A stretch of DNA of 64,000 bases. It comes from an uncultured Thermoplasmata archaeon. GTDB taxonomy: Archaea; Thermoplasmatota; Thermoplasmata; Halarchaeoplasmatales; Halarchaeoplasmataceae. The stretch is taken from contig CAYWJQ010000006.1 in the NCBI GenBank assembly GCA_964458595.1, forward strand, positions 69,776-133,775, in the 5' to 3' direction. The position numbers and the translations under genes are program-made. Below are positions 1-64,000 of the stretch, one piece after another. The number at the start of each line of letters is the position of its first letter. Position 1 is the first letter of the stretch. Under the pieces are notes generated by a model. That model searched no databases. It was not told where the DNA came from and was given only the letters and a program-made list of their open reading frames with translations.

Positions 1-93
1 TGGTACCCCTACATTTTTTCTAACTCTTTTGATGTAGTTTCCTAGGAAGGGATTTTTTTTTATGTGGGCCTTTAATTTTCTCTCCATCTTTGA

Positions 94-1752
94 TCACATC
101 CCGATAAGTCCCCCCATCACCGATCGAGCGATTATCGAAGCGATTACTCCTATCCAAGTCATCCCTACCGTGTGATACAGTACCGACATTTTGTGGCTCC
201 CAGCAGATAGGACCAAAGAAAGAGAGGCGAAGATAGCGTGAATAAGTATAGCAACGAGGACAAATAATTGTATCATATAAGGACTGTACTGGACCTGGTG
301 CAGTACACCGGAAAATTCCGAGGTTTGAGAGATCATCCCTATAGAATCGTTCATCATGACGGCTATATTTAAGGTCAAAGTAAGAGTCAGAGCAGCGCCT
401 AATCCTAATCCATAAAAAATACCTATCATGCTGGAGGCCTGCTGGTACCTATCTTTTCTCAATGAAAGTATCCTTACAAAAGTTTCTGAGATAATGTCAC
501 TCACTTCACGAACATCTGCACCTAGATCAGTGGATCCAGTATAGATATTAGTAAAAGTTGCTATAAGATTACTTCCGGTTCCTGAGGCGAAAAACCTCCA
601 AGCTCTTTCTTCATCGATCCTCGTAAGTAGTCTTTTATACAATTTTTCTATTTCCTCCGTTAATGGTCCAAAATCGTACTGTCTCAGTTTTTCTAGTGCG
701 TTCTCGACACTCCCGCCTTTCATAGCTATACTGCTCGCTATAGCTCTCATGAACGCGTCGTAGTTATTGTCGGATCTCTTCAATTTTTTCTCCGAGAAAT
801 ATATCATCAAACCGGGCGCGATCAACGGAGATAGGGAAACTGCTACTGTCCAAAATATATCTATACTTATATAATTGAAAAATACGTAAAAGAGGATAAC
901 ACCCCCTACCACACACGCTGGGATCACTTTTTTCAGTTTATCCGTTAGAGGCGGTCTTTTATCCAGCTGATGCCATATCGGATCGTTCGGCATGACCGTT
1001 TTTACGGCTACGGCCATTATTATTTCCATTATTATGAAAACTACAAGACCACCAGTAAGAAGTAGCATCGCTGAATTACCACTGAATATGGGAAGTATAC
1101 TCAAGAATACGAGTAGAAATAGTGTAGAAGTCATAAGAGCGATGAAGACTTCTTTCATCAAATCGAGAGTTTCTAGGGAAGATTTATACTCAGTTTCATA
1201 ATCTTTCAAAACTACGGAATGCTCTTTTTTAAGGAAAGTAGTCATGTTTTCCCCTGCTTCCTGAGAGTGAGCGAGACGAGTTAAAAAATCTGATAATCGT
1301 TCACTAGGCGTTTCTTCAGCCACATCTCTAGCCGCTTCAGGAAGGGGCATGTCCCAGTATTCCATCCTACTGTAAACCTTTTTGAGCTCATCAGCTAGAG
1401 ATCCATATTCGTCTACTTCAGAAAGCTTTTTTATCATCCTAGATTCCGATACTGCGGAAGTTGACAATGCCCAAAAGTAGGTGATCAACAGATGAAGGTA
1501 GGAATCTATTTCTTCCTCTTTTAATTTTCTTATTATTATCGGAAAGATTATAGCCAAAATGAGGATCACTGTTGGAAGGACATATTGAGTGAAATAAACT
1601 AGAAAACCTTCGAGAAGGATGCTAGGAAATATGAGTTGGGGAAAGAAAATTATAAGTATAAATATAGCTACGGCTGGGATCACACCGCCTAAGATGTAAT
1701 CCCTAAAGGACATCTCCATCTTCTTGTAATGTTCCAATATCTCTATGTCCAT
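94..1752 (-). CDS. flaJ: Archaellum assembly membrane protein ArlJ/FlaJ (TadC/GspF-like)
   Basis: 552-aa ORF with clusters of hydrophobic TM segments separated by soluble regions; terminal gene of a co-directional flaF-G-H-I-J block, 14 bp after flaI. Confidence 0.85.
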   Translation of the reverse strand: MDIEILEHYKKMEMSFRDYILGGVIPAVAIFILIIFFPQLIFPSILLEGFLVYFTQYVLPTVILILAIIFPIIIRKLKEEEIDSYLHLLITYFWALSTSAVSESRMIKKLSEVDEYGSLADELKKVYSRMEYWDMPLPEAARDVAEETPSERLSDFLTRLAHSQEAGENMTTFLKKEHSVVLKDYETEYKSSLETLDLMKEVFIALMTSTLFLLVFLSILPIFSGNSAMLLLTGGLVVFIIMEIIMAVAVKTVMPNDPIWHQLDKRPPLTDKLKKVIPACVVGGVILFYVFFNYISIDIFWTVAVSLSPLIAPGLMIYFSEKKLKRSDNNYDAFMRAIASSIAMKGGSVENALEKLRQYDFGPLTEEIEKLYKRLLTRIDEERAWRFFASGTGSNLIATFTNIYTGSTDLGADVREVSDIISETFVRILSLRKDRYQQASSMIGIFYGLGLGAALTLTLTLNIAVMMNDSIGMISQTSEFSGVLHQVQYSPYMIQLFVLVAILIHAIFASLSLVLSAGSHKMSVLYHTVGMTWIGVIASIIARSVMGGLIGM

Positions 1753-1766
1753 ATTATCTTAGCCTT

Positions 1767-3416
1767 TTATTTGATGCTAACTTGGGAGTCTTTTACTCTC
1801 AGGCGCGGTGGAAGAGATTCCATACCGCCTCTATGCCACTTTCTTAACACTTCTATGACTTCATCATAACCTAATATATCCTCTCTGATCATGTTTTTGA
1901 TGATCTGGGCTCTTTTTTCCAGCTCTAGATATATATCTCTTTTTTCGTCAAACCCCATCCTGGGGGCTATCTTTTCCTCCAAAACTTGGCTGTTGAATTT
2001 TCCTCTAAAGTCAAAACTGTCACTGACTGGGTCCCATCCAAATATCTCTCGGACTTCTACACTATCTTCTTCCCTCAAATAACCGGTAATTTCCGTTAAA
2101 GCCAACATCCTTCTTAGGAATTCTCCTCCGACATATACCGCCTGTTGGATGACCACGAAATCAAGGTTGGGGAAAAAGTGTAATGGAACATTGATGGGAT
2201 CTCCACTCATCCTCTGAATAAGTTTATGGACTGAAGCCGCGTGGAATGTGGACATAACCGGAACACCGGTCTGCATCGCTTGGAAAGCGATATTACCTTC
2301 TTCACCTCTGATCTCACCGACCAGTAATGCTTCTGGCCTACTCCTCATAGCGGCCTTTATCAGGTCAAAATATTCGACAGATATCTGCTCGTCTTCTGAT
2401 TCTTTGATTATCATCTGCTGCCATGTTTCTTGAGGAGGCTGAACTTCCGCCGTATCTTCTACGGAGTAAACCTTGTTGTCATGGGGTATGAAGGGCAGCA
2501 TCGAATTCAAAGTAGTGGTTTTACCCGAAGCTGTCTCCCCAGAAACTATGCATGACATGCCTTGTTCCATTGCCAGCCACATGTATGCACCCATCCTCGG
2601 GCTGAATGTATTCCACTTGATTATTTGTGGCATTGTCAGAGGCGTCTCTTCGAACTTTCTGATCGTGAAACTGGGACCTTTTATAGAGATATCTTCTGGA
2701 TATATTATATTTAATCTAGAACCATCTGGCATCGCGGTGTCGAATACGGCGTCCGAAGCGTTCACGTCCACATTTACTCTATCTCCAAGATTCACGAGAT
2801 ATTCGTCCAGTTTCTCCATATTTTCGAACTGGAGGTTAGTAGTCATCTCATCGAATATCTTATGGATGAGTTTGATAGGCTCTAGACCAACCACGTATAT
2901 GTCTTCTATATAAGGATCTCTCATAAGCGGTTCAAGAGGTCCAAGATCGGCTAAATCTCTCATGAGCCTGTATCTAACTCTTCTTACTCTCTCTTTTGGT
3001 ATATCTCGGCTGAACAAAAGCCCGTTAGTTTCTTTTTCCACGAACTCATCTACGGATTCTTCGATAAGATCTTTTAATTTCTCTGGATCGTCTTTTACGT
3101 CTTCGTAAGCTGCTTTTTCAAAGATATAATCCTGTATTTCTTCAAGAAGTTCTCTACTTTCAGTATCTAGTTCAGGTTCTACACCGTTGTATTTGTATCC
3201 ACTACCTTCGGTCCCATAAACGTGGACGAAGATAGGATCACCTATAGGATATATTATATTTATTTCATCTTGATCTTTTAGATCTCTATCAACTCTGTTT
3301 TTCAATACCGGTTCGTCGATGCCTCTACTCTGTAGACCTTTGATATACTCGTTGAGGTGCGAGTTCCTCTTTCTAGCTTGGGCTAATGAACTTTCATGCT
3401 GCTGTACAGGAGACAT
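1767..3416 (-). CDS. flaI: Archaellum ATPase ArlI/FlaI (secretion-type ATPase)
   Basis: Walker A GETASGKTTTLNS, 549 aa, 1-bp gap to flaH; typical FlaI size and context. Confidence 0.9.
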   Translation of the reverse strand: MSPVQQHESSLAQARKRNSHLNEYIKGLQSRGIDEPVLKNRVDRDLKDQDEINIIYPIGDPIFVHVYGTEGSGYKYNGVEPELDTESRELLEEIQDYIFEKAAYEDVKDDPEKLKDLIEESVDEFVEKETNGLLFSRDIPKERVRRVRYRLMRDLADLGPLEPLMRDPYIEDIYVVGLEPIKLIHKIFDEMTTNLQFENMEKLDEYLVNLGDRVNVDVNASDAVFDTAMPDGSRLNIIYPEDISIKGPSFTIRKFEETPLTMPQIIKWNTFSPRMGAYMWLAMEQGMSCIVSGETASGKTTTLNSMLPFIPHDNKVYSVEDTAEVQPPQETWQQMIIKESEDEQISVEYFDLIKAAMRSRPEALLVGEIRGEEGNIAFQAMQTGVPVMSTFHAASVHKLIQRMSGDPINVPLHFFPNLDFVVIQQAVYVGGEFLRRMLALTEITGYLREEDSVEVREIFGWDPVSDSFDFRGKFNSQVLEEKIAPRMGFDEKRDIYLELEKRAQIIKNMIREDILGYDEVIEVLRKWHRGGMESLPPRLRVKDSQVSIK

Positions 3417-3417
3417 C

Positions 3418-4113
3418 TTATCCCACCGAAGTGATTTCTAATACGAAACCGATTCCAGGCTCCACCCTGAATGCGATACTTTGAGAAACACCGCCTCCAG
3501 CTTTAGCAAATCTTTTTACATTTATCTCCTGAGAGACCGTACCTCCGACTTGGTTAAGTTCCATCTCGAAGAGCATATGAGCCGCTGAATAGAACGGAGG
3601 GAACAATTTTTCAGAAGTAGGCCCTGATTCTATATTCAATAACATCGTCTTACCCTGTGCGAGAAGTCTTTGTGTGAAGGTCTCTAGTTTCTGTAAGGAT
3701 TCTTCAGGATTAGAGTCTTTATTCACGAGAGCCGAGAACGTATCTACTATTATGATATCCGATTCGAATATCTTTTCTCCGCTCATGAGTTTTTCCACGT
3801 AATTCGTTGAAGACTCCTGTTGAAGCATTCCGTATATCGGTATGAATAGAAGATCATGGTTCAAGAGATAAGATGTGATTTTATACCCCAAAGAATCCAT
3901 CTGCTCGATAAAACCTTTGACTGTCAACTCAGTAGATATCACTGAAACCTGATAACCATTTTCTAAAAACCCATACGTTAAGCGCTGAGTGAAAACTGAT
4001 TTTCCTGTTCCATACCTACCTTCGACTATCCCAAGGGACGATGAGGGAAAACCTCCTCCGAGCATATCTGAGAGGTCATCTCGGGGTATATCTATCTCTC
4101 TTATCTCTACCAT
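3418..4113 (-). CDS. flaH: Archaellum protein ArlH/FlaH (KaiC/RecA-like)
   Basis: P-loop-like GRYGTGKS, 231 aa, sits between the flaG-like gene and flaI. Confidence 0.85.
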   Translation of the reverse strand: MVEIREIDIPRDDLSDMLGGGFPSSSLGIVEGRYGTGKSVFTQRLTYGFLENGYQVSVISTELTVKGFIEQMDSLGYKITSYLLNHDLLFIPIYGMLQQESSTNYVEKLMSGEKIFESDIIIVDTFSALVNKDSNPEESLQKLETFTQRLLAQGKTMLLNIESGPTSEKLFPPFYSAAHMLFEMELNQVGGTVSQEINVKRFAKAGGGVSQSIAFRVEPGIGFVLEITSVG

Positions 4114-4126
4114 CTATATCACTTTT

Positions 4127-4564
4127 CTATATAGTAAATTCTAAGGTGTCTTCCGATTGATGAGAAGCTACGACTTTTAACCAGTGATCGCCACTTTCTA
4201 ATTTAATATCGATTTTCACCTTTATAACCTCTGTGGGTGACCAGATGTTGTCATCCCCATCCACCAATTGGATAGACGAAGGCTGCTGTAAAGTGCCGTT
4301 GACAAGTATTTCTACATCGGTCTTATTCATGCTGGTCGAACCCGTATTTTTTACATAGACTATCAGAGGGTCATTCGGCATATTGTTTGGATCATTTATT
4401 ATTGATATGTCGCTCTTCAATCTTTCGCTTAACGCGTCTTCTCTTGATCTTATCCCGCTGGAGATCGAATCGGTAGAGGTGATGAAAACACCCGCTAGAG
4501 TCGATGCTACGACCATAGAGGCCAGAAAGAAGACCAGGTGCGAGCTCGATATAGAGAATCCCAT
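4127..4564 (-). CDS. flaG: Archaellum FlaG(ArlG)-like protein
   Basis: 145 aa; N-terminal hydrophobic segment MGFSISSSHLVFFLASMVVASTLAGV then beta-rich domain with KNTGST motif shared with the upstream FlaF-like ORF; F versus G assignment is by operon position only. Confidence 0.6.
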   Translation of the reverse strand: MGFSISSSHLVFFLASMVVASTLAGVFITSTDSISSGIRSREDALSERLKSDISIINDPNNMPNDPLIVYVKNTGSTSMNKTDVEILVNGTLQQPSSIQLVDGDDNIWSPTEVIKVKIDIKLESGDHWLKVVASHQSEDTLEFTI

Positions 4565-4576
4565 ATTTTTTACCTC

Positions 4577-5788
4577 CTAAATTCTTTCATAATCTGTTAT
4601 TCCATTTTCTAGAACTAGCTTTAATTTCGGACCCAAATTGAGTCTGAACCATCCATTCAATCCGTTACCGATGACTAAACTCCCGGCGACATCGATACCT
4701 CCTAATCGACTCCCCAACTCGTCTTCGATCGTCTGCACGAAGTTACCATCGGTATCGAAAACATCTATATGAGATCTAGAGTCGACAACATAAATTCGAG
4801 GTTCTGTAAAGTTTTGATCGCTGACGGTTATATTCGTCGGACTAGAGAGTTTCCCTCCGGAGATCAAATCTGTATGTGTGCTTCCGTTCAGAGCGTATCT
4901 TTCCACGCTATTAGAAGTTTTATTCACTATATAGATATGATCGCTAACATATATGTCGATCGCGCCATCCAGATTTGTTACCGCGGTATCATGATAGCTA
5001 CCATCTAGATTATACCTATCCACATGATCGTTACCGTCTAATACGTAAATATAATCTTGACTATTCTCATCAGTGACTGATATAGCCCTAGGGGAGGTCA
5101 ACTCACCGCCGTTAGCTATAAACTTGACTCCGTTTTTACCTTTAAGGTTAAATTTATCTATATGATTTTGATTATCGATAGCGAAAAGATTGCTGTAATT
5201 AGAAGAAACATCGGTAGCGTTATCCAAAACTCCTCCGTCTATAGTGTTTATCAAGTTATTTTTGTGATCATAAACCGAGATATTACCTCTATCTTCAACA
5301 TTTCCGTCTTCGATCACGTAAGTATAATTAGAATTAGTGCTGATCGGACCCGGGCGTACGATCCCCTTGCTGATTTTAATTTTTATTCTTTCGCTTATAT
5401 TTGATTTGAATTCCAGATCGATATTTTTCAATCTTATCTTTAGATCCTCTTCAGGCGGCCAGTGATATCCTTTACTTTCTAGGAGATCATAGCTAACATT
5501 TTCAGGATCTATTATTTTTCCGTCCAACATCACGTCGCTTTTCGTGGCGTTCAGAACGGTCGATCCAGTGTTTTTGACCTCTATCACAGTTTCATTATTT
5601 GTTCTATTGTAGAGAACGGACTGTATCTTTATATCCGTCTGCTGTCGAGATATCCTTCGTTCTGAACTGTTTTGTATCTGGGTCTCAAAACTTTCCATAC
5701 TGGAATAGAATGCGCCGGACAGGACCGAGAAAGTGACGATCAACGCCACAAATATTATCCCGCTAGAGCCCGCTACTGAGAAGCCCAT
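4577..5788 (-). CDS. flaF: FlaF(ArlF)-like protein with C-terminal NHL-repeat-like beta-propeller
   Basis: N-terminal TM plus KNTGST flagellin-like domain; C-terminal repeats of type SP-x-I-x-V-x-D-x(n)-IYVxD-x-N-x-hxxFxxxG (e.g. LTSPRAISVTDENSQDYIYVLDGNDHVDRYNLDGSY, LSSPTNITVSDQNFTEPRIYVVDSRSHIDVFDTDGNF); 403 aa, much longer than typical FlaF/FlaG. Confidence 0.55.
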   Translation of the reverse strand: MGFSVAGSSGIIFVALIVTFSVLSGAFYSSMESFETQIQNSSERRISRQQTDIKIQSVLYNRTNNETVIEVKNTGSTVLNATKSDVMLDGKIIDPENVSYDLLESKGYHWPPEEDLKIRLKNIDLEFKSNISERIKIKISKGIVRPGPISTNSNYTYVIEDGNVEDRGNISVYDHKNNLINTIDGGVLDNATDVSSNYSNLFAIDNQNHIDKFNLKGKNGVKFIANGGELTSPRAISVTDENSQDYIYVLDGNDHVDRYNLDGSYHDTAVTNLDGAIDIYVSDHIYIVNKTSNSVERYALNGSTHTDLISGGKLSSPTNITVSDQNFTEPRIYVVDSRSHIDVFDTDGNFVQTIEDELGSRLGGIDVAGSLVIGNGLNGWFRLNLGPKLKLVLENGITDYERI

Positions 5789-8700
5789 CTTTCTTTCACC
5801 ACCTCTTCGTCCTTATCTATCGGATGGACATTATCTCCGATGCTTATTTCGCTGCCATCGAACAGGAGTTCTCCACCATATCCGATCTCATCCTCTATAT
5901 GAACATTTTCTGACAATTTCACGTCTCCTCGGCAAGAAACTCTATTCACTTTGGTGTTTTTTTCCAAGATGACTTTTTCCTCCGCTTCTATATCGTTTAC
6001 TTCACTGCCTCTAGAGATCAGCACGGTTTTACCTTCTATTTTTCCACCGACTTTACAATCTTCACCGATATTCACGTCTCCCGATTCCGACGTCACGTCA
6101 TCCTGTATCTCGGTGCCTTCATTGATCTTTATATCACCTTCAGCGCTCAGAGAGCCCTCAACGTTGACATCATTCTCTATCTCGACATCGCTCTCTGATG
6201 CGATATTCCCCGATATCTCGGATTCGGGTTCAAGTTTTATCTCCTCTTCAGAATGGATTGTGCTGGTTTCGTCTTCTTCCGTTTTTTCTTCAGGTTCAGA
6301 AGTTAGATACTCCTCTTGGGTGATCTCTTCTGCCTCTTTTTGGTCTGATTCTTCCGTTTCTTCAGAGAGATCCTCAGAACCTACTTTGGCTTTTATATTC
6401 TCGGGTTCTTCGATCAATTCTTCCTCTTTCTCTACCACTTCCATCACTTCGTCCATCTCTTCTTCTAGATTTTCTTCAGGCTCGGGTCCTTCTTCAGACT
6501 TTTCTATCGAAGGTACCTCTTCTTCTTCGATATCTTCGTCTATTTCTCCAGTTCTTTCACTTGTCTCCTCGCCTGTCTTTTCTTTTATTTCCTCCAGATC
6601 ACCGATATCCTCTTCTCTTATTTCTTCCTCATCAGCTACTTCTCGACTTTCTCTTCCTTCTTTTTTCAAATCCTCTATCTCGTCCTTTAAGGAATCGATC
6701 TCACTCTCTAGATTTTTTATCATGTCCATCAATGTGGATTCTTCTGTTTCCTGTTTTTCTTTCTCTTCTTCGGTAACTTCGGTGATTTCTTCTTCGGGAG
6801 ATACTGCCTCTTCTATCTCTTCACTCTTTTCTTCAGTTTCTGGGAACCGAGGGGTTTTGATTTCCGCTTCTCCAGTTGGTTCCTCCGTTTCCTTTTCTTC
6901 ACTTGGGACTTCTTCAGTTATCTCTTCGGTTTCCTCCTCTACCGTAGTTTCTGGCTCACTTGCTTCCAGTTTTTCTTCTCTCTCGGTCGTTTCGATCTCT
7001 TCGAGAGGCTCGGTTTCCGCCCCTTCTTCTACAGAGACGGTTCCTTCGATTGCCTCTTCTTTTTCTGGCGATTCTCCCTTGATCTCTTTCATATCCTCTC
7101 TTAATCGATCTATCTCTTTCTCTAGATTTCGTATAGCCTCGATGATGGCAGAAGGTTCTTCTTGTGTCTCGTCTCTCTCCTCTTCTATATCTTCTTCTAG
7201 TTCCTTTATATCTTCCAATGTTTCTTTCTCTTCTTCGAAGGTCTCCATCTTTTCCTTTATATCTTTAGCTCTCTCTGGCTCTACGTCCGTTTCTTCTTCC
7301 TCTGTCTCCTTCAATTTTTCTAGCTCTTTTTTCAACATCCTATTCTCTTCTTTTAGTCCCTCAATAGCTTCCATTATCACGGAGGAATCCATAGTATCCG
7401 ATACTTCGGGTATGGTCTTTTCGTTGATCCTTTCGACCTTTTTTTCAAGACTCCTTTCTTGGTCCTCTAAGAATTGCATCATCCTTCTTACCTTGGAAAC
7501 GAGATGTTCTTCTTGTCCTCTCTGAATTCCTTCTCTAGTTTCTTCGGAAAGTTCTTCTTTCTTCTTCACCTCTAGATCCAGCTCACTTTTGATCAAGTCT
7601 ATATTTTCGTCCTCCATATCATCTGGATCGACAACGATCATGAATATGGTGGTCTTCACGGTTATCTGGTCCTGGAGAGATTGGATGAAATGGATGACCG
7701 TCGATTCGGGATTGTTTGAAAGTAGATAACCGATACCGTCTAGAAGGATTATCCCATCGTCTTCTGAGATGAATCTCTCTATCGTCAGTCCAAGTAGATC
7801 CAATTCATCAGGGCCTATAGCGATATCTTCACTAGAAGATGAAAGCCATCCGTATTCTACTCCGGTCATGTCGTACTTTTCTTTCACGTCGTCAGGATGT
7901 TTTCTAAGTAAACACAGCCCTGATCTTTCTTTAACTAGATCTTGGAAAACTTCATATGGGAACTCTTCATCAGATGTTTCTAAAAGGTACATCTTTCCAT
8001 CTTCGAGTTCCTCTAACAGTTTTTCACTAGACAGACCTCCTTCTTTTTCTTCTCCCACTGGACTCTGAGTCATCTCCATTTCTTGAGGTTCCTGCTTAGA
8101 GACTGCGGGTCCCGGCTCTTGGATACTTTTCTGGCTTTTTTCTTCCTGAGCTGGTTGTTGAGTCGGCTGCTGGGGTTCCGCTTCAGTCTTTTTAGGTTCT
8201 TCTACCTGTGTCTGAGACTGTTGGGCGGTCTGTGGTTCTTGGGATGGTTGTTGGAGGGGTGCAGTTTCTTTCTTTTTAGGTTCTTCTACCTGTGTTTGAG
8301 GCTGTTGTGGGGGCTGAGCTTCTTGAGTGGGCTGTTCAGGCTGAGTCTCAGGCTCCTGTGGCTCTGGAGTTTCCGGTTGCTCTGGTTCTGGGGAAGGTGG
8401 TTGTTCTTCCTGTTGTTCTGACGCCCCTTCCATCGGAGGTTCCGGACCTTCTCCACCCTCCGGACCTCCGATATCGGGCATCTCGGGAGATTCTTCAGGT
8501 TCCTCTTCCTCTGGAGGTTCTACGAGTTCATCGAGAGGGGATTCTTCGGAAGTTTCTTCACTCTCTTCTTCGGAAGAACCACCGAAATCCATGCTGTCCC
8601 AATCCTCTTCTTCGCCGCCTCCGGAGCCGCCCTCTCCGCTGCTTAGACCTCCACCCTCTTCGAGGAAGGGGTTGAATTCGGCCGTTACCATCTCATAAAC

Positions 8701-9045
8701 GTCCAATAACTGACTGATATCTTCTTCAAGATCGTTTACTCTTTCTTCGATATCGTCGACCGTGTCGTTCATCGTCTCTACTTTGTTTTCTACTTCACGT
8801 ATATCGTCTCGATTTCTATCTATATCGTCTCTAACATCGGGTGCTACACCCATACCTCCACCTTCTCCTCCCTGTGGTCCGATACCTTCATCTTCATCCA
8901 TATCGGCACCCATCGGACCCATTCCGCCCTCTTCTTCGTCTGCATCTATAATATCATCTATATCGCCTTCCGATCCTTCTTCGGCTTCGTTTTCTTCTTC
9001 TTCTTCCTCGTCATCTTTTCCTAACAACTTTCCGAAGTCTACCAT
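5773..9045 (-). CDS. Giant acidic mosaic protein in the FlaC/D/E position (coiled coil, P/Q/E-rich linker, DUF835-like domain, E/K-rich coiled coil, C-terminal beta-helix-like repeats)
   Basis: 1090-aa ORF overlapping flaF-like start by 16 bp; N-terminal motif YEMVTAEFNPF; central domain KMYLLETSDEEF...ILLDGIGYLLSNNPESTVIHFIQSLQDQ homologous to the C-terminus of the 26209-30207 ORF; C-terminal alternating V/I-x-G/D repeats. FlaC/D/E relationship is inferred from position. Confidence 0.6.
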   Translation of the reverse strand: MVDFGKLLGKDDEEEEEENEAEEGSEGDIDDIIDADEEEGGMGPMGADMDEDEGIGPQGGEGGGMGVAPDVRDDIDRNRDDIREVENKVETMNDTVDDIEERVNDLEEDISQLLDVYEMVTAEFNPFLEEGGGLSSGEGGSGGGEEEDWDSMDFGGSSEEESEETSEESPLDELVEPPEEEEPEESPEMPDIGGPEGGEGPEPPMEGASEQQEEQPPSPEPEQPETPEPQEPETQPEQPTQEAQPPQQPQTQVEEPKKKETAPLQQPSQEPQTAQQSQTQVEEPKKTEAEPQQPTQQPAQEEKSQKSIQEPGPAVSKQEPQEMEMTQSPVGEEKEGGLSSEKLLEELEDGKMYLLETSDEEFPYEVFQDLVKERSGLCLLRKHPDDVKEKYDMTGVEYGWLSSSSEDIAIGPDELDLLGLTIERFISEDDGIILLDGIGYLLSNNPESTVIHFIQSLQDQITVKTTIFMIVVDPDDMEDENIDLIKSELDLEVKKKEELSEETREGIQRGQEEHLVSKVRRMMQFLEDQERSLEKKVERINEKTIPEVSDTMDSSVIMEAIEGLKEENRMLKKELEKLKETEEEETDVEPERAKDIKEKMETFEEEKETLEDIKELEEDIEEERDETQEEPSAIIEAIRNLEKEIDRLREDMKEIKGESPEKEEAIEGTVSVEEGAETEPLEEIETTEREEKLEASEPETTVEEETEEITEEVPSEEKETEEPTGEAEIKTPRFPETEEKSEEIEEAVSPEEEITEVTEEEKEKQETEESTLMDMIKNLESEIDSLKDEIEDLKKEGRESREVADEEEIREEDIGDLEEIKEKTGEETSERTGEIDEDIEEEEVPSIEKSEEGPEPEENLEEEMDEVMEVVEKEEELIEEPENIKAKVGSEDLSEETEESDQKEAEEITQEEYLTSEPEEKTEEDETSTIHSEEEIKLEPESEISGNIASESDVEIENDVNVEGSLSAEGDIKINEGTEIQDDVTSESGDVNIGEDCKVGGKIEGKTVLISRGSEVNDIEAEEKVILEKNTKVNRVSCRGDVKLSENVHIEDEIGYGGELLFDGSEISIGDNVHPIDKDEEVVKERWASQ
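7570..8000 (-). other. DUF835-like domain inside the giant archaellum-operon protein
   Basis: About 140-aa segment with strong similarity to the C-terminal domain of the IleRS-like ORF (shared LL..G.EYL / IQS.KDQ pattern); family name recalled from memory, needs HMM confirmation. Confidence 0.5.
8186..8310. repeat. Two-copy tandem repeat (about 83-bp period) inside the giant gene, encoding repeated QVEEPKK...PQQP peptide
   Basis: tttttaggttcttctacctgtgt(c/t)tgag(a/g)ctgttg occurs at about 8190 and again at about 8273. Confidence 0.7.
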
Positions 9046-9107
9046 ATCTTACCACCTTCCAGCACAAATATGAATTTGGCATCTCACCTTATTTAAACTC
9101 TTCCGTA

Positions 9108-9785
9108 TCATTTCAGATTCACCTTCCTCGAAGTGTAAACTGAAGGAGTAGTGAAGGAGATCTGAGTGGATTGACCCGTCTGAGGGATGAGTTTGATATC
9201 TACGGGCGTATTTGGTTCGAGATCGAGACCTATTGCATTAGCGTCGATGTAAATCTTTACCAAGGTGCCCTGTTCCATCACATTGGATTCGGCATAAACA
9301 CCTTCAGGATCTCTCAGTACCTCGGTCGTAAAATTATCTTTATCCGCTCCGGTCGGATCATCGACAGTTGAGTTGTGAAGTAGCTCGCCTGTCGCGTTTC
9401 CATCGTCTATTATTATTACAACATCGTCCATATCTAAAGGTCCACTTCCCGCCTGAAGACGGACTATTATCTCTACAACCTGTATATTTTTCTTCGTTGG
9501 ATTACTTGATTTTCCGTTTTTCTTTCTATCTCCTACGACCGATAGCGTATTCATACCGGTGCTCACCTCTGAAAGAGCTTGATCGGCTGTACTTTCCGAT
9601 TGATTCTGAAGTTTTGTCACCGTGTCAACTAAGACTCCAGCGACGATCGCCGTTATCAGTATGGTAGCTATCAACAGCATCAGTGAACTTACCCCAGTAG
9701 ACCCGGAGTCGTCTTTAGATAGACGGGTCTCTCTGTACGGGGAGGACTCTTGAAATAACTCAGTCTCTCTTAAGTCCTTAAGCAT
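9108..9785 (-). CDS. Divergent archaellin-like protein (class III signal peptide), first gene of the minus-strand accessory operon
   Basis: Hydrophobic N-terminal helix SGSTGVSSLMLLIATILITAIVAGVLVDTVTKLQ and C-terminal IKLIPQTG..TTPSVYTSRKV resembling the archaellin C-terminus [27 protein letters not shown]; long N-terminal extension, so start is uncertain. Confidence 0.7.
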   Translation of the reverse strand: MLKDLRETELFQESSPYRETRLSKDDSGSTGVSSLMLLIATILITAIVAGVLVDTVTKLQNQSESTADQALSEVSTGMNTLSVVGDRKKNGKSSNPTKKNIQVVEIIVRLQAGSGPLDMDDVVIIIDDGNATGELLHNSTVDDPTGADKDNFTTEVLRDPEGVYAESNVMEQGTLVKIYIDANAIGLDLEPNTPVDIKLIPQTGQSTQISFTTPSVYTSRKVNLK

Positions 9786-10053
9786 TATGATAAACAGGTC
9801 CGATTATCATATTATATTTAATGTCGTGATTATCTCTAGAGATAATAGCCTTCAGAAGTAAAAAAGATCGATAAGCTTATCTGAACGACTATATTAATGT
9901 CTTGATAAAATATAAGTATTTACACGATGTTATTAGAGCTGATAATAAGATCTGTTTTTCTAAAAAGATAAACCTATCTTATAAACGGAGTTGATTCTCT
10001 GTAGAAATAACCTTCTTATATAATTGATATTTGAAAACTTTTAGGATAATTGC

Positions 10054-10074
10054 TTCCGAATTTATATAATCGAT
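10054..10074 (+). promoter_or_regulatory. BRE/TATA-like promoter element of archaellin 1
   Basis: ttccgaatttatataatcgat about 50 nt upstream of ATG 10119; the same element recurs before archaellins 2, 3 and 5; aggaga SD-like motif about 7 nt before the start. Confidence 0.6.
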
Positions 10075-10118
10075 TAGGGTGGTGATTAAACTAGAGTATC
10101 CGAAAGGAGATAGTAAAG

Positions 10119-10727
10119 ATGAAAAAACTAAAACGAAAAGATGAAGAAGGGGCGATGGGCGTTGGGACGCTCATCATATTCATAGCCATGGTTCTAGTCT
10201 CGGCAGTGGCGGCCAGTGTACTCATCGACACAGCTAATAAGCTCCAACAGCAGGCAGAGAAAACTGGTGATCAGGCGATAAGAGAAGTCTCTACATCATT
10301 CATTGTAAAGGGTATTTTTGGATACGATGCCTCGAGTGGAGATGAAAGTCCAAATGAGATAGGGAACATATCTTTAAAAGTAGGTTTGGCAGCAGGTGCC
10401 CCTGCACAAAATCTTAATCAGACAGTGATCCAGATTACCAATGATACTAGTGAAGAGAATTTAGTAGCAGCAGGTGATAGTAGTACATCGGCAAATGGTG
10501 CTCATTATTCCTGGAATCCGATAATAGAACAACAGGGAAATGATAATCAGTATGTAGAACAAGGGGATCTTTATAATGTAACGATAAATATGAATAAGGC
10601 CTTAGGTGGACCAGTAGGAACACAGGCAGAAATATCCATTCAGATAATACCCAAGCACGGGACACCAACCTACGAAAAGGTGACAACGCCGCCCGTGATG
10701 ACTTCAAAAATTGTCGATCTCACCTAG
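10119..10727 (+). CDS. flaB: Archaellin (FlaB/ArlB family) 1
   Basis: Class III signal peptide [43 protein letters not shown]; conserved C-terminus [29 protein letters not shown]. Confidence 0.9.
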
Positions 10728-10737
10728 ATCTATCACT

Positions 10738-10765
10738 TAAAAACCTTTATTTTTTCATTTATCTG
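10738..10765 (+). terminator. T-rich terminator-like element after archaellin 1
   Basis: aaaaacctttattttttcatttatc directly after the stop; similar motif follows each archaellin transcription unit. Confidence 0.45.
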
Positions 10766-10914
10766 ATCTTGAAAAAATTTGTTTTCATCTTCACCCTAAA
10801 GTCTTATTGGTCTTGATAATAGAACAAAAAAATAGGCTTTGGTAAACAGAGTTTATTCTATAATTATGGAACAACTCTTAGTAATTAGAATTTAAAAATT
10901 AAAAGGATAATTTC

Positions 10915-10935
10915 TTCCGAATTTATATAATCGAT
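10915..10935 (+). promoter_or_regulatory. BRE/TATA-like promoter element of archaellin 2
   Basis: ttccgaatttatataatcgat, identical to the element at 10054. Confidence 0.6.
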
Positions 10936-10975
10936 AAGGGAGGTGATTAAGATAGTAAAAAGAAAGGAGGATACA

Positions 10976-11575
10976 ATGGCAGGAACAAAACGATTAAAAC
11001 GAAAAGATGAAGAAGGCGCGATGGGCGTAGGAACGCTCATCATATTCATAGCCATGGTTCTAGTGTCGGCTGTGGCGGCCAGTGTACTTATCGATACCGC
11101 TAATAAGCTCCAACAGCAGGCAGAGAAAACAGGCGATCAGGCGATCCGAGAAGTGGCGACCTCGTTTATAGTGAAGGATGTTATAGGATACAATGGAAAA
11201 GACGGTGAGATAGGAAATATATCTTTGAAAGTGGGCCTAGCGGCCGGAGCGCCCGCTCAGTCCTTGAACCAGACGGTTATACAGGTTCAGACCGATTCGA
11301 ATCAGGCGCATCTTACGGCTGCGGCTCAAGGATATGGTCCTGGATCTAACAATTATTCATGGCGAGAGGTCATCGAACAGGAAGATACTTTCAACCAGTA
11401 CTTAGAACAAGGAGATATAGTGAATATAACGATAAATCTGTATGAGATGTTCGGTAAAACAGTCGGGACTCAAAGCGAGATCTCCATCCAGATAATACCA
11501 AAGCATGGGACGCCAACCTATGAAGAGATAACGACGCCGCCCGTGATGGTAAGCAAGATCGTCGAGTTCACCTGA
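10976..11575 (+). CDS. flaB: Archaellin (FlaB/ArlB family) 2
   Basis: Same conserved N- and C-termini as archaellin 1; start placed at ATG 10976 (GGAGG 7 nt upstream) rather than the GTG at 10943 in the ORF track, which lies almost inside the promoter element. Confidence 0.88.
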
Positions 11576-11586
11576 GGATAGATACA

Positions 11587-11615
11587 GAAAACCTTTCCCT
11601 CTTTTCATTATTATA
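11587..11615 (+). terminator. T-rich terminator-like element after archaellin 2
   Basis: aaaacctttccctcttttcattattat. Confidence 0.45.
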
Positions 11616-11697
11616 TTGCACACGTGCGTGAAGATTGGTTATATTTTTCTATTTTTTCAAAATTGATAATCAGGGATGAATAATCAGAGAAATAATC

Positions 11698-11721
11698 GTT
11701 TCCTAATTTATATAGTGAATA
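11698..11721 (+). promoter_or_regulatory. BRE/TATA-like promoter element of the archaellin 3-4 pair
   Basis: cgtttcctaatttatatagtgaat, followed by conserved leader atcatgctgtatccgagaggagataaaacatg. Confidence 0.6.
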
Positions 11722-11762
11722 AGAGAGGTGATTATCATGCTGTATCCGAGAGGAGATAAAAC

Positions 11763-12401
11763 ATGAGAAGGATAAAACGAGAAGACGAAAAAGGAGCGAT
11801 GGGCGTAGGAACGCTCATCGTATTCATCGCAATGGTACTGGTAGCCGCGGTAGCGGCCAGTGTACTTATCGACACAGCGAACAAGCTACAGCAGCAGGCA
11901 GAGCAAACAGGTGATCAAGCGATCAGGGAAGTATCGACCGCATTCCAAGTACACGATGTATTTGGATATAATGCTGCTGGTGACAATAAGATAGAGAATC
12001 TAACGCTTAAAGTAGGTTTAGCGGCAGGAGCGCCAAGTCAAGACCTGAATCAAACTGTAGTTCAGGTTTCAGGTCCTTCTAGCGAAGCGAATCTACTAGC
12101 AGTAGATAGCGACAATTATGATCTTGGCGAAGGAGCAGATAGTGATTCGTATGCGATAGACAATATAATCGAGCAAGAAGATGGTGGATCTGTAGAGTTT
12201 TCAGATGTCCGCTATTTAGAACAAGGAGATCTAGTGAACATAACGATAGCTATAGATGAAACTTCAGTAGGTGGGCCAGGCACTGGGATAGGTCCTCAAA
12301 CAGATCTATCGATCCAGATAATGCCGAAGCACGGCACGCCGACCTACGAGGAAATAACCACACCACCAGTGATGACAACGAAGATAGTTGATTTAAACTA
12401 A
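11763..12401 (+). CDS. flaB: Archaellin (FlaB/ArlB family) 3
   Basis: [61 protein letters not shown]; variable middle; conserved C-terminus. Confidence 0.9.
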
Positions 12402-12410
12402 GGTGATAAC

Positions 12411-13022
12411 ATGAGAAGGATAAAAAGAGAAGATGAAAAAGGAGCGATGGGCGTAGGAACGCTCATCGTATTCATCGCGATGGTGCTAGTAGCTGCGGTA
12501 GCAGCTAGCGTTTTGATCGATACCGCGAACAAGTTACAGCAGCAGGCAGAACAGACAGGAGATCAAGCGATCAGGGAAGTATCCACCGCTTTTACCGTTA
12601 AAGACGTCTATGGAGTAGACGGAGGAACTTATGGTGATGAAAACGGCAAGATAGACACGTTATACATGAAGATAGGCCTAGCGGCAGGAGCTCCTGCTCA
12701 GGACATGGACCAGACGATCATACAGCTGAAAAATGATACTGCAGAAGCAAATCTACAGAACGGAAGTAGTGCAGGATCTTCTGATTATACAATAGACCAG
12801 GTCATCGAACAAAGTGATCCTGAAGATGGTTACTTAGAACAGGGTGACATCCTCGAGATAGAAATAGATGTCACTTCAGCACTAGATGATGGATCGGCTA
12901 CCGTTGGATTAGGTCCACAGGAAGATGTTTCCATACAGATAATACCGAAGCACGGTACACCTACCTACGAACAGATCACCACGCCGCCTACGATAATTAA
13001 CACCCATGTAGACCTAGGTTAG
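12411..13022 (+). CDS. flaB: Archaellin (FlaB/ArlB family) 4
   Basis: N-terminal 60 residues identical to archaellin 3; 9-bp intergenic spacer (ggtgataac), so co-transcribed with archaellin 3. Confidence 0.9.
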   Translation: MRRIKREDEKGAMGVGTLIVFIAMVLVAAVAASVLIDTANKLQQQAEQTGDQAIREVSTAFTVKDVYGVDGGTYGDENGKIDTLYMKIGLAAGAPAQDMDQTIIQLKNDTAEANLQNGSSAGSSDYTIDQVIEQSDPEDGYLEQGDILEIEIDVTSALDDGSATVGLGPQEDVSIQIIPKHGTPTYEQITTPPTIINTHVDLG

Positions 13023-13029
13023 ATGCGAT

Positions 13030-13075
13030 GAAAAACCCTTTCCCTATTATTATTTTTAATTCTTTTTTAATTTAA
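13030..13075 (+). terminator. T-rich terminator-like element after archaellin 4
   Basis: gaaaaaccctttccctattattatttttaattcttttttaattt; near-identical to the element after archaellin 6. Confidence 0.5.
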
Positions 13076-13125
13076 CTCCTCTATTTTCAAAATAACTCCT
13101 CCTCTCTGTTATCGTTGTAGATAAT

Positions 13126-13149
13126 CGTTTCCGAATTTATATAGTGAAT
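13126..13149 (+). promoter_or_regulatory. BRE/TATA-like promoter element of the archaellin 5-6 pair
   Basis: cgtttccgaatttatatagtgaat plus a leader identical to that of archaellin 3. Confidence 0.6.
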
Positions 13150-13191
13150 AGGAAAGATGATTATCATGCTGTATCCGAAAGGAGATAAAAC

Positions 13192-13800
13192 ATGAGAAGG
13201 ATAAAAAGAGAAGACGAAAAAGGAGCGATGGGCGTTGGGACGCTCATCGTGTTCATCGCGATGGTACTGGTAGCCGCAGTAGCGGCTAGTGTACTGATAG
13301 ATACAGCGAACAAGTTACAGCAGCAGGCAGAACAGACAGGAGATCAAGCGATCAGAGAAGTTTCGACCGCATTCCAGGTGCAGGACGTGTTTGGTTATGA
13401 CGCCTCTAGTGGGGGCTTAGAGAATATAACATTGAAGGTAGGCTTAGCAGCAGGTGCACCAGCACAAGATCTGAATCAAACGGTGATACAGATATCTGGA
13501 CCAAGTAATGAAGATAACTTGATCGCACCCCATAACAGCAGTGACTATGCAGATGGTGGTAACTATTATATCAGAGGCATAATCGAACAGGAAGGTGACA
13601 CAGGTACATTCTCAGATGTCCGGTATTTAGAGCAGGGAGATCTTGTTAATATAACAATATCTCTCACTGATAGTGATATAAGTAGTCCAGTAAGCACCCA
13701 GACGGATTTGTCGATCCAGATAATGCCGAAGTACGGAACGCCGACCTATGAAGAGATCACCACGCCGCCAGTGATGACATCGAAGATAGTAGATCTATGA
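13192..13800 (+). CDS. flaB: Archaellin (FlaB/ArlB family) 5
   Basis: Conserved archaellin N- and C-termini. Confidence 0.9.
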
Positions 13801-13813
13801 CAAAGGTGATAAC

Positions 13814-14398
13814 ATGAGAAGGATAAAAAGAGAAGACGAAAAAGGCGCGATGGGCGTGGGAACGCTCATCGTATTTATCGCCATGGTACTGGTAGCCGCG
13901 GTAGCGGCCAGTGTACTGATCGACACAGCGAACAAGTTACAGCAGCAGGCAGAACAGACAGGAGATCAAGCGATCAGAGAAGTTTCGACCTCGTTCACAG
14001 TTAAAGATGCCTACGGACAAGACAACGATGATGATGGCCTGATAGAGGATGTTGTTTTAAAGATAGGATTGGCTGCAGGTGCTCCTGCACAGAACTTAGG
14101 TCAAACGATGCTTCAGCTAAAAAATGATACGGCTGAAACTAACGTTAAAGTCACGAGTACCTCTTACAGTAAAGTGATCGAACAGGATTCTGATGGTCAA
14201 ATAGATTATTTGGAACAGGGAGATATAGTGAAAGTTGAAGTTACAGGTATCGGTACTGCTAGTTATTTCGATACTGGGAATGGTCTTGGTACTCAGCAGG
14301 ATCTTTCCATCCAGATAATACCGAAGCACGGCACGCCGACTTACGAGCAGATAACAACACCACCTACGATAGTAGATCAACACGTAGATCTTACCTAA
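13814..14398 (+). CDS. flaB: Archaellin (FlaB/ArlB family) 6
   Basis: Conserved archaellin N- and C-termini; 13-bp spacer to archaellin 5. Confidence 0.9.
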   Translation: MRRIKREDEKGAMGVGTLIVFIAMVLVAAVAASVLIDTANKLQQQAEQTGDQAIREVSTSFTVKDAYGQDNDDDGLIEDVVLKIGLAAGAPAQNLGQTMLQLKNDTAETNVKVTSTSYSKVIEQDSDGQIDYLEQGDIVKVEVTGIGTASYFDTGNGLGTQQDLSIQIIPKHGTPTYEQITTPPTIVDQHVDLT

Positions 14399-14404
14399 AA
14401 GCGA

Positions 14405-14447
14405 TGAAAAACACCTTTCCCTATTATTATTTTTTAATTCTTTTGAA
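14405..14447 (+). terminator. T-rich terminator-like element after archaellin 6
   Basis: gaaaaacacctttccctattattattttttaattctttt. Confidence 0.5.
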
Positions 14448-14599
14448 TAATGAATCATTTTTGAAGATAAAAGATCTTTTAAAATATTTTGATTATTAGG
14501 CTTCAAAATCATAAGCGAGATAAGATTTCACAATTATTCTAACTGATAATAATCGTCAAAGCTTTATGAATTTCTAGCTAGATAAGTAATGCGTTCTTA

Positions 14600-14662
14600 G
14601 AACAACCCGTTTCCTATTCAAAATGAATATAGGAGAGGTAAACCCCCTAGTGATAAAACATG
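14600..14662 (+). other. Degenerate copy of the archaellin promoter/leader with no archaellin coding sequence downstream
   Basis: ccgtttcctattcaaaatgaatataggagaggtaaaccccctagtgataaaacatg aligns with cgtttcctaatttatatagtgaataagagaggtgatta...gataaaacatg, but the TATA box is disrupted and the following ORF (14660-14869) has no archaellin motifs. Confidence 0.5.
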
Positions 14663-15630
14663 TCCCTAGGTTCCGGGGAATTTACCTCTCTTTTCATCCT
14701 GAACCGGCCCATTTTCTTAGAGCCCTTCAACTTTTCTTTTGATCTCCTGCTCATTTCCGGCGACAAAGAATGTAATCCCTTCCATATCTCTGTTCTTATT
14801 GCAGCACATTATATTCAAACTATCCTTCCAGAACTATATCTGGGCAACAGTGAGATCGGAATCATCTAGTATGAATTTTGATGTACCACAGCACTTCCTC
14901 TGTTCCTTTTGAAATTATCCATCTCAAATTTAAAATCTACTATCTCTTCCGACATCTCTCTCATCTCATCCGGATAATATTCCCCCTGATCCTGGCTATC
15001 AGGTATTATATCCTCAAAACTTTCATTTCCCTCTTTTTCAGCTACCAGCCTATCTTAAACGACTTCACTGCCTTCAATGTTACTCAAAGACGGCAATATT
15101 ACATGAGGAAATAAGTCGTCTTGGAATCTTTTTAATTTTCTTATATTTTTGAAAATAATAATAAGTTAAACCTTAAAGATAGAAAAAACATAAGTTATCC
15201 ATCTACCATTTTAAACATTCAAAATCAAATAAGATCTTTATAGAAAAAATCGAACTCTAAAATAAAAAAAATTTTTTAATTCCGTATGGAAGAATTTTTT
15301 CATTTTCCTTCAAAAACTACTCAATGAAAATTTAATCTAAAATAAAGATGTTTTTCCTCTAATCAACTGGTTTTAGTATATATGAGATCGTTATCGGTTG
15401 CTCGAAATGATGAGTTTTTCTTTCTTTAGTAATCAAGGATGATTATTATAGAGAATAAATCTACTGCGATGTTTTCATCCTTGGTAATCAACCATCTCAA
15501 AAAACATTGATAAATAAACCATATAATCGTATTCAATGATGATTTTCAATGATGATAATTCGAGTGTTTTATCAAGATTGATACCACTTTCGAAATTACT
15601 ATTTATATCGATAATGATATTTCATAACGA

Positions 15631-15655
15631 GAACAGGAATTGATTGCGCCTGTTC
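15631..15655 (+). promoter_or_regulatory. Inverted repeat upstream of the seventh archaellin
   Basis: gaacagg-(11 nt)-cctgttc, about 40 nt upstream of ATG 15696 and just downstream of an A/T-rich tttatat box at about 15602. Confidence 0.3.
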
Positions 15656-15695
15656 GTAATCGCCCTTTATCGGGTGTCTAAGAGGCGGATAGTTT

Positions 15696-16319
15696 ATGAG
15701 ACGACTAAAAAGAAATAGTGAAGTAGAAGACGAAAAAGGTATGATGGGTGTGGGAACCCTGATGATCTTCATAGCGATAGTACTAGTGTCTGCAGTATCT
15801 GCGGGAGTATTCATCCGAACAGTGACGATGTTAAAACAGCAGGCAGAACAGTCCGCGGAAGAAGCGATGGCCGAGGTATCCACTTATATCAAGGTGAGAT
15901 CGATGCTTGGGATAAGAAATAAGACCGGAACCGGTCTCAAGAAGATTTACGTGAACTTGGGAGTAGGTCCGGGTACACCTCCGCAGAACTTAGAAAATCT
16001 GCTGATACAAGTCGATAACGGAGACGCACAAAAAGCCCTAGAATACAGTCCTGATAAAGCAAGCGGAGAGAATTTTACAGCGGTAGCTCTAAAAGATCCT
16101 GAAGGCGAATTCGATAGAGAAGACAACCCGTTGATCTCTAGTGGTACAACTCTGCAGTTGACTTTCAATATAACACAGATCGATGGAAATACGACGGGCT
16201 CTTTCGATCTACCACCACAGACCGAGATGAACATACAGTTCACTCCAAAACACGGTGCGAGTACGATAGAGATATTGGTCACACCTTCGGTTTACCACAA
16301 GGACATAATGCATCTGTAA
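15696..16319 (+). CDS. flaB: Divergent archaellin paralog 7
   Basis: KGMMGVGTLMIFIAIVLVSAVSAGVFIRTVTMLKQQAEQ signal peptide/helix and C-terminal NIQFTPKHGASTIEILVTPSVYHKDIM; distinct promoter and central region. Confidence 0.75.
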   Translation: MRRLKRNSEVEDEKGMMGVGTLMIFIAIVLVSAVSAGVFIRTVTMLKQQAEQSAEEAMAEVSTYIKVRSMLGIRNKTGTGLKKIYVNLGVGPGTPPQNLENLLIQVDNGDAQKALEYSPDKASGENFTAVALKDPEGEFDREDNPLISSGTTLQLTFNITQIDGNTTGSFDLPPQTEMNIQFTPKHGASTIEILVTPSVYHKDIMHL

Positions 16320-16458
16320 AGATAAAAAATAATTTCCCACGACCCTTCATGGGCTGTTTTATCTTTATTTTTCTTGTGATGTTATCCGTTTTGATAATAA
16401 TCTTTGAAAATCATCTTTGATGAAGTTTACATGGAAAATATGAAGCTACAAGAGACGA

Positions 16459-18843
16459 TCAAGATATATAAGTGTAATAAACTCTGATAGCGATCAGTAT
16501 TCCGACGATCACCGCAGCCGCTATCCCTATCCAGAACCATGGGATGATATCTATCCAAGATTGTTCTTCTACTTTGTTCGCACCCTTTATCGTCACATTT
16601 GTGGACTCGGTGACCTCATTGTTTTCCATAGACTCGGCGCTCAAAGTGATCTCGAGATCTTTACCTTCGATGGCACGATATTTAGTCAAGTTAAGGACCG
16701 CATGTCCCATCTCGTCAGGATTTAACCTCATCATGCCTCCTTCGACGAAGGCATATTTACTTCCTTCTTTGACATACACTAGTACTTCTTGATCAGTATT
16801 AGCCAGGTTTGTTACCGTTATATCCACTGTATAGTTCATCTTTCCAGGATTCGAGACCGTCTTCTTCTCAACAGAGAGTGAAAGATCATATGCAGGTTTT
16901 ACTTTTAAAGTGAAATTTCCGGTAACGTTCAATCCTTCTTTATCAAGTGAACTTACTATGAGTTTTATAACATATTCTCCAGCTCTTTGATCACCTTTTG
17001 AATTTACCGAAAAATTAAATCTCTTAGTTTCTCCACTTTTCAAAGCTTCTTCGATCGGATCGTGATCCACTTTCATCGATCCTGGAGTTTTGAAGGAGAC
17101 CTCTACCTCTTGAGGGATGTTTCCATCGTTGGTGAGATTATATGAGAAAGACCCGCTGTTACCTGGATTTACAGCCGTATGATTCGTTACGGGCGTCAAA
17201 CTTAACTTGTAATATCGGATGAATATTTCTTTAGTAATCATGTTGTTTTCGTAAGTTTTTTCTATTTTATTTTTCCCTTCATTCACCACGAAGCTCAACT
17301 TTTGGATGCCCTTTTTCATAACCGTAAAATTGAACTTGAAAGTTTTCGTGGTTTCGGCGTTTATAGATATGTTTATTTCCTTCAGGAAATCTTCATCAAC
17401 GCCGATATATAATCTTCCGGTAGTATTGATATGGGATTGTCCTAGATTTTTGATTTTGACATCCACATCTACTGTAGAATTGAACTCCGGTTCTTTGGGC
17501 TCGATCTTCAGATCAGATACCGTCAAATCCGGCTTGAGTGTTTTTTTGTGATAGATGTCCATAACATCTCGTCTGGAATCCTCCCAGATCAACTGCTGTT
17601 GGTTATGCCTGTCAGTGATCACGATCGGATCGGCGGAATATGAAAATGTGCCCGTGATCCTATAACTTGATTTGACAATATTCCCATCAAGATCTATCTT
17701 TTTTATATAGATATCGTGCGGTATATCGGTGATATTCTTTTTCTTATCTCCAAGATATCGATAATCTCTACTGTCGCTCCAGGAGATATACAGATAGCCG
17801 TCTTTTCCTCTGGAGATCGTAGGTAAAAAGGAGTTCGAGTCATCGTCTCTATCGGTCATCAACGTGTCGTCTATCAGTATCTTCCCTTTAGAACTCAGTT
17901 TTTGATATATCACGTCTCTCTTGTAATTGTGATATCTATCGTCGTCGAAGACCAGGTGTAGGTTACCCTTTTCGTCTCTCGCGAGATCATATCTGTTGAG
18001 TCTGTTGACGACTGTCAGTCTTTTTCTCTCGACCCATGTATTTCCGGCATAATCTATCTTCGTGTAAAAGATCCCGTTGTTATCTTCTATCGGTTCCAAC
18101 CACAGAAGATGTAACTTGCCATCTTCGGTAAGTTTCAGTTTAGGGTCTCGAGACGGGCTGGAAGTATCGGTGATCTGGAATGGAGATATTATATTTTCAC
18201 CTTCACCGTTGATCCTCCTATAGAAGATGTTTTGGGCTCCGTTCTTTTCTTTTTCGTAAAGTAGATGGAATTGGGTATCCCGTCCTCTCACGAAAGTATA
18301 ATTCTTGGGCCCCGCTCTTCCCAGAGAAGTGATAAGTTTTCTCTCTATAAGAGTGGTCACTTCTTCGGCCGAGTAGCGGAGCTTAGAAAAATATAGATCC
18401 CAATCTCCGTTAGTTCGTTCTTCCCACACTATGTATATCTGATTTAAATAAGAGATCACCTTTGGATTCAAAGATCTTTTGCCGTTATCGCTCACTCTAA
18501 AATCGTTTATCAGTTTTTCTCCATCCTTGTTATCGATTTTAACATAGTATATATTCCAGTCTCCCCTCCTGTTATCCTCCCAACAAAGATCGATATCTCC
18601 TCTCTGATCGAGGTCGGTTGATATATTTTGAGAAGTCGAGTTCTTGAAAGTTATACCGTGTCTATCGCTCCAGATCTGAGGGGAACTGAACTCGTTTATC
18701 TCTTCGAAATCTTCTTCTATAACATCATTCAAAATCAAGTGAGAACTGGAGCTTTTCTTCTTTCCTTCTAAAGCTGATAAAACTCCCGCGGTGAAAATCG
18801 AGATTATTAATATTAGAGCCACCAATATTCTCAGTGGTTTCAT
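16459..18843 (-). CDS. Cell-surface protein: signal peptide, beta-propeller-like repeats, CARDB-like Ig-type domains, C-terminal TM anchor
   Basis: N-terminal MKPLRILVALILIISIFTAGVLSA; repeats W-x-D/E-x-R-x-GDW(N/D)IYY; C-terminal WIDIIPWFWIGIAAAVIVGILIAIRVYY; 794 aa. Confidence 0.55.
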   Translation of the reverse strand: MKPLRILVALILIISIFTAGVLSALEGKKKSSSSHLILNDVIEEDFEEINEFSSPQIWSDRHGITFKNSTSQNISTDLDQRGDIDLCWEDNRRGDWNIYYVKIDNKDGEKLINDFRVSDNGKRSLNPKVISYLNQIYIVWEERTNGDWDLYFSKLRYSAEEVTTLIERKLITSLGRAGPKNYTFVRGRDTQFHLLYEKEKNGAQNIFYRRINGEGENIISPFQITDTSSPSRDPKLKLTEDGKLHLLWLEPIEDNNGIFYTKIDYAGNTWVERKRLTVVNRLNRYDLARDEKGNLHLVFDDDRYHNYKRDVIYQKLSSKGKILIDDTLMTDRDDDSNSFLPTISRGKDGYLYISWSDSRDYRYLGDKKKNITDIPHDIYIKKIDLDGNIVKSSYRITGTFSYSADPIVITDRHNQQQLIWEDSRRDVMDIYHKKTLKPDLTVSDLKIEPKEPEFNSTVDVDVKIKNLGQSHINTTGRLYIGVDEDFLKEINISINAETTKTFKFNFTVMKKGIQKLSFVVNEGKNKIEKTYENNMITKEIFIRYYKLSLTPVTNHTAVNPGNSGSFSYNLTNDGNIPQEVEVSFKTPGSMKVDHDPIEEALKSGETKRFNFSVNSKGDQRAGEYVIKLIVSSLDKEGLNVTGNFTLKVKPAYDLSLSVEKKTVSNPGKMNYTVDITVTNLANTDQEVLVYVKEGSKYAFVEGGMMRLNPDEMGHAVLNLTKYRAIEGKDLEITLSAESMENNEVTESTNVTIKGANKVEEQSWIDIIPWFWIGIAAAVIVGILIAIRVYYTYIS

Positions 18844-18916
18844 GTTTTATCATTTCTCCGTTCGATTATAAATAATGGGTTTTGAAAATCATCAACGATA
18901 ATTTCCTGGAATTATA

Positions 18917-19246
18917 TCAACTGAACGGTCTATGTTCTTCGGTTTTTATGTCTTTCAATCCGATTTTTACTTTTTTCTTTCCTTCCCCGTAATCGATGAA
19001 TTTCAGATCGAGCATAGATTTATACAGGCAGATCTCCTTTCTTTCAGTTTGAATTTTGTCGACCACCTCGAGATAGCCTTTTTCTTCCAATTTAGAAGCT
19101 CGGCGGTAACATTTGGCTAGAGGTATGTTCTGCGTCTGGCTTATCTCTTTGATCGATTTGGCCTTACTTGAACAACTGCCTAAGATCTTTTTTGAAGTAG
19201 GATCTTTCAATATCTGCAATTTTTCTCGGACGTTTTTGGACCTCAT
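18917..19246 (-). CDS. Small winged-helix (ArsR/TrmB-like) transcription regulator candidate
   Basis: 109 aa; HTH-like segment SIKEISQTQNIPLAKCYRRASKLEEKGYLEV. Confidence 0.4.
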   Translation of the reverse strand: MRSKNVREKLQILKDPTSKKILGSCSSKAKSIKEISQTQNIPLAKCYRRASKLEEKGYLEVVDKIQTERKEICLYKSMLDLKFIDYGEGKKKVKIGLKDIKTEEHRPFS

Positions 19247-19386
19247 GTAGATTAAAATCTATCCGTATCACTATAAATATTCACTTCTAATTATCCTCTT
19301 CGATAATGCAGTTTTGAAATCCCGTTTTGGTTTGAAAAAGATAAAAAAGTTTATTTTCACCATGTATATGTGCAAGTGTGAGATAG

Positions 19387-21201
19387 ATGTGCCCGGCAAA
19401 ATCAACCAGCGCTGAAGGTGTAGAGTGGGATTTGAGTGACTTGTATGATGGGCCTGATGATCCAGAACTTGAAGAGGATATAGAAAAAACCATCAAAAAA
19501 GCAGAAAGTTTTCAGGAAAAATACAAAGGAAAAGTTGAAGATGCAAAACTTTCTCTAGATGAATTCAGAGAAGCTATGGAGGAATACGAAGATATCCAGG
19601 AGATGATAAGTAAGGTGACTTCTTTCGCTTCTCTTTATCATGCGATGGACACTCAAGACCCGGATAGGGGGGCTCTGCTTCAGAAAGCTAAAAATAAACA
19701 AAGCGAAGTTAAGAACAAGCTGATATTTTTTGAACTTGAGTGGCAGGAATTGGACGAAGAAGAAGCTGAAAGGTACATGGAAAGTGATGAACTCGAACAC
19801 TATTCGAGCTATTTGAACAACTGGAGAAGATACAGCCCGTATATGCTTTCCGAATACGAAGAACAGATCATAGAGTCGCTACAGAACACTGGAAAAGAGG
19901 CTTTCAAAAGACTGTTCGATCAGACGGTAGGAGATATCACCGTGGAATTCGAAGCAGAAGGAGAAGAGTACGAGATGGTTTTGGATCAAGCTTTGTCCGT
20001 TCTTTATGAAGGCAACAGAGAGAAAAGGAAAGCGGCTTCGGATGCGGTAACGGAATCTTTGAAAGAAGAGAACAAGCTGCTCAATTTCATATTCAACAAC
20101 ATAGTCCAAAATCATACGACGATATGCAACTTCAGGGACTATCCGGATCCGATGACTCCGAGGAATCTAAAAAATAGGGTCGAGATGGATACCGTAGACG
20201 CGCTGATGGAAACGGTCGAAAATAATACGGATATAGTCGAGAGATTCTATAATGTAAAACAAGAATTGGTAGATTTCGACACACTTTACGACTATGATCG
20301 ATACAGTCCTCTACCAGGAAGTGTTCCGGAGACAACTTTCGAAGAGAGTCGCGAGAAGGTTTTAGACGCTTATGAAAAATTCTCACCTAAGATGAGAGAC
20401 ATAGTGGAGAAGTTCTTTGAAAACGATTGGATAGACGCGGAGATAAAAGAAGGAAAAAGAGGCGGAGCCTTTAGTTCAGCTACCGTACCGTCCGTTCATC
20501 CATATATCATGTTGAATTTTTCGGACAAAACCAGCGATACTATCACGTTAGCTCATGAACTTGGCCACGGTGTTCATCAATATCTAGCTAGAGAACAGGG
20601 AGCACTCCAGCAGAGCACTCCACTGACGACCGCGGAGATGGCCAGCGTATTCGGTGAGATGCTGCTTTTCGACAAGTTGATGGGCGAAGTCGAGGACGAC
20701 GAAACAAAGCTAGTATTGATAGGAAACAAGCTTCAGAGAGATTTTTCCACGGTGTTCAGACAGGTGATAATGACCAGGTTCGAACAGAAACTTCATCGAG
20801 CCCAGAGAGAAAAAGGCGAATTAAAAAGTGAAGAGATAAACGAACTGTGGATTGAAGCGAACCGTGAAGAATTTGGAGATTCGGTCGAACTGAGAGATGA
20901 ATACGGCTGGTGGTGGAGTTACGTTCTGCATTTCGTCCACTATCCTTTCTATTGTTATGCATATGCTTTCGGAGAACTGCTCGTTCTAGCACTCTATGAC
21001 ATATATAAAGAAAAGGGCGAGGAATTCGTTCCCCAATATCTCGAACTTTTAGAGGCGGGCGGTTCAGAAGATCCTAAAGACTTATTGAAAGAGATAGGCG
21101 TGGATATCACCGATCCCGAGTTCTGGCAGAGAGGAATCCGAGTCCTTGAAGAACAGGTCGAAAGGATGGAAGAGTTGGCAGAAAAGGCTGGAAAGATCTG
21201 A
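19387..21201 (+). CDS. pepF: Oligoendopeptidase F (M3 family zinc metallopeptidase)
   Basis: HEXXH zinc site HELGHGVH; 604 aa. Confidence 0.85.
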   Translation: MCPAKSTSAEGVEWDLSDLYDGPDDPELEEDIEKTIKKAESFQEKYKGKVEDAKLSLDEFREAMEEYEDIQEMISKVTSFASLYHAMDTQDPDRGALLQKAKNKQSEVKNKLIFFELEWQELDEEEAERYMESDELEHYSSYLNNWRRYSPYMLSEYEEQIIESLQNTGKEAFKRLFDQTVGDITVEFEAEGEEYEMVLDQALSVLYEGNREKRKAASDAVTESLKEENKLLNFIFNNIVQNHTTICNFRDYPDPMTPRNLKNRVEMDTVDALMETVENNTDIVERFYNVKQELVDFDTLYDYDRYSPLPGSVPETTFEESREKVLDAYEKFSPKMRDIVEKFFENDWIDAEIKEGKRGGAFSSATVPSVHPYIMLNFSDKTSDTITLAHELGHGVHQYLAREQGALQQSTPLTTAEMASVFGEMLLFDKLMGEVEDDETKLVLIGNKLQRDFSTVFRQVIMTRFEQKLHRAQREKGELKSEEINELWIEANREEFGDSVELRDEYGWWWSYVLHFVHYPFYCYAYAFGELLVLALYDIYKEKGEEFVPQYLELLEAGGSEDPKDLLKEIGVDITDPEFWQRGIRVLEEQVERMEELAEKAGKI

Positions 21202-21260
21202 TTTCATCCAGCCGAACGTAATATTTTTAACATATAAACTTATAGACTGGACTGATAGTT

Positions 21261-21647
21261 ATGGATTGGGAACAGGAAGAGATAAGAAATCTACAGGAGA
21301 GCCAATATATAATAATCGATGACGAGCCCTGTGAGATCGATAGCATAGATACATCTAAGCCCGGTAAGCACGGCGAAGCAAAGGCTAGGATCGAAGCCAA
21401 GGGGATCTTCGATAATAAAAAGCACAGCATGCTGAATCCCGTGACTACAAAAGTGAGAGTTCCGATAATAGATAGAAGGAAGGGCCAGATAGTCAACAAA
21501 TCCGACGGTGAAGTGAACGTGATGGACCTAGATTCTTACGATACATTTCAGATAAACGTGGACGAAGAGACCTACGATGAAATAGAGCAGGGACAAAATA
21601 TCAGATATCTTGAAGCGATGGGCAGAAAGAAAATAATCAGGACATGA
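21261..21647 (+). CDS. Translation initiation factor 5A (aIF5A)
   Basis: Hypusine-loop motif TSKPGKHGEAKARIEAKGIF; 128 aa. Confidence 0.85.
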   Translation: MDWEQEEIRNLQESQYIIIDDEPCEIDSIDTSKPGKHGEAKARIEAKGIFDNKKHSMLNPVTTKVRVPIIDRRKGQIVNKSDGEVNVMDLDSYDTFQINVDEETYDEIEQGQNIRYLEAMGRKKIIRT

Positions 21648-22492
21648 GCCAAGATCTAGATTTTGCAAGTTTCGATTCTGATTTCGAGGAGGCAAGTTAC
21701 TCTCTCGTAGGTATCCCCTACGATAAAACCTCTTCTTTTCGCGCGGGGACGAAGAAGGCTCCGGATAGGATAAGAGAAGCCTCCTACTGTTTTGAACCTT
21801 ATCTTCATGAACATTCGGTCCAACTCCATGAATTGAAACTGCACGATGCCGGTGATATAGTAGACTGGCAAAATTTTGGATTGATAGAAGAAGAGTTAAG
21901 AGATTTTTTATCGAAAGTAACGGAACAAAGAAAATTTCCTATCATCTTCGGCGGGGAACATTCTATATCGCCCGTTTCTGTGGGAGCTTTAAAGAAAGAA
22001 TTTCCAGATCTGAACGTCTTGACACTCGATGCTCATCTCGATTTTAGAGATGTTTACGAGGGCATGAAACACAGTCACGCCACGGCGAACAGGAGAATTT
22101 CCGAAATAGTTGGAATCGATGGGCTAGCAATCGTTGGAGTGAGATCTATCTCCCGATCGTTCTCTGATTCTGAAAGCCCATATTATTTGACTTCGAAAGA
22201 GATCAAAAACGATGATCGATGGGCAGATAAAATTTTAGAAAATATCGACGCTCCAATATACCTATCTATTGATATGGACGTGTTAGATCCTTCGTACGCA
22301 CCGGGCGTTGGAAATCCAGAACCGTTCGGGATCTCATCATTTCGGGTAAAAGAGATTATCGATACTGTGTCAGATCGACTGGTAGGGATGGACCTGGTAG
22401 AAGTCAATCCAAAATATGATGAAGGAAATATGACTTCGAATCTCGCTGCTAGATTAATATATGAGATGATAGGTGCAAGAGAAAAAGAATAG
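21644..22492 (+). CDS. speB: Agmatinase (ureohydrolase/arginase family)
   Basis: Mn-binding motifs GGEHSIS, DAHLDF, SIDMDVLDP; 4-bp overlap with aIF5A. Confidence 0.85.
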   Translation: MSQDLDFASFDSDFEEASYSLVGIPYDKTSSFRAGTKKAPDRIREASYCFEPYLHEHSVQLHELKLHDAGDIVDWQNFGLIEEELRDFLSKVTEQRKFPIIFGGEHSISPVSVGALKKEFPDLNVLTLDAHLDFRDVYEGMKHSHATANRRISEIVGIDGLAIVGVRSISRSFSDSESPYYLTSKEIKNDDRWADKILENIDAPIYLSIDMDVLDPSYAPGVGNPEPFGISSFRVKEIIDTVSDRLVGMDLVEVNPKYDEGNMTSNLAARLIYEMIGAREKE

Positions 22493-22511
22493 ATAAAGGT
22501 GTTTGGTGTTT

Positions 22512-23603
22512 TCAAGCTACTTCTTCGATATCCTTACTTTGGGTAGCGCTTCCGCTTATTATCTGTTCTGATTCTACCCCGGTAGCTACGATCATGACTT
22601 TCAGCTGATCTTCCAGCGTCGGGTCGACACTACATCCCCATATTATATTTGCACCATCTCCAGCTTTTTGCTCCACGCTTTCGGCCACCATCTCGGCCTC
22701 GTGAACACTCATATCTTCTGGACCTGTCACATTGATCAGAACACCTGAAGCCCCGGATATATCGACATCAAGAAGAGGAGAGTCGATGGCTTCTTCTATA
22801 GCTTCCTCGGCTCTCTTATCTCCGCCTGCCGACGATTCACCCATGCCTATCATAGCCTGGCCTGCACCTTCCATTATCGTTTTAAGATCATTGTAATCAA
22901 GGTTCACCAATCCAGGTTTAGTTATTATCTCTGTCATGCCTTTGATGGCTCTCATCAATACTTCGTCTGCTACCTTGAAGGCCTTGTTTAAAGGCAACCT
23001 GGGCACGAGATCCAACAATTTATCGTTGGGTATGACGATCACGGTATCTGCAACATCTCTAACGCGTTTTATACCCCATTCCGCGTTTTTCATTCTAGAT
23101 TGACCCTCGGCTTCAAAAGGTTTAGTCAAAACAGCAATGGTCAATGCACCTGCGTCTTTTGCGATTCTAGCGACAGTACCGATGGATCCAGTACCGGTTC
23201 CTCCTCCTAGGCCGCAGGTCAAAAAGCAGATGTCGGAGTCTTCAAGTATGTTCTCATATTTCTCCTTAGCTTCCTTTGCCGCCTTCTCTCCGATCTCGGG
23301 CTTCGCACCAGCTCCCAGACCTTTAGTTAGATTTTTACCCATCAGAACTTTTCGGTTAGCCCTGACGGTCAGGAGGTCCTGGGCGTCGGTATTACCTGCG
23401 ATCAGCTCAGCACCATGTATCCCTTCTTCAGAGATACGATTGATGGTATTACATCCGGCGCCTCCTAACCCGGTGATGTAAATCTTCGTCCTCAGCGACT
23501 CGAGGACATCTTTGAGCTCTTCGTCAGTTTCAGCATCTTGATACTTCTCATCTTCTAATTCTTCTTCGTCGCTAGAAAGGGCATCATCCACCAATGATTC
23601 CAT
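22512..23603 (-). CDS. ftsZ: Cell division GTPase FtsZ
   Basis: Tubulin signature GGGTGTGS; 363 aa with acidic N-terminal tail. Confidence 0.9.
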   Translation of the reverse strand: MESLVDDALSSDEEELEDEKYQDAETDEELKDVLESLRTKIYITGLGGAGCNTINRISEEGIHGAELIAGNTDAQDLLTVRANRKVLMGKNLTKGLGAGAKPEIGEKAAKEAKEKYENILEDSDICFLTCGLGGGTGTGSIGTVARIAKDAGALTIAVLTKPFEAEGQSRMKNAEWGIKRVRDVADTVIVIPNDKLLDLVPRLPLNKAFKVADEVLMRAIKGMTEIITKPGLVNLDYNDLKTIMEGAGQAMIGMGESSAGGDKRAEEAIEEAIDSPLLDVDISGASGVLINVTGPEDMSVHEAEMVAESVEQKAGDGANIIWGCSVDPTLEDQLKVMIVATGVESEQIISGSATQSKDIEEVA

Positions 23604-23665
23604 AGTTTCATCGCCTCATACAAATCCTTATCACATGCGTAATTAACGAACTATTATTAATATTT

Positions 23666-25108
23666 ATGGATTATAGAGTGGCCGTGGCTTTTCGTTACCC
23701 CCCTACCGAACTCTATAAATATCCATATGAAAATAGTCTAATCGATATCATGGATGATACCTTGACTGTTATAGGAAGTGGACCAGGGGGTTATGTGGCC
23801 GCGATATTGGCTTCTAGAAACGGTATGGATGTGAAAGTTATAGAGAAAGATGAGATCGGCGGAGTTTGTACGAACCGGGGATGCATCCCGTCTAAAGCTC
23901 TACTCTCTACGGCCGGAAAGATAGAGAGTATCAAGGGAGCTAGGAAAGACGGCATCAAAGTGAATTATGAAGGCGTCGATTTCGAAAGAGTGATGGCTAA
24001 AAAGGAAAGAGCCGTCAAGATGTCGAGAAAAGCTATAAAGAATCTATTCGATAAACACGATATAGAGGTCCTGAAAGGAGAAGCTGAGGTTATCGATGAC
24101 AGTGAGATCCAAGTCGAGGGTGAAAGGATAGAAACGGACTATTTAATAATCGCCACCGGTTCGGAGCCTATCTCTTTACCCGGTATAGATATCGACGAAG
24201 AGGATGTCGTTTCAAGCAGGGGAGCACTCGACCTTGAAGAGATACCCGAATCGCTGTTGATAATAGGCGGAGGTTACATAGGATTGGAGATGGCCTACAT
24301 CTATTCAGCATTAGGTTCCGATGTCATCATCGTAGAATTATTGGATAGTTTGTTACCCAAGATGGATCAAGACCTGAGCGAAGTCGCCGAGAAGATGATG
24401 AAACGGAAGCGGGTAAAGTTCTATAATGGATCTAAAGTTACCGATATCCAGGGTGAAGGACCTTTATCGGTGAGTATAGAAGGGGAAACCGAAAAAACCG
24501 TGGAAGTCGATAAAGTCCTTTGCGCGGTTGGGAGAAAACCCACGCCTCCGGATTCCCGAATAGATATGACCGGTGAAGACGGAGAGATAGAAGTTGACGA
24601 TATGATGAGAACCGACATAGATGGAGTTTACGCGATCGGAGACGTAACGGGAAGATCGATGTTGGCTCATTCCGCGTTCAAACAGGCAGAGATCGCCGTC
24701 GATGATATCCTCGGAGAAGAAGTCAACGGATTTTCGGAGAAGAACGTGCCCGCCGGAATATATACCCATCCCGAGATGGCTAGTATAGGATTGACAGAAG
24801 AAGAGGCGAGAGAAAAAGAAGGAGACATCAAAATTGGAAAATTCCCCATTTCCGCTACCGGAAGAGGATCATCGACTGGACAAAGGATGGGGGTCGCGAA
24901 GATGATCGCCGACCAGGATAATAGAGTATTAGGGGCCCATCTCGCATGTCCGGGAGCCACCGACATAATAATGGAATGTGCAGCTGCCGTGGAAAAAGGG
25001 ATGAAAGCCGACGAGATAAGCGAGATGATCCATCCACATCCAACATATTCCGAGGCGATAAAAGAAGCCGCTGAAAATATCTCAGGAGAAAGTGTACATT
25101 CGAGCTAA
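23666..25108 (+). CDS. lpd: Dihydrolipoamide dehydrogenase-like FAD disulfide oxidoreductase
   Basis: FAD motif GSGPGGY, redox disulfide CTNRGCIPSK, C-terminal HPHPTYSE His-Glu; true start probably the internal Met of MDDTLTVIGSG. Confidence 0.8.
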   Translation: MDYRVAVAFRYPPTELYKYPYENSLIDIMDDTLTVIGSGPGGYVAAILASRNGMDVKVIEKDEIGGVCTNRGCIPSKALLSTAGKIESIKGARKDGIKVNYEGVDFERVMAKKERAVKMSRKAIKNLFDKHDIEVLKGEAEVIDDSEIQVEGERIETDYLIIATGSEPISLPGIDIDEEDVVSSRGALDLEEIPESLLIIGGGYIGLEMAYIYSALGSDVIIVELLDSLLPKMDQDLSEVAEKMMKRKRVKFYNGSKVTDIQGEGPLSVSIEGETEKTVEVDKVLCAVGRKPTPPDSRIDMTGEDGEIEVDDMMRTDIDGVYAIGDVTGRSMLAHSAFKQAEIAVDDILGEEVNGFSEKNVPAGIYTHPEMASIGLTEEEAREKEGDIKIGKFPISATGRGSSTGQRMGVAKMIADQDNRVLGAHLACPGATDIIMECAAAVEKGMKADEISEMIHPHPTYSEAIKEAAENISGESVHSS

Positions 25109-25121
25109 TGACCACGCTATC

Positions 25122-26081
25122 TCAAACTACCGAAAAAGTCTTCATACTGTCTTCTTTATCTTTTTCTTCGTCCTCATCCCCCTCTTCTTTTTCTATGTTT
25201 GGAGATATTTCGGACAGCAGTTTACTGATCTTGGAAGAGGCTCTCTTAAAATCTCCCCCTTGTCCGAGATTGCGCAAATTTTTCAATCTTCTCCTATATT
25301 CTTTGGCCTCGTTTTCGGAGATATCCCTTCGTTTCAATATGCTCTTGGCTCTTTCCAATTTGATTGAGAACGAAAATAGATCGTCCAGCTTATCGAGGCC
25401 TTTATCCAGATGCTCTATGGCTTTATCTATTTTACCTCTTTTGGCCGCTTCGACACCTGTTTTTACGGGCACTTTTATCTTCTGAAGATTGGCGTTAGAA
25501 AATCTAGATATCCGCAGTTTTTTCCTAGCTCTATTGAGCTTATTTTCAAACTTTTTTTCTTTTCTTTCCGTATCTTTTCGCTTGATTTCTTTGATCTCTT
25601 CGGCCTTGTTTAAAGCTCCGAGGTAGTCACCGGTCTTACATTTCTTTCCTACTTCTTTGATCTTTGCTCCCAATTCTTTCTTCTTTTCGTTTGCCGATTC
25701 TATATCTCTTATCTCTCCTACGGAACTGAGGATATCATCTATATCCTTTATCACTTCTACATCTAGTACGAGTTCATGTAGAAGATTTACGGCTTCTTCA
25801 TGATCACCTTTCTCTTTCAGAGAAAAAACACGTTTTATTTTCTTTTTTATATGGTTTACATCCACACTCTCGTTTTCTAGTCCGGATAAAACTTTTCTGA
25901 CACGCTTGAGATCTTCTTTGAGTTCCCCCGGATAGAATCCGTATTCTTCAAACTCGGTATCTTTATCTTCCAACTTTTTGATCTCTTTCGTTAATTTTTC
26001 GATAATTTCGTCGTCAGAGGACATGTTTTCGGCTTTTGGGATTTTTTGAAGGTTTCTACTTTCTTTTATTTCCTTTTTCAT
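25122..26081 (-). CDS. Hypothetical K/E-rich coiled-coil protein
   Basis: 319-aa ORF, low complexity, codon usage consistent with neighbours. Confidence 0.4.
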   Translation of the reverse strand: MKKEIKESRNLQKIPKAENMSSDDEIIEKLTKEIKKLEDKDTEFEEYGFYPGELKEDLKRVRKVLSGLENESVDVNHIKKKIKRVFSLKEKGDHEEAVNLLHELVLDVEVIKDIDDILSSVGEIRDIESANEKKKELGAKIKEVGKKCKTGDYLGALNKAEEIKEIKRKDTERKEKKFENKLNRARKKLRISRFSNANLQKIKVPVKTGVEAAKRGKIDKAIEHLDKGLDKLDDLFSFSIKLERAKSILKRRDISENEAKEYRRRLKNLRNLGQGGDFKRASSKISKLLSEISPNIEKEEGDEDEEKDKEDSMKTFSVV

Positions 26082-26208
26082 CTGATCTAATTTTATATCT
26101 TTGACCTCCTTTTTATATTTAAGGAAATTTATCGTCTCTATTACGAATCTCTTATATGAAGGATGGAAATTAATTTAATATAGAAGAAAGATATGTATAT
26201 AGGATATC

Positions 26209-29200
26209 ATGGGAAATAGTCGGGAGCTAAATCCTCAAGAACTGGAAAAAGAGATTCTTCAGTTTTGGAGGTCAGAAGATATCAACGATGAATTGATCGA
26301 TTCTAGGAGGGGTGGTAGAAATTATTATCTGGCTAGACCCCCTTTTCCTGTCAAAGATGAACTTAGCTGGGACGAATTATATGGCAATATAATCTACGAT
26401 GCGTGGGCCCGATTCATGAGTATGCGCGGTTTTAACGTCAGAAACGGTATAGGGACGGACCCGTTGAGTCTCAGGATAGAGAAATTGGCCTTGAAAGAAG
26501 AGGGTCTCAGATGCTTGAAAACTTCACTTGAGGGTCATGAAAGTTTTTCAGAGGACCTCTCTGACAGGGCTGAAGTCCTAAAGGAAGAGACCTTCGATCA
26601 TCTTCAGCATCTTGGGCTTTGGACGAACTCGGAATATGATTATGAAACTACCTCCGGTAAATTTATAGACTCGATATGTTGGACTATCAAAGAACTGATG
26701 GAAAAAGATTTACTCGCAAAAAAAGAGAAGCCCGTAAGATGGTGCCCAGAATGTAAAATTCCTGTGATGGGTTCCGAGAAGTCCACTAGAGAAGAACCGA
26801 GGAATGACCCCATAGTGAAGGTCCCTCTCGCGAGCGGGAAAGAGAGATATTTCCTAGTGGAGATAAAAGATTTGTGGAAACTACCCGCGAGCCTGTCTTT
26901 AGCCGTGAATCCGAAAATGAAATATTCGGTCATAAAATCTACTACAGGGGATGGAGAGGTCGAACAATACGTGGTTCTCCAGGAAAAAGCGGCCGAGATG
27001 ATGGAGAAAGCGGGAAGAAGATACACCGTTTTGAATACGGTAGATGGTAAAAAATTAAAAGGACTTTCCTTCAGATATCCTTTGGGAGAAAAGATACCCG
27101 AAAAAGTAGAAATTGATTGTGAACATAAAAGAAGGGTTTTAGGTACAGATGAGGTGAATGAGGAGGGAACCGGTATCGAATTTTTGGTTCCTCCGTATGA
27201 AGAGAGCCATCTTGAGATCGCCGAAGAAAATGATATGAATATCTACGATCCGCTTCGGGATAATGGTTACTTTGATGGGGGACCGAGGAAGAATAAATAT
27301 TCGGGTCTTTCGACTTTCCAAAGCGAAGAAGTGATCTTAGATGATCTTAGAGCTAAAGGATTATTGTTTTGGAATGAACGAGAACAAAGGAAAGTAGAAG
27401 TTTGCGACGCCTGCAAGAGTAAACTTATAAGACATAGAAAGAAGGAATGGTTCTTCGACAGTGAGAGATTCGAAGAAGACATAGGTGAGGGATTAAATCA
27501 GATCGAGACCCTGCCTTCCAATAAAAATTTGAAAGTGGACGATTGGTTAGTTACTAGGGATAATCACTGGGGCATGGCTTTCCCGATTTGGAGGTGTGAA
27601 TGCGGTAAATCTTTTATACCCTCAGAGCGGAAGGAATTAGCCGATAACTCGGACTATGATGTAGATGATCTATTCATCCCGGAAACGATGAAAAATATAG
27701 AAGTGGAATGTCCCGAATGCGGTAAAAGGATGGACCGTGATGACAGGGTGATCACCCCCTCACTTTTGAGAGCCGCATCCCCCTGGGCTCAGATAGGATA
27801 TCCCCATGATGAAAAAGGATATCAGTCGTGGTGGCCCGGAAAACTGATGATAGGTAGCGATCCAAGAGAGGACGGTTTATTTTCTGCAAATCTTAGTTTG
27901 TCTCTTTCTTTATTTGATGAGCCCAGCATCGAAAAGATTTTGCTCAAAGGAACGATCATAAGCGAGATAGATTATAAGAACGTGAAAGGACTGGTAGACA
28001 ATCAGGGCCACGATACATTGAGAATACATCTTTTATCGGACTCACATCTCTGGGAAGATCGAAAGATCGAAGGAGATAACCTTCAAGAACCTCATCCGAT
28101 GATAAGAGTCCTTTGGAACCTGCATCAGTTCTTTAAAGACAATTTGAGAACATTGGATTTAGAACTGGAAGATCTAGTATCGGAACCGGATTTGGAAAGA
28201 TTAGAGGTGGAGGATAGATGGTTGTGTTCCTGTTTGGAAACGACCAAAGAGGTTTCCCATGAATATTACGAACATGGAAGGATAGACGAGGCTCAGAAAG
28301 TATTTCAAGATTTTATCCTAGAGGATTTTGCTCAATGGTATATAAGTTTAGCTAGAGAGAGACTCGGTGATGGTAAGGAGAACGAAGAAAATATATTGAG
28401 CGCGATGTACCGTTGTTTGAAGGACATATCGAAATTGATATTCCCTATAGCTCCTTTCATCGGTGAAAAGATATATCTCGATCTTAATGAAGATGAGAAG
28501 AGCGCTTTCCTCTCAGGATGGCCTGATTTTGAAGAGAAGTACCGTTCCCTCGAGTTAGAAGATGAGATGAAAGAGATCAGAAGAATAGTAAATGAAATAA
28601 AAGAGATCAAGCGGAGAGAAGAACTGCCTGAGAAATGGCCGCTAGATGAGATAATATACAAACCGAAGGATGAAGAAAGTAAGGACCTGATCGAAAGATA
28701 CAGCCACGTTATCAAAGACAAGGCCAAAGTGAAAATAGTCAAAATTTTAGAGGTGGGAGAGGAATGGGAAGATTCCATCCTTAAAGTGAGACCCAACGAG
28801 GAGACCATAGGAAAGTCTTATCAGCAGTGGAAAAGCAAGATTGCTACCATGCTGCAACAAAGGTCTCCCGAAGAGATAAGAAAAGGCGTCGAGGAAGGCG
28901 AGTTCACCATGGGATTAGAGGGTCAGATCATAGAAATAGAACCGGAGATGGTGGAATTCGAAAAGGACATGCCCGAAGGATACAAAGAATTGTCTTTAGA
29001 CGGACATGATATCTTCGTTAATCTGGAGGTCACTAACCAGATATGGGAAGAAGAGATGGCCGATGAGATCATACTTAGATTGAAAAGTATGCGAGAAGAC
29101 ATGAATCTTGCTGAGGAAGATGAGATAGACGCTTATATTTCAGGGGAGGATTACATTATAGAAGCGGTGGAAAATCATATGGCGGGGATAAAAGAAAGGA

Positions 29201-30207
29201 GCGGGGCGAGAGAGATTAAAGTCGATGACGAGGACACTGCCGAATGCGAGTACATCCTAGAGTGGGAAATAAACGGTCAAGATGTGGAGATAGGAATCAA
29301 CCCTCTCTATAAAACGCAGGTTTTGGATTATTTCACGAGATTATCCGGAGTAGACGAACAGATCGCTGAGACCCTTTATGAAGCTAGATATACCTCTATC
29401 GAGCATCTCAAAGAAGCATCGGCTTCAGAGCTATCGGGTGTAGAGGGCATCAAAAGGAGCTTAGCTAGGAGTATAATCAACTCTCTAAAAGAGATCGAAA
29501 GTAAAGAAGAACTTCAGGAAGAGAAGAAACCCTCTGAAAAGCTAAAGGCCGAGGAAGAAGAAGAAAAAGAAACTGGTGAAAAAGAGATGGAGGAAGAACC
29601 AGAGGAAGAGATAGAAGAAGAGACTGAGGAAAAAATGGAAAAAGAAGCCGAAGAAGAGCCGGAAGAAGGACTTGAAGAAACTGAAGAAAAACTCGAGGAA
29701 GAAGAAGAGGAAACTATGGATAGAGAGAGGATCCAAGAGGAATTACCAGATAAAATTTCACTTGGCTCCACGTACTTGATCGAAGAAGAAGGAACGGAGG
29801 AATCTTTCAGCTTATTGAAAGAAGTATTAGATATGGGTCAGCAGGGTCTTTGTGTATCTAGAGATTATCCGGAAAAGATAAAGGAGGAATACGATTTAGA
29901 GGACGTTGAGATGATCTGGCTTTCGAACGTCGACAGGGAAGACGTGATCAGGCCGAAGAGTTTGGAAAAGCTCAGTTTAGCTTTAGAGAACTTTTTGGCA
30001 AGGAAAGGTGGAGTCATATTGTTAAACGGACTTGAGTATCTCATCACTAATAATGACTTCCGAACTGTGCTCCACCTCATCCAATCCATTAAAGATCAGG
30101 TTGCCATAAATGAATCTATACTCCTAATACCGATTAATCCCACGGTGGTCGAAGATAGCCAACTTGATCTATTGAGCGGAGAAATTGATGAATTGATCGA
30201 ACCCTGA
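26209..30207 (+). CDS. Isoleucyl-tRNA synthetase-like paralog with degenerate catalytic motifs, fused to helix-hairpin-helix region, acidic linker and DUF835-like domain
   Basis: Class I aaRS scaffold recognisable (PPFP...MRGFNV...GTDPLSLRIE; DWLVTRDNHWGMAFPIWRCECG; Zn-knuckle CPEC/CDAC motifs) but HIGH is replaced by WDEL and the KMSKS position reads YKNVKG; C-terminal 450 aa are HhH-like, E-rich linker and a domain homologous to the centre of the 5773-9045 protein. Confidence 0.8.
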   Translation: MGNSRELNPQELEKEILQFWRSEDINDELIDSRRGGRNYYLARPPFPVKDELSWDELYGNIIYDAWARFMSMRGFNVRNGIGTDPLSLRIEKLALKEEGLRCLKTSLEGHESFSEDLSDRAEVLKEETFDHLQHLGLWTNSEYDYETTSGKFIDSICWTIKELMEKDLLAKKEKPVRWCPECKIPVMGSEKSTREEPRNDPIVKVPLASGKERYFLVEIKDLWKLPASLSLAVNPKMKYSVIKSTTGDGEVEQYVVLQEKAAEMMEKAGRRYTVLNTVDGKKLKGLSFRYPLGEKIPEKVEIDCEHKRRVLGTDEVNEEGTGIEFLVPPYEESHLEIAEENDMNIYDPLRDNGYFDGGPRKNKYSGLSTFQSEEVILDDLRAKGLLFWNEREQRKVEVCDACKSKLIRHRKKEWFFDSERFEEDIGEGLNQIETLPSNKNLKVDDWLVTRDNHWGMAFPIWRCECGKSFIPSERKELADNSDYDVDDLFIPETMKNIEVECPECGKRMDRDDRVITPSLLRAASPWAQIGYPHDEKGYQSWWPGKLMIGSDPREDGLFSANLSLSLSLFDEPSIEKILLKGTIISEIDYKNVKGLVDNQGHDTLRIHLLSDSHLWEDRKIEGDNLQEPHPMIRVLWNLHQFFKDNLRTLDLELEDLVSEPDLERLEVEDRWLCSCLETTKEVSHEYYEHGRIDEAQKVFQDFILEDFAQWYISLARERLGDGKENEENILSAMYRCLKDISKLIFPIAPFIGEKIYLDLNEDEKSAFLSGWPDFEEKYRSLELEDEMKEIRRIVNEIKEIKRREELPEKWPLDEIIYKPKDEESKDLIERYSHVIKDKAKVKIVKILEVGEEWEDSILKVRPNEETIGKSYQQWKSKIATMLQQRSPEEIRKGVEEGEFTMGLEGQIIEIEPEMVEFEKDMPEGYKELSLDGHDIFVNLEVTNQIWEEEMADEIILRLKSMREDMNLAEEDEIDAYISGEDYIIEAVENHMAGIKERSGAREIKVDDEDTAECEYILEWEINGQDVEIGINPLYKTQVLDYFTRLSGVDEQIAETLYEARYTSIEHLKEASASELSGVEGIKRSLARSIINSLKEIESKEELQEEKKPSEKLKAEEEEEKETGEKEMEEEPEEEIEEETEEKMEKEAEEEPEEGLEETEEKLEEEEEETMDRERIQEELPDKISLGSTYLIEEEGTEESFSLLKEVLDMGQQGLCVSRDYPEKIKEEYDLEDVEMIWLSNVDREDVIRPKSLEKLSLALENFLARKGGVILLNGLEYLITNNDFRTVLHLIQSIKDQVAINESILLIPINPTVVEDSQLDLLSGEIDELIEP

Positions 30208-30237
30208 TCGTAACCGATATTTGGAATCCTTGGGTGT

Positions 30238-31146
30238 TTGAGTATGGAAATAGGTGTTATCGGTGCGGGAGCGATGGGAACTTTTCTATCTGGAATACTA
30301 GGTAGAGATCATCCCGTCGATCTGTTGGGCCGAAAAGATAGAGATATAAAAACCATCGAGATAACCGGTGAAACTAGCTTAGAATCTTCCGTCAACTATA
30401 CCGTGGATCCATCCGACTTCTCTAACGAAGACCTGATAATAGTCTGCACGAAATCTTTCGATACTGAAGAGGCGATAGGTACCCTTTCAGAGTATATATC
30501 TTCGGATTCTCTAGTCTTGACCCTTCAAAATGGGTTGGAAAATGAAGAGATCATCTCTGATTACGTCGGTAAAAGTAGGACTATCGGCGGCGTCACTAGT
30601 CACGGGATAACTTTCAAAAAGCCAGGGAAGGTTAAACACGCGGGTAAAGGGGACACCATCATCGGGCCTTATCCAAAAGGTCTAGATGAAAGACTGAAGA
30701 GGGTGAAGAACGTATCAGAGGAATTCAACACATGTGGATTGGAAACGAAAATCAGTGAAAATATCGTAGGCCATATATGGAAAAAAGCGATCATCAATTC
30801 CGCTATAAATCCATTGACAGCCCTGACCGAGGTTAAGAACGGATTATTAGTCGATGATCCCGATCTTTTCGAGCTTATGAAAAACACTGCATTAGAGAGT
30901 TACCATGTAGCCGAGAGGTATGTTGATCTTCCTGTCGATGACGTCGTAGATGAAACGATGAAGGTAGCAGAACAGACATCAGAAAACATATCGAGCATGC
31001 TTCAGGATAAAATGAAAGGTAATAAAACTGAAGTAGAGCAGATAAATGGTGCCTTGGTGGATAAAGGAAAAAGATATGATATATCTACTCCGATAAATAA
31101 GGTTCTTTACAGATTGATAAAAGGGATGGAAAATAGCTATCTTTGA
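30238..31146 (+). CDS. 2-dehydropantoate 2-reductase (ketopantoate reductase, ApbA/PanE family)
   Basis: N-terminal Rossmann motif IGVIGAGAMG; 302 aa. Confidence 0.65.
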   Translation: MSMEIGVIGAGAMGTFLSGILGRDHPVDLLGRKDRDIKTIEITGETSLESSVNYTVDPSDFSNEDLIIVCTKSFDTEEAIGTLSEYISSDSLVLTLQNGLENEEIISDYVGKSRTIGGVTSHGITFKKPGKVKHAGKGDTIIGPYPKGLDERLKRVKNVSEEFNTCGLETKISENIVGHIWKKAIINSAINPLTALTEVKNGLLVDDPDLFELMKNTALESYHVAERYVDLPVDDVVDETMKVAEQTSENISSMLQDKMKGNKTEVEQINGALVDKGKRYDISTPINKVLYRLIKGMENSYL

Positions 31147-32369
31147 CTTTTATTTCGATCTAGGACCTCGCCCAGGAGATAAACGTCTTCGGCTTTTTTG
31201 ATCTTGACTCTTTTCCACTTGCCTATGAGGTCTTTGTCTTCCTCTTTCAAAACAACGACCTTGTAATTGTTCATCCTTCCTTTCAAGGAATCTCCTTTAC
31301 CCTCTTCTAAGACCAAAACTTCGGTTTCCCTATTGACGAAGCCTTCATTTATCTCTCGACTTATATCGAATCTCAGATCGGTCATCTCTTTCGATCTTTT
31401 TTTCTTTTCTCTAGAATGGACTTTATCGTCCATCTCAGCGGCTCTCGTGCCTTCTCTAGGGCTGAATCTAGTAACATTTATTATGTCCGGTTTTACCTTT
31501 TTAACCATTTCTTTCGTCCTTTCAAAGTCCTCCTTTTCTTCGCCAGGAAAACCCACGATCACGTCTGTCGAAAGCGTCAAATCTGGGAATTCTTCCTTGA
31601 AGATTTTAGCGGTTCTTTTCCATTCTTGAGCGGTATAGTTCCTGTTCATATTCTCGAGGATCTTATCGGATCCAGACTGCAATGGTAAATGCAGAAATTT
31701 GTAGACCCTCTCGTTTTTCATGACCTCTAACAGTCCATCTTGGATAGGCCTTAATGTATCGACGTTCATCATCCCGATCCTTATCCTGTGATCACCTTCC
31801 ACCTTCAATAGTTCATTCAACAGTTCTATCAAGTCCGTGTCTCTGTCTTTCCCGTATGCCGCCGCATCTTGACAGGTCAATCTGACCTCTTTCGTAGAGG
31901 TCGAGATCAATTCATCGAATCTTTCTTTGATTTCATCTAAAGACCTGCTTTCGAGACCTCCTCTTGCAAGTTTTGTGATGCAGTAGGAACATCTACCGGA
32001 ACATCCCGTCGCTATCGGTATCGTCCCGATGACTGAATTCTCTTGAGAATTCCTTTGAAATCTGCTGAATTCGACCTCGTCCGGCGCGATGAAATCGAGG
32101 TTCTTACATCTCCCTTTCATCTCGTCCTTTCTGATGGTAGAGAGACAACCGGCCACGATAACTTCCGAACATTCGTCTTCTAACTCTTCTATGCGTCTCT
32201 TCATCCTTTCTTCGGTCTTTTTTATCACTACGCAGGTACCGATCAGCACTTTATCCGCTTCTTCTATAGAATCCACTTCTTTGTGCCCCTCTTTTTCCAG
32301 AGATTCAGCTATCATCTCGGTTTCTCCCTGGTTCATGGTACATCCGTAAGATTCCACGTAGAACTTCAT
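31137..32369 (-). CDS. Radical SAM methylthiotransferase (MiaB/RimO/MtaB family) with TRAM domain
   Basis: N-terminal YVESYGCTMNQGE, radical SAM CSGRCSYC, C-terminal TRAM-like region; 410 aa. Confidence 0.85.
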   Translation of the reverse strand: MKFYVESYGCTMNQGETEMIAESLEKEGHKEVDSIEEADKVLIGTCVVIKKTEERMKRRIEELEDECSEVIVAGCLSTIRKDEMKGRCKNLDFIAPDEVEFSRFQRNSQENSVIGTIPIATGCSGRCSYCITKLARGGLESRSLDEIKERFDELISTSTKEVRLTCQDAAAYGKDRDTDLIELLNELLKVEGDHRIRIGMMNVDTLRPIQDGLLEVMKNERVYKFLHLPLQSGSDKILENMNRNYTAQEWKRTAKIFKEEFPDLTLSTDVIVGFPGEEKEDFERTKEMVKKVKPDIINVTRFSPREGTRAAEMDDKVHSREKKKRSKEMTDLRFDISREINEGFVNRETEVLVLEEGKGDSLKGRMNNYKVVVLKEEDKDLIGKWKRVKIKKAEDVYLLGEVLDRNKSQR

Positions 32370-32439
32370 CTAAACTGTATTCAGGGATAGGGGTATTTTA
32401 TACTTGTCTCTTATCTCGTAAAAAATATAAATAGGAAGA

Positions 32440-32793
32440 TTACTCCCGCTCTTCCCTCATCATCTCTTCCATCTTTTTTTCCATGAACTCCCTTAGCTTT
32501 TCGTTCATCTCGTCCTTCATCTCTGGAGGTATGAGTTCGAATCCTAGATCAGCACTAGATTTCGCCAACATGGCATAGGCGTAGGTCTCTTTCATCTTTG
32601 CTTCCATCAATATTTTGACGTACTCCTTGAATTGAGACTTCAACTCTTCGTTCTCCTCTAATTTTGACCTGATATGCTCTTTTATCTCGTCTTTTATCAG
32701 CTCTTCGACCGCCTCTACCATCAGTCCTTCAGTGTCGATCAGATCTTCCCCTCCTTTCAGAAGAGACTCCATGGTTCTGTCTAACTCAGACAA
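32440..32793 (-). CDS. Hypothetical small charged protein
   Basis: 117-aa E/K-rich ORF. Confidence 0.35.
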   Translation of the reverse strand: MSELDRTMESLLKGGEDLIDTEGLMVEAVEELIKDEIKEHIRSKLEENEELKSQFKEYVKILMEAKMKETYAYAMLAKSSADLGFELIPPEMKDEMNEKLREFMEKKMEEMMREERE

Positions 32794-32886
32794 GTTATCA
32801 CATAGAAAGATTAAGAGTTAATGATATTAGTGTTTATCGGCTTATCAGGTAAAAACCCTTATATCATCATTTTATTATCTCAAAAT

Positions 32887-33714
32887 ATGAAGGTAACTCT
32901 CGCCCAGAAAAAACATATCCTCGGAGATAAACAGAGAAATCTCGAAACCATAGAGAGTACGGCCCAAAGTGAAAATACCGATCTGATGATATTTCCGGAG
33001 ATGTTCCTCACCGGATACACGCTCAGAGATAGATCCTGGTACGAAAGCGAAAATATACCGGGCCCTTCTTCGAACGAGATATCCCGGTTAGCCGTAGAGA
33101 ACGATATGAACATAATCTGCGGTATGCCGGAAAAGATCGAAGGAGAAGCAAGATTGAGAAACGTAGCTCTGTTAGCGACTTCCGACGGGGAACTGCACAG
33201 ATACCGAAAGGTGTACCTTCCTAACTTTGGACCGTTTGAAGATAAGAGATACTTTAAGTCTGGAGATGAAGTCCCGGTCTTCGATACCCCTATAGGGAAG
33301 ATCGGAATGCTCATCTGTTATGATCTTTTCTTTCCCGAATTGACTAAAACGATGGCTCAGAAGGGAGCCGAGATAATCGCGGTCATATCCGCTTCACCAT
33401 CCGTAACTCGTAAGTACTTCGAGAGAGTTATCCCCGCCCGGGCTATCGAAACCACGAGCTATATCTTCTATTCCAATCTAGTGGCTAGAGAGGAAAGCAT
33501 GTATTTCTGGGGTGGAGCTACCGCCGCTTCTCCGAAAGGCGAAATCATAGGGAAAGGGGACTACTTCGAAGAAGACCTCGTCCAGACCGATATCGATTTG
33601 CAAAACCTCTCCAATTCGAGAAGTGATAGACCAGTTTTGGACGACACTAGAAAGGAGGCGTTATCGGAATTAGAACTCTCTAGAGATGCGCATCCGTTTA
33701 TAGATGATCAATAA
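32887..33714 (+). CDS. Carbon-nitrogen hydrolase (nitrilase superfamily)
   Basis: Catalytic triad context: E in FPEMFLTGY, K, and Cys in MLICYDLFFPE; start moved to the Met of MKVTLAQ. Confidence 0.8.
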   Translation: MKVTLAQKKHILGDKQRNLETIESTAQSENTDLMIFPEMFLTGYTLRDRSWYESENIPGPSSNEISRLAVENDMNIICGMPEKIEGEARLRNVALLATSDGELHRYRKVYLPNFGPFEDKRYFKSGDEVPVFDTPIGKIGMLICYDLFFPELTKTMAQKGAEIIAVISASPSVTRKYFERVIPARAIETTSYIFYSNLVAREESMYFWGGATAASPKGEIIGKGDYFEEDLVQTDIDLQNLSNSRSDRPVLDDTRKEALSELELSRDAHPFIDDQ

Positions 33715-35357
33715 AGTAGAACGAGAGCGACCACTATACCCTGTCCTATGAGTATATACCTGACCGCGTCGGTAAGTTTCACCTGGGTGATGATATTCTT
33801 GAAGTCTAATTTTTGGACCTTGCTAAACAAGGGATAAAGAGCTATCCCGACAGGGATAGTAAGAAGGATCAATATCCCCGCGGGGTTGATCAAAGTGCTG
33901 TATTCTAGATAAGACCCCAGAGCTATGTTCCGGGTCCCCGTCAAAACCGCCCCGGCGGGGAGTATGACATTTTTCATCCATATAGTGGATGTGGTGCCTA
34001 TAAAAATAGTAAGCCCGGCAAGAACTACCAAGGGTTTCATTATACTCACTGGAGCCTCTGCCGATTCAGCCTCAGTACTGCCGTGATATATTATCCTGAA
34101 AATCGAAGAAACCGTGATAACCTGGATAAGGAGAAAAGAAACAAGCACGAAAGGTCTCGAAAAAGCCGATTGGATCATAAAAGATTTGCTGTAAAATCCG
34201 TTCAAAGGCGGTATCCCCAGCATCGATAGAAGTCCGATCAGGAACGTAGATGCAAGGATGGGATGTCCTTTCCTAATGTTCAGTTCCCTTATATCGCCGG
34301 TCTTATATATGTAAATGAACGCTCCGGCTGAGAGGAAAAGCAGGGTTTTGAACACGGCATGATTTATCATATGGAACAGCGCTGAAGCCACAGAGAAGGG
34401 ACTCCATATACCGATACACGCGGTGATAAAGCCGATCTGAGCCACCGTATGCCATGTAAGGATGCGCTTTATCTCCCAATACGTGAGCGTCATCAGTGAC
34501 CCGATCACAGCGGTAACCAATCCGAAACCTATCACCAGATCGAGAATTATCTTTATATCGAATCCTATCTTGAAGAGCCTCAGGAGGATATAGATCCCTA
34601 CCTTGACCGTTATCCCAGCCAATACCGCAGTCATGGGGGTCGGGGCTGAAACATGTGCATCCGGAAGCCATGTGTGAAACGGGATCAGTCCGCTCTTAAC
34701 CCCTACCGCCACCATGAAAAAGGAGAAGATGAGTATCTTGGTCTCGATAGCTAAACCCGGCAATGTCCTACCTATTGCTTTTAGGTCTAGGTAACCGGTA
34801 TTGAAGTACAGTAGAGCGATACCTGAGAGGAACAGAAACGACGCAACACTACCTATAACCAGATAATAATAGCTCGCTCTTAGCGATTCTTTAGTCCTGG
34901 TGTAGGTGAGGAGTACATAAGTCGTGAGTACAGATAATTCGAAGAAAACGTATCTATTTATCAGGTCTCCAGTGAGAAAAACGCCGTAAAGACCGGCGGT
35001 CATGAAGAGGAAAAGGAAGTAATATCTTTCTCCCCGGGGAAGCATATTTTTGGATTCGAGTGAATAGACGAATGAAGAAAGCGTGACTATCCCGACCATC
35101 GTGGCCATAGTGGCGGAAAGACTGTCCAGAACGAGAGTTATAGCGAAAGGTCTCTTCCATCCGCCCAATTCGTATACCACGGGACTTTCCAGTATAGCAG
35201 GGGTGTATGAGAACAGAAGAACTACAGGAACGGTTAAAGCAATCAAAGTGATGACATCGTTTGCTCTTTCCGGGAGTTCTATCTTGGAGAAAAGTTCTAG
35301 CAGAAGACCACCGGTCAGTGGAGATATTATTATGATTATCGGAGCATGTTCAATCAT
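33708..35357 (-). CDS. mrpD: Mrp/Mnh antiporter subunit D-like (NuoN/NuoL-like proton-pumping membrane subunit)
   Basis: 549-aa polytopic membrane protein at the end of an E-F-G-B-C-D gene order. Confidence 0.75.
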   Translation of the reverse strand: MIEHAPIIIIISPLTGGLLLELFSKIELPERANDVITLIALTVPVVLLFSYTPAILESPVVYELGGWKRPFAITLVLDSLSATMATMVGIVTLSSFVYSLESKNMLPRGERYYFLFLFMTAGLYGVFLTGDLINRYVFFELSVLTTYVLLTYTRTKESLRASYYYLVIGSVASFLFLSGIALLYFNTGYLDLKAIGRTLPGLAIETKILIFSFFMVAVGVKSGLIPFHTWLPDAHVSAPTPMTAVLAGITVKVGIYILLRLFKIGFDIKIILDLVIGFGLVTAVIGSLMTLTYWEIKRILTWHTVAQIGFITACIGIWSPFSVASALFHMINHAVFKTLLFLSAGAFIYIYKTGDIRELNIRKGHPILASTFLIGLLSMLGIPPLNGFYSKSFMIQSAFSRPFVLVSFLLIQVITVSSIFRIIYHGSTEAESAEAPVSIMKPLVVLAGLTIFIGTTSTIWMKNVILPAGAVLTGTRNIALGSYLEYSTLINPAGILILLTIPVGIALYPLFSKVQKLDFKNIITQVKLTDAVRYILIGQGIVVALVLLY

Positions 35358-35682
35358 CTATATCCTCCCACATCTTCGAGACATCTAGCGTTCCGTATTC
35401 TTTGTAAAGATAGAGTATGAGAGCCAGACCGAGCGCGGTAGTTGCAAGACTCACTACGATCGAGGTGAGCATAAAAGTGTGGGGCAGGGGATCGACCATC
35501 TTTCCCCCTCTACCTATTATCGGTACAGAACCACCGGGGGCATAGGCGACCGAGACGAATAAAAGGATAACTCCCGAGTTGACAACGGTTAAAGACATAA
35601 GGATCTTGACGGCATTCCTGTTATTCGTCAATCCGTAAAGACCTAAGAAGATCGTCAGTAATCCTATGTGGATCCCGTTCAT
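35350..35682 (-). CDS. mrpC: Mrp antiporter subunit C (NuoK-like)
   Basis: MNGIHIGLLTIFLGLYGLTNNRNAVKILMSLTVVNSG; start trimmed to the internal Met because the 5' extension in the ORF track overlaps mrpB. Confidence 0.7.
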   Translation of the reverse strand: MNGIHIGLLTIFLGLYGLTNNRNAVKILMSLTVVNSGVILLFVSVAYAPGGSVPIIGRGGKMVDPLPHTFMLTSIVVSLATTALGLALILYLYKEYGTLDVSKMWEDIDD

Positions 35683-36083
35683 TCTATCATCTCCTCGACA
35701 CCCTGCTCGAAAAAGAAGATGGCGAGAACGACGATCCCCGCGAAAACTTTCATGGCGATGATCACATCTAAGAACAGCAGGGCGATCATGCTGTGCGGGG
35801 TGAGATTGGTCATAAAGCTCCTGCCCAAGAATATACCTAAACTTCCAAATATCAAGAAAACGAATACACCGAAGGAATTGAACCACTCGATATGACGAGA
35901 TAATCTCTTGATCTTTTCTCTACCGTGAGTGATTAAAACCAATATGACCGCTGAGGCGAGCACAGCTCCGCCTTGAAAACCTCCTCCAGGTGAGTTATAT
36001 CCGAAAAGGGTCAAGTAGATCCCGTAGATTAGTATGAAAGGAGCTAAAGCTCTCCCGAACGTCCTAACTATTATCGACTTCAA
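35679..36083 (-). CDS. mrpB: Mrp antiporter subunit B
   Basis: MnhB hallmark NSPGGGFQGGAVLAS. Confidence 0.7.
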   Translation of the reverse strand: MKSIIVRTFGRALAPFILIYGIYLTLFGYNSPGGGFQGGAVLASAVILVLITHGREKIKRLSRHIEWFNSFGVFVFLIFGSLGIFLGRSFMTNLTPHSMIALLFLDVIIAMKVFAGIVVLAIFFFEQGVEEMIE

Positions 36084-36382
36084 ACCTCATCCCCCTCCTC
36101 CGACTCGTTATCCTTCAATATCTCTTTCCCCAGGATGATTATACCCTCTATGGAGATGTAAAGGACTATCACCTCGCCGAAGGTATCGTATGCCCTATAA
36201 TCTAGCAGTATCGCCTCTACGAGGTTTTTAGCACCCGTCTTTTCGTGATTTTCTATATAATAATCCAGCATCGGAGAATCGGTTTTATCGACATGGTCCA
36301 AGCTCAACCCGTGAAGTATCACAGCGGATATCGCAATGACCAGTACAGCGGTCAATATCCTTTTAGGCATGCTCTCTTTCAT
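36080..36382 (-). CDS. Mrp/Mbh-type small subunit (MnhB N-terminal-like)
   Basis: 100 aa with one TM segment and LLDYRAYDTFGE motif; operon context. Confidence 0.5.
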   Translation of the reverse strand: MKESMPKRILTAVLVIAISAVILHGLSLDHVDKTDSPMLDYYIENHEKTGAKNLVEAILLDYRAYDTFGEVIVLYISIEGIIILGKEILKDNESEEGDEV

Positions 36383-36662
36383 ATCCGAATTTCTCCAATT
36401 TTTTTATTATAGCGAGAAATAGAACCGTGCTCGCGCCAGTGCTCACTATCGAGTAGGTGAGCGCCACGTCCGGGGCTCTATATAGATAAAGGAGAAAGAT
36501 CAGAAAGATGGAAGTGAAAGCGAGGAAAATAAGCGCTCTGATAAGGTCGTTTTCTAATATCACCAAAACGCTGGAGATCAAAAAAAGCACCAAAAATAGA
36601 TCAATCATCATCTTCATCACTCCTTTTTTCATCTCTCTTTTCGAAGGACCCTTCTTTTTCAA
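36363..36662 (-). CDS. Mrp/Mbh-type small membrane subunit
   Basis: Two or three TM helices; true start probably an internal Met because the 5' end overlaps mrpG. Confidence 0.45.
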   Translation of the reverse strand: MKKKGPSKREMKKGVMKMMIDLFLVLFLISSVLVILENDLIRALIFLAFTSIFLIFLLYLYRAPDVALTYSIVSTGASTVLFLAIIKKLEKFGYEREHA

Positions 36663-36969
36663 CGTCGTGGAAAGGGATCCGGTCGCTGACTTCTGATTTG
36701 TGATGAGCGGCTCTAGCGATAGCGTGCGAAAGGATAGGCCCAGTGAAAAGTATGAAGATCATGATAAGCAGTATCTTAGCGGAGACCTGTGTTAGGCCGA
36801 TGCGGATAAGTATACCGGTCAGAAGAGCTATCGTTCCGCCGGTCTCCGCCTTTCCACTAGCGTGTATCCTCATATAGATATCTGAAAATCTTATGAGTCC
36901 CAAAGCGGCGGTGAACATCATCACGCATCCCAGCGATATCAACAGGATGGAAATTATCTCCACGATCAC
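36601..36969 (-). CDS. mrpG: Mrp antiporter subunit G
   Basis: MnhG motif RFSDIYMRIHASGKAETGG. Confidence 0.7.
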   Translation of the reverse strand: MIVEIISILLISLGCVMMFTAALGLIRFSDIYMRIHASGKAETGGTIALLTGILIRIGLTQVSAKILLIMIFILFTGPILSHAIARAAHHKSEVSDRIPFHDVEKEGSFEKRDEKRSDEDDD

Positions 36970-37256
36970 TCGAAGTCACCTCCTTCTAGATACTTGATTA
37001 TCGCGATACTTCCCACGAAGTCGAGCATTATGAAGGAAAGAGCGATATCTAGATAGATACCTAGATTGGTCTCTACGCTCGTTAGGATCAAAATTATCGT
37101 CATCATTATACCGACTACGTTAAGTGAAACCAGTCTGTCATACACTGAGGGCCCCAAGAATAGCCTGTATGACGCTAATATGCTTATGAAAAGAAGTATC
37201 ACTGCAGTCGCTAGATAGAGATTCAGGTGAACACCCCCTTTATCTTTTTGTCCCAT
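36966..37256 (-). CDS. mrpF: Mrp antiporter subunit F
   Basis: 96 aa, three TM helices, operon position between E and G. Confidence 0.6.
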   Translation of the reverse strand: MGQKDKGGVHLNLYLATAVILLFISILASYRLFLGPSVYDRLVSLNVVGIMMTIILILTSVETNLGIYLDIALSFIMLDFVGSIAIIKYLEGGDFE

Positions 37257-37795
37257 CCAGTTATGGTGTTCTTTATGCTTTCTGTAAGATTTTCAGCTTT
37301 GAGATAAGAATAATGAACGACGAGATAATAATCGTCATCTTCCTCTTCGACATCTATCACTAAAGTTCCCGGTGTCAAAGTTATAAGAAGAGATATAAGA
37401 GTCACCTCACCTTCTGAGGTCAAGCTGACCTTCGCCCTTATGATCCTGGCCTCTACATCTAAAGATAGGGTTTGATATATCAGTATAGCATTAGCTATTA
37501 TCAGCTTGAAAGTCACATCTACAAAGAGTGCTAAGATATTTTTTAGAGAATTGATATAATGTTTCAGTTCGCTTTTTTTTCTCTCCTCGCCATGTATGAC
37601 GAATTTGTGCACGGTCAAAGTGACTACACTGGCTGCTATGACTCCGGCGATCAAACTATAGACGGATAGATCACCTCCTTTCAGGATCACCACGAACTCG
37701 CCGGTCAGCAGAAGCCAGAATATCAATAAAAGTATATCTAAGAGCGCATAGTGTCTATTGAACGCATCCTCCTCGGAAAACCCATCTTCCATCAT
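37223..37795 (-). CDS. mrpE: Mrp antiporter subunit E
   Basis: MnhE hallmark TLTPGTLVIDV; 190 aa. Confidence 0.7.
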   Translation of the reverse strand: MMEDGFSEEDAFNRHYALLDILLLIFWLLLTGEFVVILKGGDLSVYSLIAGVIAASVVTLTVHKFVIHGEERKKSELKHYINSLKNILALFVDVTFKLIIANAILIYQTLSLDVEARIIRAKVSLTSEGEVTLISLLITLTPGTLVIDVEEEDDDYYLVVHYSYLKAENLTESIKNTITGWDKKIKGVFT

Positions 37796-37880
37796 CTAGC
37801 CCCTGTCAGACAGATATCTCAGAAGTTTAATCAACTATCGGTCCTATAAATCTATCGATTGCTCACCCCTTTTCTTTGGA

Positions 37881-38192
37881 ATGATAAAAAGATTTAAATT
37901 TGTTAATTCAATACACGTCATGATCAGCATGCTAGAAGAGTCATCGGAATTGATAGGACTACAGGTGTATACTAAGGACGGAATGTTCCTGGGGACTGTT
38001 GACAATGTCGTCATGGATATAGAAGAAGGAAAAGTTAACGGGATATTTGTCGGGGAGACCAATCCTCTATTGGTAGAAGATTCGAAGAGTACTTTGGTTC
38101 CCTTCAGATGGATAACTGCTATAGGGGATATCATACTTCTCAGTCACTTCCCTGAAAGAGTTTCTATATCCGGTGAGACTGAAGCCGAATAA
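37881..38192 (+). CDS. PRC-barrel-like small protein
   Basis: LIGLQVYTKDGMFLGTVDNVVMDIEEGKVNGIFV pattern; start probably the internal Met of MLEESSEL. Confidence 0.45.
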   Translation: MIKRFKFVNSIHVMISMLEESSELIGLQVYTKDGMFLGTVDNVVMDIEEGKVNGIFVGETNPLLVEDSKSTLVPFRWITAIGDIILLSHFPERVSISGETEAE

Positions 38193-38215
38193 TAGAGTAA
38201 GGAGGAGGAAAATCC

Positions 38216-38719
38216 TTGCCCCCTGAGGTTGACGATTCCTGTTATGTAGCACAAGATTCGACTATCATCGGAGATGTAGAATTGAGAGAGGGAGTTAGTG
38301 TCTGGCCTCAAGCCGTCCTTAGAGGAGATCAAAATTCTATCCTGATCGAAAAAGGAACGAATATCCAGGATCTCGTCATGGTCCATGTTGACCATGAAAA
38401 TGACGTGGTGATAGGTAAAGACGTTACTATCGGCCACGGAGCCGTCATACACGGATGCGAGATAGGAGATGAAACGATAATCGGTATGAACGCCTCAGTA
38501 TTGAGCGGGGCCGAGGTAGGGAAAGGATGCATAATAGGAGCTAACGCTCTGGTCCCTCCAGGTACTGAGATCCCGGACTACAGCATGGCTGTTGGAGTAC
38601 CTGTCGACGTAGTGAAAGAAGGTGACGAAGATCTGATAGAAAAGACGAGGCAGAACGCCCAGCATTATCACGATTTGAGAGACCAGCATAAGAAAGGAGA
38701 ATACGAAAGGTACCACTGA
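38216..38719 (+). CDS. Gamma-class carbonic anhydrase family protein (left-handed beta-helix)
   Basis: Hexapeptide repeats and conserved His in VHVDHENDVVIGKDVTIGHGAVIHG. Confidence 0.8.
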   Translation: MPPEVDDSCYVAQDSTIIGDVELREGVSVWPQAVLRGDQNSILIEKGTNIQDLVMVHVDHENDVVIGKDVTIGHGAVIHGCEIGDETIIGMNASVLSGAEVGKGCIIGANALVPPGTEIPDYSMAVGVPVDVVKEGDEDLIEKTRQNAQHYHDLRDQHKKGEYERYH

Positions 38720-39065
38720 ATCATATATCTCCTTTTTAGTTTTTTATTAGGAAAGACTTTCTATTTTTAAGCACCAGCTATATAACGAGTTGTATGAGCC
38801 ACGGTATTATTTCATTGACAGGTGTCAGGAACCAAAGGACACTCGCTAGTACTATTATGAGTATCAAAACGATCATAAGCTTGATCAATTTCCAGACAAA
38901 CCAGACTATGAGTAGAAAGACTATGATAGCTAATATCCCGGCTGCGGGCAACCAACTCATATCTATTACGCCATATTTCTAACAGGCCAATATTATAAAA
39001 CATTTGCCTGTGATCAGGTGATTCATCTAAAATAGTTAAAATTAAATTGTTGATGTTTCCTGTGA

Positions 39066-39542
39066 TTGACGATGTTTGAAGAAGCTACTAGATTCGCAGT
39101 TGATACGGGTAAAGGATACAGTACTACTTCTGCTCTAAATGCTGTAGATAAGGCGATGATCGACGCATCTGTAGGTCACTTGAATGTATTGGAAGTATCC
39201 TCTATTTTACCTGAAGGTATAGAAAAAGTCGAAGAGTACTCGGAAGAGACAGGTTCCTTCAGACCGGCTGTCGTGAGCAGAGCAACGGGCTCTGATGAAG
39301 ACGTGGCAGCTGGATTAGCGTGGGGTTTCAATCGTCACGGCTCGGGATACGTGATGGAGCGTTCTAAAGAGGGTGAAGATATAGATATGGATAAGTTCCG
39401 TACTGGGTTAGAAGAGAGATTACTGGCCATGGCCGATGCTAGAGAGAACGAATTGAAGAAAGTCGAAATGGCTACCGAAAAAATCACGGTGAGTGAAGAT
39501 GAATTCGGTTCTGTGATCGCGGTATTGGTGTATTTACCATGA
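39066..39542 (+). CDS. pdaD: Pyruvoyl-dependent arginine decarboxylase (PdaD-like)
   Basis: 158 aa with candidate self-cleavage serine pair in LEVSSILPEG; consistent with agmatinase elsewhere in the window. Confidence 0.55.
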   Translation: MTMFEEATRFAVDTGKGYSTTSALNAVDKAMIDASVGHLNVLEVSSILPEGIEKVEEYSEETGSFRPAVVSRATGSDEDVAAGLAWGFNRHGSGYVMERSKEGEDIDMDKFRTGLEERLLAMADARENELKKVEMATEKITVSEDEFGSVIAVLVYLP

Positions 39543-40009
39543 GAACAGATGAAGAAAAGTACGGCGTTGTAGTCTGCAGCGACTGTAGAACGGCCAAGAT
39601 CGTAGAAATAAAAGATGAAACGAGTGAATGCCATCAGTGTGGTAAAAGGTTGGACTTGGATAAAATGAAGACTCATTATAAGACGGATTCTAGAAAAGAA
39701 GCGAGTTGGGTCATCGGAAGATTGAACGCCAATATGAGAGGCGGAGAACTCCCGGAGCAGGAAGAAGAGGAAGAAGAGAAGGATCCTTATCTCAAAGCCT
39801 CTAAGAAGGCTGGAGTGGCGAGCGATGAGAAGGAAAGACTTCGTATCGTGAGCCGAATTTTGGATGAGGAAAAGGATGGTTTTGAGATATCCGACGTAGA
39901 GGAAGTATACGATCTCTTGGGAAAAGAAGATGTTGAGGACCTAGAGAGGAAATTGAAAAGGTTGGAAGAAATATATGAACCTGAGGAAGGGGTTTTTAAA
40001 TCGGTCTAA
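39539..40009 (+). CDS. Hypothetical zinc-ribbon protein with acidic C-terminus
   Basis: CSDC...CHQC four-Cys ribbon; 4-bp overlap with upstream gene. Confidence 0.4.
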   Translation: MRTDEEKYGVVVCSDCRTAKIVEIKDETSECHQCGKRLDLDKMKTHYKTDSRKEASWVIGRLNANMRGGELPEQEEEEEEKDPYLKASKKAGVASDEKERLRIVSRILDEEKDGFEISDVEEVYDLLGKEDVEDLERKLKRLEEIYEPEEGVFKSV

Positions 40010-40037
40010 TCACGTTTTTACTTAGAACAGGATATAT

Positions 40038-40577
40038 CTAACCTAGTTGAAGGAGAGGTGCTAGAAAACCGAACCAAGCTACCAAAGTGAACAGTAGCCC
40101 TAGGGCCATCATACTGATCCTGTATCTTTGAGAGAGATCGTCTCGATGGATCGATCCCAAGATCAAGAACAGGCTTATGAAAAATATCCCGAAGTCCTGT
40201 AGGAAATTACCGATATAATTCATCGTGTTTTGAGAGGCTCTATCGTCTGCTCTCTCTTCTCTACTCATGTCGTACTGTGCGCGTCCCCAGTTCGTGAAAA
40301 ACGGAGCGGCGTGAACTAAAAGCATCCCTACCAGTATCAATATAAAACCAACAGTTATGAACTTGGCCAATCCATCGTTGCTGGTAACTCTTTTTAGGAA
40401 ATCTTCTTTAGGCTGGCGAGGCTGGTGCGGCGGCACGGACTGCTGCTGAGAAGTCGGCGGTGGAGTCTGAGATGGTTGTTGAGACGGTTCCTGAGGGGGT
40501 TGTTGTCCTTCCTCATTACTACTTTGATAACCTTCCCTCTCTTTAGGTTCTGTATTTATCTGTCCTTCCTTTTCCAT
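40038..40577 (-). CDS. Hypothetical membrane protein with P/Q-rich N-terminus
   Basis: 179 aa, three predicted TM helices. Confidence 0.4.
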   Translation of the reverse strand: MEKEGQINTEPKEREGYQSSNEEGQQPPQEPSQQPSQTPPPTSQQQSVPPHQPRQPKEDFLKRVTSNDGLAKFITVGFILILVGMLLVHAAPFFTNWGRAQYDMSREERADDRASQNTMNYIGNFLQDFGIFFISLFLILGSIHRDDLSQRYRISMMALGLLFTLVAWFGFLAPLLQLG

Positions 40578-40672
40578 ATTTTCACCGAATAAGATATATT
40601 AATAGAGATATTTAGTTTTTTCTTTATAATAAAATCAGTCTAAACAAATTCTTTTATAGGATCCTCCTCCGT

Positions 40673-42211
40673 CTAGAGCTTTTTTATCATGTAGGGTTCT
40701 TTCAGCTTGTAACCTTTTTTTCTGTAGTAATTTCTAGCTCCAACCCCACTTATGACTCTGAGCTCACCCTCATGTTTTTTGGCTATATCTTCACATTCAC
40801 TTAAAAGCTTTGAACCGAAACCGGAATGCTGATAATTACCGCCTTTTTTATCTACAGGAGTCATCTCCCCTACCACTTTCAACTCTCTAACCATGGGCGA
40901 CTTTTCGTCTTCCGTTCTGATCCTTGCATATCCTAGGAGTATATTTTCCGGATCACTAATCTCTAAAAAATGCTCTTTTCCTTCCGAAGCTTCATAAGAT
41001 TTTTTCTTCAATCCTATGGAGTCCATATCAATATCCTTGTCGGAGTGTCCGGCTTCTCTACACCTGATGCAGTCACATTCTTTTCCTTGATCTTTCAACT
41101 CTTTCCTAGCGTACTGTCTTAGATTGCTTTTTTTCACTCCACCTTCGACGATCGGGGACGGGATATCTCTCTGAACCCTTTGTATCCTCACATAGGACGG
41201 AACTTCCGCTTTCATCTCGGCGATAAGTTCCGCGGCTTTTTCTGTCGATAATGGCTCGTATTTGCCATCCTCCCAATCACGATATATTTCAGTACCTTCG
41301 ACGACCAGAGCAGGATAGATCTTCAACATGTCGGGTCGAAATCTTGGATCACTGAAAAGCTTCTTGAAGTCCTCTAGATCGTCCTGCATGGTCATCCCGG
41401 GAAGACCCGGCATGATATGATGACAGACCTTAAATCCCTTTTTCTTGGCTTTCCTCGTAGCCTCGATAGAATCTTGCACCGAGTGGCCTCTCTGGATATC
41501 TTCAAGGATCTCGTCTCTCAGCGATTGTACTCCTATCTCAACCTTCGTCGCTCCCAACTTTAACATCCTGTTCAATTCTTTTTCTTTACAGTAATCCGGT
41601 CTCGTTTCGATAGTCATCCCTACGCATCTTTTCCTCGCATCTTCGTTGATACTTTTAGCTTCTTTGAGATCATCGGCTCTCTCGTCGTTTAGAGCCTCGA
41701 AACACCCCTTGACAAATCTTTTCTGATACTCCCAATCTCTCGCGGGGAAGGTTCCTCCCATGATTATCATATCGATCTTGTCCGTTTCATGACCTATCGC
41801 TCGGTACTGCTTCAATCTATCTTTTACCTGCTCGTATGGATCGAAATCGTTTCTTTCTCCACGAAGCGCGGCCGGTTCTTCTCCCGTATAGGATTGAGGG
41901 CTCGGTTCTTGACTATCCGGTCCTCCAGGACACATCTTACATCTCCCGTGAGGACATCCTTCGGGCGAGGTCATGACGGCGATCACAGATACTCCCGATT
42001 TTTTTCTAGCCGGTTTTCTCTGAAGTACGTGAACGACATCTTCCCTTTTTACTCCATCTATCTCTTCGACTTTTTTCAATATCTCCGCATTTTTTGGAAG
42101 CTCATCTCTTTCATATTCTTTACAAAATCTCATCTTCGCCTTTTGAAGCTCATCGGGGGAACTGATATCTCCCTTGACTATCTCATCGATTATCTCTTTA
42201 AAGTAGCCCAT
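40673..42211 (-). CDS. elp3: Elongator Elp3-like tRNA-modifying enzyme (radical SAM plus GNAT acetyltransferase)
   Basis: Cys cluster CPHGRCKMCPGG, C-terminal GNAT motif HSGFGSKLL; 512 aa. Confidence 0.8.
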   Translation of the reverse strand: MGYFKEIIDEIVKGDISSPDELQKAKMRFCKEYERDELPKNAEILKKVEEIDGVKREDVVHVLQRKPARKKSGVSVIAVMTSPEGCPHGRCKMCPGGPDSQEPSPQSYTGEEPAALRGERNDFDPYEQVKDRLKQYRAIGHETDKIDMIIMGGTFPARDWEYQKRFVKGCFEALNDERADDLKEAKSINEDARKRCVGMTIETRPDYCKEKELNRMLKLGATKVEIGVQSLRDEILEDIQRGHSVQDSIEATRKAKKKGFKVCHHIMPGLPGMTMQDDLEDFKKLFSDPRFRPDMLKIYPALVVEGTEIYRDWEDGKYEPLSTEKAAELIAEMKAEVPSYVRIQRVQRDIPSPIVEGGVKKSNLRQYARKELKDQGKECDCIRCREAGHSDKDIDMDSIGLKKKSYEASEGKEHFLEISDPENILLGYARIRTEDEKSPMVRELKVVGEMTPVDKKGGNYQHSGFGSKLLSECEDIAKKHEGELRVISGVGARNYYRKKGYKLKEPYMIKKL

Positions 42212-42410
42212 CGGAAAACAATTTTATCTCATTACTATAACAATCTTTCCATCTAGATCGCTCTTCGAGCCAAAAGAGATATATAACCTCTTGCAGTAAT
42301 CAAAAACGCCGAAAAAGGGGTCATAGTCTAGCCTCGAGGAATCAAAAAGGATTCCTCTAGCTCCCAAATCTTAAATTTGCTCATGGTCCCCACCTAGCCT
42401 ATTCACAAAC

Positions 42411-42532
42411 GGGCTCATAGTCTAGTTGGTTATGACGTCGCCTTGACACGCGTTGGATTCCAACAGAATCCACTGGCTTCGCGCTGACGCTCAAAATGGC
42501 GGAGGTCGCCGGTTCGAACCCGGCTGAGCCCA
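42411..42532 (+). tRNA. tRNA-Val(GAC) with a canonical-position intron of about 48 nt
   Basis: Acceptor stem GGGCTCA/TGAGCCC, T-arm GCCGG-TTCGAAC-CCGGC, anticodon stem TCGCC/GGCGG; anticodon loop TTGACA interrupted after position 37 by an insert at about 42449-42496; no encoded CCA. Anticodon assumes canonical intron position. Confidence 0.7.
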
Positions 42533-42603
42533 CTTATTTTTCATGAATTTGAAGCGTGAAATTAGAAAAAATCAAGAAAATGAAATTGGTTAAAAAGAAG
42601 TTT

Positions 42604-45600
42604 TTATGATATACTCCTTTGTTTTTTCCAGTGATGTATCAATACTGTTGTGATCGTAATGAAAAGGACAAGTGTACTAGTGAAGCCCGGTATTTTATTC
42701 TCTTTTTCTTTGAAAACGGCTGTTATCTCTTTATCTCCGTCCATCGTTATAGTTATCTCTTTTTCCCCACTGCTTTCGGACACATCTCCTGTCCACTCTT
42801 TGAACTTCCAGCCCTCTTCGGCAGAGACTGTTAGTGTAACCTCTTCACCTTCTTCGTACGTTTTCTTCTCAGGATCGATCTCAACTTCTCCTTGACCTTG
42901 TGTAGTCACTTTGAGTTCATAGCCTTTCAAAAGTACGGATTGATTGACGCTTTTTTCCCTTGAAGACCCGGCCAAGCTGAGAGTCATCTCCACCTTGTAA
43001 TTTCCTTCTTCTAGTCCTTCAGTGGGGACAGAAGCTTCAAACCGAGTATCTTTTCCATTGACCATTTTCGTCAAGTTAGTTATAGTAGTAATCGGTTCTC
43101 CTTCCTTATACAGTACCACTTCTTTGAGATCTAACTCTTCATCCTCGCCAATCGGGTATGTAGGAAATCCCTCACTTATATTCGCTAGGGCACTGACCTC
43201 GATATCGTTACCGATGATAACTTCGTCGGGAACTTGCAGATCGAAAATATCTATCTCTCTCTGGGGTTTCCAACGGTCCCAGTCGAAATAATCGGTATAG
43301 CCTTCGAATCTGGTGATTTTCAAATCAAATACTTCGTATACATCACTTATGTAGTACGGACCATAAGATATGAACAAGTTATCGTTTTCTTTGTAGAAGT
43401 CTATAGCCGCTTGTAGTTTCTCGGCGTATTCACTTGCGGAGAAGGTTAGATTGTCGGATAGGGGTTGAGATCTTTTTACATAAGCGGGGACAAAATCTTC
43501 TTCGATCATCTTCTGCATCGTCTGCGTGATTATCTGCCCTTGCCTTGAGCTGAGTAGATGTACCCAATTGTCCGCGACACCCTGCTCCCAAGCCCAACTT
43601 TCGTTACTCGTCGAAAGATCTGTATCGACTACTTCCTGAGTGAACGCTTCGTAAACCGGCTGAGAATTTCTCGGTTCCATCGTGTAGTATTTTCCTATCA
43701 TATCTTTAGAAGGGAAAGTATAGTTCCCATAGATCGTATAATTACCTGTGGCTGGATGGAACTCGATGGCTTTGACGTTTTCCCACCAAGATTTTACCCG
43801 AGAAGCATACTCTTCATAGTAATAGTCCGGGTTGTTATTGTAATCATTCTGGTAAACCATGTTCTTTGTCCTTCCGTAGTACTCTGCTATAGTGTGAAGT
43901 CCGTGCTCAGTACCATCGTGCCATTTTCCTTCTTTGACGGAGATCGTAGCTTTGGTAGCTACATCCGGTACCTCACCATCATAATACTCTCCAACTGTCT
44001 TCCAAGTCTCGTTGTGAGGGTCGTACTCCATGGCTGAAGTTGGAATCTCCAATTTTTTCTGGAGTCGACCGTTTTCATCATAAGAGTAATTCGTTGTAAC
44101 GTTCCAAGTGCTGCCCATCTCCATGGGTTTACCGGTCTTTGGATGAGACCCCGCCTGAAATCCAAGTACCCATTTTGCTTTATTTGGCTCGAGACGACTT
44201 TTTGAGCCGCCGTAGCGGTTGCAGCCGTACCCAAGGGGGATCATTCCAGTATCGAAGTGAGCCACCTTCAGATGATCCTCATCAGTATCGAGTGTTCTAG
44301 GACCGAATACCTGATCCCACCCGGTTATCGGATTGGTAACGACCGAGTTTATGCTGTCTTTATCGTATGTGTATAGATTGGTCTCAGTAGTGGTATAGAC
44401 CCTTACTGAGTCTTGGACGGCCAATTCAACTGCATCTTTGATATATCGCCAGTACTCCACTTTCGTTTTAACATGACCAGCTACAAGAGGTTGTGTTAGA
44501 TTGTTTAGCTTTTGACCTTCTTCTGTCATCCCATAGTGCCAATGACCATCCTTTGCATCCCCTTCCCCATAAGTGTAGTAACCGTAAGCCATACGTCTAA
44601 GGGAATTGTGAGGATAATAGTTGTTATCCTTTGGGAGCCATCCACCCGTGTAGAAATGCCAGGATACATTATCGAAAGGGGTATTGTGCCCATAAAACAC
44701 GAGAGGGATCGCGTCTGCCCTAGTTTCTATCTTCTTATCGACTTTGATGTTCACTTTGTTTTCAAGTTGCTCCGCAAAATGAAGACCCATCTCGTTTCTC
44801 CAATCTTCCTCTCTAATGACGCCCCTGACTTCCACGATTCTCCACTCATCGAAACTCGGGTGGGTATACTCCCAGAAACCGCTGTCTCCTTCGCTGGGCG
44901 GTCTAAGCTGGCCCATGAACGGGACATCTGCTTCACCGTTGGCTATCTCCATCAGTGTATCGTTGATATAGTTCATCGCCCACTCCTGATCACCTCTAGG
45001 TGTCATCCCAAAATCACCATCGGTCGGATCCGGATCGCCGCTTTCGATCATTTCTCTGAACTTGTCTTGGTAAACGGCCGATCTTCTTGCTAGCCAGCTA
45101 TACCTTGGCTCTCCAAAACCGTTTAAAAAGTCCTCGACATAGGATTGTCTGTCTATGAGATGGTTCATAGCATAACGTACTTCTTGGACCGCGAAAGGGT
45201 TGAACTCCCATTCACCTTCCTCATTGTTCACTTCGTATAGAGGGCCGTTTCGTTTCGCTTCTTCAATCCAGCCGTTCTCTACGGCGTTCTGCATAGCCGT
45301 CGTGTTCGGACCTTCCCATGCTCTGTTGAAGTAGTAGTTGATAGAACCTCCTGAGGCCTTCCAGTAGCCTAATTCATCTTTGATATCTTGGTCCATATCC
45401 TCATATATCGATGGAGATAAAGAATACATGAAGATATCCGAATCGCCTTCAGCGAGAGATCTCAGTGTTGAACTGCAATCTACACTAGTCTGAAAAGTCA
45501 CCGTCTCCGGCTGTGTCTGTCCTCTAGCCGGTTCTATCATAACCGCAGCTCCACTGACAAATAGAAACGCGATCACGATCCAACAAAGTATTTTTTCCAT
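42604..45600 (-). CDS. Large secreted surface glycoprotein with PGF-CTERM anchor (archaeosortase substrate), possibly solute-binding-like
   Basis: N-terminal signal peptide; C-terminus PGFTSTLVLFITITTVLIHHWKKQRS (PGF motif, TM helix, basic tail); many N-x-S/T sequons; 998 aa. Confidence 0.65.
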   Translation of the reverse strand: MEKILCWIVIAFLFVSGAAVMIEPARGQTQPETVTFQTSVDCSSTLRSLAEGDSDIFMYSLSPSIYEDMDQDIKDELGYWKASGGSINYYFNRAWEGPNTTAMQNAVENGWIEEAKRNGPLYEVNNEEGEWEFNPFAVQEVRYAMNHLIDRQSYVEDFLNGFGEPRYSWLARRSAVYQDKFREMIESGDPDPTDGDFGMTPRGDQEWAMNYINDTLMEIANGEADVPFMGQLRPPSEGDSGFWEYTHPSFDEWRIVEVRGVIREEDWRNEMGLHFAEQLENKVNIKVDKKIETRADAIPLVFYGHNTPFDNVSWHFYTGGWLPKDNNYYPHNSLRRMAYGYYTYGEGDAKDGHWHYGMTEEGQKLNNLTQPLVAGHVKTKVEYWRYIKDAVELAVQDSVRVYTTTETNLYTYDKDSINSVVTNPITGWDQVFGPRTLDTDEDHLKVAHFDTGMIPLGYGCNRYGGSKSRLEPNKAKWVLGFQAGSHPKTGKPMEMGSTWNVTTNYSYDENGRLQKKLEIPTSAMEYDPHNETWKTVGEYYDGEVPDVATKATISVKEGKWHDGTEHGLHTIAEYYGRTKNMVYQNDYNNNPDYYYEEYASRVKSWWENVKAIEFHPATGNYTIYGNYTFPSKDMIGKYYTMEPRNSQPVYEAFTQEVVDTDLSTSNESWAWEQGVADNWVHLLSSRQGQIITQTMQKMIEEDFVPAYVKRSQPLSDNLTFSASEYAEKLQAAIDFYKENDNLFISYGPYYISDVYEVFDLKITRFEGYTDYFDWDRWKPQREIDIFDLQVPDEVIIGNDIEVSALANISEGFPTYPIGEDEELDLKEVVLYKEGEPITTITNLTKMVNGKDTRFEASVPTEGLEEGNYKVEMTLSLAGSSREKSVNQSVLLKGYELKVTTQGQGEVEIDPEKKTYEEGEEVTLTVSAEEGWKFKEWTGDVSESSGEKEITITMDGDKEITAVFKEKENKIPGFTSTLVLFITITTVLIHHWKKQRSIS

Positions 45601-45751
45601 GTTGGACTCTCCCCTATTCTTCTATTATCGAGAGAAAACATATATACTTTTTCAATCTCTAGTTCTCCTGCACATCGCACTTATCAGCTTTTCACCACAA
45701 ATTAATATATTTGGTCTCTCTGTTTTGAATTAGAGTTCGGAGTCATCAATC

Positions 45752-46324
45752 ATGGATGAACTACTAGTTCAAACCGACGGTGCCTACCGAGGCAAAGACG
45801 GAGGAGTAGCTTCCTACGGTTACGTAGTGAGCAGAGGTTCTAAAACGCTTCGTGAGGATTACGGATTGCTTCTCGAAGATAGAGCGACGAACAATTACGC
45901 TGAATACATGGCGGTCATAAAAGCCTTAGAATGGTTAAAAAAATCAAATGTGGATTTCGACAAGATAGTGATAAGGACTGATTCTCAGCTGGTTGTGAAG
46001 CAGATAAACGGAGAATGGTCGGTCAACTCGGACAATATGAGAGATCTTTGGGAAGAGTCTAAGGAACTCATCGCCTCTTTTGAAGACCGCTCTAAAGACG
46101 TAAAGATAGAGCACGTGTCTCGAGAGAACAATATCAAAGCGGATGAACTCACTCAACAGGCTTTAGAGGATCATTTTTTAGCTCAAGAATTGAAAAGCGA
46201 CGAAAAAAAAGTGTGTCCGGAGTGTGGCGAAGATATGGTCGTTAGAGAGGGTGAGCACGGCAAATTCTGGGGATGCACCGGTTATCCTGAATGCGAGCAT
46301 ACGGAGAATTACGAGGAAGACTGA
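45752..46324 (+). CDS. RNase HI-like domain fused to a C-terminal topoisomerase-type zinc ribbon
   Basis: RNase H motifs DGAYRG, YAEYMAVIKALEW, TDSQLVVKQINGEW; C-terminal CPECGEDMVVREGEHGKFWGCTGYPECEH. Confidence 0.7.
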   Translation: MDELLVQTDGAYRGKDGGVASYGYVVSRGSKTLREDYGLLLEDRATNNYAEYMAVIKALEWLKKSNVDFDKIVIRTDSQLVVKQINGEWSVNSDNMRDLWEESKELIASFEDRSKDVKIEHVSRENNIKADELTQQALEDHFLAQELKSDEKKVCPECGEDMVVREGEHGKFWGCTGYPECEHTENYEED

Positions 46325-46334
46325 TAGTTAGATA

Positions 46335-49300
46335 TCATACTTTTTTCAGTCTCACTTCGAATCTGGCACCGCCCAGTTCCGAGTCTTTCACATCTATCTT
46401 CCCATCATATATATTTATCAGCTTATCGACAAGGAACAGTCCCAATCCGGTCCCCCTATCCGCGTCAGTGGTGAATCCTCTTTGGAATATCTTGTCCTTC
46501 TTCTCGTCGGATATACCTTTACCGTCGTCTTCTATTATACATATGCCTTCATCATCGGTCTCTTCGATTTTTATATGGATCTTCGTACCTTCAGAGTACT
46601 TGATCGAGTTCTCTATTATGTTTGAAAAGACCTCCTGTAAGAGCGGACCAGCTTTTACTCTGCAGTCTTTTTCACAGTCCATGGTGATCTCCATTTCTAT
46701 ATCCATCATCTGGTCCTGCAGAGCACCGACCGCATCGTGGAAAGTACTCTCCATACTGATCTCACCGATCTCTTCGTTGTTCGCTTCTCTAAGAGTCCTG
46801 ATCTTTTCTATCAGTTCTACGCTGCTCCTCACGCCTTTTTCAGCTTTCAACAAGTATTCCTCCGCATCCCCCGAAAAATCGATCTCCTCTTTCATCAGAT
46901 GGAGATAACCCTCTATCACCTGGATCTTGTTCCTTATGTCGTGTCTCAACAGAGAATGAAGGAATTCTTCTCTCTCCTTGGCCTCCTTCCTTTCGGTTAT
47001 ATCTTGAACGTAACCTACCGTTCCACTAACCTCTCCTTTACCGTCTCTGTAAGGCGTTGCACCCATTATAACACTCACTGACTCGCCGTTTTTCTTTTTC
47101 AACTCGGTCTCGTAGACTTCGCTGAGTCCTTCCTTACGGCTTTTGGTTTTCCCACTTATCTTTTCATAAACATCTTCCGAAGTGATCTCCGATACGTTTT
47201 TACCCATAATTTCTTCTTTATCGTAACCCAACATCTCAGCAAATCTATCGTTAGCAAATATTAACTCGTCTTCAAGATCGGTTATCGTGACTCCCACTAC
47301 TGAATTTTCTATTATGGACCTGTACCTCTCCTCGCTATCTATTAGCTGCTGCTTCCTCTCTTCTCTCTTCACTATGCTGGTCAAGATTTCGACCACCGCT
47401 TCGAGAAGCTTAACCTCTTCTTCTAAAAAGATGCCGACATCTTCTTTGGGCCTTTCTTCTAAATAATTGACTTGGATAGATCCTCTCACGCTGTCGTCGA
47501 TCGATAATTTCTTTTTCAAGTTCCTCCCGCTTTCTTCATAATCTTCACTTTTGTATTCATCGTCGTCGAACACTATTTTAGCGCTTGTAACTTCCGGGTA
47601 CTGGAAAGCCTCGGGTATCATCTGCGCAGTTTTTCCAAATATATTCTCCAGTTCGATCTCGGGTTTCTGGGATAAACGCAGGATACTGTAAAGAAGATTG
47701 AGTTCTTTCTCACGTTCTTTTCTATCTTTTATATTTCTAGCCACGCTTAGGACCGCGGGTTCTCCTTGGTAAGAGATGTAGCTAGAATTGATCTCTTCCG
47801 GTATTTTTCTTCCTTCTTTGGTAACATGGACGGTCTCGAATATCAATTCTTTTTTGTCTTCGATATCTTTAATTTTTTCTTTGATGTCTTTTGAATGTTC
47901 AGCCGTATCGATATCTCCAGGCCCCTTCTCTAATAATTCTTCTCGAGTGTAACCCAATCGATCGACCGCTTCTTGGTTTACCTTCAAAAAGTTTCCGTCC
48001 ATATCATGGATAAAGACCGCATCGTTCATACCCTCGATCAATTTCTCGTAATCTTCTTTTGCTTGAATGAGTTTTTCTTCCATCTCTTTTCTTTTAGTGA
48101 TATCCTCCGTAAAAGCGATGGTTTGATCCTCCAATTTAACGACGTTTACGATCCAGTGTCCGTGACTACCGTCTTTCTTAAGAAAAGGAATTTCTATTCT
48201 AGTTTCTCCCGTTTCTAGCAATTCCTCGAAACTTTCCTCAGCCTTCTCATGATGTTCAGGAGGAGTCAGATCAAATATATTCATGCCGATAAGTTCCTCC
48301 TCAGAATATCCGGTCATCTCACATGCGCTGTCGTTGACTTCGATGTATTCACCCTCTAAATCCGTCACGAGTACTCCGATAGGAGCATTTCTCACGTAAC
48401 TTTGAAACTTTTCCTTTGTTTTTTCTAGTTCTACCTCTCTTTCTTTTCTTTCCGTTATATCAGTTGCGGTACCCATCAACCGTTCTTTTCCTTCGCTATC
48501 TTCTATCTTTTCGGCTCTTATCTCTACCCAGATCCACTGACCGTTTTCATGCTTTATCCTCAGATCGACATTATTCAGCGTTCCGCTCTCGATAGCTTCG
48601 TTCAAATAAGTTTTAGCCTCGGATATATCTTCGGGATGTACTCGTTCTAAAAGCGAATCGAAAGTATGTTCTGAAGTCGAACCCGGTTCAAGCCCTACCA
48701 ATTTTTCCATAGACTCGTACCAAACATTCAATTCATCTTCGATGTTATATTCCCAGATACCTGTGTCTGTCGTATCTAAGGCCATCTGAAGTCTTTTCTT
48801 CGTTTTCTTGAGTTCATTTTCCGCCTTTTTCCTTTTGGTAACATCTCTGCCGATCACTATCTCTCCTTCAAAACCTTCTTCTTCGAATACGGCGACATTT
48901 ATTTCGGCATGAACTATATCTCCTTCTTTAGTGGTCAATTCCACGTCATATGGAGGAATCTTTTCTCCACTTTTTCTTTTTTTGAATCGTTCCATAGTCT
49001 TTTCCTGGTACTTTTCGGACAAGAAGGGGGCCTCTAGAAGCGATTTTCTCAGGATCTCGTCTTTTTCATAACCCAGTTTTTTTACCGCAGCATCATTCAC
49101 ATCCTGGAAAATTCCTTCTTTATCCAATAAAAACGTAGGATCGGGAGACGCGTTGTAGATTTTTTTGAATCTTCTTTCGGATTTTTCGAAACGCTTCTCG
49201 GCTATTTTTCTATCCGATAGATCTCTGATATTGCATTGTACCACCTTTTTGCCGCCAACTTGATAGGTGTTGCTCACGAACTCGACCGGCGTTTCCTCGC

Positions 49301-49970
49301 CTTCTTTAGTTTTCAGAGGCAGATCTTCATATCTAATGTAACCCTCATTGGTCAGCTCATCGAATCTTTTCTTGTTCTCGGCCACATTTTTGAAAGAACC
49401 GATCTGCCAGAGTTTTTTCCCGATCAGTTCTTCTTTGGAGTAACCGAGAAGCTCCTGGATGTACGGATTCGCATCCTCGATCTCCCCGCTTTCCGCATCG
49501 ATTATCAGCATCCCGTCATGAGCGCTCTCGAATAATCTCCTGTATCTCTCTTCACTTTCTTTTACTTCTTTCTCTGATTTTTTAGACTCCCATTCTTGGA
49601 CTATCGAATCCGCGAGCACTGCGAATTGACTTTTCGGCGACCCTCCTTTCTGTAGGTATCTTTCTGCTCCGAGATTGAGAGCTTTCATCGCGACTTCCTC
49701 TCTACCTTTACCCGTGAATAAGAGGAAAGGGATCTCATTTTTTCTCTCTTCTCTAACTATCTCTAAGAACTCTAGACCGTCGATCTCTGGCATCTGGTAA
49801 TCTGAGACTATGACGTCGAAATCCTCGTCGTCCAATAACTCTAAGGCTTTCTCCGCCGACGAAACAGGGATTATATCCAATCTTTCATCTTCTCTTTCTA
49901 AAAATACCTTAGATTGGTCTAACAGACCTCTTTCGTCGTCCACGAAAAGAACTTTGATATCCTCATGCAT
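46335..49970 (-). CDS. Hybrid sensor histidine kinase (N-terminal receiver, multiple PAS/PAC modules, HisKA and HATPase)
   Basis: Receiver VLFVDDE...DYQMPEIDG; repeated PAS-like units; H-box HSLLRHDIRNK; ATPase G-boxes DDGKGI and GTGLGL; 1211 aa. Confidence 0.85.
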   Translation of the reverse strand: MHEDIKVLFVDDERGLLDQSKVFLEREDERLDIIPVSSAEKALELLDDEDFDVIVSDYQMPEIDGLEFLEIVREERKNEIPFLLFTGKGREEVAMKALNLGAERYLQKGGSPKSQFAVLADSIVQEWESKKSEKEVKESEERYRRLFESAHDGMLIIDAESGEIEDANPYIQELLGYSKEELIGKKLWQIGSFKNVAENKKRFDELTNEGYIRYEDLPLKTKEGEETPVEFVSNTYQVGGKKVVQCNIRDLSDRKIAEKRFEKSERRFKKIYNASPDPTFLLDKEGIFQDVNDAAVKKLGYEKDEILRKSLLEAPFLSEKYQEKTMERFKKRKSGEKIPPYDVELTTKEGDIVHAEINVAVFEEEGFEGEIVIGRDVTKRKKAENELKKTKKRLQMALDTTDTGIWEYNIEDELNVWYESMEKLVGLEPGSTSEHTFDSLLERVHPEDISEAKTYLNEAIESGTLNNVDLRIKHENGQWIWVEIRAEKIEDSEGKERLMGTATDITERKEREVELEKTKEKFQSYVRNAPIGVLVTDLEGEYIEVNDSACEMTGYSEEELIGMNIFDLTPPEHHEKAEESFEELLETGETRIEIPFLKKDGSHGHWIVNVVKLEDQTIAFTEDITKRKEMEEKLIQAKEDYEKLIEGMNDAVFIHDMDGNFLKVNQEAVDRLGYTREELLEKGPGDIDTAEHSKDIKEKIKDIEDKKELIFETVHVTKEGRKIPEEINSSYISYQGEPAVLSVARNIKDRKEREKELNLLYSILRLSQKPEIELENIFGKTAQMIPEAFQYPEVTSAKIVFDDDEYKSEDYEESGRNLKKKLSIDDSVRGSIQVNYLEERPKEDVGIFLEEEVKLLEAVVEILTSIVKREERKQQLIDSEERYRSIIENSVVGVTITDLEDELIFANDRFAEMLGYDKEEIMGKNVSEITSEDVYEKISGKTKSRKEGLSEVYETELKKKNGESVSVIMGATPYRDGKGEVSGTVGYVQDITERKEAKEREEFLHSLLRHDIRNKIQVIEGYLHLMKEEIDFSGDAEEYLLKAEKGVRSSVELIEKIRTLREANNEEIGEISMESTFHDAVGALQDQMMDIEMEITMDCEKDCRVKAGPLLQEVFSNIIENSIKYSEGTKIHIKIEETDDEGICIIEDDGKGISDEKKDKIFQRGFTTDADRGTGLGLFLVDKLINIYDGKIDVKDSELGGARFEVRLKKV

Positions 49971-50209
49971 GGTTTTTTCTTCCTCCCGACCCCACCTTTA
50001 AATTTTTTCTTTAGGTGACTTTATTCTAATACGAAGTCGTGTCTTCTATCCTCCAGTATATTTTACAGCCTCGGTAATATATAAAGTTGATGAGAGAGGT
50101 TTTCGTAAAGATCATCTTCTTGAGAACGGCCGTATAATGGATCGAGAGGTTTTGATGAAAAAAGACCGACAGATTTATCATATAAGCCAGTTATAATCTA
50201 TCTGATAAT

Positions 50210-50653
50210 ATGGGTGAAAAAAGCAGAAATTTGAACACGTACGAAATTGAAGTTTCAAAAAAAGAGGGGTTCGAATCCGAAGCGGAGATAAGAAATTTTA
50301 CATTAACTTCTGACGACTCTGGTAAGCTCGGAGGAAACAACAAGGGACCAACCCCAGTAGAATATCTGTTAGCCTCTCTCGGGACTTGTCTTGAATTCAC
50401 CGGGAATCTGGTCGCAGATCAGATGGGGCACGAGTTGGAAGACTTCAACCTTAAGATCGAAGGAGATCTTGATCCGCGGGGAGTGATGGGTAAAGCAGAC
50501 GTACCCGTAGGGTACCAGGATATACGGGTAAAAATTAGTGAGATCGAAGGTATACCGGAAGAAGATATACAAGAGTTCCTGGAAACCGTGATGGAAAGAT
50601 GCCCTGTAGATAACTCTCTCGAGAATGAAGTAGAAGTGGAATTCGAAAGGTGA
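50210..50653 (+). CDS. OsmC/Ohr family protein
   Basis: GPTPVEYLLASLGTCLEFTG motif; 147 aa. Confidence 0.75.
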   Translation: MGEKSRNLNTYEIEVSKKEGFESEAEIRNFTLTSDDSGKLGGNNKGPTPVEYLLASLGTCLEFTGNLVADQMGHELEDFNLKIEGDLDPRGVMGKADVPVGYQDIRVKISEIEGIPEEDIQEFLETVMERCPVDNSLENEVEVEFER

Positions 50654-50659
50654 ATCATC

Positions 50660-51106
50660 ATGGCTTTAAAGATCGACCCGAATATCTTCGATCCGGAAGA
50701 TCTTGGAGAAAAAACAGCCGAACTGGAGATGGAGCACGAGGAAGCCATCGAATACGTTAGGGAAGTCTGCGAGAACAACGGTTTCGGCATACTGGTCGAG
50801 TTCTCACCTTCAGAAGTGCTGAACAAGAAAGTGGACGCGGATCGTGATCCGTACTACGTCCTCGGTGCCTGTAATCCCGAGGTCGCGGATAGAGCTTTGG
50901 ATCAAACGATGGAGATGGGAGCTCTGTTCCCGTGCAATATGGTCGTTCGGCAGGAAGAACCCGGGCTTCAGACCGTGTACCACGTCTCAATAATGAGGAT
51001 CGCTCGACTTTTAGGGATGGCCCCTGATAACGACGAGTGGGAGGATATAGTTAAGGAAACTGGAAAGAACGTGGAAGCGGTTTTCGATGAGCTCAATTCG
51101 CGGTGA
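50660..51106 (+). CDS. DUF302 family protein
   Basis: YVLGACNPEVA...LFPCNMVV motif pattern. Confidence 0.6.
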   Translation: MALKIDPNIFDPEDLGEKTAELEMEHEEAIEYVREVCENNGFGILVEFSPSEVLNKKVDADRDPYYVLGACNPEVADRALDQTMEMGALFPCNMVVRQEEPGLQTVYHVSIMRIARLLGMAPDNDEWEDIVKETGKNVEAVFDELNSR

Positions 51107-51201
51107 GGAGTAAAAGCAGAACGGATAATGGATAGACTTGGGAACGACATTTTAAAACATCTCTCGATACCGAAGTATCCAGCATCTATTGAGGGAAATA
51201 C

Positions 51202-52028
51202 TTGTCTTTAAGAGAGCGTAAGGAAGAATTAGCCGTTTATATCACTGTAGCGATATTGCTGATATTGACGATCTGGTTCTTTTTTGGCGCTTCTAGAGAA
51301 ACGTTAGATTTTGAAAAAGCTACTATCCTCATAAATAACTCGGAAGGTGAGAAAATCAACATAACCGTCGAGATCGCCGACGAAACGGTGGAACAGAAGC
51401 AGGGTTTGATGCACAGGGACTCGCTATGCGAGGACTGTGGGATGCTGTTCGTATATGATGAGAACGTTAACCACGGTTTCTGGATGAAGAACACTAAGAT
51501 ACCTTTATCTATAGCCTTTATACTTTTGTTAAGGCAGAAAACCCTATGGCTCTGCCGTAGGGATGAAAGCCACTTTCACTCACCCCTATGATGAACACTT
51601 AAATATCTGGGGTTGTATGTTTTAAGTGGAGTTCCAAACACGGGCCTGCAGAAAGTTTGAGAAGACCACTTTTGCAGGCAGGGGCCGATCATGAATCGAC
51701 ATGGTGTTGTGGCGCGGCCCCCTGAGCTGGAAGCGACGACCCGACCTCTGTGTTTGGGTAAAACAAAAGTCGGCGAGCGGAATGCAACTTCCGGGCTTGT
51801 GCAAGGAGTCAATGGCTCCATAGGAAGCCTCACCCTTCTAGGGTGAAGGAGGACGTCACATCAGAAAACGGTACGATAATGGAGATCCAGCACATGGAGC
51901 CCGAAACCATGGAGACTCATACGCCGGCAGAACCCTATCGGTACGCTCTAGAGGTCAACCGTGGATTCTTTGAGGAGAACAGTATCGATATTGGAGACAA
52001 GGTTAAAATACCGGATAGATATAAATGA
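51202..52028 (+). pseudogene. DUF192-family gene split into two reading frames by a GC-rich structured insert of about 335 bp
   Basis: N-terminal part (51202-51522) carries QGLMHRDSL...GMLFVYDE...FWMKNTKIPLSIAFI; C-terminal part (from about 51858) carries ENGTIMEIQHMEP...PYRYALEVNRGFF...IDIGDKVKI in a different frame. Confidence 0.55.
51523..51857. other. GC-rich, hairpin-dense insert inside the DUF192 gene (candidate MITE, intron or embedded ncRNA)
   Basis: Local GC visibly higher than the flanks; hairpins ccctatgg-ctctg-ccgtaggg (51542-51562), ctgcagaaag/cttttgcag (about 51647-51685), cacccttctagggtg (51831-51845); 5' cctatgg (51543) is complementary to 3' ccatagg (51818). Confidence 0.4.
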
Positions 52029-52095
52029 TCGAGGGATTAGAATAAGTTCGGGTTTAAAGACTTTCAATACCGCTGCCTAAGATCCGTTTATATGA

Positions 52096-52752
52096 TCATC
52101 TCACTTCGACTTTGATATCCGTTTGTTTTTCCAACCTATCTTTGAATTCCTTCGGATCAGCGTCTCTCTCGTGGAAAGGCACCGCTACATCCGGTTCGAT
52201 CACTTTAGCGGCCTCTATCGCTTCCTCTATATCCATGGTGTAGGTCCCGTCTATCGGTAAAAATGCGGTATGTATTCCATCAAGATGGACCATCTCCGGT
52301 ATATTCTCGGTATCTCCCGGATGATAGATGGTTTTTCCCTCTGCAGTTATCAAGTAGCCGACACCTTCACCTTTAGGGTGAAACGGCTCGCCGGAATCTC
52401 TTTTTCTTTTGCGGTTGTAAGCGTGTACCGCTCTAACGTCTATGTCGTCCAATTCCACGGAATCTCCGGGATCGACCGTGATGAAATCACTCTCTATCTT
52501 GTCAGAGCAGATCTCGGGTGCTACTATCTTGGTATCTTCGTCCAAGATATGTTGAAAAGTCGAAGGATCGCAGTGGTCGTGATGGTCGTGGGTTATCAGT
52601 AACACATCAGCCTTCTCTCCCTTCTCATAAGATTCCTTCACCTCGTCCGGCATCGAGTCAGAGTAGTACGGGTCGATATAGGCGGTTTTATCTTCAGTTC
52701 CTATCTTTATGGACGAGTGACCGATCCTATCTATTTCAACCATGTCTTTCAC
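52096..52752 (-). CDS. Metallo-beta-lactamase-fold metal-dependent hydrolase
   Basis: HxHxDH motif LLITHDHHDHCD; 218 aa. Confidence 0.8.
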   Translation of the reverse strand: MKDMVEIDRIGHSSIKIGTEDKTAYIDPYYSDSMPDEVKESYEKGEKADVLLITHDHHDHCDPSTFQHILDEDTKIVAPEICSDKIESDFITVDPGDSVELDDIDVRAVHAYNRKRKRDSGEPFHPKGEGVGYLITAEGKTIYHPGDTENIPEMVHLDGIHTAFLPIDGTYTMDIEEAIEAAKVIEPDVAVPFHERDADPKEFKDRLEKQTDIKVEVR

Positions 52753-52803
52753 CGTAAAAGTAGAATTTTTTCTCGCTAATAAATCTAATGTAAGATATTG
52801 AAC

Positions 52804-53307
52804 TTACCTGATCCGATCGAGTTTTCTAGAGTACTTCTCCAGCTCTTCTATATGTTCTTCTTCCTCTTGCATTAGTTCTGAAAGTATTTCAAAAAATTCG
52901 TCGGGATCGTCTCCTTCCCAGACTCTTTCTACAAACTCTTGAGATGTGTTCGAGTATATCTTTTCGTAAAGGTCATGAGCCAATTTATCGTTCTCATAAA
53001 CTTCGTACAAGATCTCCACGTCTTGAGAGTGTTTTTCAAAGCTTACGGATTCACGGGCTCGAGAATTTTGCTTGATAGTTTCTAGATCGAGTCCCTTTAG
53101 ATTTGAAATCAATCCCTTCAAATTACCTTTGTGTCCTTCCGACTCGTGAGATAACTCAAAGAGGGTATCCTTGTATTTATCATCTACAGAAGTATAAGCT
53201 TCCCATTGTGTCACGCCTTCAAACTCGGATTCGATCCAGTACGCTCTCGCCAACAGCGATTCGAGTTCGTCCAAGGTTTCAATAACTACTTCTTTTGAGG
53301 GAGACAT
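52804..53307 (-). CDS. Ferritin-like/rubrerythrin-like diiron protein
   Basis: Paired E...ExxH motifs (YWIESE, SHESEGH, QEEEEHIEE). Confidence 0.5.
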   Translation of the reverse strand: MSPSKEVVIETLDELESLLARAYWIESEFEGVTQWEAYTSVDDKYKDTLFELSHESEGHKGNLKGLISNLKGLDLETIKQNSRARESVSFEKHSQDVEILYEVYENDKLAHDLYEKIYSNTSQEFVERVWEGDDPDEFFEILSELMQEEEEHIEELEKYSRKLDRIR

Positions 53308-53614
53308 GTTTATCTGAAGTTATTTCTGACATTATATAAGTTTTGGAGTGACTAGGAGAATATATTAGAGTGTTTGTGCTAGATCGTCTTCGACTGTATC
53401 ACTTTTTCGGGTTCTAGAACTTTAACTGCTTATATCGCCTTCTCTATATCTATGGTGTAAGTCCAGTCTATTGATAAGGATTTTGTGTGTATCTCTTTTA
53501 GAGCCTCCATCATTCGATTACTATGAAGGTCGGTGATAGATTTTGAAAAGCCTGCGTCATTGAAAAATTTGAATTTGGTAAAAATCTAAATATCGACGAT
53601 GGATAAAAAAAGCC

Positions 53615-54904
53615 ATGAGTGAAGATTGGATCCGCGATTTTTCGAGATACGTCAGGAAACGATTTCCTTCACTTGATAACGAAGTAAATGGACAGCCAAT
53701 CGCCTATCTGGATGGACCCGGTGGGTATCAGGTACCACGACGTGTTATGGATGCCGTAGAAGATTACCTTACAAATTTTAACGCGAATAGGCACGGGCAG
53801 TTTAAAACTAGCCAGAAAACTGATGAAATCATCTTGAACGCTAGAAAGATATTTGCCGATTTCTTCAATTGTTCGGAGAAAGAAGTGATCTTCGGAGGGA
53901 ACATGACCACACTGAATTTCATGTTAGCGCAGGCTCTTAAAAAAGAAATAGAGGAAGGAGAAAAGATCCTCATAACCCAATTGGATCACGCGGGAAACAG
54001 GACTCCCTGGGAGACGCTAGAAGATCAGGGTGTGATAGTGGAAGAGGTCGAGATAGATACGGATGATCTGACCCTCGATATGGATGATTTTCGGTCTAAA
54101 CTGACCGAAGATACCGGATTGGTCGCGGTCACTTACGGCTCCAACGCGGTAGGAACAGTTCCCGACGTCAAGGAGATGATTCAAGAATCTCATGATGTAG
54201 GCGCTTATACCGTGGTAGACGCGGTCCATTACGCCGCTCACTTCCCGATAGACGTGAAAGATATAGACACGGATTTCTTACTATGTTCAGCCTACAAGTT
54301 CTTCGGTCCCCATATAGGTATCATGTACGCTAAGAAGGATATCCTTTCCCGGTTGGACACTCTTAAAGTCAGACCTCAAAAAGATACGCCGCCGGATAAA
54401 TTCGAGACCGGTACGCTCAACCACGAAGGCATCGCCGGTGCGAAGGAAGCGTTTCAGTTTATCGCAGACGCGGGAGACAAGTTTTCGTCACAGCTGGACA
54501 AAGAAGTATCTGACTCTACTTCGGAGAGAAGAAAAAACATAGTCGCTGGATTGAAGATATTTGAAAAATATGAGCGAGTTTTGACCGATAGATTGGTGGA
54601 CGGTCTGTTAGAGATACCGGAAATACAGTTGTATAGACCTCCAAAAGATGTGCAGAGTACATCTACGGTTTCGTTCACACACGAAAGATACAGTCCTGAG
54701 CAGATAGCCTCGTATCTCGCTGATAGAGGTATATTCGTGTGGGACGGCGATTTTTACGCTACCAGGTTGGTCGAAGTTTTGGGTCTGCAGGATGAAGGAG
54801 GCCTGGTCAGGATAGGTATTTCACCCTATAATACTGAGGAGGAAATCGATAGGACCGTAGAGGCTCTTAGAGATACTGAATCGTTGAGAGAAGAACTCGA
54901 TTAA
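53615..54904 (+). CDS. Class V aminotransferase / cysteine desulfurase-like PLP enzyme
   Basis: PLP-lysine context LLCSAYKFFGPH; 429 aa. Confidence 0.75.
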   Translation: MSEDWIRDFSRYVRKRFPSLDNEVNGQPIAYLDGPGGYQVPRRVMDAVEDYLTNFNANRHGQFKTSQKTDEIILNARKIFADFFNCSEKEVIFGGNMTTLNFMLAQALKKEIEEGEKILITQLDHAGNRTPWETLEDQGVIVEEVEIDTDDLTLDMDDFRSKLTEDTGLVAVTYGSNAVGTVPDVKEMIQESHDVGAYTVVDAVHYAAHFPIDVKDIDTDFLLCSAYKFFGPHIGIMYAKKDILSRLDTLKVRPQKDTPPDKFETGTLNHEGIAGAKEAFQFIADAGDKFSSQLDKEVSDSTSERRKNIVAGLKIFEKYERVLTDRLVDGLLEIPEIQLYRPPKDVQSTSTVSFTHERYSPEQIASYLADRGIFVWDGDFYATRLVEVLGLQDEGGLVRIGISPYNTEEEIDRTVEALRDTESLREELD

Positions 54905-55953
54905 AGATATTTGAAGCTGGATCCCGTTAGAGGGATCAAAACTTTTTCACCTTTATCGAATTGCTGTTTGGTTTGAAGATCTTTGAAAGCGGCGTAAGCT
55001 GTGGCGGAAGTAGATTCGACCAGAAAGCCCATCTTTGCCAGCTCACGTTGAGCCCGCTCGATCTTTTCGTCACTTACGGATACCGAAAAACCATTGGTTT
55101 CCTTCAGTACTTCTTTCATCTGATCCTTTCTGGGCGGGTCCGTGATCTCTATACCCTTCGCCAATTCGCTTTTTTCCTCACTTTTCTTTTTAAGGCTTTC
55201 AAATCCTTTCCCCTCGACAGCTATCAGTTTGGGTATCTCTTCCATCACTCTGAATTGTTCAAGCTCTTTAAAGCCCTTATATAATCCTAAAAGTAGTGTT
55301 CCGCTGCCCGTCGGGACTAAAACCTGATCTATGTCCATTCTCTCTCCGATCTCGTATGCTGTTATTTTCGTACCCTCGATAAAAAAGGGATTTAACCAAT
55401 GTGAAACGTATTGTCCGCGATCGAAATTCAGAGCTTTTTCATGAACGTCCATCCTCGACCCGGGGATTTTATGTATCTCCGGATCCAAAATATTCAAGAT
55501 CTTTTCTTTCGTTTTAGAGATCCCTTCGGGTACAAAGATATGGGTTTTCATCCCCTCCGCTCCGGCATACAAAGCGAGACTTATCGCCGCATTTCCGGAC
55601 GAATCCAAACTGACTTCTTCGATCCCGTTCTCCTTCAACTTCGCTATCGTCGCGTAAGTCCCCCTATCTTTGAAAGAGCCGCTGGGCATCAGATATTCCA
55701 ATTTGAAGACGACGATCACATCGTCGATCGTTTTTTCGATGTTAGGTGTGATAGATGGAGTAAGATCCGGGATATATTCTTTTTTTATCGGTAAGAAATC
55801 GAGATATCGTTCAGTGTCCGATTCTTCAGGATTCAGTAGCTCTTCGAACGAACGCGTGAATTCATTTTCTACTTCTAGGGTCCCACCGCAGTCACATCTC
55901 AATCGGAAATCATCGGGATAGTTTTGGTCGCAGTTTAGGCATTTCATCACCAT
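54901..55953 (-). CDS. Threonine synthase-like fold-type II PLP enzyme with N-terminal zinc ribbon
   Basis: N-terminal CLNCDQ...CDCGG ribbon; PLP-lysine motif PSGSFKDRG. Confidence 0.65.
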   Translation of the reverse strand: MVMKCLNCDQNYPDDFRLRCDCGGTLEVENEFTRSFEELLNPEESDTERYLDFLPIKKEYIPDLTPSITPNIEKTIDDVIVVFKLEYLMPSGSFKDRGTYATIAKLKENGIEEVSLDSSGNAAISLALYAGAEGMKTHIFVPEGISKTKEKILNILDPEIHKIPGSRMDVHEKALNFDRGQYVSHWLNPFFIEGTKITAYEIGERMDIDQVLVPTGSGTLLLGLYKGFKELEQFRVMEEIPKLIAVEGKGFESLKKKSEEKSELAKGIEITDPPRKDQMKEVLKETNGFSVSVSDEKIERAQRELAKMGFLVESTSATAYAAFKDLQTKQQFDKGEKVLIPLTGSSFKYL

Positions 55954-56249
55954 ACCGATCCCTGTATAGTATATTCTAGTTATAGGTTTTACTTCTTATA
56001 ATTTTTAGTCACTAATTGAATATCTCGACAAAAACTGGTACTATCTACGAAAAAATTTTCTTAAGGGGCTAAGGATGGACCAAAAAGGAAAACTATAAAA
56101 ATAATATTTTTTAAATTTAAATAAGTCATTTGTCTAAAAATTAAACTAAAAAATATTTTTCTAAACCCACTTCATAAGAATATAACAGTATTTATATCAG
56201 TAAAATATAAATAATTGTTTTTTTTAACACCTACCGTCGGGTCGAAAAA

Positions 56250-59200
56250 ATGAAAAGTAAACTGCTACAACTTACGGTTTGCGTGGTGATCGGGATCCTA
56301 GCTTTAACTGCCTTCTCTCCAGTAGCTAGAGGAGGAGTGTCTAAAGAATTAGAAGATTCGGTAGAAGATAGGGACGGCAATTTGCATAGTGCTTATATTG
56401 AGAATAAAAATATATATTATAAATTCGAAAGCGCAGATGGCAGAGATGAATTTAAGATTTTAATAAAGCAATGCAAATCTAAAGTTTGTAAGGCAAGACT
56501 GTCTATCGACGATAGTTTGATATACATCTCATGGTTGAGTTGTCATAGAGGGGAGTTAGAAATAAATTACTGCGGGGCTGAACTCGACTCTATCCGCGAT
56601 TGGACCTCAACTAGAACGGTAGATGCTGAGTTCAACAACATCTTGGATTATGATCTTCGGGTGAAAAAAGGTAGAATGAAAGTGATCCATGATGGAGAAA
56701 AATTGATGGAATGGCTGGGAGATATCGATGGTGACTTCATACCTGATATAGTAGACAAAGCCCCTGCAGGATATGATTTTGATGAGAGCTCGGTAACGGC
56801 GGACTTTGTCAAAAGTTATGAGGATATGGGGGTATCTCTGGGTGTTTATATACCTGAATCGGCTTGGAGAAGACCTGTTTTTTATAAGCGGACGATCAAA
56901 GTCGTGAGAAATGGGGATCGATTTTCTATAAGAGGGAACTTGCCTCGTGGAACTGAGCTATCCTTAAAATACAGAGGTGAAGATTTTTCCGATGAAGCCA
57001 GATTCTATAGAAAAGATTTTAGATCATATAAACCTGTCGAGAGCGGGATTGACGGACCAAACGATTATATATGGCTCGAGACCGACCGGACGGGGAGATA
57101 TACCATAAAAGATGCATCTAAAAGAGATTTTGACTCTGACGGGTTATCTGACCTCGTAGAGCTTTCTTCACCATCTGATAGAACTTTGACTGAAAAAGAT
57201 TTTTCATCAACCAAATTCGAAACTAATTCTATTTCCAAGCTCGTATTCGACAGAAATACACATGGAAACCTCTTCTGCAGCAGAGCATATATAGAATTGA
57301 AAAATATGGATGGTGAGAGTATTGACGGACTCGAGGTAGACGTCGGGAATGATGGTAAAACGGACTGGGAAGCCGTTGGGACCGTGAAAAACGAAGTGTC
57401 ATTCGGGAGGTTGAAGCTCGGCATCAACCTTTATTGGTTCAACCATTACGTCAATGAAAAGCCGAACGAAGTTACGATCCCGATAAGATTCGAGTCGATG
57501 GAAAACAGAGATGTAAAGATCACCGATGCCGAGATAGAATTTGAAGGTGTAGATACCAGCCCAGTTAAAGCTGATACAAATGGAGACGGTCTTTTGGATG
57601 GCTGGAAAGACGTCGACGGCGATATGGAATTTGAAAGAAAAGGTGAAGATGGTGTTTTAGCTACCTCTGACGACGAGACCCCTGGGGCCTTAGTCCGAGG
57701 TTTGGATCCAACCGAACTCGAGTATATGGGCAGGAAAGGAAGAGTGAGCTGGAACAGATACAAAAAAGGTGTCAATCAGGCGAATGGTAATCTATTCCTG
57801 AGCCATAACGACCTAAGTATAGATGCTCTTGGAATTAACATGGGCATAGGGAGACATTACAACAGTTTCGATCACGATAGAAAAGGCCCGCTCGGATATG
57901 GTTGGACGATGAATTATTTCGCAAACATCGTACCTTCAGAAGGAGATTTCGTCACATACTTTAACGGTGAGGGAACTGAATACAGGTTTGAATCTTTGGG
58001 AGGAGGTGATTATGAATCTCCCCACGGCTGCGGTTTCGATCTGGTCCGTGAAGAAGATGCATACAAACTGCGCTCCCCCTCTGGAAAGGTAAAAATATTC
58101 GATGAAAAGGGCAGATTGGCGCGTATCGAAGACAGGAACGAAAACTCACTCCACTTCACTTACGGTGAGAATGGAAATCTAAAAGAGGTGGAAGATGACT
58201 CCGGTTTGAGAATTGAACTTTATTATGAAGACGGAAAGTTGGTAAAAGTGAAGGGCCCGATAGGAAGGACCTGTCAATACGAATACAGCAAAGGCAGATT
58301 GACCAAATTCATCAATGCCGGCGGCAACGAGTACAGGTATATATACGGTCGAGATGATCTGCTGAAGACCATAATAAATCCCGTCGGATTATTCAAGTAC
58401 TATGATTATTCTTATTCTGGTCTACCCAAAGTCGAGAGGATAGTGAAAGGGAAGTATGAGAACGGGATGTACATGAATTATCATGTCGACTTTGAAGCCG
58501 ATTATGCCTATCCCTCTCATACCGCTTGGAAAGACGGAGAAGGTAATGAGATAACGAACAGTTTCGGTAAAGGCGGGGCCATGATAAAACACGAGAACCC
58601 CGACGGAACCGTTTCCTATCTAGAATATGACCTAGATCACGATCGTGTGAGGGTCGTTGATAAGAAAGGTTATGTTTGGCACAACGAATTCGGTCCGATG
58701 GGTAAAATCGTGAAGTCGAAGGATTCCACCGGAAACGTGACGAAAAAAGATTGGAAGAGAGTCGCCAACTCCGACGAATATATATGCGTAAAAGAATCTT
58801 CGACGGACAAGAGAGGCTACACGAGAGAAAGAAACTACGGCGAAGATTTCGATCTCAAGAGCACTGTGAAGAAAGACGGTGCGAGATACAGATATGTAAG
58901 GAATGACAAAGGTCAGCTGACTAAGTTGATAAAGCCTAACGGCGCCGTGACAAGATACGAGTACGACGAACACGGCAACAGGATAAAGAAGATCAACGCT
59001 TTAGGTCATGAGACTAGATATGTTTACAACGAGATAGGTTGGAAGAAGAAAGTGATCAAACCTAACGGTGCTGTTACGAAGTTCGAATATAACGAGCTTG
59101 GTGAAAGGACCAAGATAATAGACGATAAAGGCAACGTTATAAAGAAAGAATACGACGCGGTAGGGAATCTAGTGAAAAAGGTGAATAAAAGAGGGGGCGT

Positions 59201-61658
59201 GACTCTATATAAGTACGATGTTTTCGGAAATATGATATCAAAGACGGATCCTCTCGGAAATACGGTGAGGTACAGATACGATAACAACGGCAACAAAGTG
59301 CTGAAGATAGGTCCTCGGGGTTATCCGACCTATTATGAATATGACTGTATGGACAGGCTGGTCAAGAAGACCGACGCTTATGGGAATTCGGTAGAATACA
59401 GATACGACGAATTCCATAACAGGATCGAGACGATTGATAAGAACGGCAATTCATGGAAGAAGAAATACGATAAGATGGGCAGAGTGACAGCAAAACTGTG
59501 TCCTTACGGTAAAGCTATCCGATATGAATATAATTCCGAAGGTCAGGTCGTGAAGAAGATAGACAGGATGGGCTACGTTACTGAATACGAGTACGACAAG
59601 GTCGGTAGAGTAGTGAGGATGAAGAGGAAGCTTGGTCCGGAAGGTACGAACGTGACTTTGAGATACGACGAAGTCGGTAATCTGGTGAGCGTCACTCAGG
59701 CCGACGGAAACGACACTTCCACATGGCGGTACAAGTATGATCTTCTGGGAAGAAAAGTGAAGGAGATAAGTCCATTAGGTCACGTCGAGACCTACGATTA
59801 CGACAAGATGGGGGATATAGTCGAGTATACCAATGCGGAAGGCGAATCGACTCAGTATGATCATGACAGTTTGGGACGCCTTACTTCGGTGGAATTCCCC
59901 GATGGAAAAAGTGTCGAAATAACTCATGACTTGGATAAGAATATGAAGATACAGGAGTACACTTATCCCGATGGTTCTGCGGAAAGTAAAGCACCTCACG
60001 TGAAGAAAGTGATAGAGAAATACGATCTGTTAGGGAAGACTACTAAGAGAACTACAGTGTGGGGTTCAGGTGAAGAGAGATCTATCAGCTACGAGTATGA
60101 CAGCGCGGGCAACATGATAAAGATGAACGACCAGTTCGGGAGGACAACGGAATATTATTACGATGCTTTGAACCGACTCGATGCGGTCGTTGACTACGAC
60201 GGCGACGTCACAACTTACGAGTACGACGCTAAAGGACATTTAGTGAAGACCACGCTGCCTACAGGCACTCGAGTCTACAGGGACTACAACAAAGCCGATA
60301 AGCTGACCGAGCTAAAGAACGTGAAGTCCAACGGCGAGGTCATCTCCAGCTTCGAATACGGCTACAACTGGAACGGCAATATAGTGAGCGTGACCAACAA
60401 GCACGGCAACACTACACACTACAATTATGACAAGGAGAGCAGACTGACCTTGGTAGAATATCCGAGCGGATCGAAGATGAAATATAAATATGATAAAAAA
60501 GATAATTTGCTGGAAAAGAAACGTATCGTGGATGGTAAGATCGTGAATACCGTGAATAACGAGTACGATAAAGAGAACAGGCTGATAAGCTCGAACGACA
60601 AGACCTACAGCTATGACAAGGACGGCAACCAGATCCGAGCGGGCGATATTAACTTCGACTACATGACATCCTTCGTCAACGGCAAGAATGTGAAGAGGTT
60701 GAAGAGCGTGTCCGAAAATGAGGAACACGTGGCTTCCTACTCATACACGCTGGAAGGTCACCGAACCGGCAAGTCCTTGGATTCAGGAGAATCAGAGATC
60801 AGCTACCACTACAACGGCAGAAACGTCCAGTACGAACAGTGGAGCAGCGGCAGAACGGTCAGATACACGCATCCGATCGAAGGCGGAAGCAGCTGTTCCA
60901 GCTGCGGATGCGGTGGAAGCAGCGGCTTCTTCACCGACCATCCGATAAGCATGGAATTGAATGGTACGAAGTACTACTATCTCTACAACGGTCAGGGCAG
61001 CGTCACCGAGCTGATAAATGCGGATGAAGAAGTGGTGAACAAATATAGATACACGCCGTTCGGCAGTCCTAGATTGAAGGTAGAGAGCGTGTACAACCCG
61101 TACGAGTACACGGGTAGACGGTTGGATGAAGAGACCGGACAGTATTACTATCGAGCGAGGATGTACTCGACTGAGCAGTGCAGGTTCACGACGCAGGACC
61201 CCGCTGGGATGCAGGAAGGTCCGAACATGTATGCTTACGTGAGCAACAATCCGGTGAATCATCGTGATCCGAGCGGGTTAATAGCCCCTGATGCAGTTAT
61301 CGACGGCGGTGGTGGACTAGCGAATTGTCCAGAAGCGAATTATGATACGATTGAAGAGTGTGTAGATTATCATTGGTATGGTATGGGGGAAGCAGACGCC
61401 CGGGAATTCTGCCACAGTATCTGTTTGAATGAAAAAGGTACTGGTGGATGTACGTTCACCTCATATTATTGGGATTGTGTAGAGAGCAATTCATGGGACA
61501 TAGTACATGGAACGAGTATTGTAATGAGTTGTGCATCGGGATGCCTCATGACAGGTCCAGCTTGGCCCGAATGTGTGGGAGCATGTTTAATTGGTGCAGG
61601 CGTCGCTGCATCATCCCCATACGTAGGATGTTTGGTTGCAGCGGCTTATGTATGTTAA
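56250..61658 (+). CDS. Rhs/YD-repeat polymorphic toxin (signal peptide, YD repeats, Rhs core with DPxGL boundary, Cys-rich C-terminal tip)
   Basis: Signal peptide MKSKLLQLTVCVVIGILALTAFSPVARG; dozens of YD repeats (YEYDAVGNLVKK, YRYDNNGNKV ...); Rhs core KYYYLYNGQGSVTELINADEEVVNKYRYTPFGSP...PVNHRDPSGL followed by a unique 125-aa Cys/Gly-rich tip; 1802 aa. Confidence 0.85.
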   Translation: MKSKLLQLTVCVVIGILALTAFSPVARGGVSKELEDSVEDRDGNLHSAYIENKNIYYKFESADGRDEFKILIKQCKSKVCKARLSIDDSLIYISWLSCHRGELEINYCGAELDSIRDWTSTRTVDAEFNNILDYDLRVKKGRMKVIHDGEKLMEWLGDIDGDFIPDIVDKAPAGYDFDESSVTADFVKSYEDMGVSLGVYIPESAWRRPVFYKRTIKVVRNGDRFSIRGNLPRGTELSLKYRGEDFSDEARFYRKDFRSYKPVESGIDGPNDYIWLETDRTGRYTIKDASKRDFDSDGLSDLVELSSPSDRTLTEKDFSSTKFETNSISKLVFDRNTHGNLFCSRAYIELKNMDGESIDGLEVDVGNDGKTDWEAVGTVKNEVSFGRLKLGINLYWFNHYVNEKPNEVTIPIRFESMENRDVKITDAEIEFEGVDTSPVKADTNGDGLLDGWKDVDGDMEFERKGEDGVLATSDDETPGALVRGLDPTELEYMGRKGRVSWNRYKKGVNQANGNLFLSHNDLSIDALGINMGIGRHYNSFDHDRKGPLGYGWTMNYFANIVPSEGDFVTYFNGEGTEYRFESLGGGDYESPHGCGFDLVREEDAYKLRSPSGKVKIFDEKGRLARIEDRNENSLHFTYGENGNLKEVEDDSGLRIELYYEDGKLVKVKGPIGRTCQYEYSKGRLTKFINAGGNEYRYIYGRDDLLKTIINPVGLFKYYDYSYSGLPKVERIVKGKYENGMYMNYHVDFEADYAYPSHTAWKDGEGNEITNSFGKGGAMIKHENPDGTVSYLEYDLDHDRVRVVDKKGYVWHNEFGPMGKIVKSKDSTGNVTKKDWKRVANSDEYICVKESSTDKRGYTRERNYGEDFDLKSTVKKDGARYRYVRNDKGQLTKLIKPNGAVTRYEYDEHGNRIKKINALGHETRYVYNEIGWKKKVIKPNGAVTKFEYNELGERTKIIDDKGNVIKKEYDAVGNLVKKVNKRGGVTLYKYDVFGNMISKTDPLGNTVRYRYDNNGNKVLKIGPRGYPTYYEYDCMDRLVKKTDAYGNSVEYRYDEFHNRIETIDKNGNSWKKKYDKMGRVTAKLCPYGKAIRYEYNSEGQVVKKIDRMGYVTEYEYDKVGRVVRMKRKLGPEGTNVTLRYDEVGNLVSVTQADGNDTSTWRYKYDLLGRKVKEISPLGHVETYDYDKMGDIVEYTNAEGESTQYDHDSLGRLTSVEFPDGKSVEITHDLDKNMKIQEYTYPDGSAESKAPHVKKVIEKYDLLGKTTKRTTVWGSGEERSISYEYDSAGNMIKMNDQFGRTTEYYYDALNRLDAVVDYDGDVTTYEYDAKGHLVKTTLPTGTRVYRDYNKADKLTELKNVKSNGEVISSFEYGYNWNGNIVSVTNKHGNTTHYNYDKESRLTLVEYPSGSKMKYKYDKKDNLLEKKRIVDGKIVNTVNNEYDKENRLISSNDKTYSYDKDGNQIRAGDINFDYMTSFVNGKNVKRLKSVSENEEHVASYSYTLEGHRTGKSLDSGESEISYHYNGRNVQYEQWSSGRTVRYTHPIEGGSSCSSCGCGGSSGFFTDHPISMELNGTKYYYLYNGQGSVTELINADEEVVNKYRYTPFGSPRLKVESVYNPYEYTGRRLDEETGQYYYRARMYSTEQCRFTTQDPAGMQEGPNMYAYVSNNPVNHRDPSGLIAPDAVIDGGGGLANCPEANYDTIEECVDYHWYGMGEADAREFCHSICLNEKGTGGCTFTSYYWDCVESNSWDIVHGTSIVMSCASGCLMTGPAWPECVGACLIGAGVAASSPYVGCLVAAAYVC
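60278..61277 (+). repeat. Rhs 3' core segment, copy A (inside the main rhs gene)
   Basis: About 1 kb repeated with high identity at about 61895-62917 and, 5'-truncated, from about 63440 to the window end. Confidence 0.85.
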
Positions 61659-61684
61659 ATGGTAAAAATCATAAGGTGAAATGA

Positions 61685-61870
61685 ATGGGATGGAAAACAA
61701 CATCTAAACTAGTAATGGCGCTAATAGTAATAGCTTTCGTGATAGGCTACTATGTATTAGCAGGTATTGGTTATATTGAGTTGCCTAAATATTGGCAATT
61801 TGGCACTCTTCCTGTACATATTTTCTTAATCGGTATGGCCACGATTTTGTTATACCAAGTATTTGAATGA
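61685..61870 (+). CDS. Small two-TM protein immediately after the rhs toxin tip (candidate immunity protein)
   Basis: 61 aa, two hydrophobic helices, 27 bp after the rhs stop. Confidence 0.4.
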   Translation: MGWKTTSKLVMALIVIAFVIGYYVLAGIGYIELPKYWQFGTLPVHIFLIGMATILLYQVFE

Positions 61871-61894
61871 TAAATAATAAACACCATCACGTTT

Positions 61895-62917
61895 AAGCTA
61901 TACTAACTACCTACGGGCACGAAGATATTCAGGGACTACAACAAAGCCGATAAGCTCACCGAGCTAAAGAACGTGAAGTCCAACGGCGATGTCATCTCCA
62001 GCTTCGAATACGGCTACAACTGGAACGGCAACATAGTGAGCGTTACGGACAAGAACGGCAACACTACGAACTACGACTACGATAAGGAGAACAGGCTGAC
62101 CTCAGTGGAATATCCGACTGGATTGACGATGAAATATAAATATGATAAGAAAGATAATTTGGCGGAAAAGAAACGTATGGTAGATGGTAAGGTAGTGAAT
62201 ACCGTAAATAACGAGTATGATGAAGAGAACCGTCTGATTAGATCGAACGACAAGACTTACAGCTATGACAAGGACGGCAACCAAATCAGAGCGGGCGATA
62301 TGAGTTTCGACTATATGACCTCACGCATCAACGGTAAAAATGTGAAGAGGCTGAAGAGCGTATCCGAGAGCGGCGAACACGTAGCATCTTATTCTTACAC
62401 ACTGGAAGGACAGCGAACAGGCAAATATCTCGATTCAGGAGAGTCCGAGATCAGCTATCACTACGACGGAAGGAACGTCCAGTACGAGCAGTGGAGCAGT
62501 GGAAGAACAGTAAGATACACGCATCCGATCGAAGGCGGAAGCAGCTGTTCCAGCTGCGGATGCGGTGGAAGCAGCGGAGTGTTCACCGACCATCCGATCA
62601 GCATCAAAGTGAATGGGACGAAGTACTACTACCTTTACAACGGACAGGGAAGCGTGACCGAGCTCATAAATGCTGATGAAGAAGTAGTGAACAAATATAG
62701 ATACACACCGTTCGGCAGTCCTAGATTGAAGGTAGAGAGCGTGTACAACCCGTACGAGTACACGGGTAGACGGCTGGATGAAGAGACAGGACAGTATTAC
62801 TACAGAGCGAGGATGTACTCGACAGAGCAGTGCAGGTTCACGACGCAGGACCCCGCGGGGATGCAGGAAGGTCCGAACATGTATGCTTATGTTGGGAATA
62901 ATCCGGTGAATCACCGT
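61895..62917 (+). repeat. Rhs 3' core segment, copy B (orphan cassette)
   Basis: Nucleotide identity to 60245-61277 visible by eye (e.g. agggactacaacaaagccgataagct); diverges right after the NHRDPSG codons. Confidence 0.85.
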
Positions 62918-63184
62918 GATCCGAGCGGAATGGTGAGTATGAGCGAGTGTTTGACTTTATGTAGCTTGGGGGGTTGTGCAGCTCTATGCGGAATGGCAGC
63001 TTATGCTGGTCTTGTCGGTGCTGTAGTTGGTGTCGGCTGTGGGGTAGCATGCTGGTCTTTGGGTTGTGGGACTCTATGCGGGATAATACTTGGCGATGGT
63101 GGAGGCACCTGGCCTGATCCTATTGAACCCCCACAATGTGATCCTCAAACCCATCAATGTTTGATGCACAATGCAATATCGTAG
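61973..63184 (+). CDS. Orphan Rhs C-terminal cassette with an alternative toxin tip
   Basis: GTG-initiated ORF whose first 315 aa match the main Rhs C-terminal core and end at PVNHRDPSGM, followed by a different 85-aa Cys/Gly-rich tip (CSLGGCAALCGMAAYAGLVGAVVGVGCGVACWSLGCGTLCG). Confidence 0.75.
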   Translation: MKSNGDVISSFEYGYNWNGNIVSVTDKNGNTTNYDYDKENRLTSVEYPTGLTMKYKYDKKDNLAEKKRMVDGKVVNTVNNEYDEENRLIRSNDKTYSYDKDGNQIRAGDMSFDYMTSRINGKNVKRLKSVSESGEHVASYSYTLEGQRTGKYLDSGESEISYHYDGRNVQYEQWSSGRTVRYTHPIEGGSSCSSCGCGGSSGVFTDHPISIKVNGTKYYYLYNGQGSVTELINADEEVVNKYRYTPFGSPRLKVESVYNPYEYTGRRLDEETGQYYYRARMYSTEQCRFTTQDPAGMQEGPNMYAYVGNNPVNHRDPSGMVSMSECLTLCSLGGCAALCGMAAYAGLVGAVVGVGCGVACWSLGCGTLCGIILGDGGGTWPDPIEPPQCDPQTHQCLMHNAIS

Positions 63185-63189
63185 GTGGA

Positions 63190-63435
63190 ATGATGAGAAA
63201 TGGAAATCGATATGGGGAAAATTGGTTATTAAAAAATCTTAAAGAACGTTTTTTTACTACTATTGGGGTTGCAGTAGGGGTAACAATCCCATTTTATATC
63301 ACTAATATATACAGTAATCCACTCCAATTATTGCTCCTATTTGTTTCATCATATCTTATAGCTAATATCAGCGGATTAATCTGGTTATATGCTACAGAAA
63401 AAAGAAAGGATAAAAATAATGAAACCGACTTATAA
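63190..63435 (+). CDS. Small two-TM protein after orphan cassette 1 (candidate immunity protein)
   Basis: Hydrophobic helices FFTTIGVAVGVTIPFYITNIY and LLLLFVSSYLIANISGLIWLY; start chosen at internal Met after GGTGG. Confidence 0.35.
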   Translation: MMRNGNRYGENWLLKNLKERFFTTIGVAVGVTIPFYITNIYSNPLQLLLLFVSSYLIANISGLIWLYATEKRKDKNNETDL

Positions 63436-64000
63436 TTTATTAGATGGTAAAGTCATGGATCCATTACGAAACGATTACACCGAAGAAAGCAGGCTAATGG
63501 GATCAAATACGACAAAGATGGCAACCAGACAAGCCGGAAAGATGAGCTTCGACTACATGACTTCCTTCGTCAACGGCAAGAATGTGAAGAGGTTGAAAAG
63601 CGTGTATGATAGCAACGAACACGTGGCTTCCTACTCATACACGCTGGAAGGTCACCGAACCGGCAAGTATCTGCATGATGGTGAAGAAGAGATAAGCTAC
63701 CACTACAACGGCAGAAACGTCCAGTACGAACAGTGGAGCAGCGGCAGAACGGTCAGATACACGCATCCGATCGAAGGCGGAAGCAGCTGTTCCAGCTGCG
63801 GATGCGGTGGAAGCAGCGGAGTGTTCACCGACCATCCGATCAGCATCAAAGTGAATGGGACGAAGTACTACTACCTTTACAACGGACAGGGAAGCGTGAC
63901 CGAGCTCATAAATGCTGATGAAGAAGTGGTGAACAAATATAGATACACTCCTTTCGGCAGTCCTAGGTTGAAGATAGAGACGGTCTACAACCCGTACCAG
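63419..64000 (+). CDS. Second orphan Rhs C-terminal cassette, 5'-truncated relative to the main gene; runs off the window end
   Basis: In-frame translation from ATG 63419 gives ...FDYMTSFVNGKNVKRLKSV...GGSSCSSCGCGGSSG...KYYYLYNGQGSVTELINADEEVVNKYRYTPFGSPRLK, matching the main Rhs core; no stop before position 64000. Confidence 0.6.
   Translation, partial: MKPTYNLLDGKVMDPLRNDYTEESRLMGSNTTKMATRQAGKMSFDYMTSFVNGKNVKRLKSVYDSNEHVASYSYTLEGHRTGKYLHDGEEEISYHYNGRNVQYEQWSSGRTVRYTHPIEGGSSCSSCGCGGSSGVFTDHPISIKVNGTKYYYLYNGQGSVTELINADEEVVNKYRYTPFGSPRLKIETVYNPYQ

Follow-up and report, generated by a model that had tools for sequence, protein, structure and literature searches.

A conserved ArlF-like archaellum protein of Thermoplasmata with a six-bladed NHL-type beta-propeller that is probably nested in its archaellin fold

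In the window, by which we mean the whole 64-kb stretch of DNA that was analysed, we consider a gene that lies within an archaellum (arl) operon of the order arlB, arlC-type fusion, arlF-propeller gene, arlG, arlH, arlI, arlJ. The genes to which we refer below are the following, with positions counted from the first letter of the window.

94-1752, minus strand: arlJ, assigned by synteny in 20 genomes
1767-3416, minus strand: arlI, assigned by synteny in 20 genomes
3418-4113, minus strand: arlH, a KaiC-type ATPase by Pfam, with synteny in 20 genomes
4127..4564, minus strand: arlG, canonical stator filament protein and presumed partner, 145 aa (NCBIfam ArlG score 119.5 bits, cut-off 110)
4577..5788, minus strand: the whole gene under study, an ArlF with a probably nested NHL-type beta-propeller, 403 aa plus stop, ATG start, from the ORF list
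5773..9045, minus strand: arlC-type fusion, 1090 aa and very acidic (pI 4.05), with FlaC_arch, DUF835 (iKaiC) and a bactofilin-like C-terminus by Pfam
9108-9785, minus strand: divergent archaellin at the head of an accessory operon, with a class III leader (PF01917, E 1e-27)
10119-14398, plus strand: six tandem archaellin copies, ORFs with class III leaders
16459..18843, minus strand: 794-aa surface protein, candidate envelope partner, with a signal peptide, a repeat region, CARDB/Ig-like domains and a C-terminal TM anchor

The start of the arlF-propeller ORF overlaps the stop of the upstream arlC fusion, whose DUF835 domain has been named 'iKaiC' (PMC5847659), by 16 nt, and 12 nt separate the gene from arlG. 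Its position is that of an Arl1-type cluster, that is, after arlC/D/E and directly before arlG-arlH-arlI-arlJ, in keeping with the published order arlC/D/E-F-G-H-I-J (PMC10117864). The genes arlH, arlI and arlJ (94..4113, minus strand) are the motor core and belong to the same operon; the T2SSE and T2SSF families are on record for genes identical to this block. Apart from arlG, the 64-kb window contains no second ArlF-like gene. The propeller protein must therefore supply the ArlF function, if the motor needs one.

The initial annotation described a 403-aa ORF, which the ORF list confirms and places on the minus strand, and raised the possibility that an unrecognised frameshift had joined two genes. 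A frameshift of this kind is ruled out by the conservation of the ORF and its surroundings: the reading frame is intact in about 37 full-length family members (cluster representatives), and 20 species-level Thermoplasmata genomes, drawn from two clades as distant as 42% ArlI identity, keep the single ORF together with the synteny arlB...arlC(DE)-arlF(propeller)-arlG-H-I-J. Nothing but the unusual length of the protein had prompted the concern. An identical protein (P0001) is present in the MAG GCA_905333805.1. More generally, an artefact of assembly or annotation, whether by frameshift or by a chimeric contig, has a negligible probability, given that an uninterrupted ORF of about 377-420 aa recurs in independent assemblies from many projects, and that the junction motif (P-G-x-I-S) and the tail of the protein are both conserved. 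Thus the ORF is intact and is conserved in one piece.

Within the protein we distinguish five regions, listed here from the N-terminus and all on the minus strand.

5639..5788: residues 1-50, hydrophobic N-terminus and helical stalk (predicted by AF2 as a helix from residue 3 to 50; no class III leader)
5399..5638: residues 51-130, main part of the predicted archaellin-type beta-sandwich of ArlF (VKNTGST; W110-P-P112-E-x-L-K-I; NCBIfam ArlF and PF01917)
5360..5398: residues 131-143 (ISERIKIKISKGI), connector that may be the 'velcro' strand closing the propeller ring
4634..5359: residues 144-385, NHL-type beta-propeller of six blades
4580..4633: residues 386-403 (GPKLKLVLENGITDYERI), probably the last strand(s) of the canonical ArlF/G archaellin fold, lying after the propeller

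The N-terminal part is ArlF-like, and the gene fills the arlF position beside a normal arlG. The protein begins MGFSVAGSSGIIFVALIV, in which MGFSVAG is the conserved N-terminus and MGFS is common to ArlG and the ArlF-propeller protein. A hydrophobic helix follows, and VKNTGST occupies residues 71-77, with N73 and G75 invariant across the family, so that the N-terminal TM segment and KNTGST fold motif read earlier from the letters are indeed present. The claim of a FlaF/G-like identity likewise holds up. The NCBIfam ArlF model (NF052590) covers the full model length at 99.1 bits (E 2.3e-28), which is below its equivalog cut-off of 110, as against 47.0 bits for ArlG; for the Pfam family PF01917 (Arch_flagellin) the score is 31.9 bits, above the cut-off of 29.5. 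When the propeller is spliced out the ArlF score is 99.0 bits, still below 110, and the spliced protein reaches 128 bits against a custom profile built from 125 short ArlF/G proteins.

The closest known proteins are the ArlF (FlaF) of S. acidocaldarius and Pyrococcus furiosus (PDB 4P94; ArlF-ArlG complex 5TUG/6PBK). Shared with them are the leaderless N-terminal hydrophobic helix, a predicted archaellin-type beta-sandwich, a gene in the arl cluster beside arlG, and the presumed place as an envelope-contacting stator cap. The fold similarity to the solved structures is weak and the sequence similarity is undetectable: the top four Foldseek matches of the N-terminal model (pLDDT 74) comprise the S. 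acidocaldarius FlaG and FlaF-FlaG structures 5TUH, 5TUG and 6PBK (E 3e-3 to 3e-2), 4P94 ranks 11th, and across FlaF/FlaG matches E runs from 3e-3 to 0.1 and TM from 0.34 to 0.49. Searches of the N-terminal domain against PDB sequences, by phmmer and by profile, returned no ArlF/FlaF match at E<=1.

The archaellin-type fold would also suit a minor archaellin or pilin-like adhesin in or on the filament, in which the propeller would serve as a tip or side adhesin and not as part of the stator. Such proteins would have some precedent, in that some ArlF-like proteins with extra domains are found outside archaellum loci (P0149), and the distant clade has a giant archaellin with an insert. We nevertheless consider an adhesin very improbable: the protein lacks a class III leader, whereas the seven archaellins of the same window have leaders of 10-12 aa; its ArlF score exceeds its ArlG score and its archaellin score is weak; and the gene is invariably in the arlF slot, with no other arlF present.

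The rest of the protein forms an NHL-type propeller, and purifying constraint acts on it. It is built of six repeats, each 37-44 aa long, with the pattern (S)P-x-x-I-x-V...-h-Y-V-x-D-x-x-x-h-I-x-x-F/Y, which is clearest in blade 3 (229-272) and blade 5 (313-356), and the predicted fold is a closed propeller of six four-stranded blades. The initial annotation had spoken of NHL-like repeats, and this description is borne out by profile and structure comparison, on which the assignment is based, but not by Pfam applied to the single sequence: the NHL family (PF01436) has no match in the window protein at E<=1, and single-sequence Pfam and NCBIfam searches for NHL gave nothing above threshold, with the '6-bladed beta-propeller' DUF5128 at 19.2 bits against a cut-off of 22.9. 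The family profile, on the other hand, matches NHL and YWTD propellers among PDB sequences with E from 1e-11 to 4e-26, so that the repeats are beyond chance; the comparison finds Thin (1e-11), TRIM2 (4e-11) and Brat (5e-10), as well as the YWTD propellers of LRP4/LRP2. Comparison by hhalign with 16 standalone PF01436-bearing proteins gives probabilities of 99.6% (E 6.7e-25, 220 columns) and 99.9% (E 2.8e-34, 278 columns), and one family member, P0036, does pass the Pfam NHL cut-off (24.0 bits against 20). A match to the contractile-injection protein CIS12 (19.8 bits, cut-off 860) and propeller matches to KIB1-4, IFT122 and WDR35 were dismissed as generic propeller similarity. In relation to known NHL-repeat propellers (TRIM2/TRIM3/TRIM71/Brat/Mei-P26; PknD, 1RWI; prokaryotic '6-bladed beta-propeller' PF01436/PF17170), the one described here is too divergent for single-sequence Pfam NHL; it is extracytoplasmic and archaeal; and it probably sits in an archaellin fold, whereas theirs follow a TRIM, filamin or kinase module.

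The initial annotation placed the propeller as a C-terminal extension. That ArlF and a propeller are joined in one ORF is correct, but an extension is a less likely arrangement than an insertion. The two segments 131-143 and 386-403 are candidates for the last strand of the ArlF fold, and they score very differently against the canonical ArlF/G profile: the tail 386-403 contributes +10.6 bits in the window protein and +11.4 bits on average over 37 members, compared with a family-wide average of +0.2 bits for segment 131-143, and it beats that segment in 36 of the 37. The tail score lies above all 300 shuffles. Canonical short ArlF/G proteins end in ...RVKVVTENGVs...., and the corresponding tail (K-V-V-x-E-N-G) ranks with the best-conserved stretches in the family; the alignment of the spliced protein with ArlG runs into LKLV/LKVV. 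Since the canonical C-terminal strand motif is found in the last 18 residues, the propeller was probably inserted rather than appended, directly ahead of the final strand(s) of ArlF, with residues 386-403 completing the sandwich. The two ends of the propeller would then lie side by side and the propeller would form a rigid outgrowth of ArlF. If so, archaellin-fold proteins tolerate the nested insertion of a domain.

In a plain tandem fusion, by contrast, ArlF would be complete at residue 143, with RIKIKISKGI as its last strand, and the tail would be part of an appended propeller, the function being the same. Several observations fit this arrangement. The NCBIfam ArlF model aligns residues 1-143 to its whole length (positions 1-137 of 137), and it hardly separates the two candidate strands in the window protein (+5.1 bits for the tail, +3.4 for 131-143, an advantage of only 1.7 bits). 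Residues 135-139 form a strand in the full-length AF2 model, although they form a helix in the isolated N-terminal model, and residues 388-392 could be strand D of blade 6, which would bring the propeller to 24 strands. True C-terminal fusions do occur in other ArlF proteins (P0164, P0263, described below). We nonetheless regard a tandem fusion as rather unlikely, in view of the tail scores and tail conservation given above and of two further observations. One is that, in the distant clade, the match of the N-terminal piece to the ArlF model stops at about position 122 of 137. The other is that standalone NHL homologues, in which a segment precedes blade 1 on the N-terminal side, finish with strand C of blade 6, ahead of the tail, for which the hhalign comparison found no counterpart in them.

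An N-terminal profile was used to search 1.84 billion proteins, and among the best 150 representatives about 131 have lengths of 104-180 aa, which supports the usual FlaF/FlaG length of about 150 aa given in the initial annotation; 19 are at least 260 aa long. Constraint was measured by column entropy, since the 76% protein identity to the nearest relative implies saturation of synonymous sites. The propeller is conserved at least as well as the ArlF fold, the mean column entropy being 1.95 bits there and 2.24 bits in the sandwich of ArlF for the propeller and fold respectively, and identity in each domain tracks that of ArlG/H/I/J. Within the propeller, conservation falls on Gly, Pro and a single Asp per blade, that of the YVxD strand.

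These positions bear on whether the propeller binds or catalyses. It might bind a small ligand, as in the extracellular NHL sensor of PknD, or act as an enzyme of the lactonase, phytase or strictosidine-synthase-like kind, and so modulate the motor or modify the envelope. We judge a sensor or enzyme to be quite unlikely: the best matches by every method are non-enzymatic NHL domains, the window protein has no Pfam SGL or Str_synth match, and no conserved His/Glu/Asn set for a metal site was found in the family, whose invariant residues are Gly, Pro, Tyr and a structural Asp per blade. An enzymatic activity is made unlikely by the conserved positions in particular. Binding is preferred over catalysis because those positions are Gly, Pro and the per-blade Asp, and because relatives carry lectin-like modules in the propeller.

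In the published model, filaments of ArlG cross the pseudoperiplasm, with ArlF as the cap that binds the S-layer (PMC8667602, PMC10117864, PMC13319060). Known ArlF proteins have about 130-170 aa and bind the S-layer through a bare sandwich, whereas the ArlF of the window has a six-bladed propeller of about 240 residues, probably built into the fold. On the basis of the published model, we favour, with moderate confidence, a stator subunit in which this propeller is the distal envelope-docking module, its most likely role being to anchor the stator to the envelope by binding at the distal end. The interaction with the envelope suggested in the initial annotation is plausible. The N-terminal helix and sandwich would retain the interaction with ArlG, and the propeller would offer, at the distal end, a docking surface by which the stator is fixed to a component of the envelope, either a surface (glyco)protein or a glycan layer; once the stator was fixed, ArlI/ArlJ could push against a firm support. 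The propeller would thereby play a part similar to that of the bare ArlF sandwich towards the S-layer in Sulfolobus, or of the OmpA-like peptidoglycan-binding domain of MotB/PomB in bacteria. The latter is an analogy of function only, between dedicated wall-binding stator modules that allow torque: fold and motor are unrelated, the bacterial motor being ion-driven and the archaellum ATP-driven, and there is no homology.

Propellers are common as ring-forming or scaffold modules. Several ArlF propellers could therefore pack as a structural collar, that is, a ring, spacer or bushing at the filament base without a separate envelope ligand, and a propeller that is highly conserved throughout is as compatible with self-assembly as with ligand binding. 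The ArlF of S. acidocaldarius is dimeric and forms heterotetramers with ArlG (PMC10117864), which is also consistent with a collar. Even so a collar seems unlikely, as the lectin-like domains inserted in some relatives, and the parallel PKD and PQQ fusions, point to outward binding modules.

If the propeller docks to the envelope, as we favour, the 794-aa surface protein may be considered as its ligand, purely as a hypothesis. In all 12 distant-clade loci that extend far enough, a homologue (E 6e-44) is encoded immediately downstream of arlJ, and a membrane-anchored surface protein is thus linked to the arl cluster in both clades, a linkage that may reflect simple shared ancestry. To our knowledge, cultured members of the Thermoplasmata have no paracrystalline S-layer. 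We conjecture that in these uncultured archaea the propeller takes over the docking that is otherwise made to the S-layer. A study published in 2025 saw no special binding motif in the ArlF of S-layer-less Thermoplasmatales and left the manner of anchoring open (PMC12448462).

Other extended ArlF-like proteins differ in the module they carry. P0263, sited between arlD/E and arlG in an archaellum locus, joins ArlF to three PKD domains, and P0164, which passes the ArlF cut-off, joins it to a PQQ-type propeller. Both resemble the window protein in combining an ArlF N-terminal domain with a surface-binding module, but the folds of the modules differ and both are true C-terminal fusions. P0220 and P0134 are members of the window protein's own NHL family, each with a further nested domain: a Laminin_G_3 (lectin-like) domain inside the propeller of P0220, which is in an archaellum locus, and an unassigned insert of about 150 aa in P0134. 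These parallel PKD, PQQ-propeller and lectin-like fusions suggest a modular-adaptor stator cap. We tentatively raise the possibility, itself doubtful, that ArlF acts as a modular adaptor, with a distal module swapped according to the envelope, and that the nested propeller and the cluster-encoded surface protein form a lineage-specific stator anchor in place of S-layer docking. If true, this would answer the question left by PMC12448462 of how archaellum stators hold without an S-layer.

The fixation of the archaellum stator is a live question, and the model of ArlG filament, ArlF cap and S-layer rests on Sulfolobus and Pyrococcus. An ArlF with a strongly conserved module of binding type, together with a candidate partner and parallel fusions, provides a testable handle on docking to the envelope. 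Literature searches on ArlF/FlaF with propeller or NHL found no description of such a protein, and the propeller-bearing ArlF is apparently an undescribed, conserved variant. Annotation pipelines label the proteins of this family 'hypothetical' or plain 'FlaF'.

The archaellum accessory genes of the window (from the ORF list) form a tightly packed operon at 94-9785 on the minus strand.

Genes of the archaellum locus, in window coordinates

10119-14398: six tandem archaellin genes, divergent from the operon (ORFs)
9108-9785 (-): divergent archaellin (ORF)
5773-9045 (-): ArlC-type fusion, 1090 aa, very acidic (ORF)
4577-5788 (-): the ArlF-propeller protein studied here, 403 aa (ORF)
4127-4564 (-): arlG (ORF; NCBIfam ArlG 119.5 bits, cut-off 110)
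3418-4113 (-): arlH (ORF)
1767-3416 (-): arlI (ORF)
94-1752 (-): arlJ (ORF)

The ATG of the ArlF-propeller gene lies in a 16-nt overlap with the stop of the preceding ArlC-type fusion gene, and gaps of 1-14 nt separate the genes downstream of it. The initial annotation gave the length and strand of this ORF correctly, and the features it named are all present: the protein begins MGFSVAG, followed by a hydrophobic helix (the proposed transmembrane segment); the KNTGST motif lies within VKNTGST at residues 71-77; and there are six repeats of 37-44 aa each, with the pattern P-x-x-I-x-V ... h-Y-V-x-D ... h-I-x-x-F. Its statement that ArlF and ArlG are typically about 150 aa long also agrees with our survey, in which a profile of residues 1-143 found 1147 matches (E≤1e-3) among 1.84 billion representative proteins. 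About 131 of the best 150 measure 104-180 aa, and 19 reach 260 aa or more.

Residues 1-143 cover the whole NCBIfam ArlF model (E 2.3e-28, 99.1 bits), the ArlG model scores only 47 bits, and Pfam Arch_flagellin is slightly over its threshold. The ArlF score lies under the curated equivalog cut-off of 110, and by that criterion the protein thus falls outside the strict family. A reading of the protein as a filament adhesin instead of a part of the stator is unlikely; the traits it has in common with ArlF are a score well above that for ArlG, the absence of the class III leader that is present in the window's archaellins, and the invariant arlF position. The AlphaFold2 (AF2) model of residues 1-143 (pLDDT 74) has solved structures of S. 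acidocaldarius FlaG and FlaF-FlaG as its four best Foldseek matches, at a weak E of 3e-3 to 3e-2; sequence searches of the PDB did not recover these structures. The 64 kb window contains no second arlF-like gene, and databases name members of the family 'hypothetical' or plain 'FlaF'.

The full-length AF2 model, computed from a 15-sequence family alignment, has a mean pLDDT of 82 (about 88-95 over residues 141-310) and places 23-25 beta-strands, in groups of four, across residues 146-402. Its best Foldseek matches in the PDB are the NHL domains of Lin41/TRIM71, TRIM3 and Brat and the NHL-derived design Pizza6 (E 7e-12 to 6e-9, TM up to 0.79). The target sequence alone has only a borderline match among PDB sequences (Thin NHL, E 2e-4), and none to Pfam NHL. 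A profile of residues 144-403 from 11 members matches NHL domains at 1e-11 to 5e-10 and multi-propeller YWTD receptors at 1e-20 to 4e-26. Searched against 5.8 billion proteins, the residues 144-403 profile finds the ArlF-linked members first and then hundreds of standalone prokaryotic proteins with PF01436 (NHL), PF17170 or PF08450; comparison with 16 of the latter by hhalign gives a probability of 99.6% (E 6.7e-25), or 99.9% (E 2.8e-34) in global mode. One family member, P0036, clears the Pfam NHL threshold by itself. From these structural, profile and hhalign matches, together with P0036, we conclude that the domain belongs to the NHL/YWTD superfamily of six-bladed propellers, as a divergent member that lies nearest to NHL. 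The NHL-like propeller proposed in the initial annotation is therefore borne out by structure and profile comparison, but not by Pfam NHL on the single sequence.

An artefact, in which an unrecognised frameshift joins two genes, is excluded, since the same full-length ORF is kept in about 37 family members and in 20 genomes. A search with the whole protein returns 16 full-length homologues of 377-403 aa, the propeller profile about 36, and the N-terminal profile more. In a scan of one genome per species, 20 Thermoplasmata genomes have a full-length match, and all 20 keep the order arlB...arlC(DE)-arlF(propeller)-arlG-arlH-arlI-arlJ. Relatives carry the label uncultured Thermoplasmata, and the window sequence is identical to a part of contig CAJOVR010000004.1 of MAG GCA_905333805.1. 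The 20 genomes fall into two clades, a close one (L001-L006, ArlI 73-95% identical to that of the window) and a distant one (L007-L022, about 42%), the latter as remote as haloarchaeal ArlI. In both clades the propeller has at least as high an identity (30-78%) as the ArlF N-terminal part (22-74%), and its columns in an alignment of 37 members have the lower mean entropy, 1.95 bits against 2.24 bits for the ArlF sandwich. The fusion is thus old, has been passed on vertically as part of the operon, and is constrained.

In a plain tandem fusion, the propeller would follow a complete ArlF domain. Short ArlF and ArlG proteins canonically end in W-x-P-G-E-x-L-x-h-x-h, 6-12 residues, P-x-R-V-K-V-V-T-E-N-G-V-s and a few more residues; in the target this terminal motif sits after the propeller, at the extreme C-terminus (GPKLKLVLENGITDYERI, residues 386-403). 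Scored with a profile built from 125 short ArlF/G proteins, residues 1-130 reach 117.5 bits, 120.0 when the connector 131-143 is added, and 128.2 when the tail 386-403 is added instead. Over 37 members the mean gain is +11.4 bits for the tail and +0.2 for segment 131-143, the tail being better in 36; the tail gain (10.6-16.6 bits) exceeds that of all 300 shuffled tails (maximum 3.9-6.5) and of every propeller 18-mer (maximum 3.0-5.3). In distant-clade members, the match of the N-terminal piece to the NCBIfam ArlF model breaks off at about position 122 of 137. Standalone NHL homologues stop after strand C of blade 6, so that the tail has no NHL counterpart, and in the place of the target's 134-143 they have an additional N-terminal segment. 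When the target is spliced, its alignment with the neighbouring ArlG continues into LKLV/LKVV. Counting against nesting, the NCBIfam model barely separates the target's two candidate strands (tail +5.1 bits, 131-143 +3.4). We consider it probable that the propeller interrupts the archaellin fold ahead of its last strand or strands; residues 135-139 would then possibly be the ring-closing strand of the propeller.

In the published model, an ArlG filament spans the pseudoperiplasm, with ArlF as a cap that attaches to the S-layer, an anchoring that torque requires (PMC8667602, PMC10117864, PMC13319060). We propose that the N-terminal helix and sandwich retain the ArlF functions and that the propeller would offer a distal docking surface for an envelope component. 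It is less likely that the propellers self-assemble into a collar, or act as a sensor or enzyme. We favour binding over catalysis, since in structure the propeller most resembles non-enzymatic NHL domains, its conserved residues have structural roles (Gly, Pro and, in each YVxD strand, the Asp), and relatives add lectin-like modules.

Such surface-binding-type modules recur on ArlF. P0220 (627 aa), at a locus with archaellins and arlC/DE, has the same NHL propeller plus a further nested Laminin_G_3, and P0134 (565 aa) the same propeller plus an insert of about 150 aa. In P0263, encoded between an arlD/E gene and an arlG gene, ArlF is followed by three PKD domains; in P0164, which clears the ArlF cut-off, by a PQQ-type propeller. 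P0149, outside an archaellum locus, is ArlF-like with fn3 and MAM-like domains, and P0251, P0157 and P0135 carry internal Ig-like inserts, a low-complexity insert or four tandem archaellin domains on an ArlF/G-like N-terminal domain.

A candidate ligand, as a lead from gene neighbourhood, is a 794-aa protein (16459-18843, minus strand). It has a signal peptide, about 400 aa of repeats, CARDB/Ig-like domains and a transmembrane anchor at its C-terminus. A homologue (E 6e-44) directly follows arlJ in all 12 distant-clade loci that extend far enough, linking this candidate family to the archaellum cluster in both clades. The repeats of this large, type-I anchored protein are of the form W-E-D-x-R-x-G...IYY-K; the 12 distant-clade loci are L015 (protein at 17877-21005) and 11 others.

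The target shares the cluster position and predicted working of known ArlF and differs by the added NHL-superfamily fold. We found no description of an ArlF or FlaF with a propeller or NHL domain in the searchable literature; it is apparently an undescribed variant of known ArlF, of moderate interest. In a 2025 study of Thermoplasmatales, the ArlF proteins of cultured species that lack an S-layer showed no special binding motif, and how they are anchored was left unanswered (PMC12448462). The ArlF-propeller gives a testable handle on stator anchoring, in organisms that are uncultured.

Other features of these loci were observed. The ArlC/D/E gene product of the operon (pI 4.05, 34% D+E) contains FlaC_arch (81-127), DUF835 or 'inactive KaiC' (iKaiC; 359-489) and a bactofilin-like C-terminus (956-1046), with no Arch_fla_DE match; its distant-clade counterparts are normal FlaC+Arch_fla_DE fusions (L015 8866-10011). 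An iKaiC module beside the KaiC-like ArlH may be an alternative way of coupling to the motor. The rare DUF835/iKaiC domain is shared with a 1332-aa class I aminoacyl-tRNA synthetase (26209-30207, plus strand; tRNA-synt_1, Anticodon_1 and DUF5915), where it is the C-terminal domain of a fusion that also includes a helix-hairpin-helix domain.

The cluster also includes a second ArlI paralogue with 40-44% identity to ArlI (close-clade L001 15702-17306; L015 14211-15869; equivalents in L002-L022). In the close clade it follows arlJ, and in the distant one it stands between arlI and arlJ; in the window genome it is expected just beyond the window's left edge. Giant archaellins of about 570-600 aa (L015 5873-7591, equivalents in L007-L022; also locus L028 1627-3435) have a long insert that splits the archaellin N-terminus (residues 17-81) from an archaellin-like C-terminal part, which may be another nested insertion in these lineages.

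Window proteins, cytoplasmic and surface alike, are acidic (pI about 4.5-4.8; D+E 18-24% in ArlI, an M3 peptidase and the tRNA synthetase), a pattern like that of salt-in halophiles, which may point to a saline habitat. At 56250-61658 (plus strand) an RHS-repeat/YD-shell protein of 1802 aa with DUF6531 precedes a 403-aa RHS fragment (61973-63184, plus strand); the two make up a polymorphic-toxin-like locus, here in an archaeon. A 1211-aa hybrid sensor kinase (46335-49970, minus strand) combines a receiver, at least six PAS domains, HisKA and HATPase. A 122-nt tRNA gene (42411-42532, plus strand; Rfam 54 bits, missed by ARAGORN) presumably has an intron. A further surface protein is probably encoded at 42604-45600 (minus strand); its 998 aa include a solute-binding-protein family 5 segment and, at the C-terminus, an InlB B-repeat-like (Flg_new_2) domain.

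Follow-up and report, generated by a model that had tools for sequence, protein, structure and literature searches.

Two DUF835 copies in an archaellum-operon protein and an isoleucyl-tRNA synthetase-like protein of an uncultured Thermoplasmata archaeon: probable members of separate fusion families

Introduction

Little is understood about the euryarchaeal archaellum on its cytoplasmic side, and what the polar cap consists of is unknown (PMC8978795). In the 64,000-nucleotide stretch of DNA from an uncultured Thermoplasmata archaeon that was analysed here (the window), a giant protein encoded in an archaellum operon shares a domain with an otherwise unrelated isoleucyl-tRNA synthetase (IleRS)-like protein. 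A first-pass annotation of the sequence had suggested that this domain possibly ties the IleRS-like protein to the archaellum or chemotaxis apparatus or to a common scaffold. The locus raises the questions of what the domain is, what it might do in each protein and whether its presence in both reflects a functional link.

The shared domain

The two peptides compared in the first-pass annotation were located in the window, one in each large open reading frame (Table 1). The corresponding segments share 57 identities over 155 positions (37%; 63% positives; composition-adjusted BLASTP, E 3e-36), which confirms the claimed homology of the modules, and the interval of 7570–8000 given for the first agrees with copy 1. 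The family had been left open between DUF835 and the archaeal FlaD/E domain. Pfam decides for DUF835 (PF05763), a profile of 136 positions nearly all of which are covered by both copies: at a gathering cut-off of 33.1 bits, copy 1 scores 86.6 bits (E 1.6e-24; residues 359–489 of the giant protein) and copy 2 107.5 bits (E 5.8e-31; residues 1196–1325 of the IleRS-like protein), both proteins thus ranking as DUF835 members by their whole-protein scores. FlaD/E (Arch_fla_DE, PF04659) was rejected as the identity of the domain since neither protein gave a match at E ≤ 0.01; it is likewise absent from the other archaellum-operon proteins scanned with Pfam, and the only matches of the two proteins that bear on this question are FlaC_arch, DUF835 and Bactofilin. 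No third copy was detected in the six-frame translation of the window with a profile of the two copies, the next best match having an E-value of 0.59.

Table 1. Features of the window
Feature	Position (nt)	Strand	Details
arlJ	94-1752	-	archaellum operon; Pfam (T2SSF, T2SSE, KaiC, Arch_flagellin across the operon)
arlI	1767-3416	-	archaellum operon
arlH, active KaiC-like archaellum protein	3418-4113	-	Walker A GTGKS; PF06745 KaiC, E 2.5e-13
arlG	4127-4564	-	archaellum operon
arlF	4577-5788	-	archaellum operon
Archaellum operon apart from the giant gene	94..5788	-	arlJ, arlI, arlH, arlG, arlF
Giant FlaC-DUF835-coiled coil-bactofilin gene	5773..9045	-	1090 aa; ORF translation, Pfam
Bactofilin-like C-terminal domain	5908..6180	-	residues 956-1046; PF04519 28.1 bits (cut-off 27.9)
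Very acidic stretch, probable coiled coil	6256..7563	-	residues 495-930; E 36%, K 9%
DUF835 copy 1	7564..7992	-	residues 352-494 of the giant protein
E/P/Q-rich low-complexity linker	8011..8664	-	residues 128-345; 218 aa, E 26%, P 16%, Q 14%
FlaC_arch (ArlC-like) domain	8665..8805	-	residues 81-127; PF05377 40.1 bits (cut-off 27.8), E 4.9e-10
Pseudo-IleRS-HhH-DUF835 gene	26209..30207	+	1332 aa; ORF list, Pfam, TIGR00392
Degenerate class I catalytic and editing core	26254..27978	+	residues 16-590; PF00133 88 bits, motif alignments
Anticodon-binding domain and IleRS C-terminal DUF5915	28213..29301	+	residues 669-815 and 834-1031; PF08264 89.2 bits, PF19302 56.8 bits
Helix-hairpin-helix (HhH) domain	29332..29493	+	residues 1042-1095; PF14520 33.6 bits
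Glutamate-rich linker	29500..29763	+	residues 1098-1185; 88 aa, E 50%, D+E 52%
DUF835 copy 2	29773..30204	+	residues 1189-1332 of the IleRS-like protein

Each module is indeed preceded by an acidic low-complexity linker, as had been noted from the sequence, and the giant and IleRS-like proteins are very acidic overall (D+E 34% and 23%) with long glutamate-rich stretches, which might suggest that composition alone, be it acidic, low-complexity or coiled-coil, produces the similarity. However, the alignment is highly significant despite the adjustment for composition, the Pfam scores reach about three times the cut-off, AlphaFold2 yields confident globular models with alternating strand/helix folds for both copies (mean pLDDT 95.5 and 93.0), and invariant non-acidic R, P, W, L and N positions are common to both. 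The compositional explanation is refuted by the BLASTP, Pfam and structure-model results, and its probability is practically nil; according to the models the domain is globular, not a low-complexity region or a coiled coil. Neither of the two outcomes that the first-pass annotation had named as fatal to its proposal, i.e. a failure to align significantly or a generic low-complexity or coiled-coil nature, was therefore encountered. Part of the linker acidity is attributable to the organism, because 9 of the 11 other window proteins checked have a pI of 4.4–5.5.

Structure and possible function of DUF835

With its roughly 140 residues, DUF835 represents a RecA fold of the KaiC/ArlH type in truncated form, from which the Walker A loop and, it appears, also the catalytic glutamate have disappeared; in other words, it is an inactivated KaiC domain. 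Its α/β core is RecA-like as in the KaiC/RecA superfamily, and the DUF835 and ArlH profiles match with a probability of 94.3% (hhalign; E 1e-7), the match beginning only beyond the Walker A segment. Of the proteins encoded in the window, the arlH product is the structurally closest relative that has been characterised. ArlH/FlaH (PDB codes: 4yds, 4wia) comprises about 230 residues with an intact Walker A motif, also present in the window ArlH, and autophosphorylates (review PMC8978795), whereas DUF835 is devoid of the Walker A segment and the C-terminal part and apparently does not conserve the glutamate. PH0284 and KaiC match DUF835 as well as ArlH does, so that the fold points to the KaiC family at large and not to ArlH in particular. 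In a sequence search of the PDB, DUF835 matched nothing but designed SAKe proteins, over short stretches and spuriously, and the relationship had to be traced by fold comparison.

The motif loss extends over the family. GK[ST] is absent from 158 of 164 DUF835 domains, and in the window copies the loop following strand 1 reads YLIEEEGTEES and YLLETSDEEF, neither of which corresponds to the Walker A pattern GxxxxGK[ST]. The position equivalent to E62 of ArlH is variable among the 164 domains (E in 28, Q in 22, N in 19, D in 18, and others), the Walker-B-like aspartate is found in 106 of them (D in copy 1, N in copy 2), and R, P, W and N residues are invariant. DUF835 is thus predicted from its sequence to be incapable of canonical ATP binding or hydrolysis and, judged by fold and motif loss, most likely serves as a non-catalytic docking or oligomerisation module acting via RecA-like subunit interfaces. 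Elp4/5/6 and the Rad51 paralogues are RecA-fold pseudo-ATPases that form hetero-oligomers, and Elp456 binds tRNA; DUF835 resembles them at the fold level only, with 5–16% identity.

In REC-DUF835 and REC-PAS-PAS-DUF835 proteins the domain has been listed under the name iKaiC, an output domain in response regulators of archaea that is KaiC-like but inactivated (Galperin et al. 2018, PMC5847659, with reference to Makarova et al. 2017). The window segments are clear DUF835 members whose fold and motif loss fit this label, whereas their host proteins, an ArlC-bactofilin and an IleRS or pseudo-IleRS protein, are not response regulators. Instead of docking proteins, DUF835 might be a sensor or output domain whose remodelled pocket takes up a small molecule or nucleotide; the R, P, W and N residues, which are strictly conserved, could form such a pocket, the Walker-B-like aspartate is mostly conserved, and REC, PAS, V4R and 7TM sensor modules are frequent partners (also in PMC5847659). 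Nevertheless, we consider a sensor function unlikely in view of the missing P-loop, the exchange of the aspartate for asparagine in the IleRS-type copy of the window and the fact that no DUF835 protein has a known ligand.

The giant archaellum-operon protein

The giant gene occupies the ArlC/D/E position of the archaellum operon and has 16 nt in common with the start of arlF. With a FlaC_arch domain above the cut-off and a location upstream of arlF, arlG, arlH, arlI and arlJ, it encodes an ArlC protein. Like euryarchaeal ArlC/D/E (FlaC/D/E), it fills the slot between the archaellins and arlF/G and starts with an N-terminal FlaC_arch domain; in contrast, Arch_fla_DE is replaced by DUF835, by a long acidic stretch that is probably a coiled coil, and by a bactofilin-like domain. 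Residues 495–930 probably form a coiled coil, as suggested by their acidity and by weak coiled-coil-type Pfam matches in the equivalent part of the orthologues. The PF04519 score of the window protein lies barely over the cut-off, and those of its orthologues range from 20.4 to 49.5 bits. Tandem repeats were rejected as the cause of the size of the gene, as it contains only a single, weak one of 24 nt.

No relative of copy 1 was obtained by a word-indexed protein search (E ≤ 0.001) or in a first metagenome scan, and orthologues of the giant protein surfaced only in an exhaustive phmmer search, which returned ten representatives at E ≤ 1e-30, nine of them carrying FlaC+DUF835+Bactofilin or DUF835+Bactofilin. 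The orthologues P0053, P0055 and P0056 share the entire architecture, FlaC_arch included, and the operon position; giant-type genes are found in the same position at the loci L162–L165, L167 and L168, with an identical archaellum gene order in L163 and L164. At L166 and L169, complete FlaC-less DUF835-bactofilin genes are located between pepF and thiI, and no archaellum genes are present there; the L169 locus otherwise displays the gene order of the window. Giant-type proteins have so far been obtained from uncultured halophilic Thermoplasmata only. We found no description of the FlaC-DUF835-coiled coil-bactofilin architecture in the literature searchable here, and it appears to be undescribed.

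ArlI was also used to retrieve 80 further archaellum loci from metagenomes. None of them contains relatives of the FlaC, DUF835, coiled-coil or bactofilin parts of the giant protein, and only ArlH is weakly matched there by the DUF835 profile (E 1e-8 to 1e-4). One of the 80, L095, encodes a plain FlaC protein. The one close ArlI relative (L082; 86% identity) resides on a 2.2-kb contig.

ArlCDE is reported to reach the motor via ArlH (PMC8978795). In the giant protein, the FlaC domain is likely to be the adaptor to the ArlH/ArlI motor, while DUF835, coiled coil and bactofilin domain would build up a polymerising cytoplasmic scaffold; the loci without an archaellum cluster would then keep exactly the DUF835-bactofilin scaffold part, minus FlaC. 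Another scenario regards copy 1 as a pseudo-ArlH which, placed within the ArlH ring or stacked against it beneath ArlI, assumes the ArlH binding of ArlD/E. It is compatible with the profile matches to ArlH, with the position of arlH about 1.7 kb downstream of the giant gene in the same operon, with the contact of ArlCDE to the motor and with an operon that encodes no Arch_fla_DE domain. However, the similarity is shared by PH0284 and KaiC, and the persistence of FlaC-less DUF835-bactofilin genes at L166 and L169, where arlH is missing, implies that DUF835 has a role for which ArlH need not be at hand. Copy 1 is therefore downgraded as a dedicated ArlH-docking domain, and the pseudo-ArlH scenario is rather doubtful. 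By joining a likely FlaC adaptor, an ArlH-like pseudo-ATPase domain and a bactofilin-like, putatively polymerising domain, the giant protein offers a testable candidate for a motor-anchoring scaffold. A tentative extension, in which this ArlC-iKaiC-bactofilin protein would by itself form a cytoplasmic scaffold of the polar-cap type, is regarded as rather unlikely.

The pseudo-IleRS protein

The IleRS-like protein shares the full-length IleRS fold and the anticodon-binding and C-terminal domains with the IleRS equivalog family TIGR00392, but scores 314.5 bits, below the cut-off of 621.4 bits, as does its relative in L002 (340.3 bits), whereas L054, L001 and L036 reach 969.7, 951.9 and 742.9 bits, respectively. 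PF00133 likewise falls far behind the 425 bits of the L001 IleRS. In the window protein, ELSWDELYGN occupies the HIGH region and a deletion has removed the KMSKS loop; the same loss is seen in L002–L012, L014–L020 and L040, and HxGT and MSKS are kept in most other fusions. GxDxHGLP, WTTTPWT, GTGxVHxAPGHG and EGxDQxRGWF have likewise disappeared from the window protein and from 19 relatives, but most of the other relatives retain them, the editing (CP1) positions corresponding to WTTTPWT and GTGxVHxAPGHG being occupied in the window by VEIKDLWKLP and GTGIEFLVPPYE. Because the HIGH, KMSKS and editing motifs are lost, the IleRS part is classified as a pseudo-synthetase in the window lineage.

On this basis, the IleRS part is predicted to be catalytically dead in a halophilic lineage related to Ca. 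Halarchaeoplasmatales, and the tRNA-recognition part, i.e. the anticodon-binding and C-terminal domains, is present. A dead core combined with these retained domains suggests that the protein is kept for a non-aminoacylating role, probably tRNA or nucleic-acid binding in conjunction with the DUF835 end; a separate active IleRS would have to be encoded elsewhere in the genome. The HhH domain resembles the N-terminal domain of RadA (weak NCBIfam matches to RadA positions 8–78). An aaRS-like pseudo-enzyme is known in the HisRS-like domain of GCN2, with which the window protein shares a synthetase scaffold apparently kept without catalysis; the pseudo-IleRS, however, is fused to HhH and iKaiC and not to a kinase, and its tRNA binding is a prediction. 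As for the giant protein, the literature searchable here yielded no description of the IleRS-HhH-DUF835 architecture, which likewise appears to be undescribed.

Relation between the two proteins

The best 80 genomic relatives of copy 2 all stem from Thermoplasmatota MAGs except for one labelled Aenigmatarchaeota, the best named relative being Ca. Saliniplasma. In view of these relatives, a Methanosarcinales origin of the window was rejected. In every one of the 75 Thermoplasmatota genomes among them with DNA upstream of DUF835, Methanomassiliicoccales included, IleRS and DUF835 are joined in one open frame. Each window domain is 63–79% identical to its own orthologues and 35–37% to the other copy. 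In a neighbour-joining tree the giant-type domains fall into a clade of 12 (plus 3 others), and the smallest clade with all 40 IleRS-type domains (plus 26 others) holds no giant-type domain. The partners of DUF835 in 102 other proteins include HisKA_7TM (14), PAS (11), DUF7504 (11), HHH_5 (7), V4R (5), REC (4) and several zinc ribbons.

These data are best explained, in our view with reasonable though by no means full confidence, by two old and separate fusion families and not by a recent exchange. One would be IleRS-HhH-DUF835, standard across Thermoplasmatota, and the other FlaC-DUF835-coiled coil-bactofilin in the ArlC/D/E slot of archaellum operons of the same halophilic lineage as the window. 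The presence of DUF835 in both would then reflect the reuse of a common archaeal adaptor domain and not a functional link between the two proteins.

If both domains instead had a common partner or entered one RecA-like ring, the IleRS-like protein might be recruited to the archaellum or bactofilin scaffold. The domains do come from one family, and one and the same lineage conserves both proteins, whose genes also share a chromosomal neighbourhood, being spaced about 17 kb apart in the window and about 6 kb in L169, with L017 and L163 on one 87.6-kb contig. However, recruitment is distinctly improbable: the fusion occurs in all 75 informative genomes and also in L169, at a site without flanking archaellum genes, the two domains belong to separate clades with low mutual identity, and DUF835 is paired with many unrelated domains. 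Moreover, what lies between the giant and IleRS-like genes is a set of unrelated genes with housekeeping functions, some of them on the other strand, so that the two do not form one operon. For these reasons the idea of the first-pass annotation that the IleRS-like protein is specifically linked to the archaellum is not supported, and the case cautions against reading a promiscuous domain in common as evidence for a functional link. A generic biochemical role common to both copies, such as docking or oligomerisation by the RecA-like interface, would be plausible.

KaiC-type networks were reportedly proposed as archaeal signalling hubs by Makarova and co-workers in 2017. The occurrence of the IleRS-HhH-iKaiC fusion throughout Thermoplasmatota suggests that a housekeeping synthetase is connected to such networks in a way not yet recognised, and since the fusion has outlived the enzyme activity in one lineage, a non-catalytic function is apparently under selection of its own. 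By analogy with the HisRS-like domain of GCN2, pseudo-IleRS-HhH-DUF835 might be a tRNA(Ile)-binding sensor whose iKaiC end joins a KaiC-type assembly shared with the DUF835 of the ArlC-bactofilin protein. If so, a polar-cap-like structure organising the archaellum motors would receive direct information on the status of amino acids or of tRNA charging. We judge this sensor scenario to be very improbable, and the version confined to an ArlC-iKaiC-bactofilin scaffold is the more likely of the two.

The shared module and its fold

The two large proteins of the archaellum operon and of the IleRS-like gene, respectively, share a homologous domain as proposed in the first-pass annotation. Copies 1 and 2 align over 155 residues with 37% identity and 63% positives (BLASTP with compositional adjustment, E 3e-36), and both match Pfam DUF835 (PF05763; 86.6 and 107.5 bits, cut-off 33.1); of the two families then considered, FlaD/E falls away as neither host protein has a Pfam match to it. 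Searching the window in six-frame translation with a profile built from both copies revealed no further one. The acidic linkers described earlier were recovered by composition, comprising 218 aa before copy 1 (E 26%, P 16%, Q 14%) and 88 aa before copy 2 (E 50%). A pI of 4.4–5.5 in 9 of 11 other window proteins checked fits a salt-in halophile.

Features of the two DUF835 host proteins and the archaellum operon (order arlJ, arlI, arlH, arlG, arlF, giant gene)
Feature	Position (nt)	Strand	Residues	Remark
arlJ	94-1752	minus		
arlI		minus		
arlH	3418-4113	minus		
arlG		minus		
arlF	4577-5788	minus		403 aa
Giant protein	5773-9045	minus		1090 aa, ORF translation
FlaC_arch			81-127	giant protein; 40.1 bits
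E/P/Q linker				giant protein; between FlaC_arch and DUF835
DUF835 copy 1	7564-7992	minus	352-494	giant protein; precedes acidic stretch
Acidic stretch			~440 residues	giant protein; after DUF835, probably coiled coil
Bactofilin-like domain			956-1046	giant protein; 28.1 bits, cut-off 27.9
Archaellin-like gene	9108-9785	minus		after giant gene
IleRS-like protein	26209-30207	plus		1332 aa, ORF translation
DUF835 copy 2	29773-30204	plus	1189-1332	IleRS-like protein

AlphaFold2 models, each built from a 51-sequence alignment, confidently predict a strand-helix-strand RecA-type fold for copy 1 (pLDDT 95.5, pTM 0.91) and copy 2 (pLDDT 93.0, pTM 0.89). Together with the compositional adjustment behind the BLASTP value, these models refute the view that the similarity is a compositional artefact. 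Structural neighbours of DUF835 include Twinkle, Rad51/DMC1 with their paralogues, and Elp4/5/6. The latter are RecA-fold pseudo-ATPases that partner Elp3 in eukaryotes. For this structural neighbourhood alone we mention that 40673-42211 (minus) encodes an archaeal homologue of Elp3 (radical SAM + GNAT).

Profile-profile comparison of DUF835 against 18 aligned ArlH proteins gave 94.3% probability (E 1e-7), pairing DUF835 residues 15-150 with ArlH residues 40-184; since only this part of ArlH is covered, the match begins past the Walker A loop. ArlH proteins of unrelated archaellum loci were weakly picked up by the DUF835 profile, and a dedicated pseudo-ArlH role of copy 1 is conceivable, although we consider it unlikely. 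Among 164 DUF835 domains, GK[ST] is absent from the loop after strand 1 in 158, the position matching the conserved ArlH Glu varies, and a Walker-B-like Asp is present in 106 (D in copy 1, N in copy 2); one each of Arg, Pro, Trp and Asn is near-invariant. The missing Walker A loop and the variable Glu position in a RecA-type fold agree with the label iKaiC (inactivated KaiC-like) given to DUF835 in REC-DUF835 and REC-PAS-PAS-DUF835 response regulators (PMC5847659). The domain itself is already known.

A FlaC-DUF835-bactofilin protein in the archaellum operon

The giant gene lies in the ArlCDE slot of the operon, and we found no literature description of a FlaC-DUF835-bactofilin protein at this place. 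Word-indexed and pattern searches yielded no relatives of copy 1; exhaustive phmmer with copy 1 retrieved 1863 representatives at E <= 0.001, ten of which reached E <= 1e-30. Nine of these ten were scanned with Pfam, and all are either FlaC+DUF835+Bactofilin (771-842 aa) or DUF835+Bactofilin. Archaellum operons ordered as in the window occur at the related loci L162, L163, L164 and L165, and giant-type genes cut by contig ends lie within such operons at L167 and L168; L163 shares one 87.6-kb contig with L017, a pseudo-IleRS-DUF835 locus. Complete genes that lack FlaC (526 and 574 aa) are located between pepF and thiI at L166 and L169, where no archaellum genes were found; apart from this, the gene order of L169 (pepF, eIF5A, agmatinase, FtsZ, oxidoreductase, IleRS-like) matches that of the window. 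Therefore, DUF835-coiled coil-bactofilin is maintained as a unit at these loci in the absence of an archaellum cluster and is independent of it there, and the presence of FlaC correlates with the cluster. None of the giant protein's parts has a relative in 80 other archaellum loci retrieved with ArlI, including L083, the closest locus with flanks; one of the 80, L095, carries a plain FlaC protein.

Several further features of the operon deserve mention. The 403-aa ArlF, also found in L163 and L164, is unusually long and matches the archaellin fold only in its N-terminal 140 aa; ArlF-position proteins of other lineages bear different extensions, e.g. Laminin_G_3 in L095. Eight archaellin-type genes lie within 9108-16319, one on the minus and seven on the plus strand, six of the latter being divergent from the operon and the seventh further on. 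Those at 11763, 12411, 13192 and 13814 have an identical N-terminal ~58 aa, which suggests that they were recently duplicated or underwent gene conversion. In L163 (18000-19610), L167 (7375-8536) and L168 (7127-8755), arlJ is directly followed by a second gene for a T2SSE-type ATPase; the window ends just past arlJ, and any such gene would lie outside its span.

An IleRS-HhH-DUF835 fusion and its pseudo-synthetase form

Copy 2 has its nearest relatives in Thermoplasmata; among those with a name, Ca. Saliniplasma (order Ca. Halarchaeoplasmatales) is the best match. Scanning species-representative genomes with a DUF835 alignment gave 248 relatives, and the best 80 of them all derive from Thermoplasmatota MAGs save one labelled Candidatus Aenigmatarchaeota. 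The latter (L003; identity 72% in DUF835 and 45% in the IleRS part) is likely a binning or labelling error because its ranking neighbours are all Thermoplasmata. In each of the 75 loci that retain upstream sequence, IleRS and DUF835 share a single open frame of ~1300-2900 aa; the remaining five are truncated at a contig edge. In the metagenomic contig L001 (1412-5364), an IleRS of 1030 aa with intact motifs and a 270-aa HhH (helix-hairpin-helix)-DUF835 protein are encoded in different frames overlapping by 243 nt, reflecting either a genuine split or a frameshift error.

Most fusions retain DGPPYTTGxIHxGTAWNK and MSKS, and L054 reaches 970 bits against TIGR00392, the IleRS equivalog (cut-off 621). 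These fusions look like active IleRS that carry HhH-DUF835 at the C-terminus. By contrast, the set formed by the window protein and 19 relatives (L002-L012, L014-L020, L040; IleRS part 33-62% identical) reaches only 314-340 bits. In this set HIGH is replaced and the KMSKS loop is deleted, GxDxHGLP and EGxDQxRGWF are lacking, and editing is affected too, with WTTTPWT and GTGxVHxAPGHG gone from that domain. Judged by these motifs the active sites are dead and the proteins are pseudo-synthetases; the window protein keeps the anticodon-binding, IleRS C-terminal and HhH domains (Pfam). As a class I synthetase without these motifs cannot activate isoleucine, a putative active IleRS is expected elsewhere in the genome. 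We found no published description of this fusion or its pseudo-enzyme derivative.

About ten long fusions outside this set also have degenerate HIGH/KMSKS motifs (L022, L023, L026, L027, L036, L039, L042, L048, L056, L076) and may represent independent drift to pseudo-enzymes. They comprise 1677-2929 aa, IleRS and DUF835 being separated by large inserts, and at least one (L036) passes the equivalog cut-off.

Relation of the two copies and mechanistic implications

Neighbour-joining of 164 DUF835 domains groups the 12 giant-type domains in one clade with three others, and the smallest clade with all 40 IleRS-type domains includes 26 others and no giant-type domain. The window copies are 63-64% and 79% identical to their own orthologues versus 35-37% to each other. 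Both fusion families are conserved. In 102 further DUF835 proteins the partners include HisKA_7TM (14), PAS (11), DUF7504 (11), HHH_5 (7), V4R (5), REC (4), zinc ribbons and AAA/HerA-type modules. DUF835 is a promiscuous adaptor, and its presence in two proteins is no evidence of a specific link. The IleRS-like gene has housekeeping surroundings without a motility link (FtsZ, pyridine-nucleotide disulphide oxidoreductase, ketopantoate reductase, MiaB-like enzyme). On these grounds, the previously suggested functional tie of the IleRS-like protein to the archaellum is not upheld, and co-assembly of the two proteins via DUF835 appears very improbable. The weight of the finding rests on a candidate motor-scaffold protein and a retained pseudo-synthetase, less on the shared domain as such.

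We propose that DUF835 would serve for docking or oligomerisation, without catalysis, via RecA-type interfaces, possibly toward KaiC-family ATPases; a function as ligand sensor seems quite unlikely. ArlCDE have been reported to reach the archaellum motor via ArlH (PMC8978795), and FlaC would attach the scaffold to the ArlH/ArlI motor. The bactofilin end would polymerise to form this scaffold in the cytoplasm, which may be related to the polar cap. The pseudo-IleRS would still bind tRNA or other nucleic acid, in a role coupled to the iKaiC end of the protein; its HhH + RecA-like arrangement recalls RadA.

Other features of the window

Of signalling genes, the window yielded just one, for a 1211-aa hybrid sensor kinase (46335-49970, minus) with an N-terminal REC, ~6 PAS and HisKA/HATPase, and no che genes. 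The stretch 56250-63184 (plus) encodes an RHS/YD-repeat protein of 1802 aa (DUF6531 and 10 or more RHS repeats) and, after it, a 403-aa RHS fragment; the locus looks polymorphic-toxin-like, here in an archaeon. A Mrp/Mbh-type multisubunit cation/proton antiporter cluster (Proton_antipo_M, Oxidored_q2, MbhE, MNHE) occupies 33708-37795 (minus).

Follow-up and report, generated by a model that had tools for sequence, protein, structure and literature searches.

Tandem archaellin genes with conserved 5′ ends have long been known. To our knowledge, co-transcribed tandem archaellins are common, and alternation among them is not proven. Heterodimeric and ecoparalog archaellins have also been described (PMC7349177, PMC10117864), and in M. 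villosus, ArlB1 and ArlB2 differ most obviously in their unequal glycosylation (PMC8821640). Here, we analyse an archaellin array in a 64-kb stretch of DNA (the window) from an uncultured Thermoplasmata archaeon. The best explanation, which we consider quite probable, is an archaellum (arl) filament locus with three old archaellin classes, a reusable control module, an old cassette duplication, and birth-and-death evolution.

An archaellum locus with eight archaellin genes

The locus at 9108-16319 is an essentially ordinary archaeal arl filament-gene locus of the euryarchaeal type (Table 1). All eight archaellin ORFs match PF01917 (Arch_flagellin) above the gathering score, with E values of about 1e-24 to 6e-35, and the archaellin N-terminal domain TIGR02537 (NCBIfam) is also matched. 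A profile built from the eight and searched against the window ORFs returns those eight and no more, in agreement with the count of a previous sequence-only reading. ArlF, ArlG, ArlH, ArlI, and ArlJ are found beside the archaellins, consistent with the archaellum identity proposed there. The layout that it described also agrees with the coordinates. The plus-strand array of six genes (A1-A6) is divergent from the motor operon, whose own first gene is an archaellin (A0). The spacers of the tight pairs, given as 9 and 13 bp, measure 9 nt for A3-A4 (ggtgataac) and 13 nt for A5-A6 (caaaggtgataac), and the 1.3-kb gap between A6 and A7 measures 1297 nt. The start of A2 is set at ATG 10976; the open reading frame reaches back to GTG 10943.

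Table 1 Features of the locus, in window positions. Promoters, leaders, and terminators are predicted.
Feature	Position	Strand	Basis or details
ArlJ	94-1752	-	Pfam
ArlI	1767-3416	-	Pfam
ArlH	3418-4113	-	Pfam
ArlG	4127-4564	-	NCBIfam 1e-34, 119.5 bits, over 110-bit cut-off
ArlF-like protein, 403 aa	4577-5788	-	NCBIfam ArlF 2e-28, 99 bits, under cut-off
ArlC-like protein, 1090 aa	5773-9045	-	FlaC_arch + DUF835 + bactofilin-like
Remaining arl operon (whole)	94-9045	-	Pfam, NCBIfam
A0 archaellin	9108-9785	-	PF01917 E 1.1e-27; first gene of arl motor operon, ArlB position
Divergent promoter region	9786-10118	.	Sequence, motif statistics, likeness to L014
A1 promoter, ATAAT + TTCCGAATTTATATA	10045-10068	+	
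A1 leader GTATCCGAAAGGAGAT	10096-10111	+	
A1 archaellin, alpha-like, monocistronic	10119-10727	+	PF01917 4e-31
A1 3′ motif + T6 run	10739-10755	+	
A2 promoter + leader	10906-10975	+	Motif, cross-genome alignment
A2 promoter, ATAAT + TTCCGAATTTATATA	10906-10929	+	
A2 leader, GGAGGA Shine-Dalgarno	10966-10972	+	
A2 archaellin, monocistronic	10976-11575	+	PF01917 9e-32
A2 3′ motif	11588-11597	+	T-runs to 11657
Cassette 1, 1371 nt	11693-13063	+	A3 alpha class 11763-12401; A4 beta class 12411-13022
Cassette 1 promoter	11691-11714	+	Leader to 11762
Cassette 1 3′ motif AAAAACCCTTTCC	13031-13043	+	T-runs 13053-13068
Cassette 2, 1321 nt	13122-14442	+	A5 alpha class 13192-13800; A6 beta class 13814-14398
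Cassette 2 promoter	13120-13143	+	Leader to 13191
Cassette 2 3′ motif	14407-14419	+	T6 run 14430-14435
Conserved non-coding element	14540-14700	.	~85% identity to L014, predicted hairpin
Pseudogene, decayed ~160-aa gene	14700-15111	-	tblastn with intact L014 product
A7 promoter + 5′ UTR	15590-15695	+	Nearly identical in L014
A7 promoter cGAAAttactaTTTATATcg	about 15590-15609	+	Nearly identical in L014
A7 archaellin, divergent, monocistronic	15696-16319	+	PF01917 6e-24
Hairpin + T-run 3′ of A7, terminator-like	16336-16372	+	Sequence

The source is a metagenome-assembled genome (MAG), and short-read assembly is known to struggle with tandem repeats, which raises the alternative, named as a hazard in the sequence-only reading, that the array was collapsed or expanded during assembly. 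However, the array is the same base for base (100% identity over 7-9.5 kb) in three MAGs (GCA_905333805.1, GCA_905333825.1, and GCA_905333435.1), which probably come from one study and thus are not fully independent. In addition, repeats within the array share no more than 85-86% identity, in stretches not exceeding 364 nt, all the ORFs are intact, and comparable arrays occur in related genomes. The array is therefore real, and the probability of an artefact is negligible.

The archaellins fall into three old classes: A0 in the ancestral ArlB position, the solitary, divergent, and conserved A7, and the tandem family A1-A6. Orthologs of A0 (52-79% identity) are the first gene of the same operon in all relatives compared, and A0 matches 5O4U (1e-16) and 8RH5 (O. 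meridianum ArlB, 2e-16) in the PDB. From the alignment to A1-A6, we infer an A0 leader peptide of ~28 residues. The A0 mRNA is probably leaderless or nearly so, because the TATA element ATTAAATATAAT (about 9811-9822, minus strand) lies only 25 nt ahead of the ATG. The A0 promoter also contains the palindrome TTATCTCTAGAGATAA at 9830-9845. The A0 and A1 promoters are both nearly identical in the nearest sampled relative, L014.

A control module shared by four predicted transcription units

With up to two mismatches, TTCCGAATTTATATA occurs at four sites in the window (0.38 expected; four reached in 0/100 shuffles), and these are the heads of A1, A2, A3, and A5. AAAAACC(C)TTTC followed by T-runs closes each of the four units. 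Therefore, the near-identical T-rich 3′ element reported after both cassettes is there, but it is not confined to them, being present after 4/4 units. The 3′ elements of the array units are unstructured and T-rich, resembling archaeal oligo-T termination (PMC10665913). From these motifs, we infer four transcription units (A1, A2, A3-A4, and A5-A6) with predicted start sites and terminators. In both bicistronic units, a separate GGTGAT ribosome-binding site precedes the ATG of the second gene by 3 nt. This arrangement, in which the second gene starts 9-13 nt downstream of the stop codon of the first, suggests that the pair is co-transcribed and yields similar product amounts. Cassette 2 also has a palindrome, TTATCGTTGTAGATAA, at 13109-13124.

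Across A1-A6, a reusable module combines an ATAAT box, BRE/TATA (TTCCGAA-TTTATATA), and a conserved leader (GGTGATTA...GTATCCGAAAGGAGAT) bearing a Shine-Dalgarno sequence with either one or two ORFs and, at the 3′ end, AAAAACC(C)TTTC followed by oligo-T. Its promoter, leader, and terminator parts recur in four other genomes, including L014, L005, and L013; the promoter/leader aligns across 13 units of four genomes and the 3′ motif across four genomes. The same promoter, leader, and terminator also accompany an archaellin gene that stands alone on a different contig. Since the modules are conserved across genomes, their near-identity indicates purifying selection and is not evidence of youth.

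The cassette duplication is old

The sequences support A3-A4 and A5-A6 as duplicates of one two-gene unit with its own promoter and terminator. Self-alignment recovers the tandem two-gene units and the near-identical promoter/leader that had been quoted for them (66/71 between the A3 and A5 units). The homology begins sharply at ATAATCGTTTCC (11693 / 13122) and stops at about TTTTTAATTCTTTT (13063 / 14442). In neighbour-joining trees (about 175 columns, as for all trees here), A3 and A5 are sisters with 90% bootstrap, as are A4 and A6 with 92%. Amino-acid identity is 77% for A3-A5, 73% for A4-A6, and 72% for A1-A2.

The sequence-only reading took the duplication to be recent, in which case the alike control ends would simply be young sequence. 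The promoter/leader and the near-identical 3′ element fit this, as do the sharp boundaries, the same gene order, and the lineage-specific sister pairs. However, synonymous sites beyond the first 60 codons are saturated, with pS of about 0.70-0.80 (A3-A5, 0.70; A4-A6, 0.76). Over whole genes, pS (0.60 and 0.66) equals the values for orthologs shared with L014 (0.56-0.78; amino-acid identity 95% for ArlI and 78% for A0). In addition, the promoters differ at 7% of positions versus 37-45% at neighbouring N-terminal synonymous sites, and the same regulatory modules are kept between species. A recent duplication is thus very improbable, and the tandem duplication, which took in the complete alpha-beta unit, happened long ago in this lineage. 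Because A4 and A6 group as sisters within the beta clade, the duplication is later than the split of this genome from L014. With pS near saturation, the fine order of events is not resolvable; "old" is safe, and "as old as the L014 split" is approximate.

Two older classes, probably homogenised 5′ ends, and gene turnover

Each cassette pairs one alpha-class gene (A3 or A5, kin to A1 and A2) with one beta-class gene (A4 or A6). A4 and A6 fall outside a clade of A1, A2, A3, A5, and L013/L014 genes (93% bootstrap), and the monophyly of A1-A6 has 0% bootstrap. The beta clade with P0012/P0013 has only 68.5%. L013_g4 (L13_g4 in the tree) is a trans-species ortholog and sister of A2 (98%). These trees suggest that alpha and beta had already separated before the sampled relatives radiated.

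Every pairing within A3-A6 shows 85-96% identity over the first ~190 nt, and identity then drops to 40-77%. N-terminal pS is 0.29-0.48 within A3-A6, lower than the values between genomes (about 0.65) and against A1/A2 (0.55-0.85); each comparison covers about 35 synonymous sites, with a standard error of about 0.08. In the unlinked beta gene P0012, the N-terminus is diverged. The 5′ ~190 nt, encoding the signal peptide and core helix, thus appear to be partly homogenised among the neighbouring A3-A6 copies. The low N-terminal pS could partly be codon or mRNA-level constraint instead of gene conversion.

Relatives carry one to nine array genes in single-gene, pair, or triplet cassettes. L005 has a class1-class2-class3 triplet three times, each class being monophyletic (100% bootstrap); the L014 and L013 arrays are monocistronic, and L014_g6 is a pseudogene. 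In the closest relative, the beta-class ortholog stands alone on a different contig. The variable copy number and cassette type, the pseudogene, and the relocated beta gene point to birth-and-death evolution.

Variable head domains and possible roles of the paralogs

A3 aligns at full length with 5O4U (1.7e-28), 5Z1L, and 7OFQ_A. Its AF2 model (pLDDT 81.4) has 7OFQ as best structural match, and the best 17 Foldseek matches are all archaellins. In the A1-A6 alignment, 79% of the N-terminal 62 columns are invariant, against 18% in the centre and 55% of the C-terminal 31, as expected from the conserved ends and variable centre noted previously. The indel-rich variable segments (70-78, 114-128, 138-156, and 164-180) fall between predicted strands; the most variable segments are thus predicted head-domain loops. 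This location fits the proposal that a hypervariable centre reflects surface diversification. However, the centre also has two well-conserved blocks (one of 15 residues and one YLEQGD), and we see no sign of positive selection among the paralogs (dN/dS at most about 0.3, with dS saturated).

All eight archaellins have class-III signal peptides. From knowledge of the family, the ArlK/PibD peptidase would cleave them behind the conserved Gly, and ArlI/ArlJ would polymerise the cleaved proteins. The filament core would consist of the invariant N-terminal helices, and the filament surface of the variable, probably N-glycosylated heads. Several paralogs would serve as bulk subunits; for A0 and A7, specialised roles are probable. 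Since the duplication, the promoter, leader, and terminator have stayed under purifying selection, the 5′ ~190 nt have probably been partly homogenised, and the head-domain loops have drifted apart.

Each co-transcribed cassette might instead encode archaellins that are made in fixed stoichiometry, cannot replace one another (alpha plus beta in this locus, three classes in L005), and co-polymerise into a heteropolymeric filament, the duplicated sets being alternative surfaces for different conditions or for virus escape. One member of each class is retained in every cassette copy, as in the L005 triplets, and the spacers are tight (0-13 nt). N-glycosylation sequons number 3-4 at conserved sites in alpha genes and 1-2 at other sites in beta genes. 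The model for such a set is the ArlB1/ArlB2 heteropolymeric filament of M. villosus, whose two subunits likewise differ in glycosylation. The top match of A3 to 7OFQ also fits. In addition, the sequence upstream of the shared core differs between the A3 and A5 units, so separate regulation would be possible. Against this stand the solitary beta-class ortholog, the monocistronic A1, A2, and L014 and L013 arrays, and the frequency of co-transcribed tandem archaellins without proven alternation. We consider such non-interchangeable sets rather unlikely.

Equally doubtful is that the copies are interchangeable and act only by dosage, several strong promoters raising the supply while the centre drifts neutrally. 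Every copy has an intact ORF and the same strong promoter/Shine-Dalgarno module, dN/dS is far under 1, and copy number ranges freely in relatives, where pseudogenes occur. However, the old alpha and beta classes survived speciation, as did trans-species orthologs, for example A2/L13_g4, which argues for non-redundant roles, and redundant converting copies are expected to homogenise end to end, not just over the 5′ 190 nt.

A7 and the A6-A7 gap

A7 is 36-40% identical to A1-A6. Its orthologs are L014_A7 (79.5% identity; sisters with 100% bootstrap), L5_B7 (51%), and L13_A7. Its 5′ UTR, probably ~60-70 nt, contains GAACAGG-N11-CCTGTTC; the predicted fold of this UTR falls short of significance (z -1.0 and -1.5).

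The gap between A6 and A7 has the reported length but is not empty, since it contains a decayed pseudogene as well as a conserved hairpin element. The pseudogene has two in-frame stops, two frameshifts, and no start codon, and matches the intact product of L014:4279-4773 in two frames (tblastn E 9e-37, 63% and 49% identity). The sequence-only reading had overlooked this pseudogene, as well as the two old classes in each cassette, the homogenised 5′ ends, and A0 and A7 as separate conserved classes.

The hairpin element is ~85% identical to L014 4768-4940(-), despite saturated neutral sites between both genomes. Its 15-bp stem (GGAGAGGTAAACCCC / GGGGAATTTACCTCTC, about 14631-14696) is flanked by T-runs on both strands, with a free energy of -34.7 kcal/mol (z -4.2). 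The element bears the leader-like blocks CGTTTCCTA, TGAATA, AGAGGT, and GATAAAACATG, and one of its 11-mers occurs four times versus 0.05 expected. Candidate functions are a bidirectional terminator, an sRNA, or a promoter relic.

Archaellin genes and their predicted fold

Eight archaellin genes lie in the window. A0 heads the minus-strand arl motor operon, A1–A6 form a divergent plus-strand array, and A7 stands separately beyond the array. All eight match the archaellin family PF01917 with E values of 1e-24 to 6e-35 and 85–121 bits (gathering score, 29.5 bits) over profile positions 1–158/162, nearly the whole model. A profile made from the eight proteins retrieves only those eight ORFs from the six frames of the 64-kb window. 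NCBIfam NF006325 ('flagellin') matches at E 1e-29 to 1e-39, yet under its strict 210-bit subfamily cut-off, and TIGR02537 (arch_flag_Nterm) exceeds its cut-off in A3, A4, and A7. Each protein begins with a putative class III (type IV pilin-like) signal peptide, in which a short charged leader with a final Gly precedes a hydrophobic helix of ~20 residues. The predicted cleavage site follows ...KG in A1–A6 (before 27 residues), ...SG in A0 (before STGVSSLMLLIATILITAIVAGVLVDT), and ...KG in A7 (before MMGVGTLMIFIAIVLVSAVSAGVFIRT); no peptidase gene was detected in the surveyed parts of the window. Each archaellin contains 1–4 N-glycosylation sequons by sequence count.

Positions of the features of the archaellum locus in the window
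Feature	Position	Strand	Basis or remark
arl operon	9785 down to 94	−	ORF map and raw sequence
ArlF-like stator protein, 403 aa (usually ~140)	4577–5788	−	extra ~260 C-terminal residues
ArlC-like giant protein, 1090 aa, highly acidic	5773–9045	−	occupies the ArlC/D/E position
A0, first gene of the arl operon	9108–9785	−	PF01917
A1–A6, six ORFs of ~200 codons	10119–14398	+	ORF map of 1–22 kb and raw sequence
Conserved non-coding element, ~160 nt	14540–14700; 4768–4940 (−) in L014, the closest sampled relative		separates the last archaellin from the convergent (pseudo)gene
Pseudogene	14700–15111	−	two in-frame stops, two frameshifts, start codon absent
A7	15696–16319	+	ORF map, PF01917

A3 aligns over its full length with the archaellins of P. 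furiosus and M. maripaludis and with M. villosus ArlB1. In its AlphaFold model (AF2, 23-sequence alignment, pLDDT 81.4), residues 15–58 form a helix that is accompanied by nine strands. The best 17 Foldseek matches of the model are all archaellins (7OFQ first; 8RH5, 5Z1L, 9EQ7, 5O4U, and others; E 4e-15 to 9e-7, TM 0.45–0.61). A3 is thus predicted to adopt the archaellin fold, with a long N-terminal α-helix and a β-sandwich head.

Entropy and gap profiles place the most variable, indel-rich residues (70–78, 114–128, 138–156, and 164–180) between predicted strands, and the conserved blocks 79–86, 181–187, and 194–199 correspond to strands in the prediction. Solved filaments have a core of helices, with the heads pointing out (PMC12448462). 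The sequence-only reading had taken the variable central regions as consistent with surface-exposed diversification. Surface exposure is reasonable on these grounds, but selection for diversification is not demonstrated; with dN/dS of 0.1–0.3 and saturated dS, the test for positive selection has no power.

A predicted promoter, leader, and terminator module

The array comprises four predicted transcription units: A1, A2, and two cassettes, A3–A4 and A5–A6, each a gene pair with its own predicted promoter and terminator. The feature is real and was accurately described from the sequence: its quoted promoter and 3′ sequences, pair spacers of 9 and 13 nt, and A6–A7 gap of 1297 nt could all be confirmed. 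With ≤2 mismatches allowed, the motif TTCCGAATTTATATA has four window occurrences (0.38 expected), which lie precisely upstream of A1, A2, A3, and A5. The two cassettes align from ATAATCGTTTCC (11693 / 13122) through the T-rich tail (13063 / 14442), and upstream of this boundary the A3 and A5 units have unrelated sequence. An ATAAT box, BRE/TATA, GGTGATTA, and GTATCCGAAAGGAGAT-N-ATG can be aligned over 13 transcription units from the window and three related loci (L014, L005, and L013). The promoter of A1 is nearly identical to that of its positional counterpart in L014, L14_g1. We infer six promoters (A0, A1, A2, A3, A5, and A7) for the eight genes. Predicted TATA boxes of the plus-strand units are at 10061–10068, 10922–10929, 11707–11714, 13136–13143, and ~15602–15609, and the T-runs behind the four array units are at 10750, 11644–11657, 13053–13068, and 14430.

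In four genomes, a 3′ motif, AAAAACC(C)TTTC with T-runs after it, stands behind every main-array unit. The 3′ element noted for the cassettes is therefore present after both of them but not confined to them, being common to all four units of the window. Folding indicates that it is unstructured, as expected for archaeal oligo-T termination. In Thermococcales, poly-T tracts behind archaellin genes are intergenic terminators (PMC10665913). Both the promoter/leader and the 3′ module also accompany a solitary archaellin gene that lies on a different contig of the L014 MAG. For a group without a genetic system, the module (ATAAT box, BRE/TATA, 16-nt leader, AAAAACCCTTTC/oligo-T) provides promoter and terminator candidates and a possible regulon signature.

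The leader 16-mer ATCATGCTGTATCCGA(A/G)AGGAG (window 11736–11765 and 13165–13194) is also found in L014 and in another compared locus (L020:7960–8000), almost letter-perfect though synonymous sites are saturated between the genomes. Within the A3 and A5 leaders it codes for a uORF of nine codons, MLYP[RK]GDKT, whose stop overlaps the main start (ATGA). A functional uORF was rejected, since A1, L14_g1, and L13_g2 (an array gene of L013) lack the upstream ATG and the small hairpin is weak (z −2.1, −2.7). A hairpin in the 5′-UTR of A7 was likewise dismissed (z −1.0, −1.5, insignificant). Scans for sigma-70 promoters and hairpin terminators gave 21 hits against 19.4 expected and are uninformative in an archaeon. 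Rfam detects no known RNA family at the archaellin locus; its sole hit in the window is a 122-nt tRNA (42411–42532, +), long enough for an intron. tRNA introns are common in archaea.

Candidate operator motifs

The EarA motif TACATA is absent from both strands of all intergenic regions of the locus, so the first archaellin BRE/TATA lacks the upstream TACATA of EarA-activated arl promoters. RATAATCR has 12 of its 32 window occurrences within 5.9 kb (P 1.5e-5, uncorrected for AT-rich spacers), and the palindrome TTATC-N3-8-GATAA occurs five times against 1.1 expected. We treat the apparent enrichment of both motifs at promoters as leads only. The motifs (9801–9845, 11665–11736, and 13109–13165) flank the TATA boxes of A0, A3, and A5, and occur again at 19291–19306, ahead of the promoter of a winged-helix gene. 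This gene (109 aa, 18917–19246, −) keeps its synteny in L014 and L005. The motifs are a candidate shared operator, and the winged-helix protein is a candidate regulator.

Age of the cassette duplication

Amino-acid identity is 77% between A3 and A5, 73% between A4 and A6, and 72% between A1 and A2. Neighbor-joining trees of the central and C-terminal part pair A3 with A5 (bootstrap 90%) and A4 with A6 (92%). The proposed duplication of a two-gene cassette is borne out by this pairing; its recency is not. The Nei–Gojobori proportion of differing synonymous sites (pS) for A3–A5 and A4–A6 is 0.74 and 0.80 in the central region, 0.70 and 0.76 past codon 60, and 0.60 and 0.66 over the whole gene. 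Outside the N-terminus, synonymous sites are thus saturated, and the whole-gene values are those of orthologs from different species: between the window and L014, pS is 0.56–0.78, with amino-acid identities of 95% for ArlI, 95% for ArlH, 79.5% for A7, and 78% for A0. The low neutral-site divergence of a recent segmental (tandem) duplication is not seen across the unit. The promoter/leader differs between the cassettes at 5/71 positions, whereas 37–45% of the neighboring synonymous sites differ, indicating that the regulatory ends are conserved, not young. A recent duplication is effectively excluded. The locus serves as a worked example: near-identical promoters and terminators around paralogs can reflect selection on a regulatory module, not youth, and synonymous sites and other species decide between the two.

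An assembly error is very unlikely, because the internal repeats of the array are 85–86% identical over ≤364 nt and the whole array is base for base alike in three MAG assemblies. We regard an artefact of this kind as effectively excluded as well. One MAG, GCA_905333825.1, holds two of the compared contigs (L017 and L022), one being 100% identical to the window array and the other a different arl locus of the L005 type (230-aa A0, 910-aa ArlC-like protein, tight archaellin pair). It is either a bin of two related populations or an organism with two arl loci.

Archaellin classes, probable 5′ conversion, and birth and death

In central-region trees, A1–A6 are never monophyletic (0%), and A2 is sister to L13_g4 of L013 (98%). 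A4 and A6 fall outside a clade of A1, A2, A3, A5, and the L013/L014 genes (93%). A search with the class-specific part of A4 returned the beta-class relatives P0012 and P0013, and A4, A6, and P0012 form a clade (68.5%). Each cassette therefore consists of an alpha gene (A3 or A5) and a beta gene (A4 or A6), and these species radiated only after the two classes had split. Separate, conserved orthologous classes are likewise formed by A0 and by A7.

The 5′ ends behave differently. The first 59 residues of A3–A6, including the signal peptide, are identical (some alignments show ≤1 difference). Over the initial ~190 nt, identity is 85–96% in every pairing, also across classes, and 40–77% thereafter. 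N-terminal pS is 0.29–0.48 within A3–A6 (lowest for A5–A6 and A3–A6), ~0.65 between genomes, and 0.55–0.85 between A3–A6 and A1/A2. In the unlinked beta gene P0012, the N-terminus is visibly diverged. The pattern indicates old, partial gene conversion between the 5′ ends of neighbors, to which codon-level constraint may have contributed.

In relatives, whose loci were anchored on the A0 ortholog, the array varies in size. In L014, five genes are monocistronic, a further copy is a pseudogene (loss of 1 nt behind the ATG; CAG-to-TAG), and a beta gene stands alone. Its genes g3–g5 have an N-terminal pS of 0.07–0.21 and identical upstream regions, indicating that amplification and conversion are ongoing there. 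L005 has nine array genes in three class1–class2–class3 triplets with spacers of 0–9 nt, and the A7 ortholog lies between the second and third triplets. Three array genes are found in L013, two in L002, and one in L015. In the best-supported account, the locus carries a modular archaellin family under birth and death, in which the two predicted bicistronic alpha–beta units stem from an old tandem duplication. With A0 and the A7 ortholog, the L005 locus (JGI 3300022700, 2884–9653, −) carries eleven archaellin genes.

We also considered that a co-transcribed set of two or three non-interchangeable subunit classes is itself the unit of archaellin evolution (alpha–beta twice in the window, class1–2–3 three times in L005). 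Each set would build a heteropolymeric filament, duplicated sets with their own promoter regions would provide alternative surfaces (serotype-like or ecoparalog switching), and local 5′ gene conversion would keep the core compatible with one motor. Every cassette copy has strictly one member per class, sequon patterns are class-specific, and the upstream regions of the A3 and A5 units differ, all of which is compatible with such sets. However, in the MAG of the closest relative the beta ortholog P0012 stands alone, surrounded by housekeeping genes on a separate contig, and the arrays of L014 and L013 are monocistronic; relatives thus do not preserve the partner genes as an obligate co-transcribed pair. 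We consider these sets an unlikely unit of evolution, and give similar weight to pure dosage redundancy of the copies. If such sets exist, the locus would offer a natural system for how heteropolymeric archaella are specified and varied.

The gap between A6 and A7

The pseudogene in the gap has an intact homologue of 164 aa at the same position in L014 (4279–4773), with weak N-terminal similarity to small antitoxin-like or hypothetical proteins (NF010249, E 0.007). The adjoining non-coding element has a hairpin with a 15-bp stem (free energy −34.7 kcal/mol, z −4.2) flanked by T-runs on both strands. It also shares identical blocks with the A3/A5 leader, GATAAAACATG among them. Possible identities are a bidirectional terminator, an sRNA, and the remains of an ancient archaellin promoter. 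An 'orphan third promoter' at 14600–14662, left by a recently lost third cassette, was rejected, as this segment is conserved in L014 and is part of the strong hairpin between convergent genes.

The arl operon

The archaellin genes are linked to the assembly and motor genes arlF, G, H, I, and J. Directly downstream of A0 lie genes for ArlG (NF052591, 119.5 bits, over the cut-off), an ArlF-like protein, ArlH (KaiC-type ATPase), ArlI (T2SSE), and ArlJ (T2SSF). The ArlC-like giant protein consists of a FlaC_arch domain at residues 81–127 (PF05377, E 5e-10), a long P/Q/E-rich linker, DUF835 at 359–489, an E-rich coiled region, and a bactofilin-like C-terminus at 956–1046; Pfam detects no Arch_fla_DE (ArlD/E) domain in it at E ≤ 0.01. 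Relatives keep the protein at 857–1147 aa, and only a DUF835 ORF of 590–593 aa is called in L002 and L006. The same DUF835 is found by Pfam, with HHH_5, at the C-terminus of an isoleucyl-tRNA synthetase (1332 aa, 26209–30207, +).

The C-terminal extension of the ArlF-like protein weakly matches six-bladed β-propellers of the NHL/YWTD type (PDB 6D69, E 2e-4; PF17170, E 7e-4) and is kept in relatives (397–403 aa). A single-sequence AlphaFold model of the protein reaches a pLDDT of only 36.6. The extension could be an envelope anchor, and is of interest given that work on S-layer-less Thermoplasmatales detected no special ArlF motif (PMC12448462).

Comparison with known archaella

Apart from the claimed recency, the locus is standard archaellin biology. 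It is the complete archaellum locus of an uncultured, apparently motile and chemotactic Thermoplasmata lineage, and otherwise has little import beyond annotation. The eight archaellin genes here and the eleven in L005 slightly extend the reported range of 'usually one to seven' (PMC8821640).

The only archaellum studied in Thermoplasmatales is that of Oxyplasma meridianum, in which one ArlB with an unusually long, 26-residue leader heads an arlBCDFGHIJ operon (PMC12448462). A0, from the same class of organisms, resembles this ArlB in its operon-head position, predicted leader of ~28 residues, and match to 8RH5 (2e-16), which argues that the divergent array is an addition to an ancestral layout. 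Whereas O. meridianum has a single archaellin and separate ArlC and ArlD, the present lineage has, in addition to A0, as many as nine genes in a divergent array plus A7, and one giant ArlC-like fusion protein.

Halobacterium salinarum has tandem paralogs of ~195 aa (arlA1-A2/arlB1-B3), with long (near-)identical stretches broken by short hypervariable regions, more than one transcription unit, and several products in the filament (PMC10117864). The present paralogs are likewise tandem, with conserved and hypervariable stretches and more than one unit. However, H. salinarum belongs to another phylum and has five genes at two loci, compared with eight at one locus and six in one array here, and the repeated promoter–pair–terminator module is not described for it. 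In Methanococcus voltae and M. maripaludis, arlA is transcribed alone beside co-transcribed arlB genes, ~50 N-terminal residues are highly conserved, and the minor archaellin ArlB3 is conserved between species with a specialized hook-like role (PMC10117864, PMC8821640). ArlB3 is a plausible analogue of A7, A0, or both. Methanococcus archaellins lie upstream of arlC-J in the same orientation and operon; here only A0 is so placed, whereas the main array points away from the operon and has four predicted promoters to itself.

The tight alpha–beta arrangement is compatible with an alternating two-archaellin filament of the M. villosus type. As with ArlB1/ArlB2 (7OFQ, the best match of the A3 model), which are co-expressed, two clearly different archaellins are adjacent and do not carry the same number of glycosylation sites. 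Alternation in the filament has been established for M. villosus and is conjectural for the present pair, which is duplicated and whose beta partner can stand alone in a relative. Haloarcula marismortui ArlA2/ArlB and Halorubrum lacusprofundi ArlB1/ArlB2 are also divergent paralogs, used alternatively (salinity) or jointly as a stabilizing heterodimer, and variation among archaellins has been connected with escape from viruses (PMC10117864, PMC7349177). Those systems have two genes and no duplicated multi-gene cassettes.

T. kodakarensis has up to five tandem archaellins (PMC10117864). In Pyrococcus furiosus and other Thermococcales, BRE/TATA precedes the first archaellin and poly-T tracts act as internal terminators tuning expression (PMC10665913). 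BRE/TATA promoters and poly-T tracts behind archaellin genes recur here. However, Thermococcales have one primary start site for the whole cluster and EarA sites, whereas each unit here has a full predicted promoter, with RATAATCR and TTATC-N-GATAA in place of TACATA.

Genomic neighborhood

The window is contig CAJOVR010000004.1 of MAG GCA_905333805.1, and the relatives are labeled 'uncultured Thermoplasmata archaeon'. A look-up of the ORF at 52096–52752 returned nothing on record. In the window, L014, and L005, synteny joins A7 to a CARDB-domain surface protein (794 aa, 16459–18843, −), which has a transmembrane anchor at its C-terminus and may be part of the same cell-surface neighborhood. 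Its co-regulation through the leader 11-mer GATAAAACATG at the gene start was rejected: its promoter is without the archaellin BRE/TATA module, and the match is taken as incidental. Just past the window start, arlJ is directly followed by a gene for another ATPase of the T2SSE family (535 aa; 13330–14937 on contig L001), an order also seen in L002, L005, and L008; canonical arl operons have one ATPase only. The same contig continues, after a few kb, with genes for CheF, CheB, CheY, and a PAS histidine kinase.
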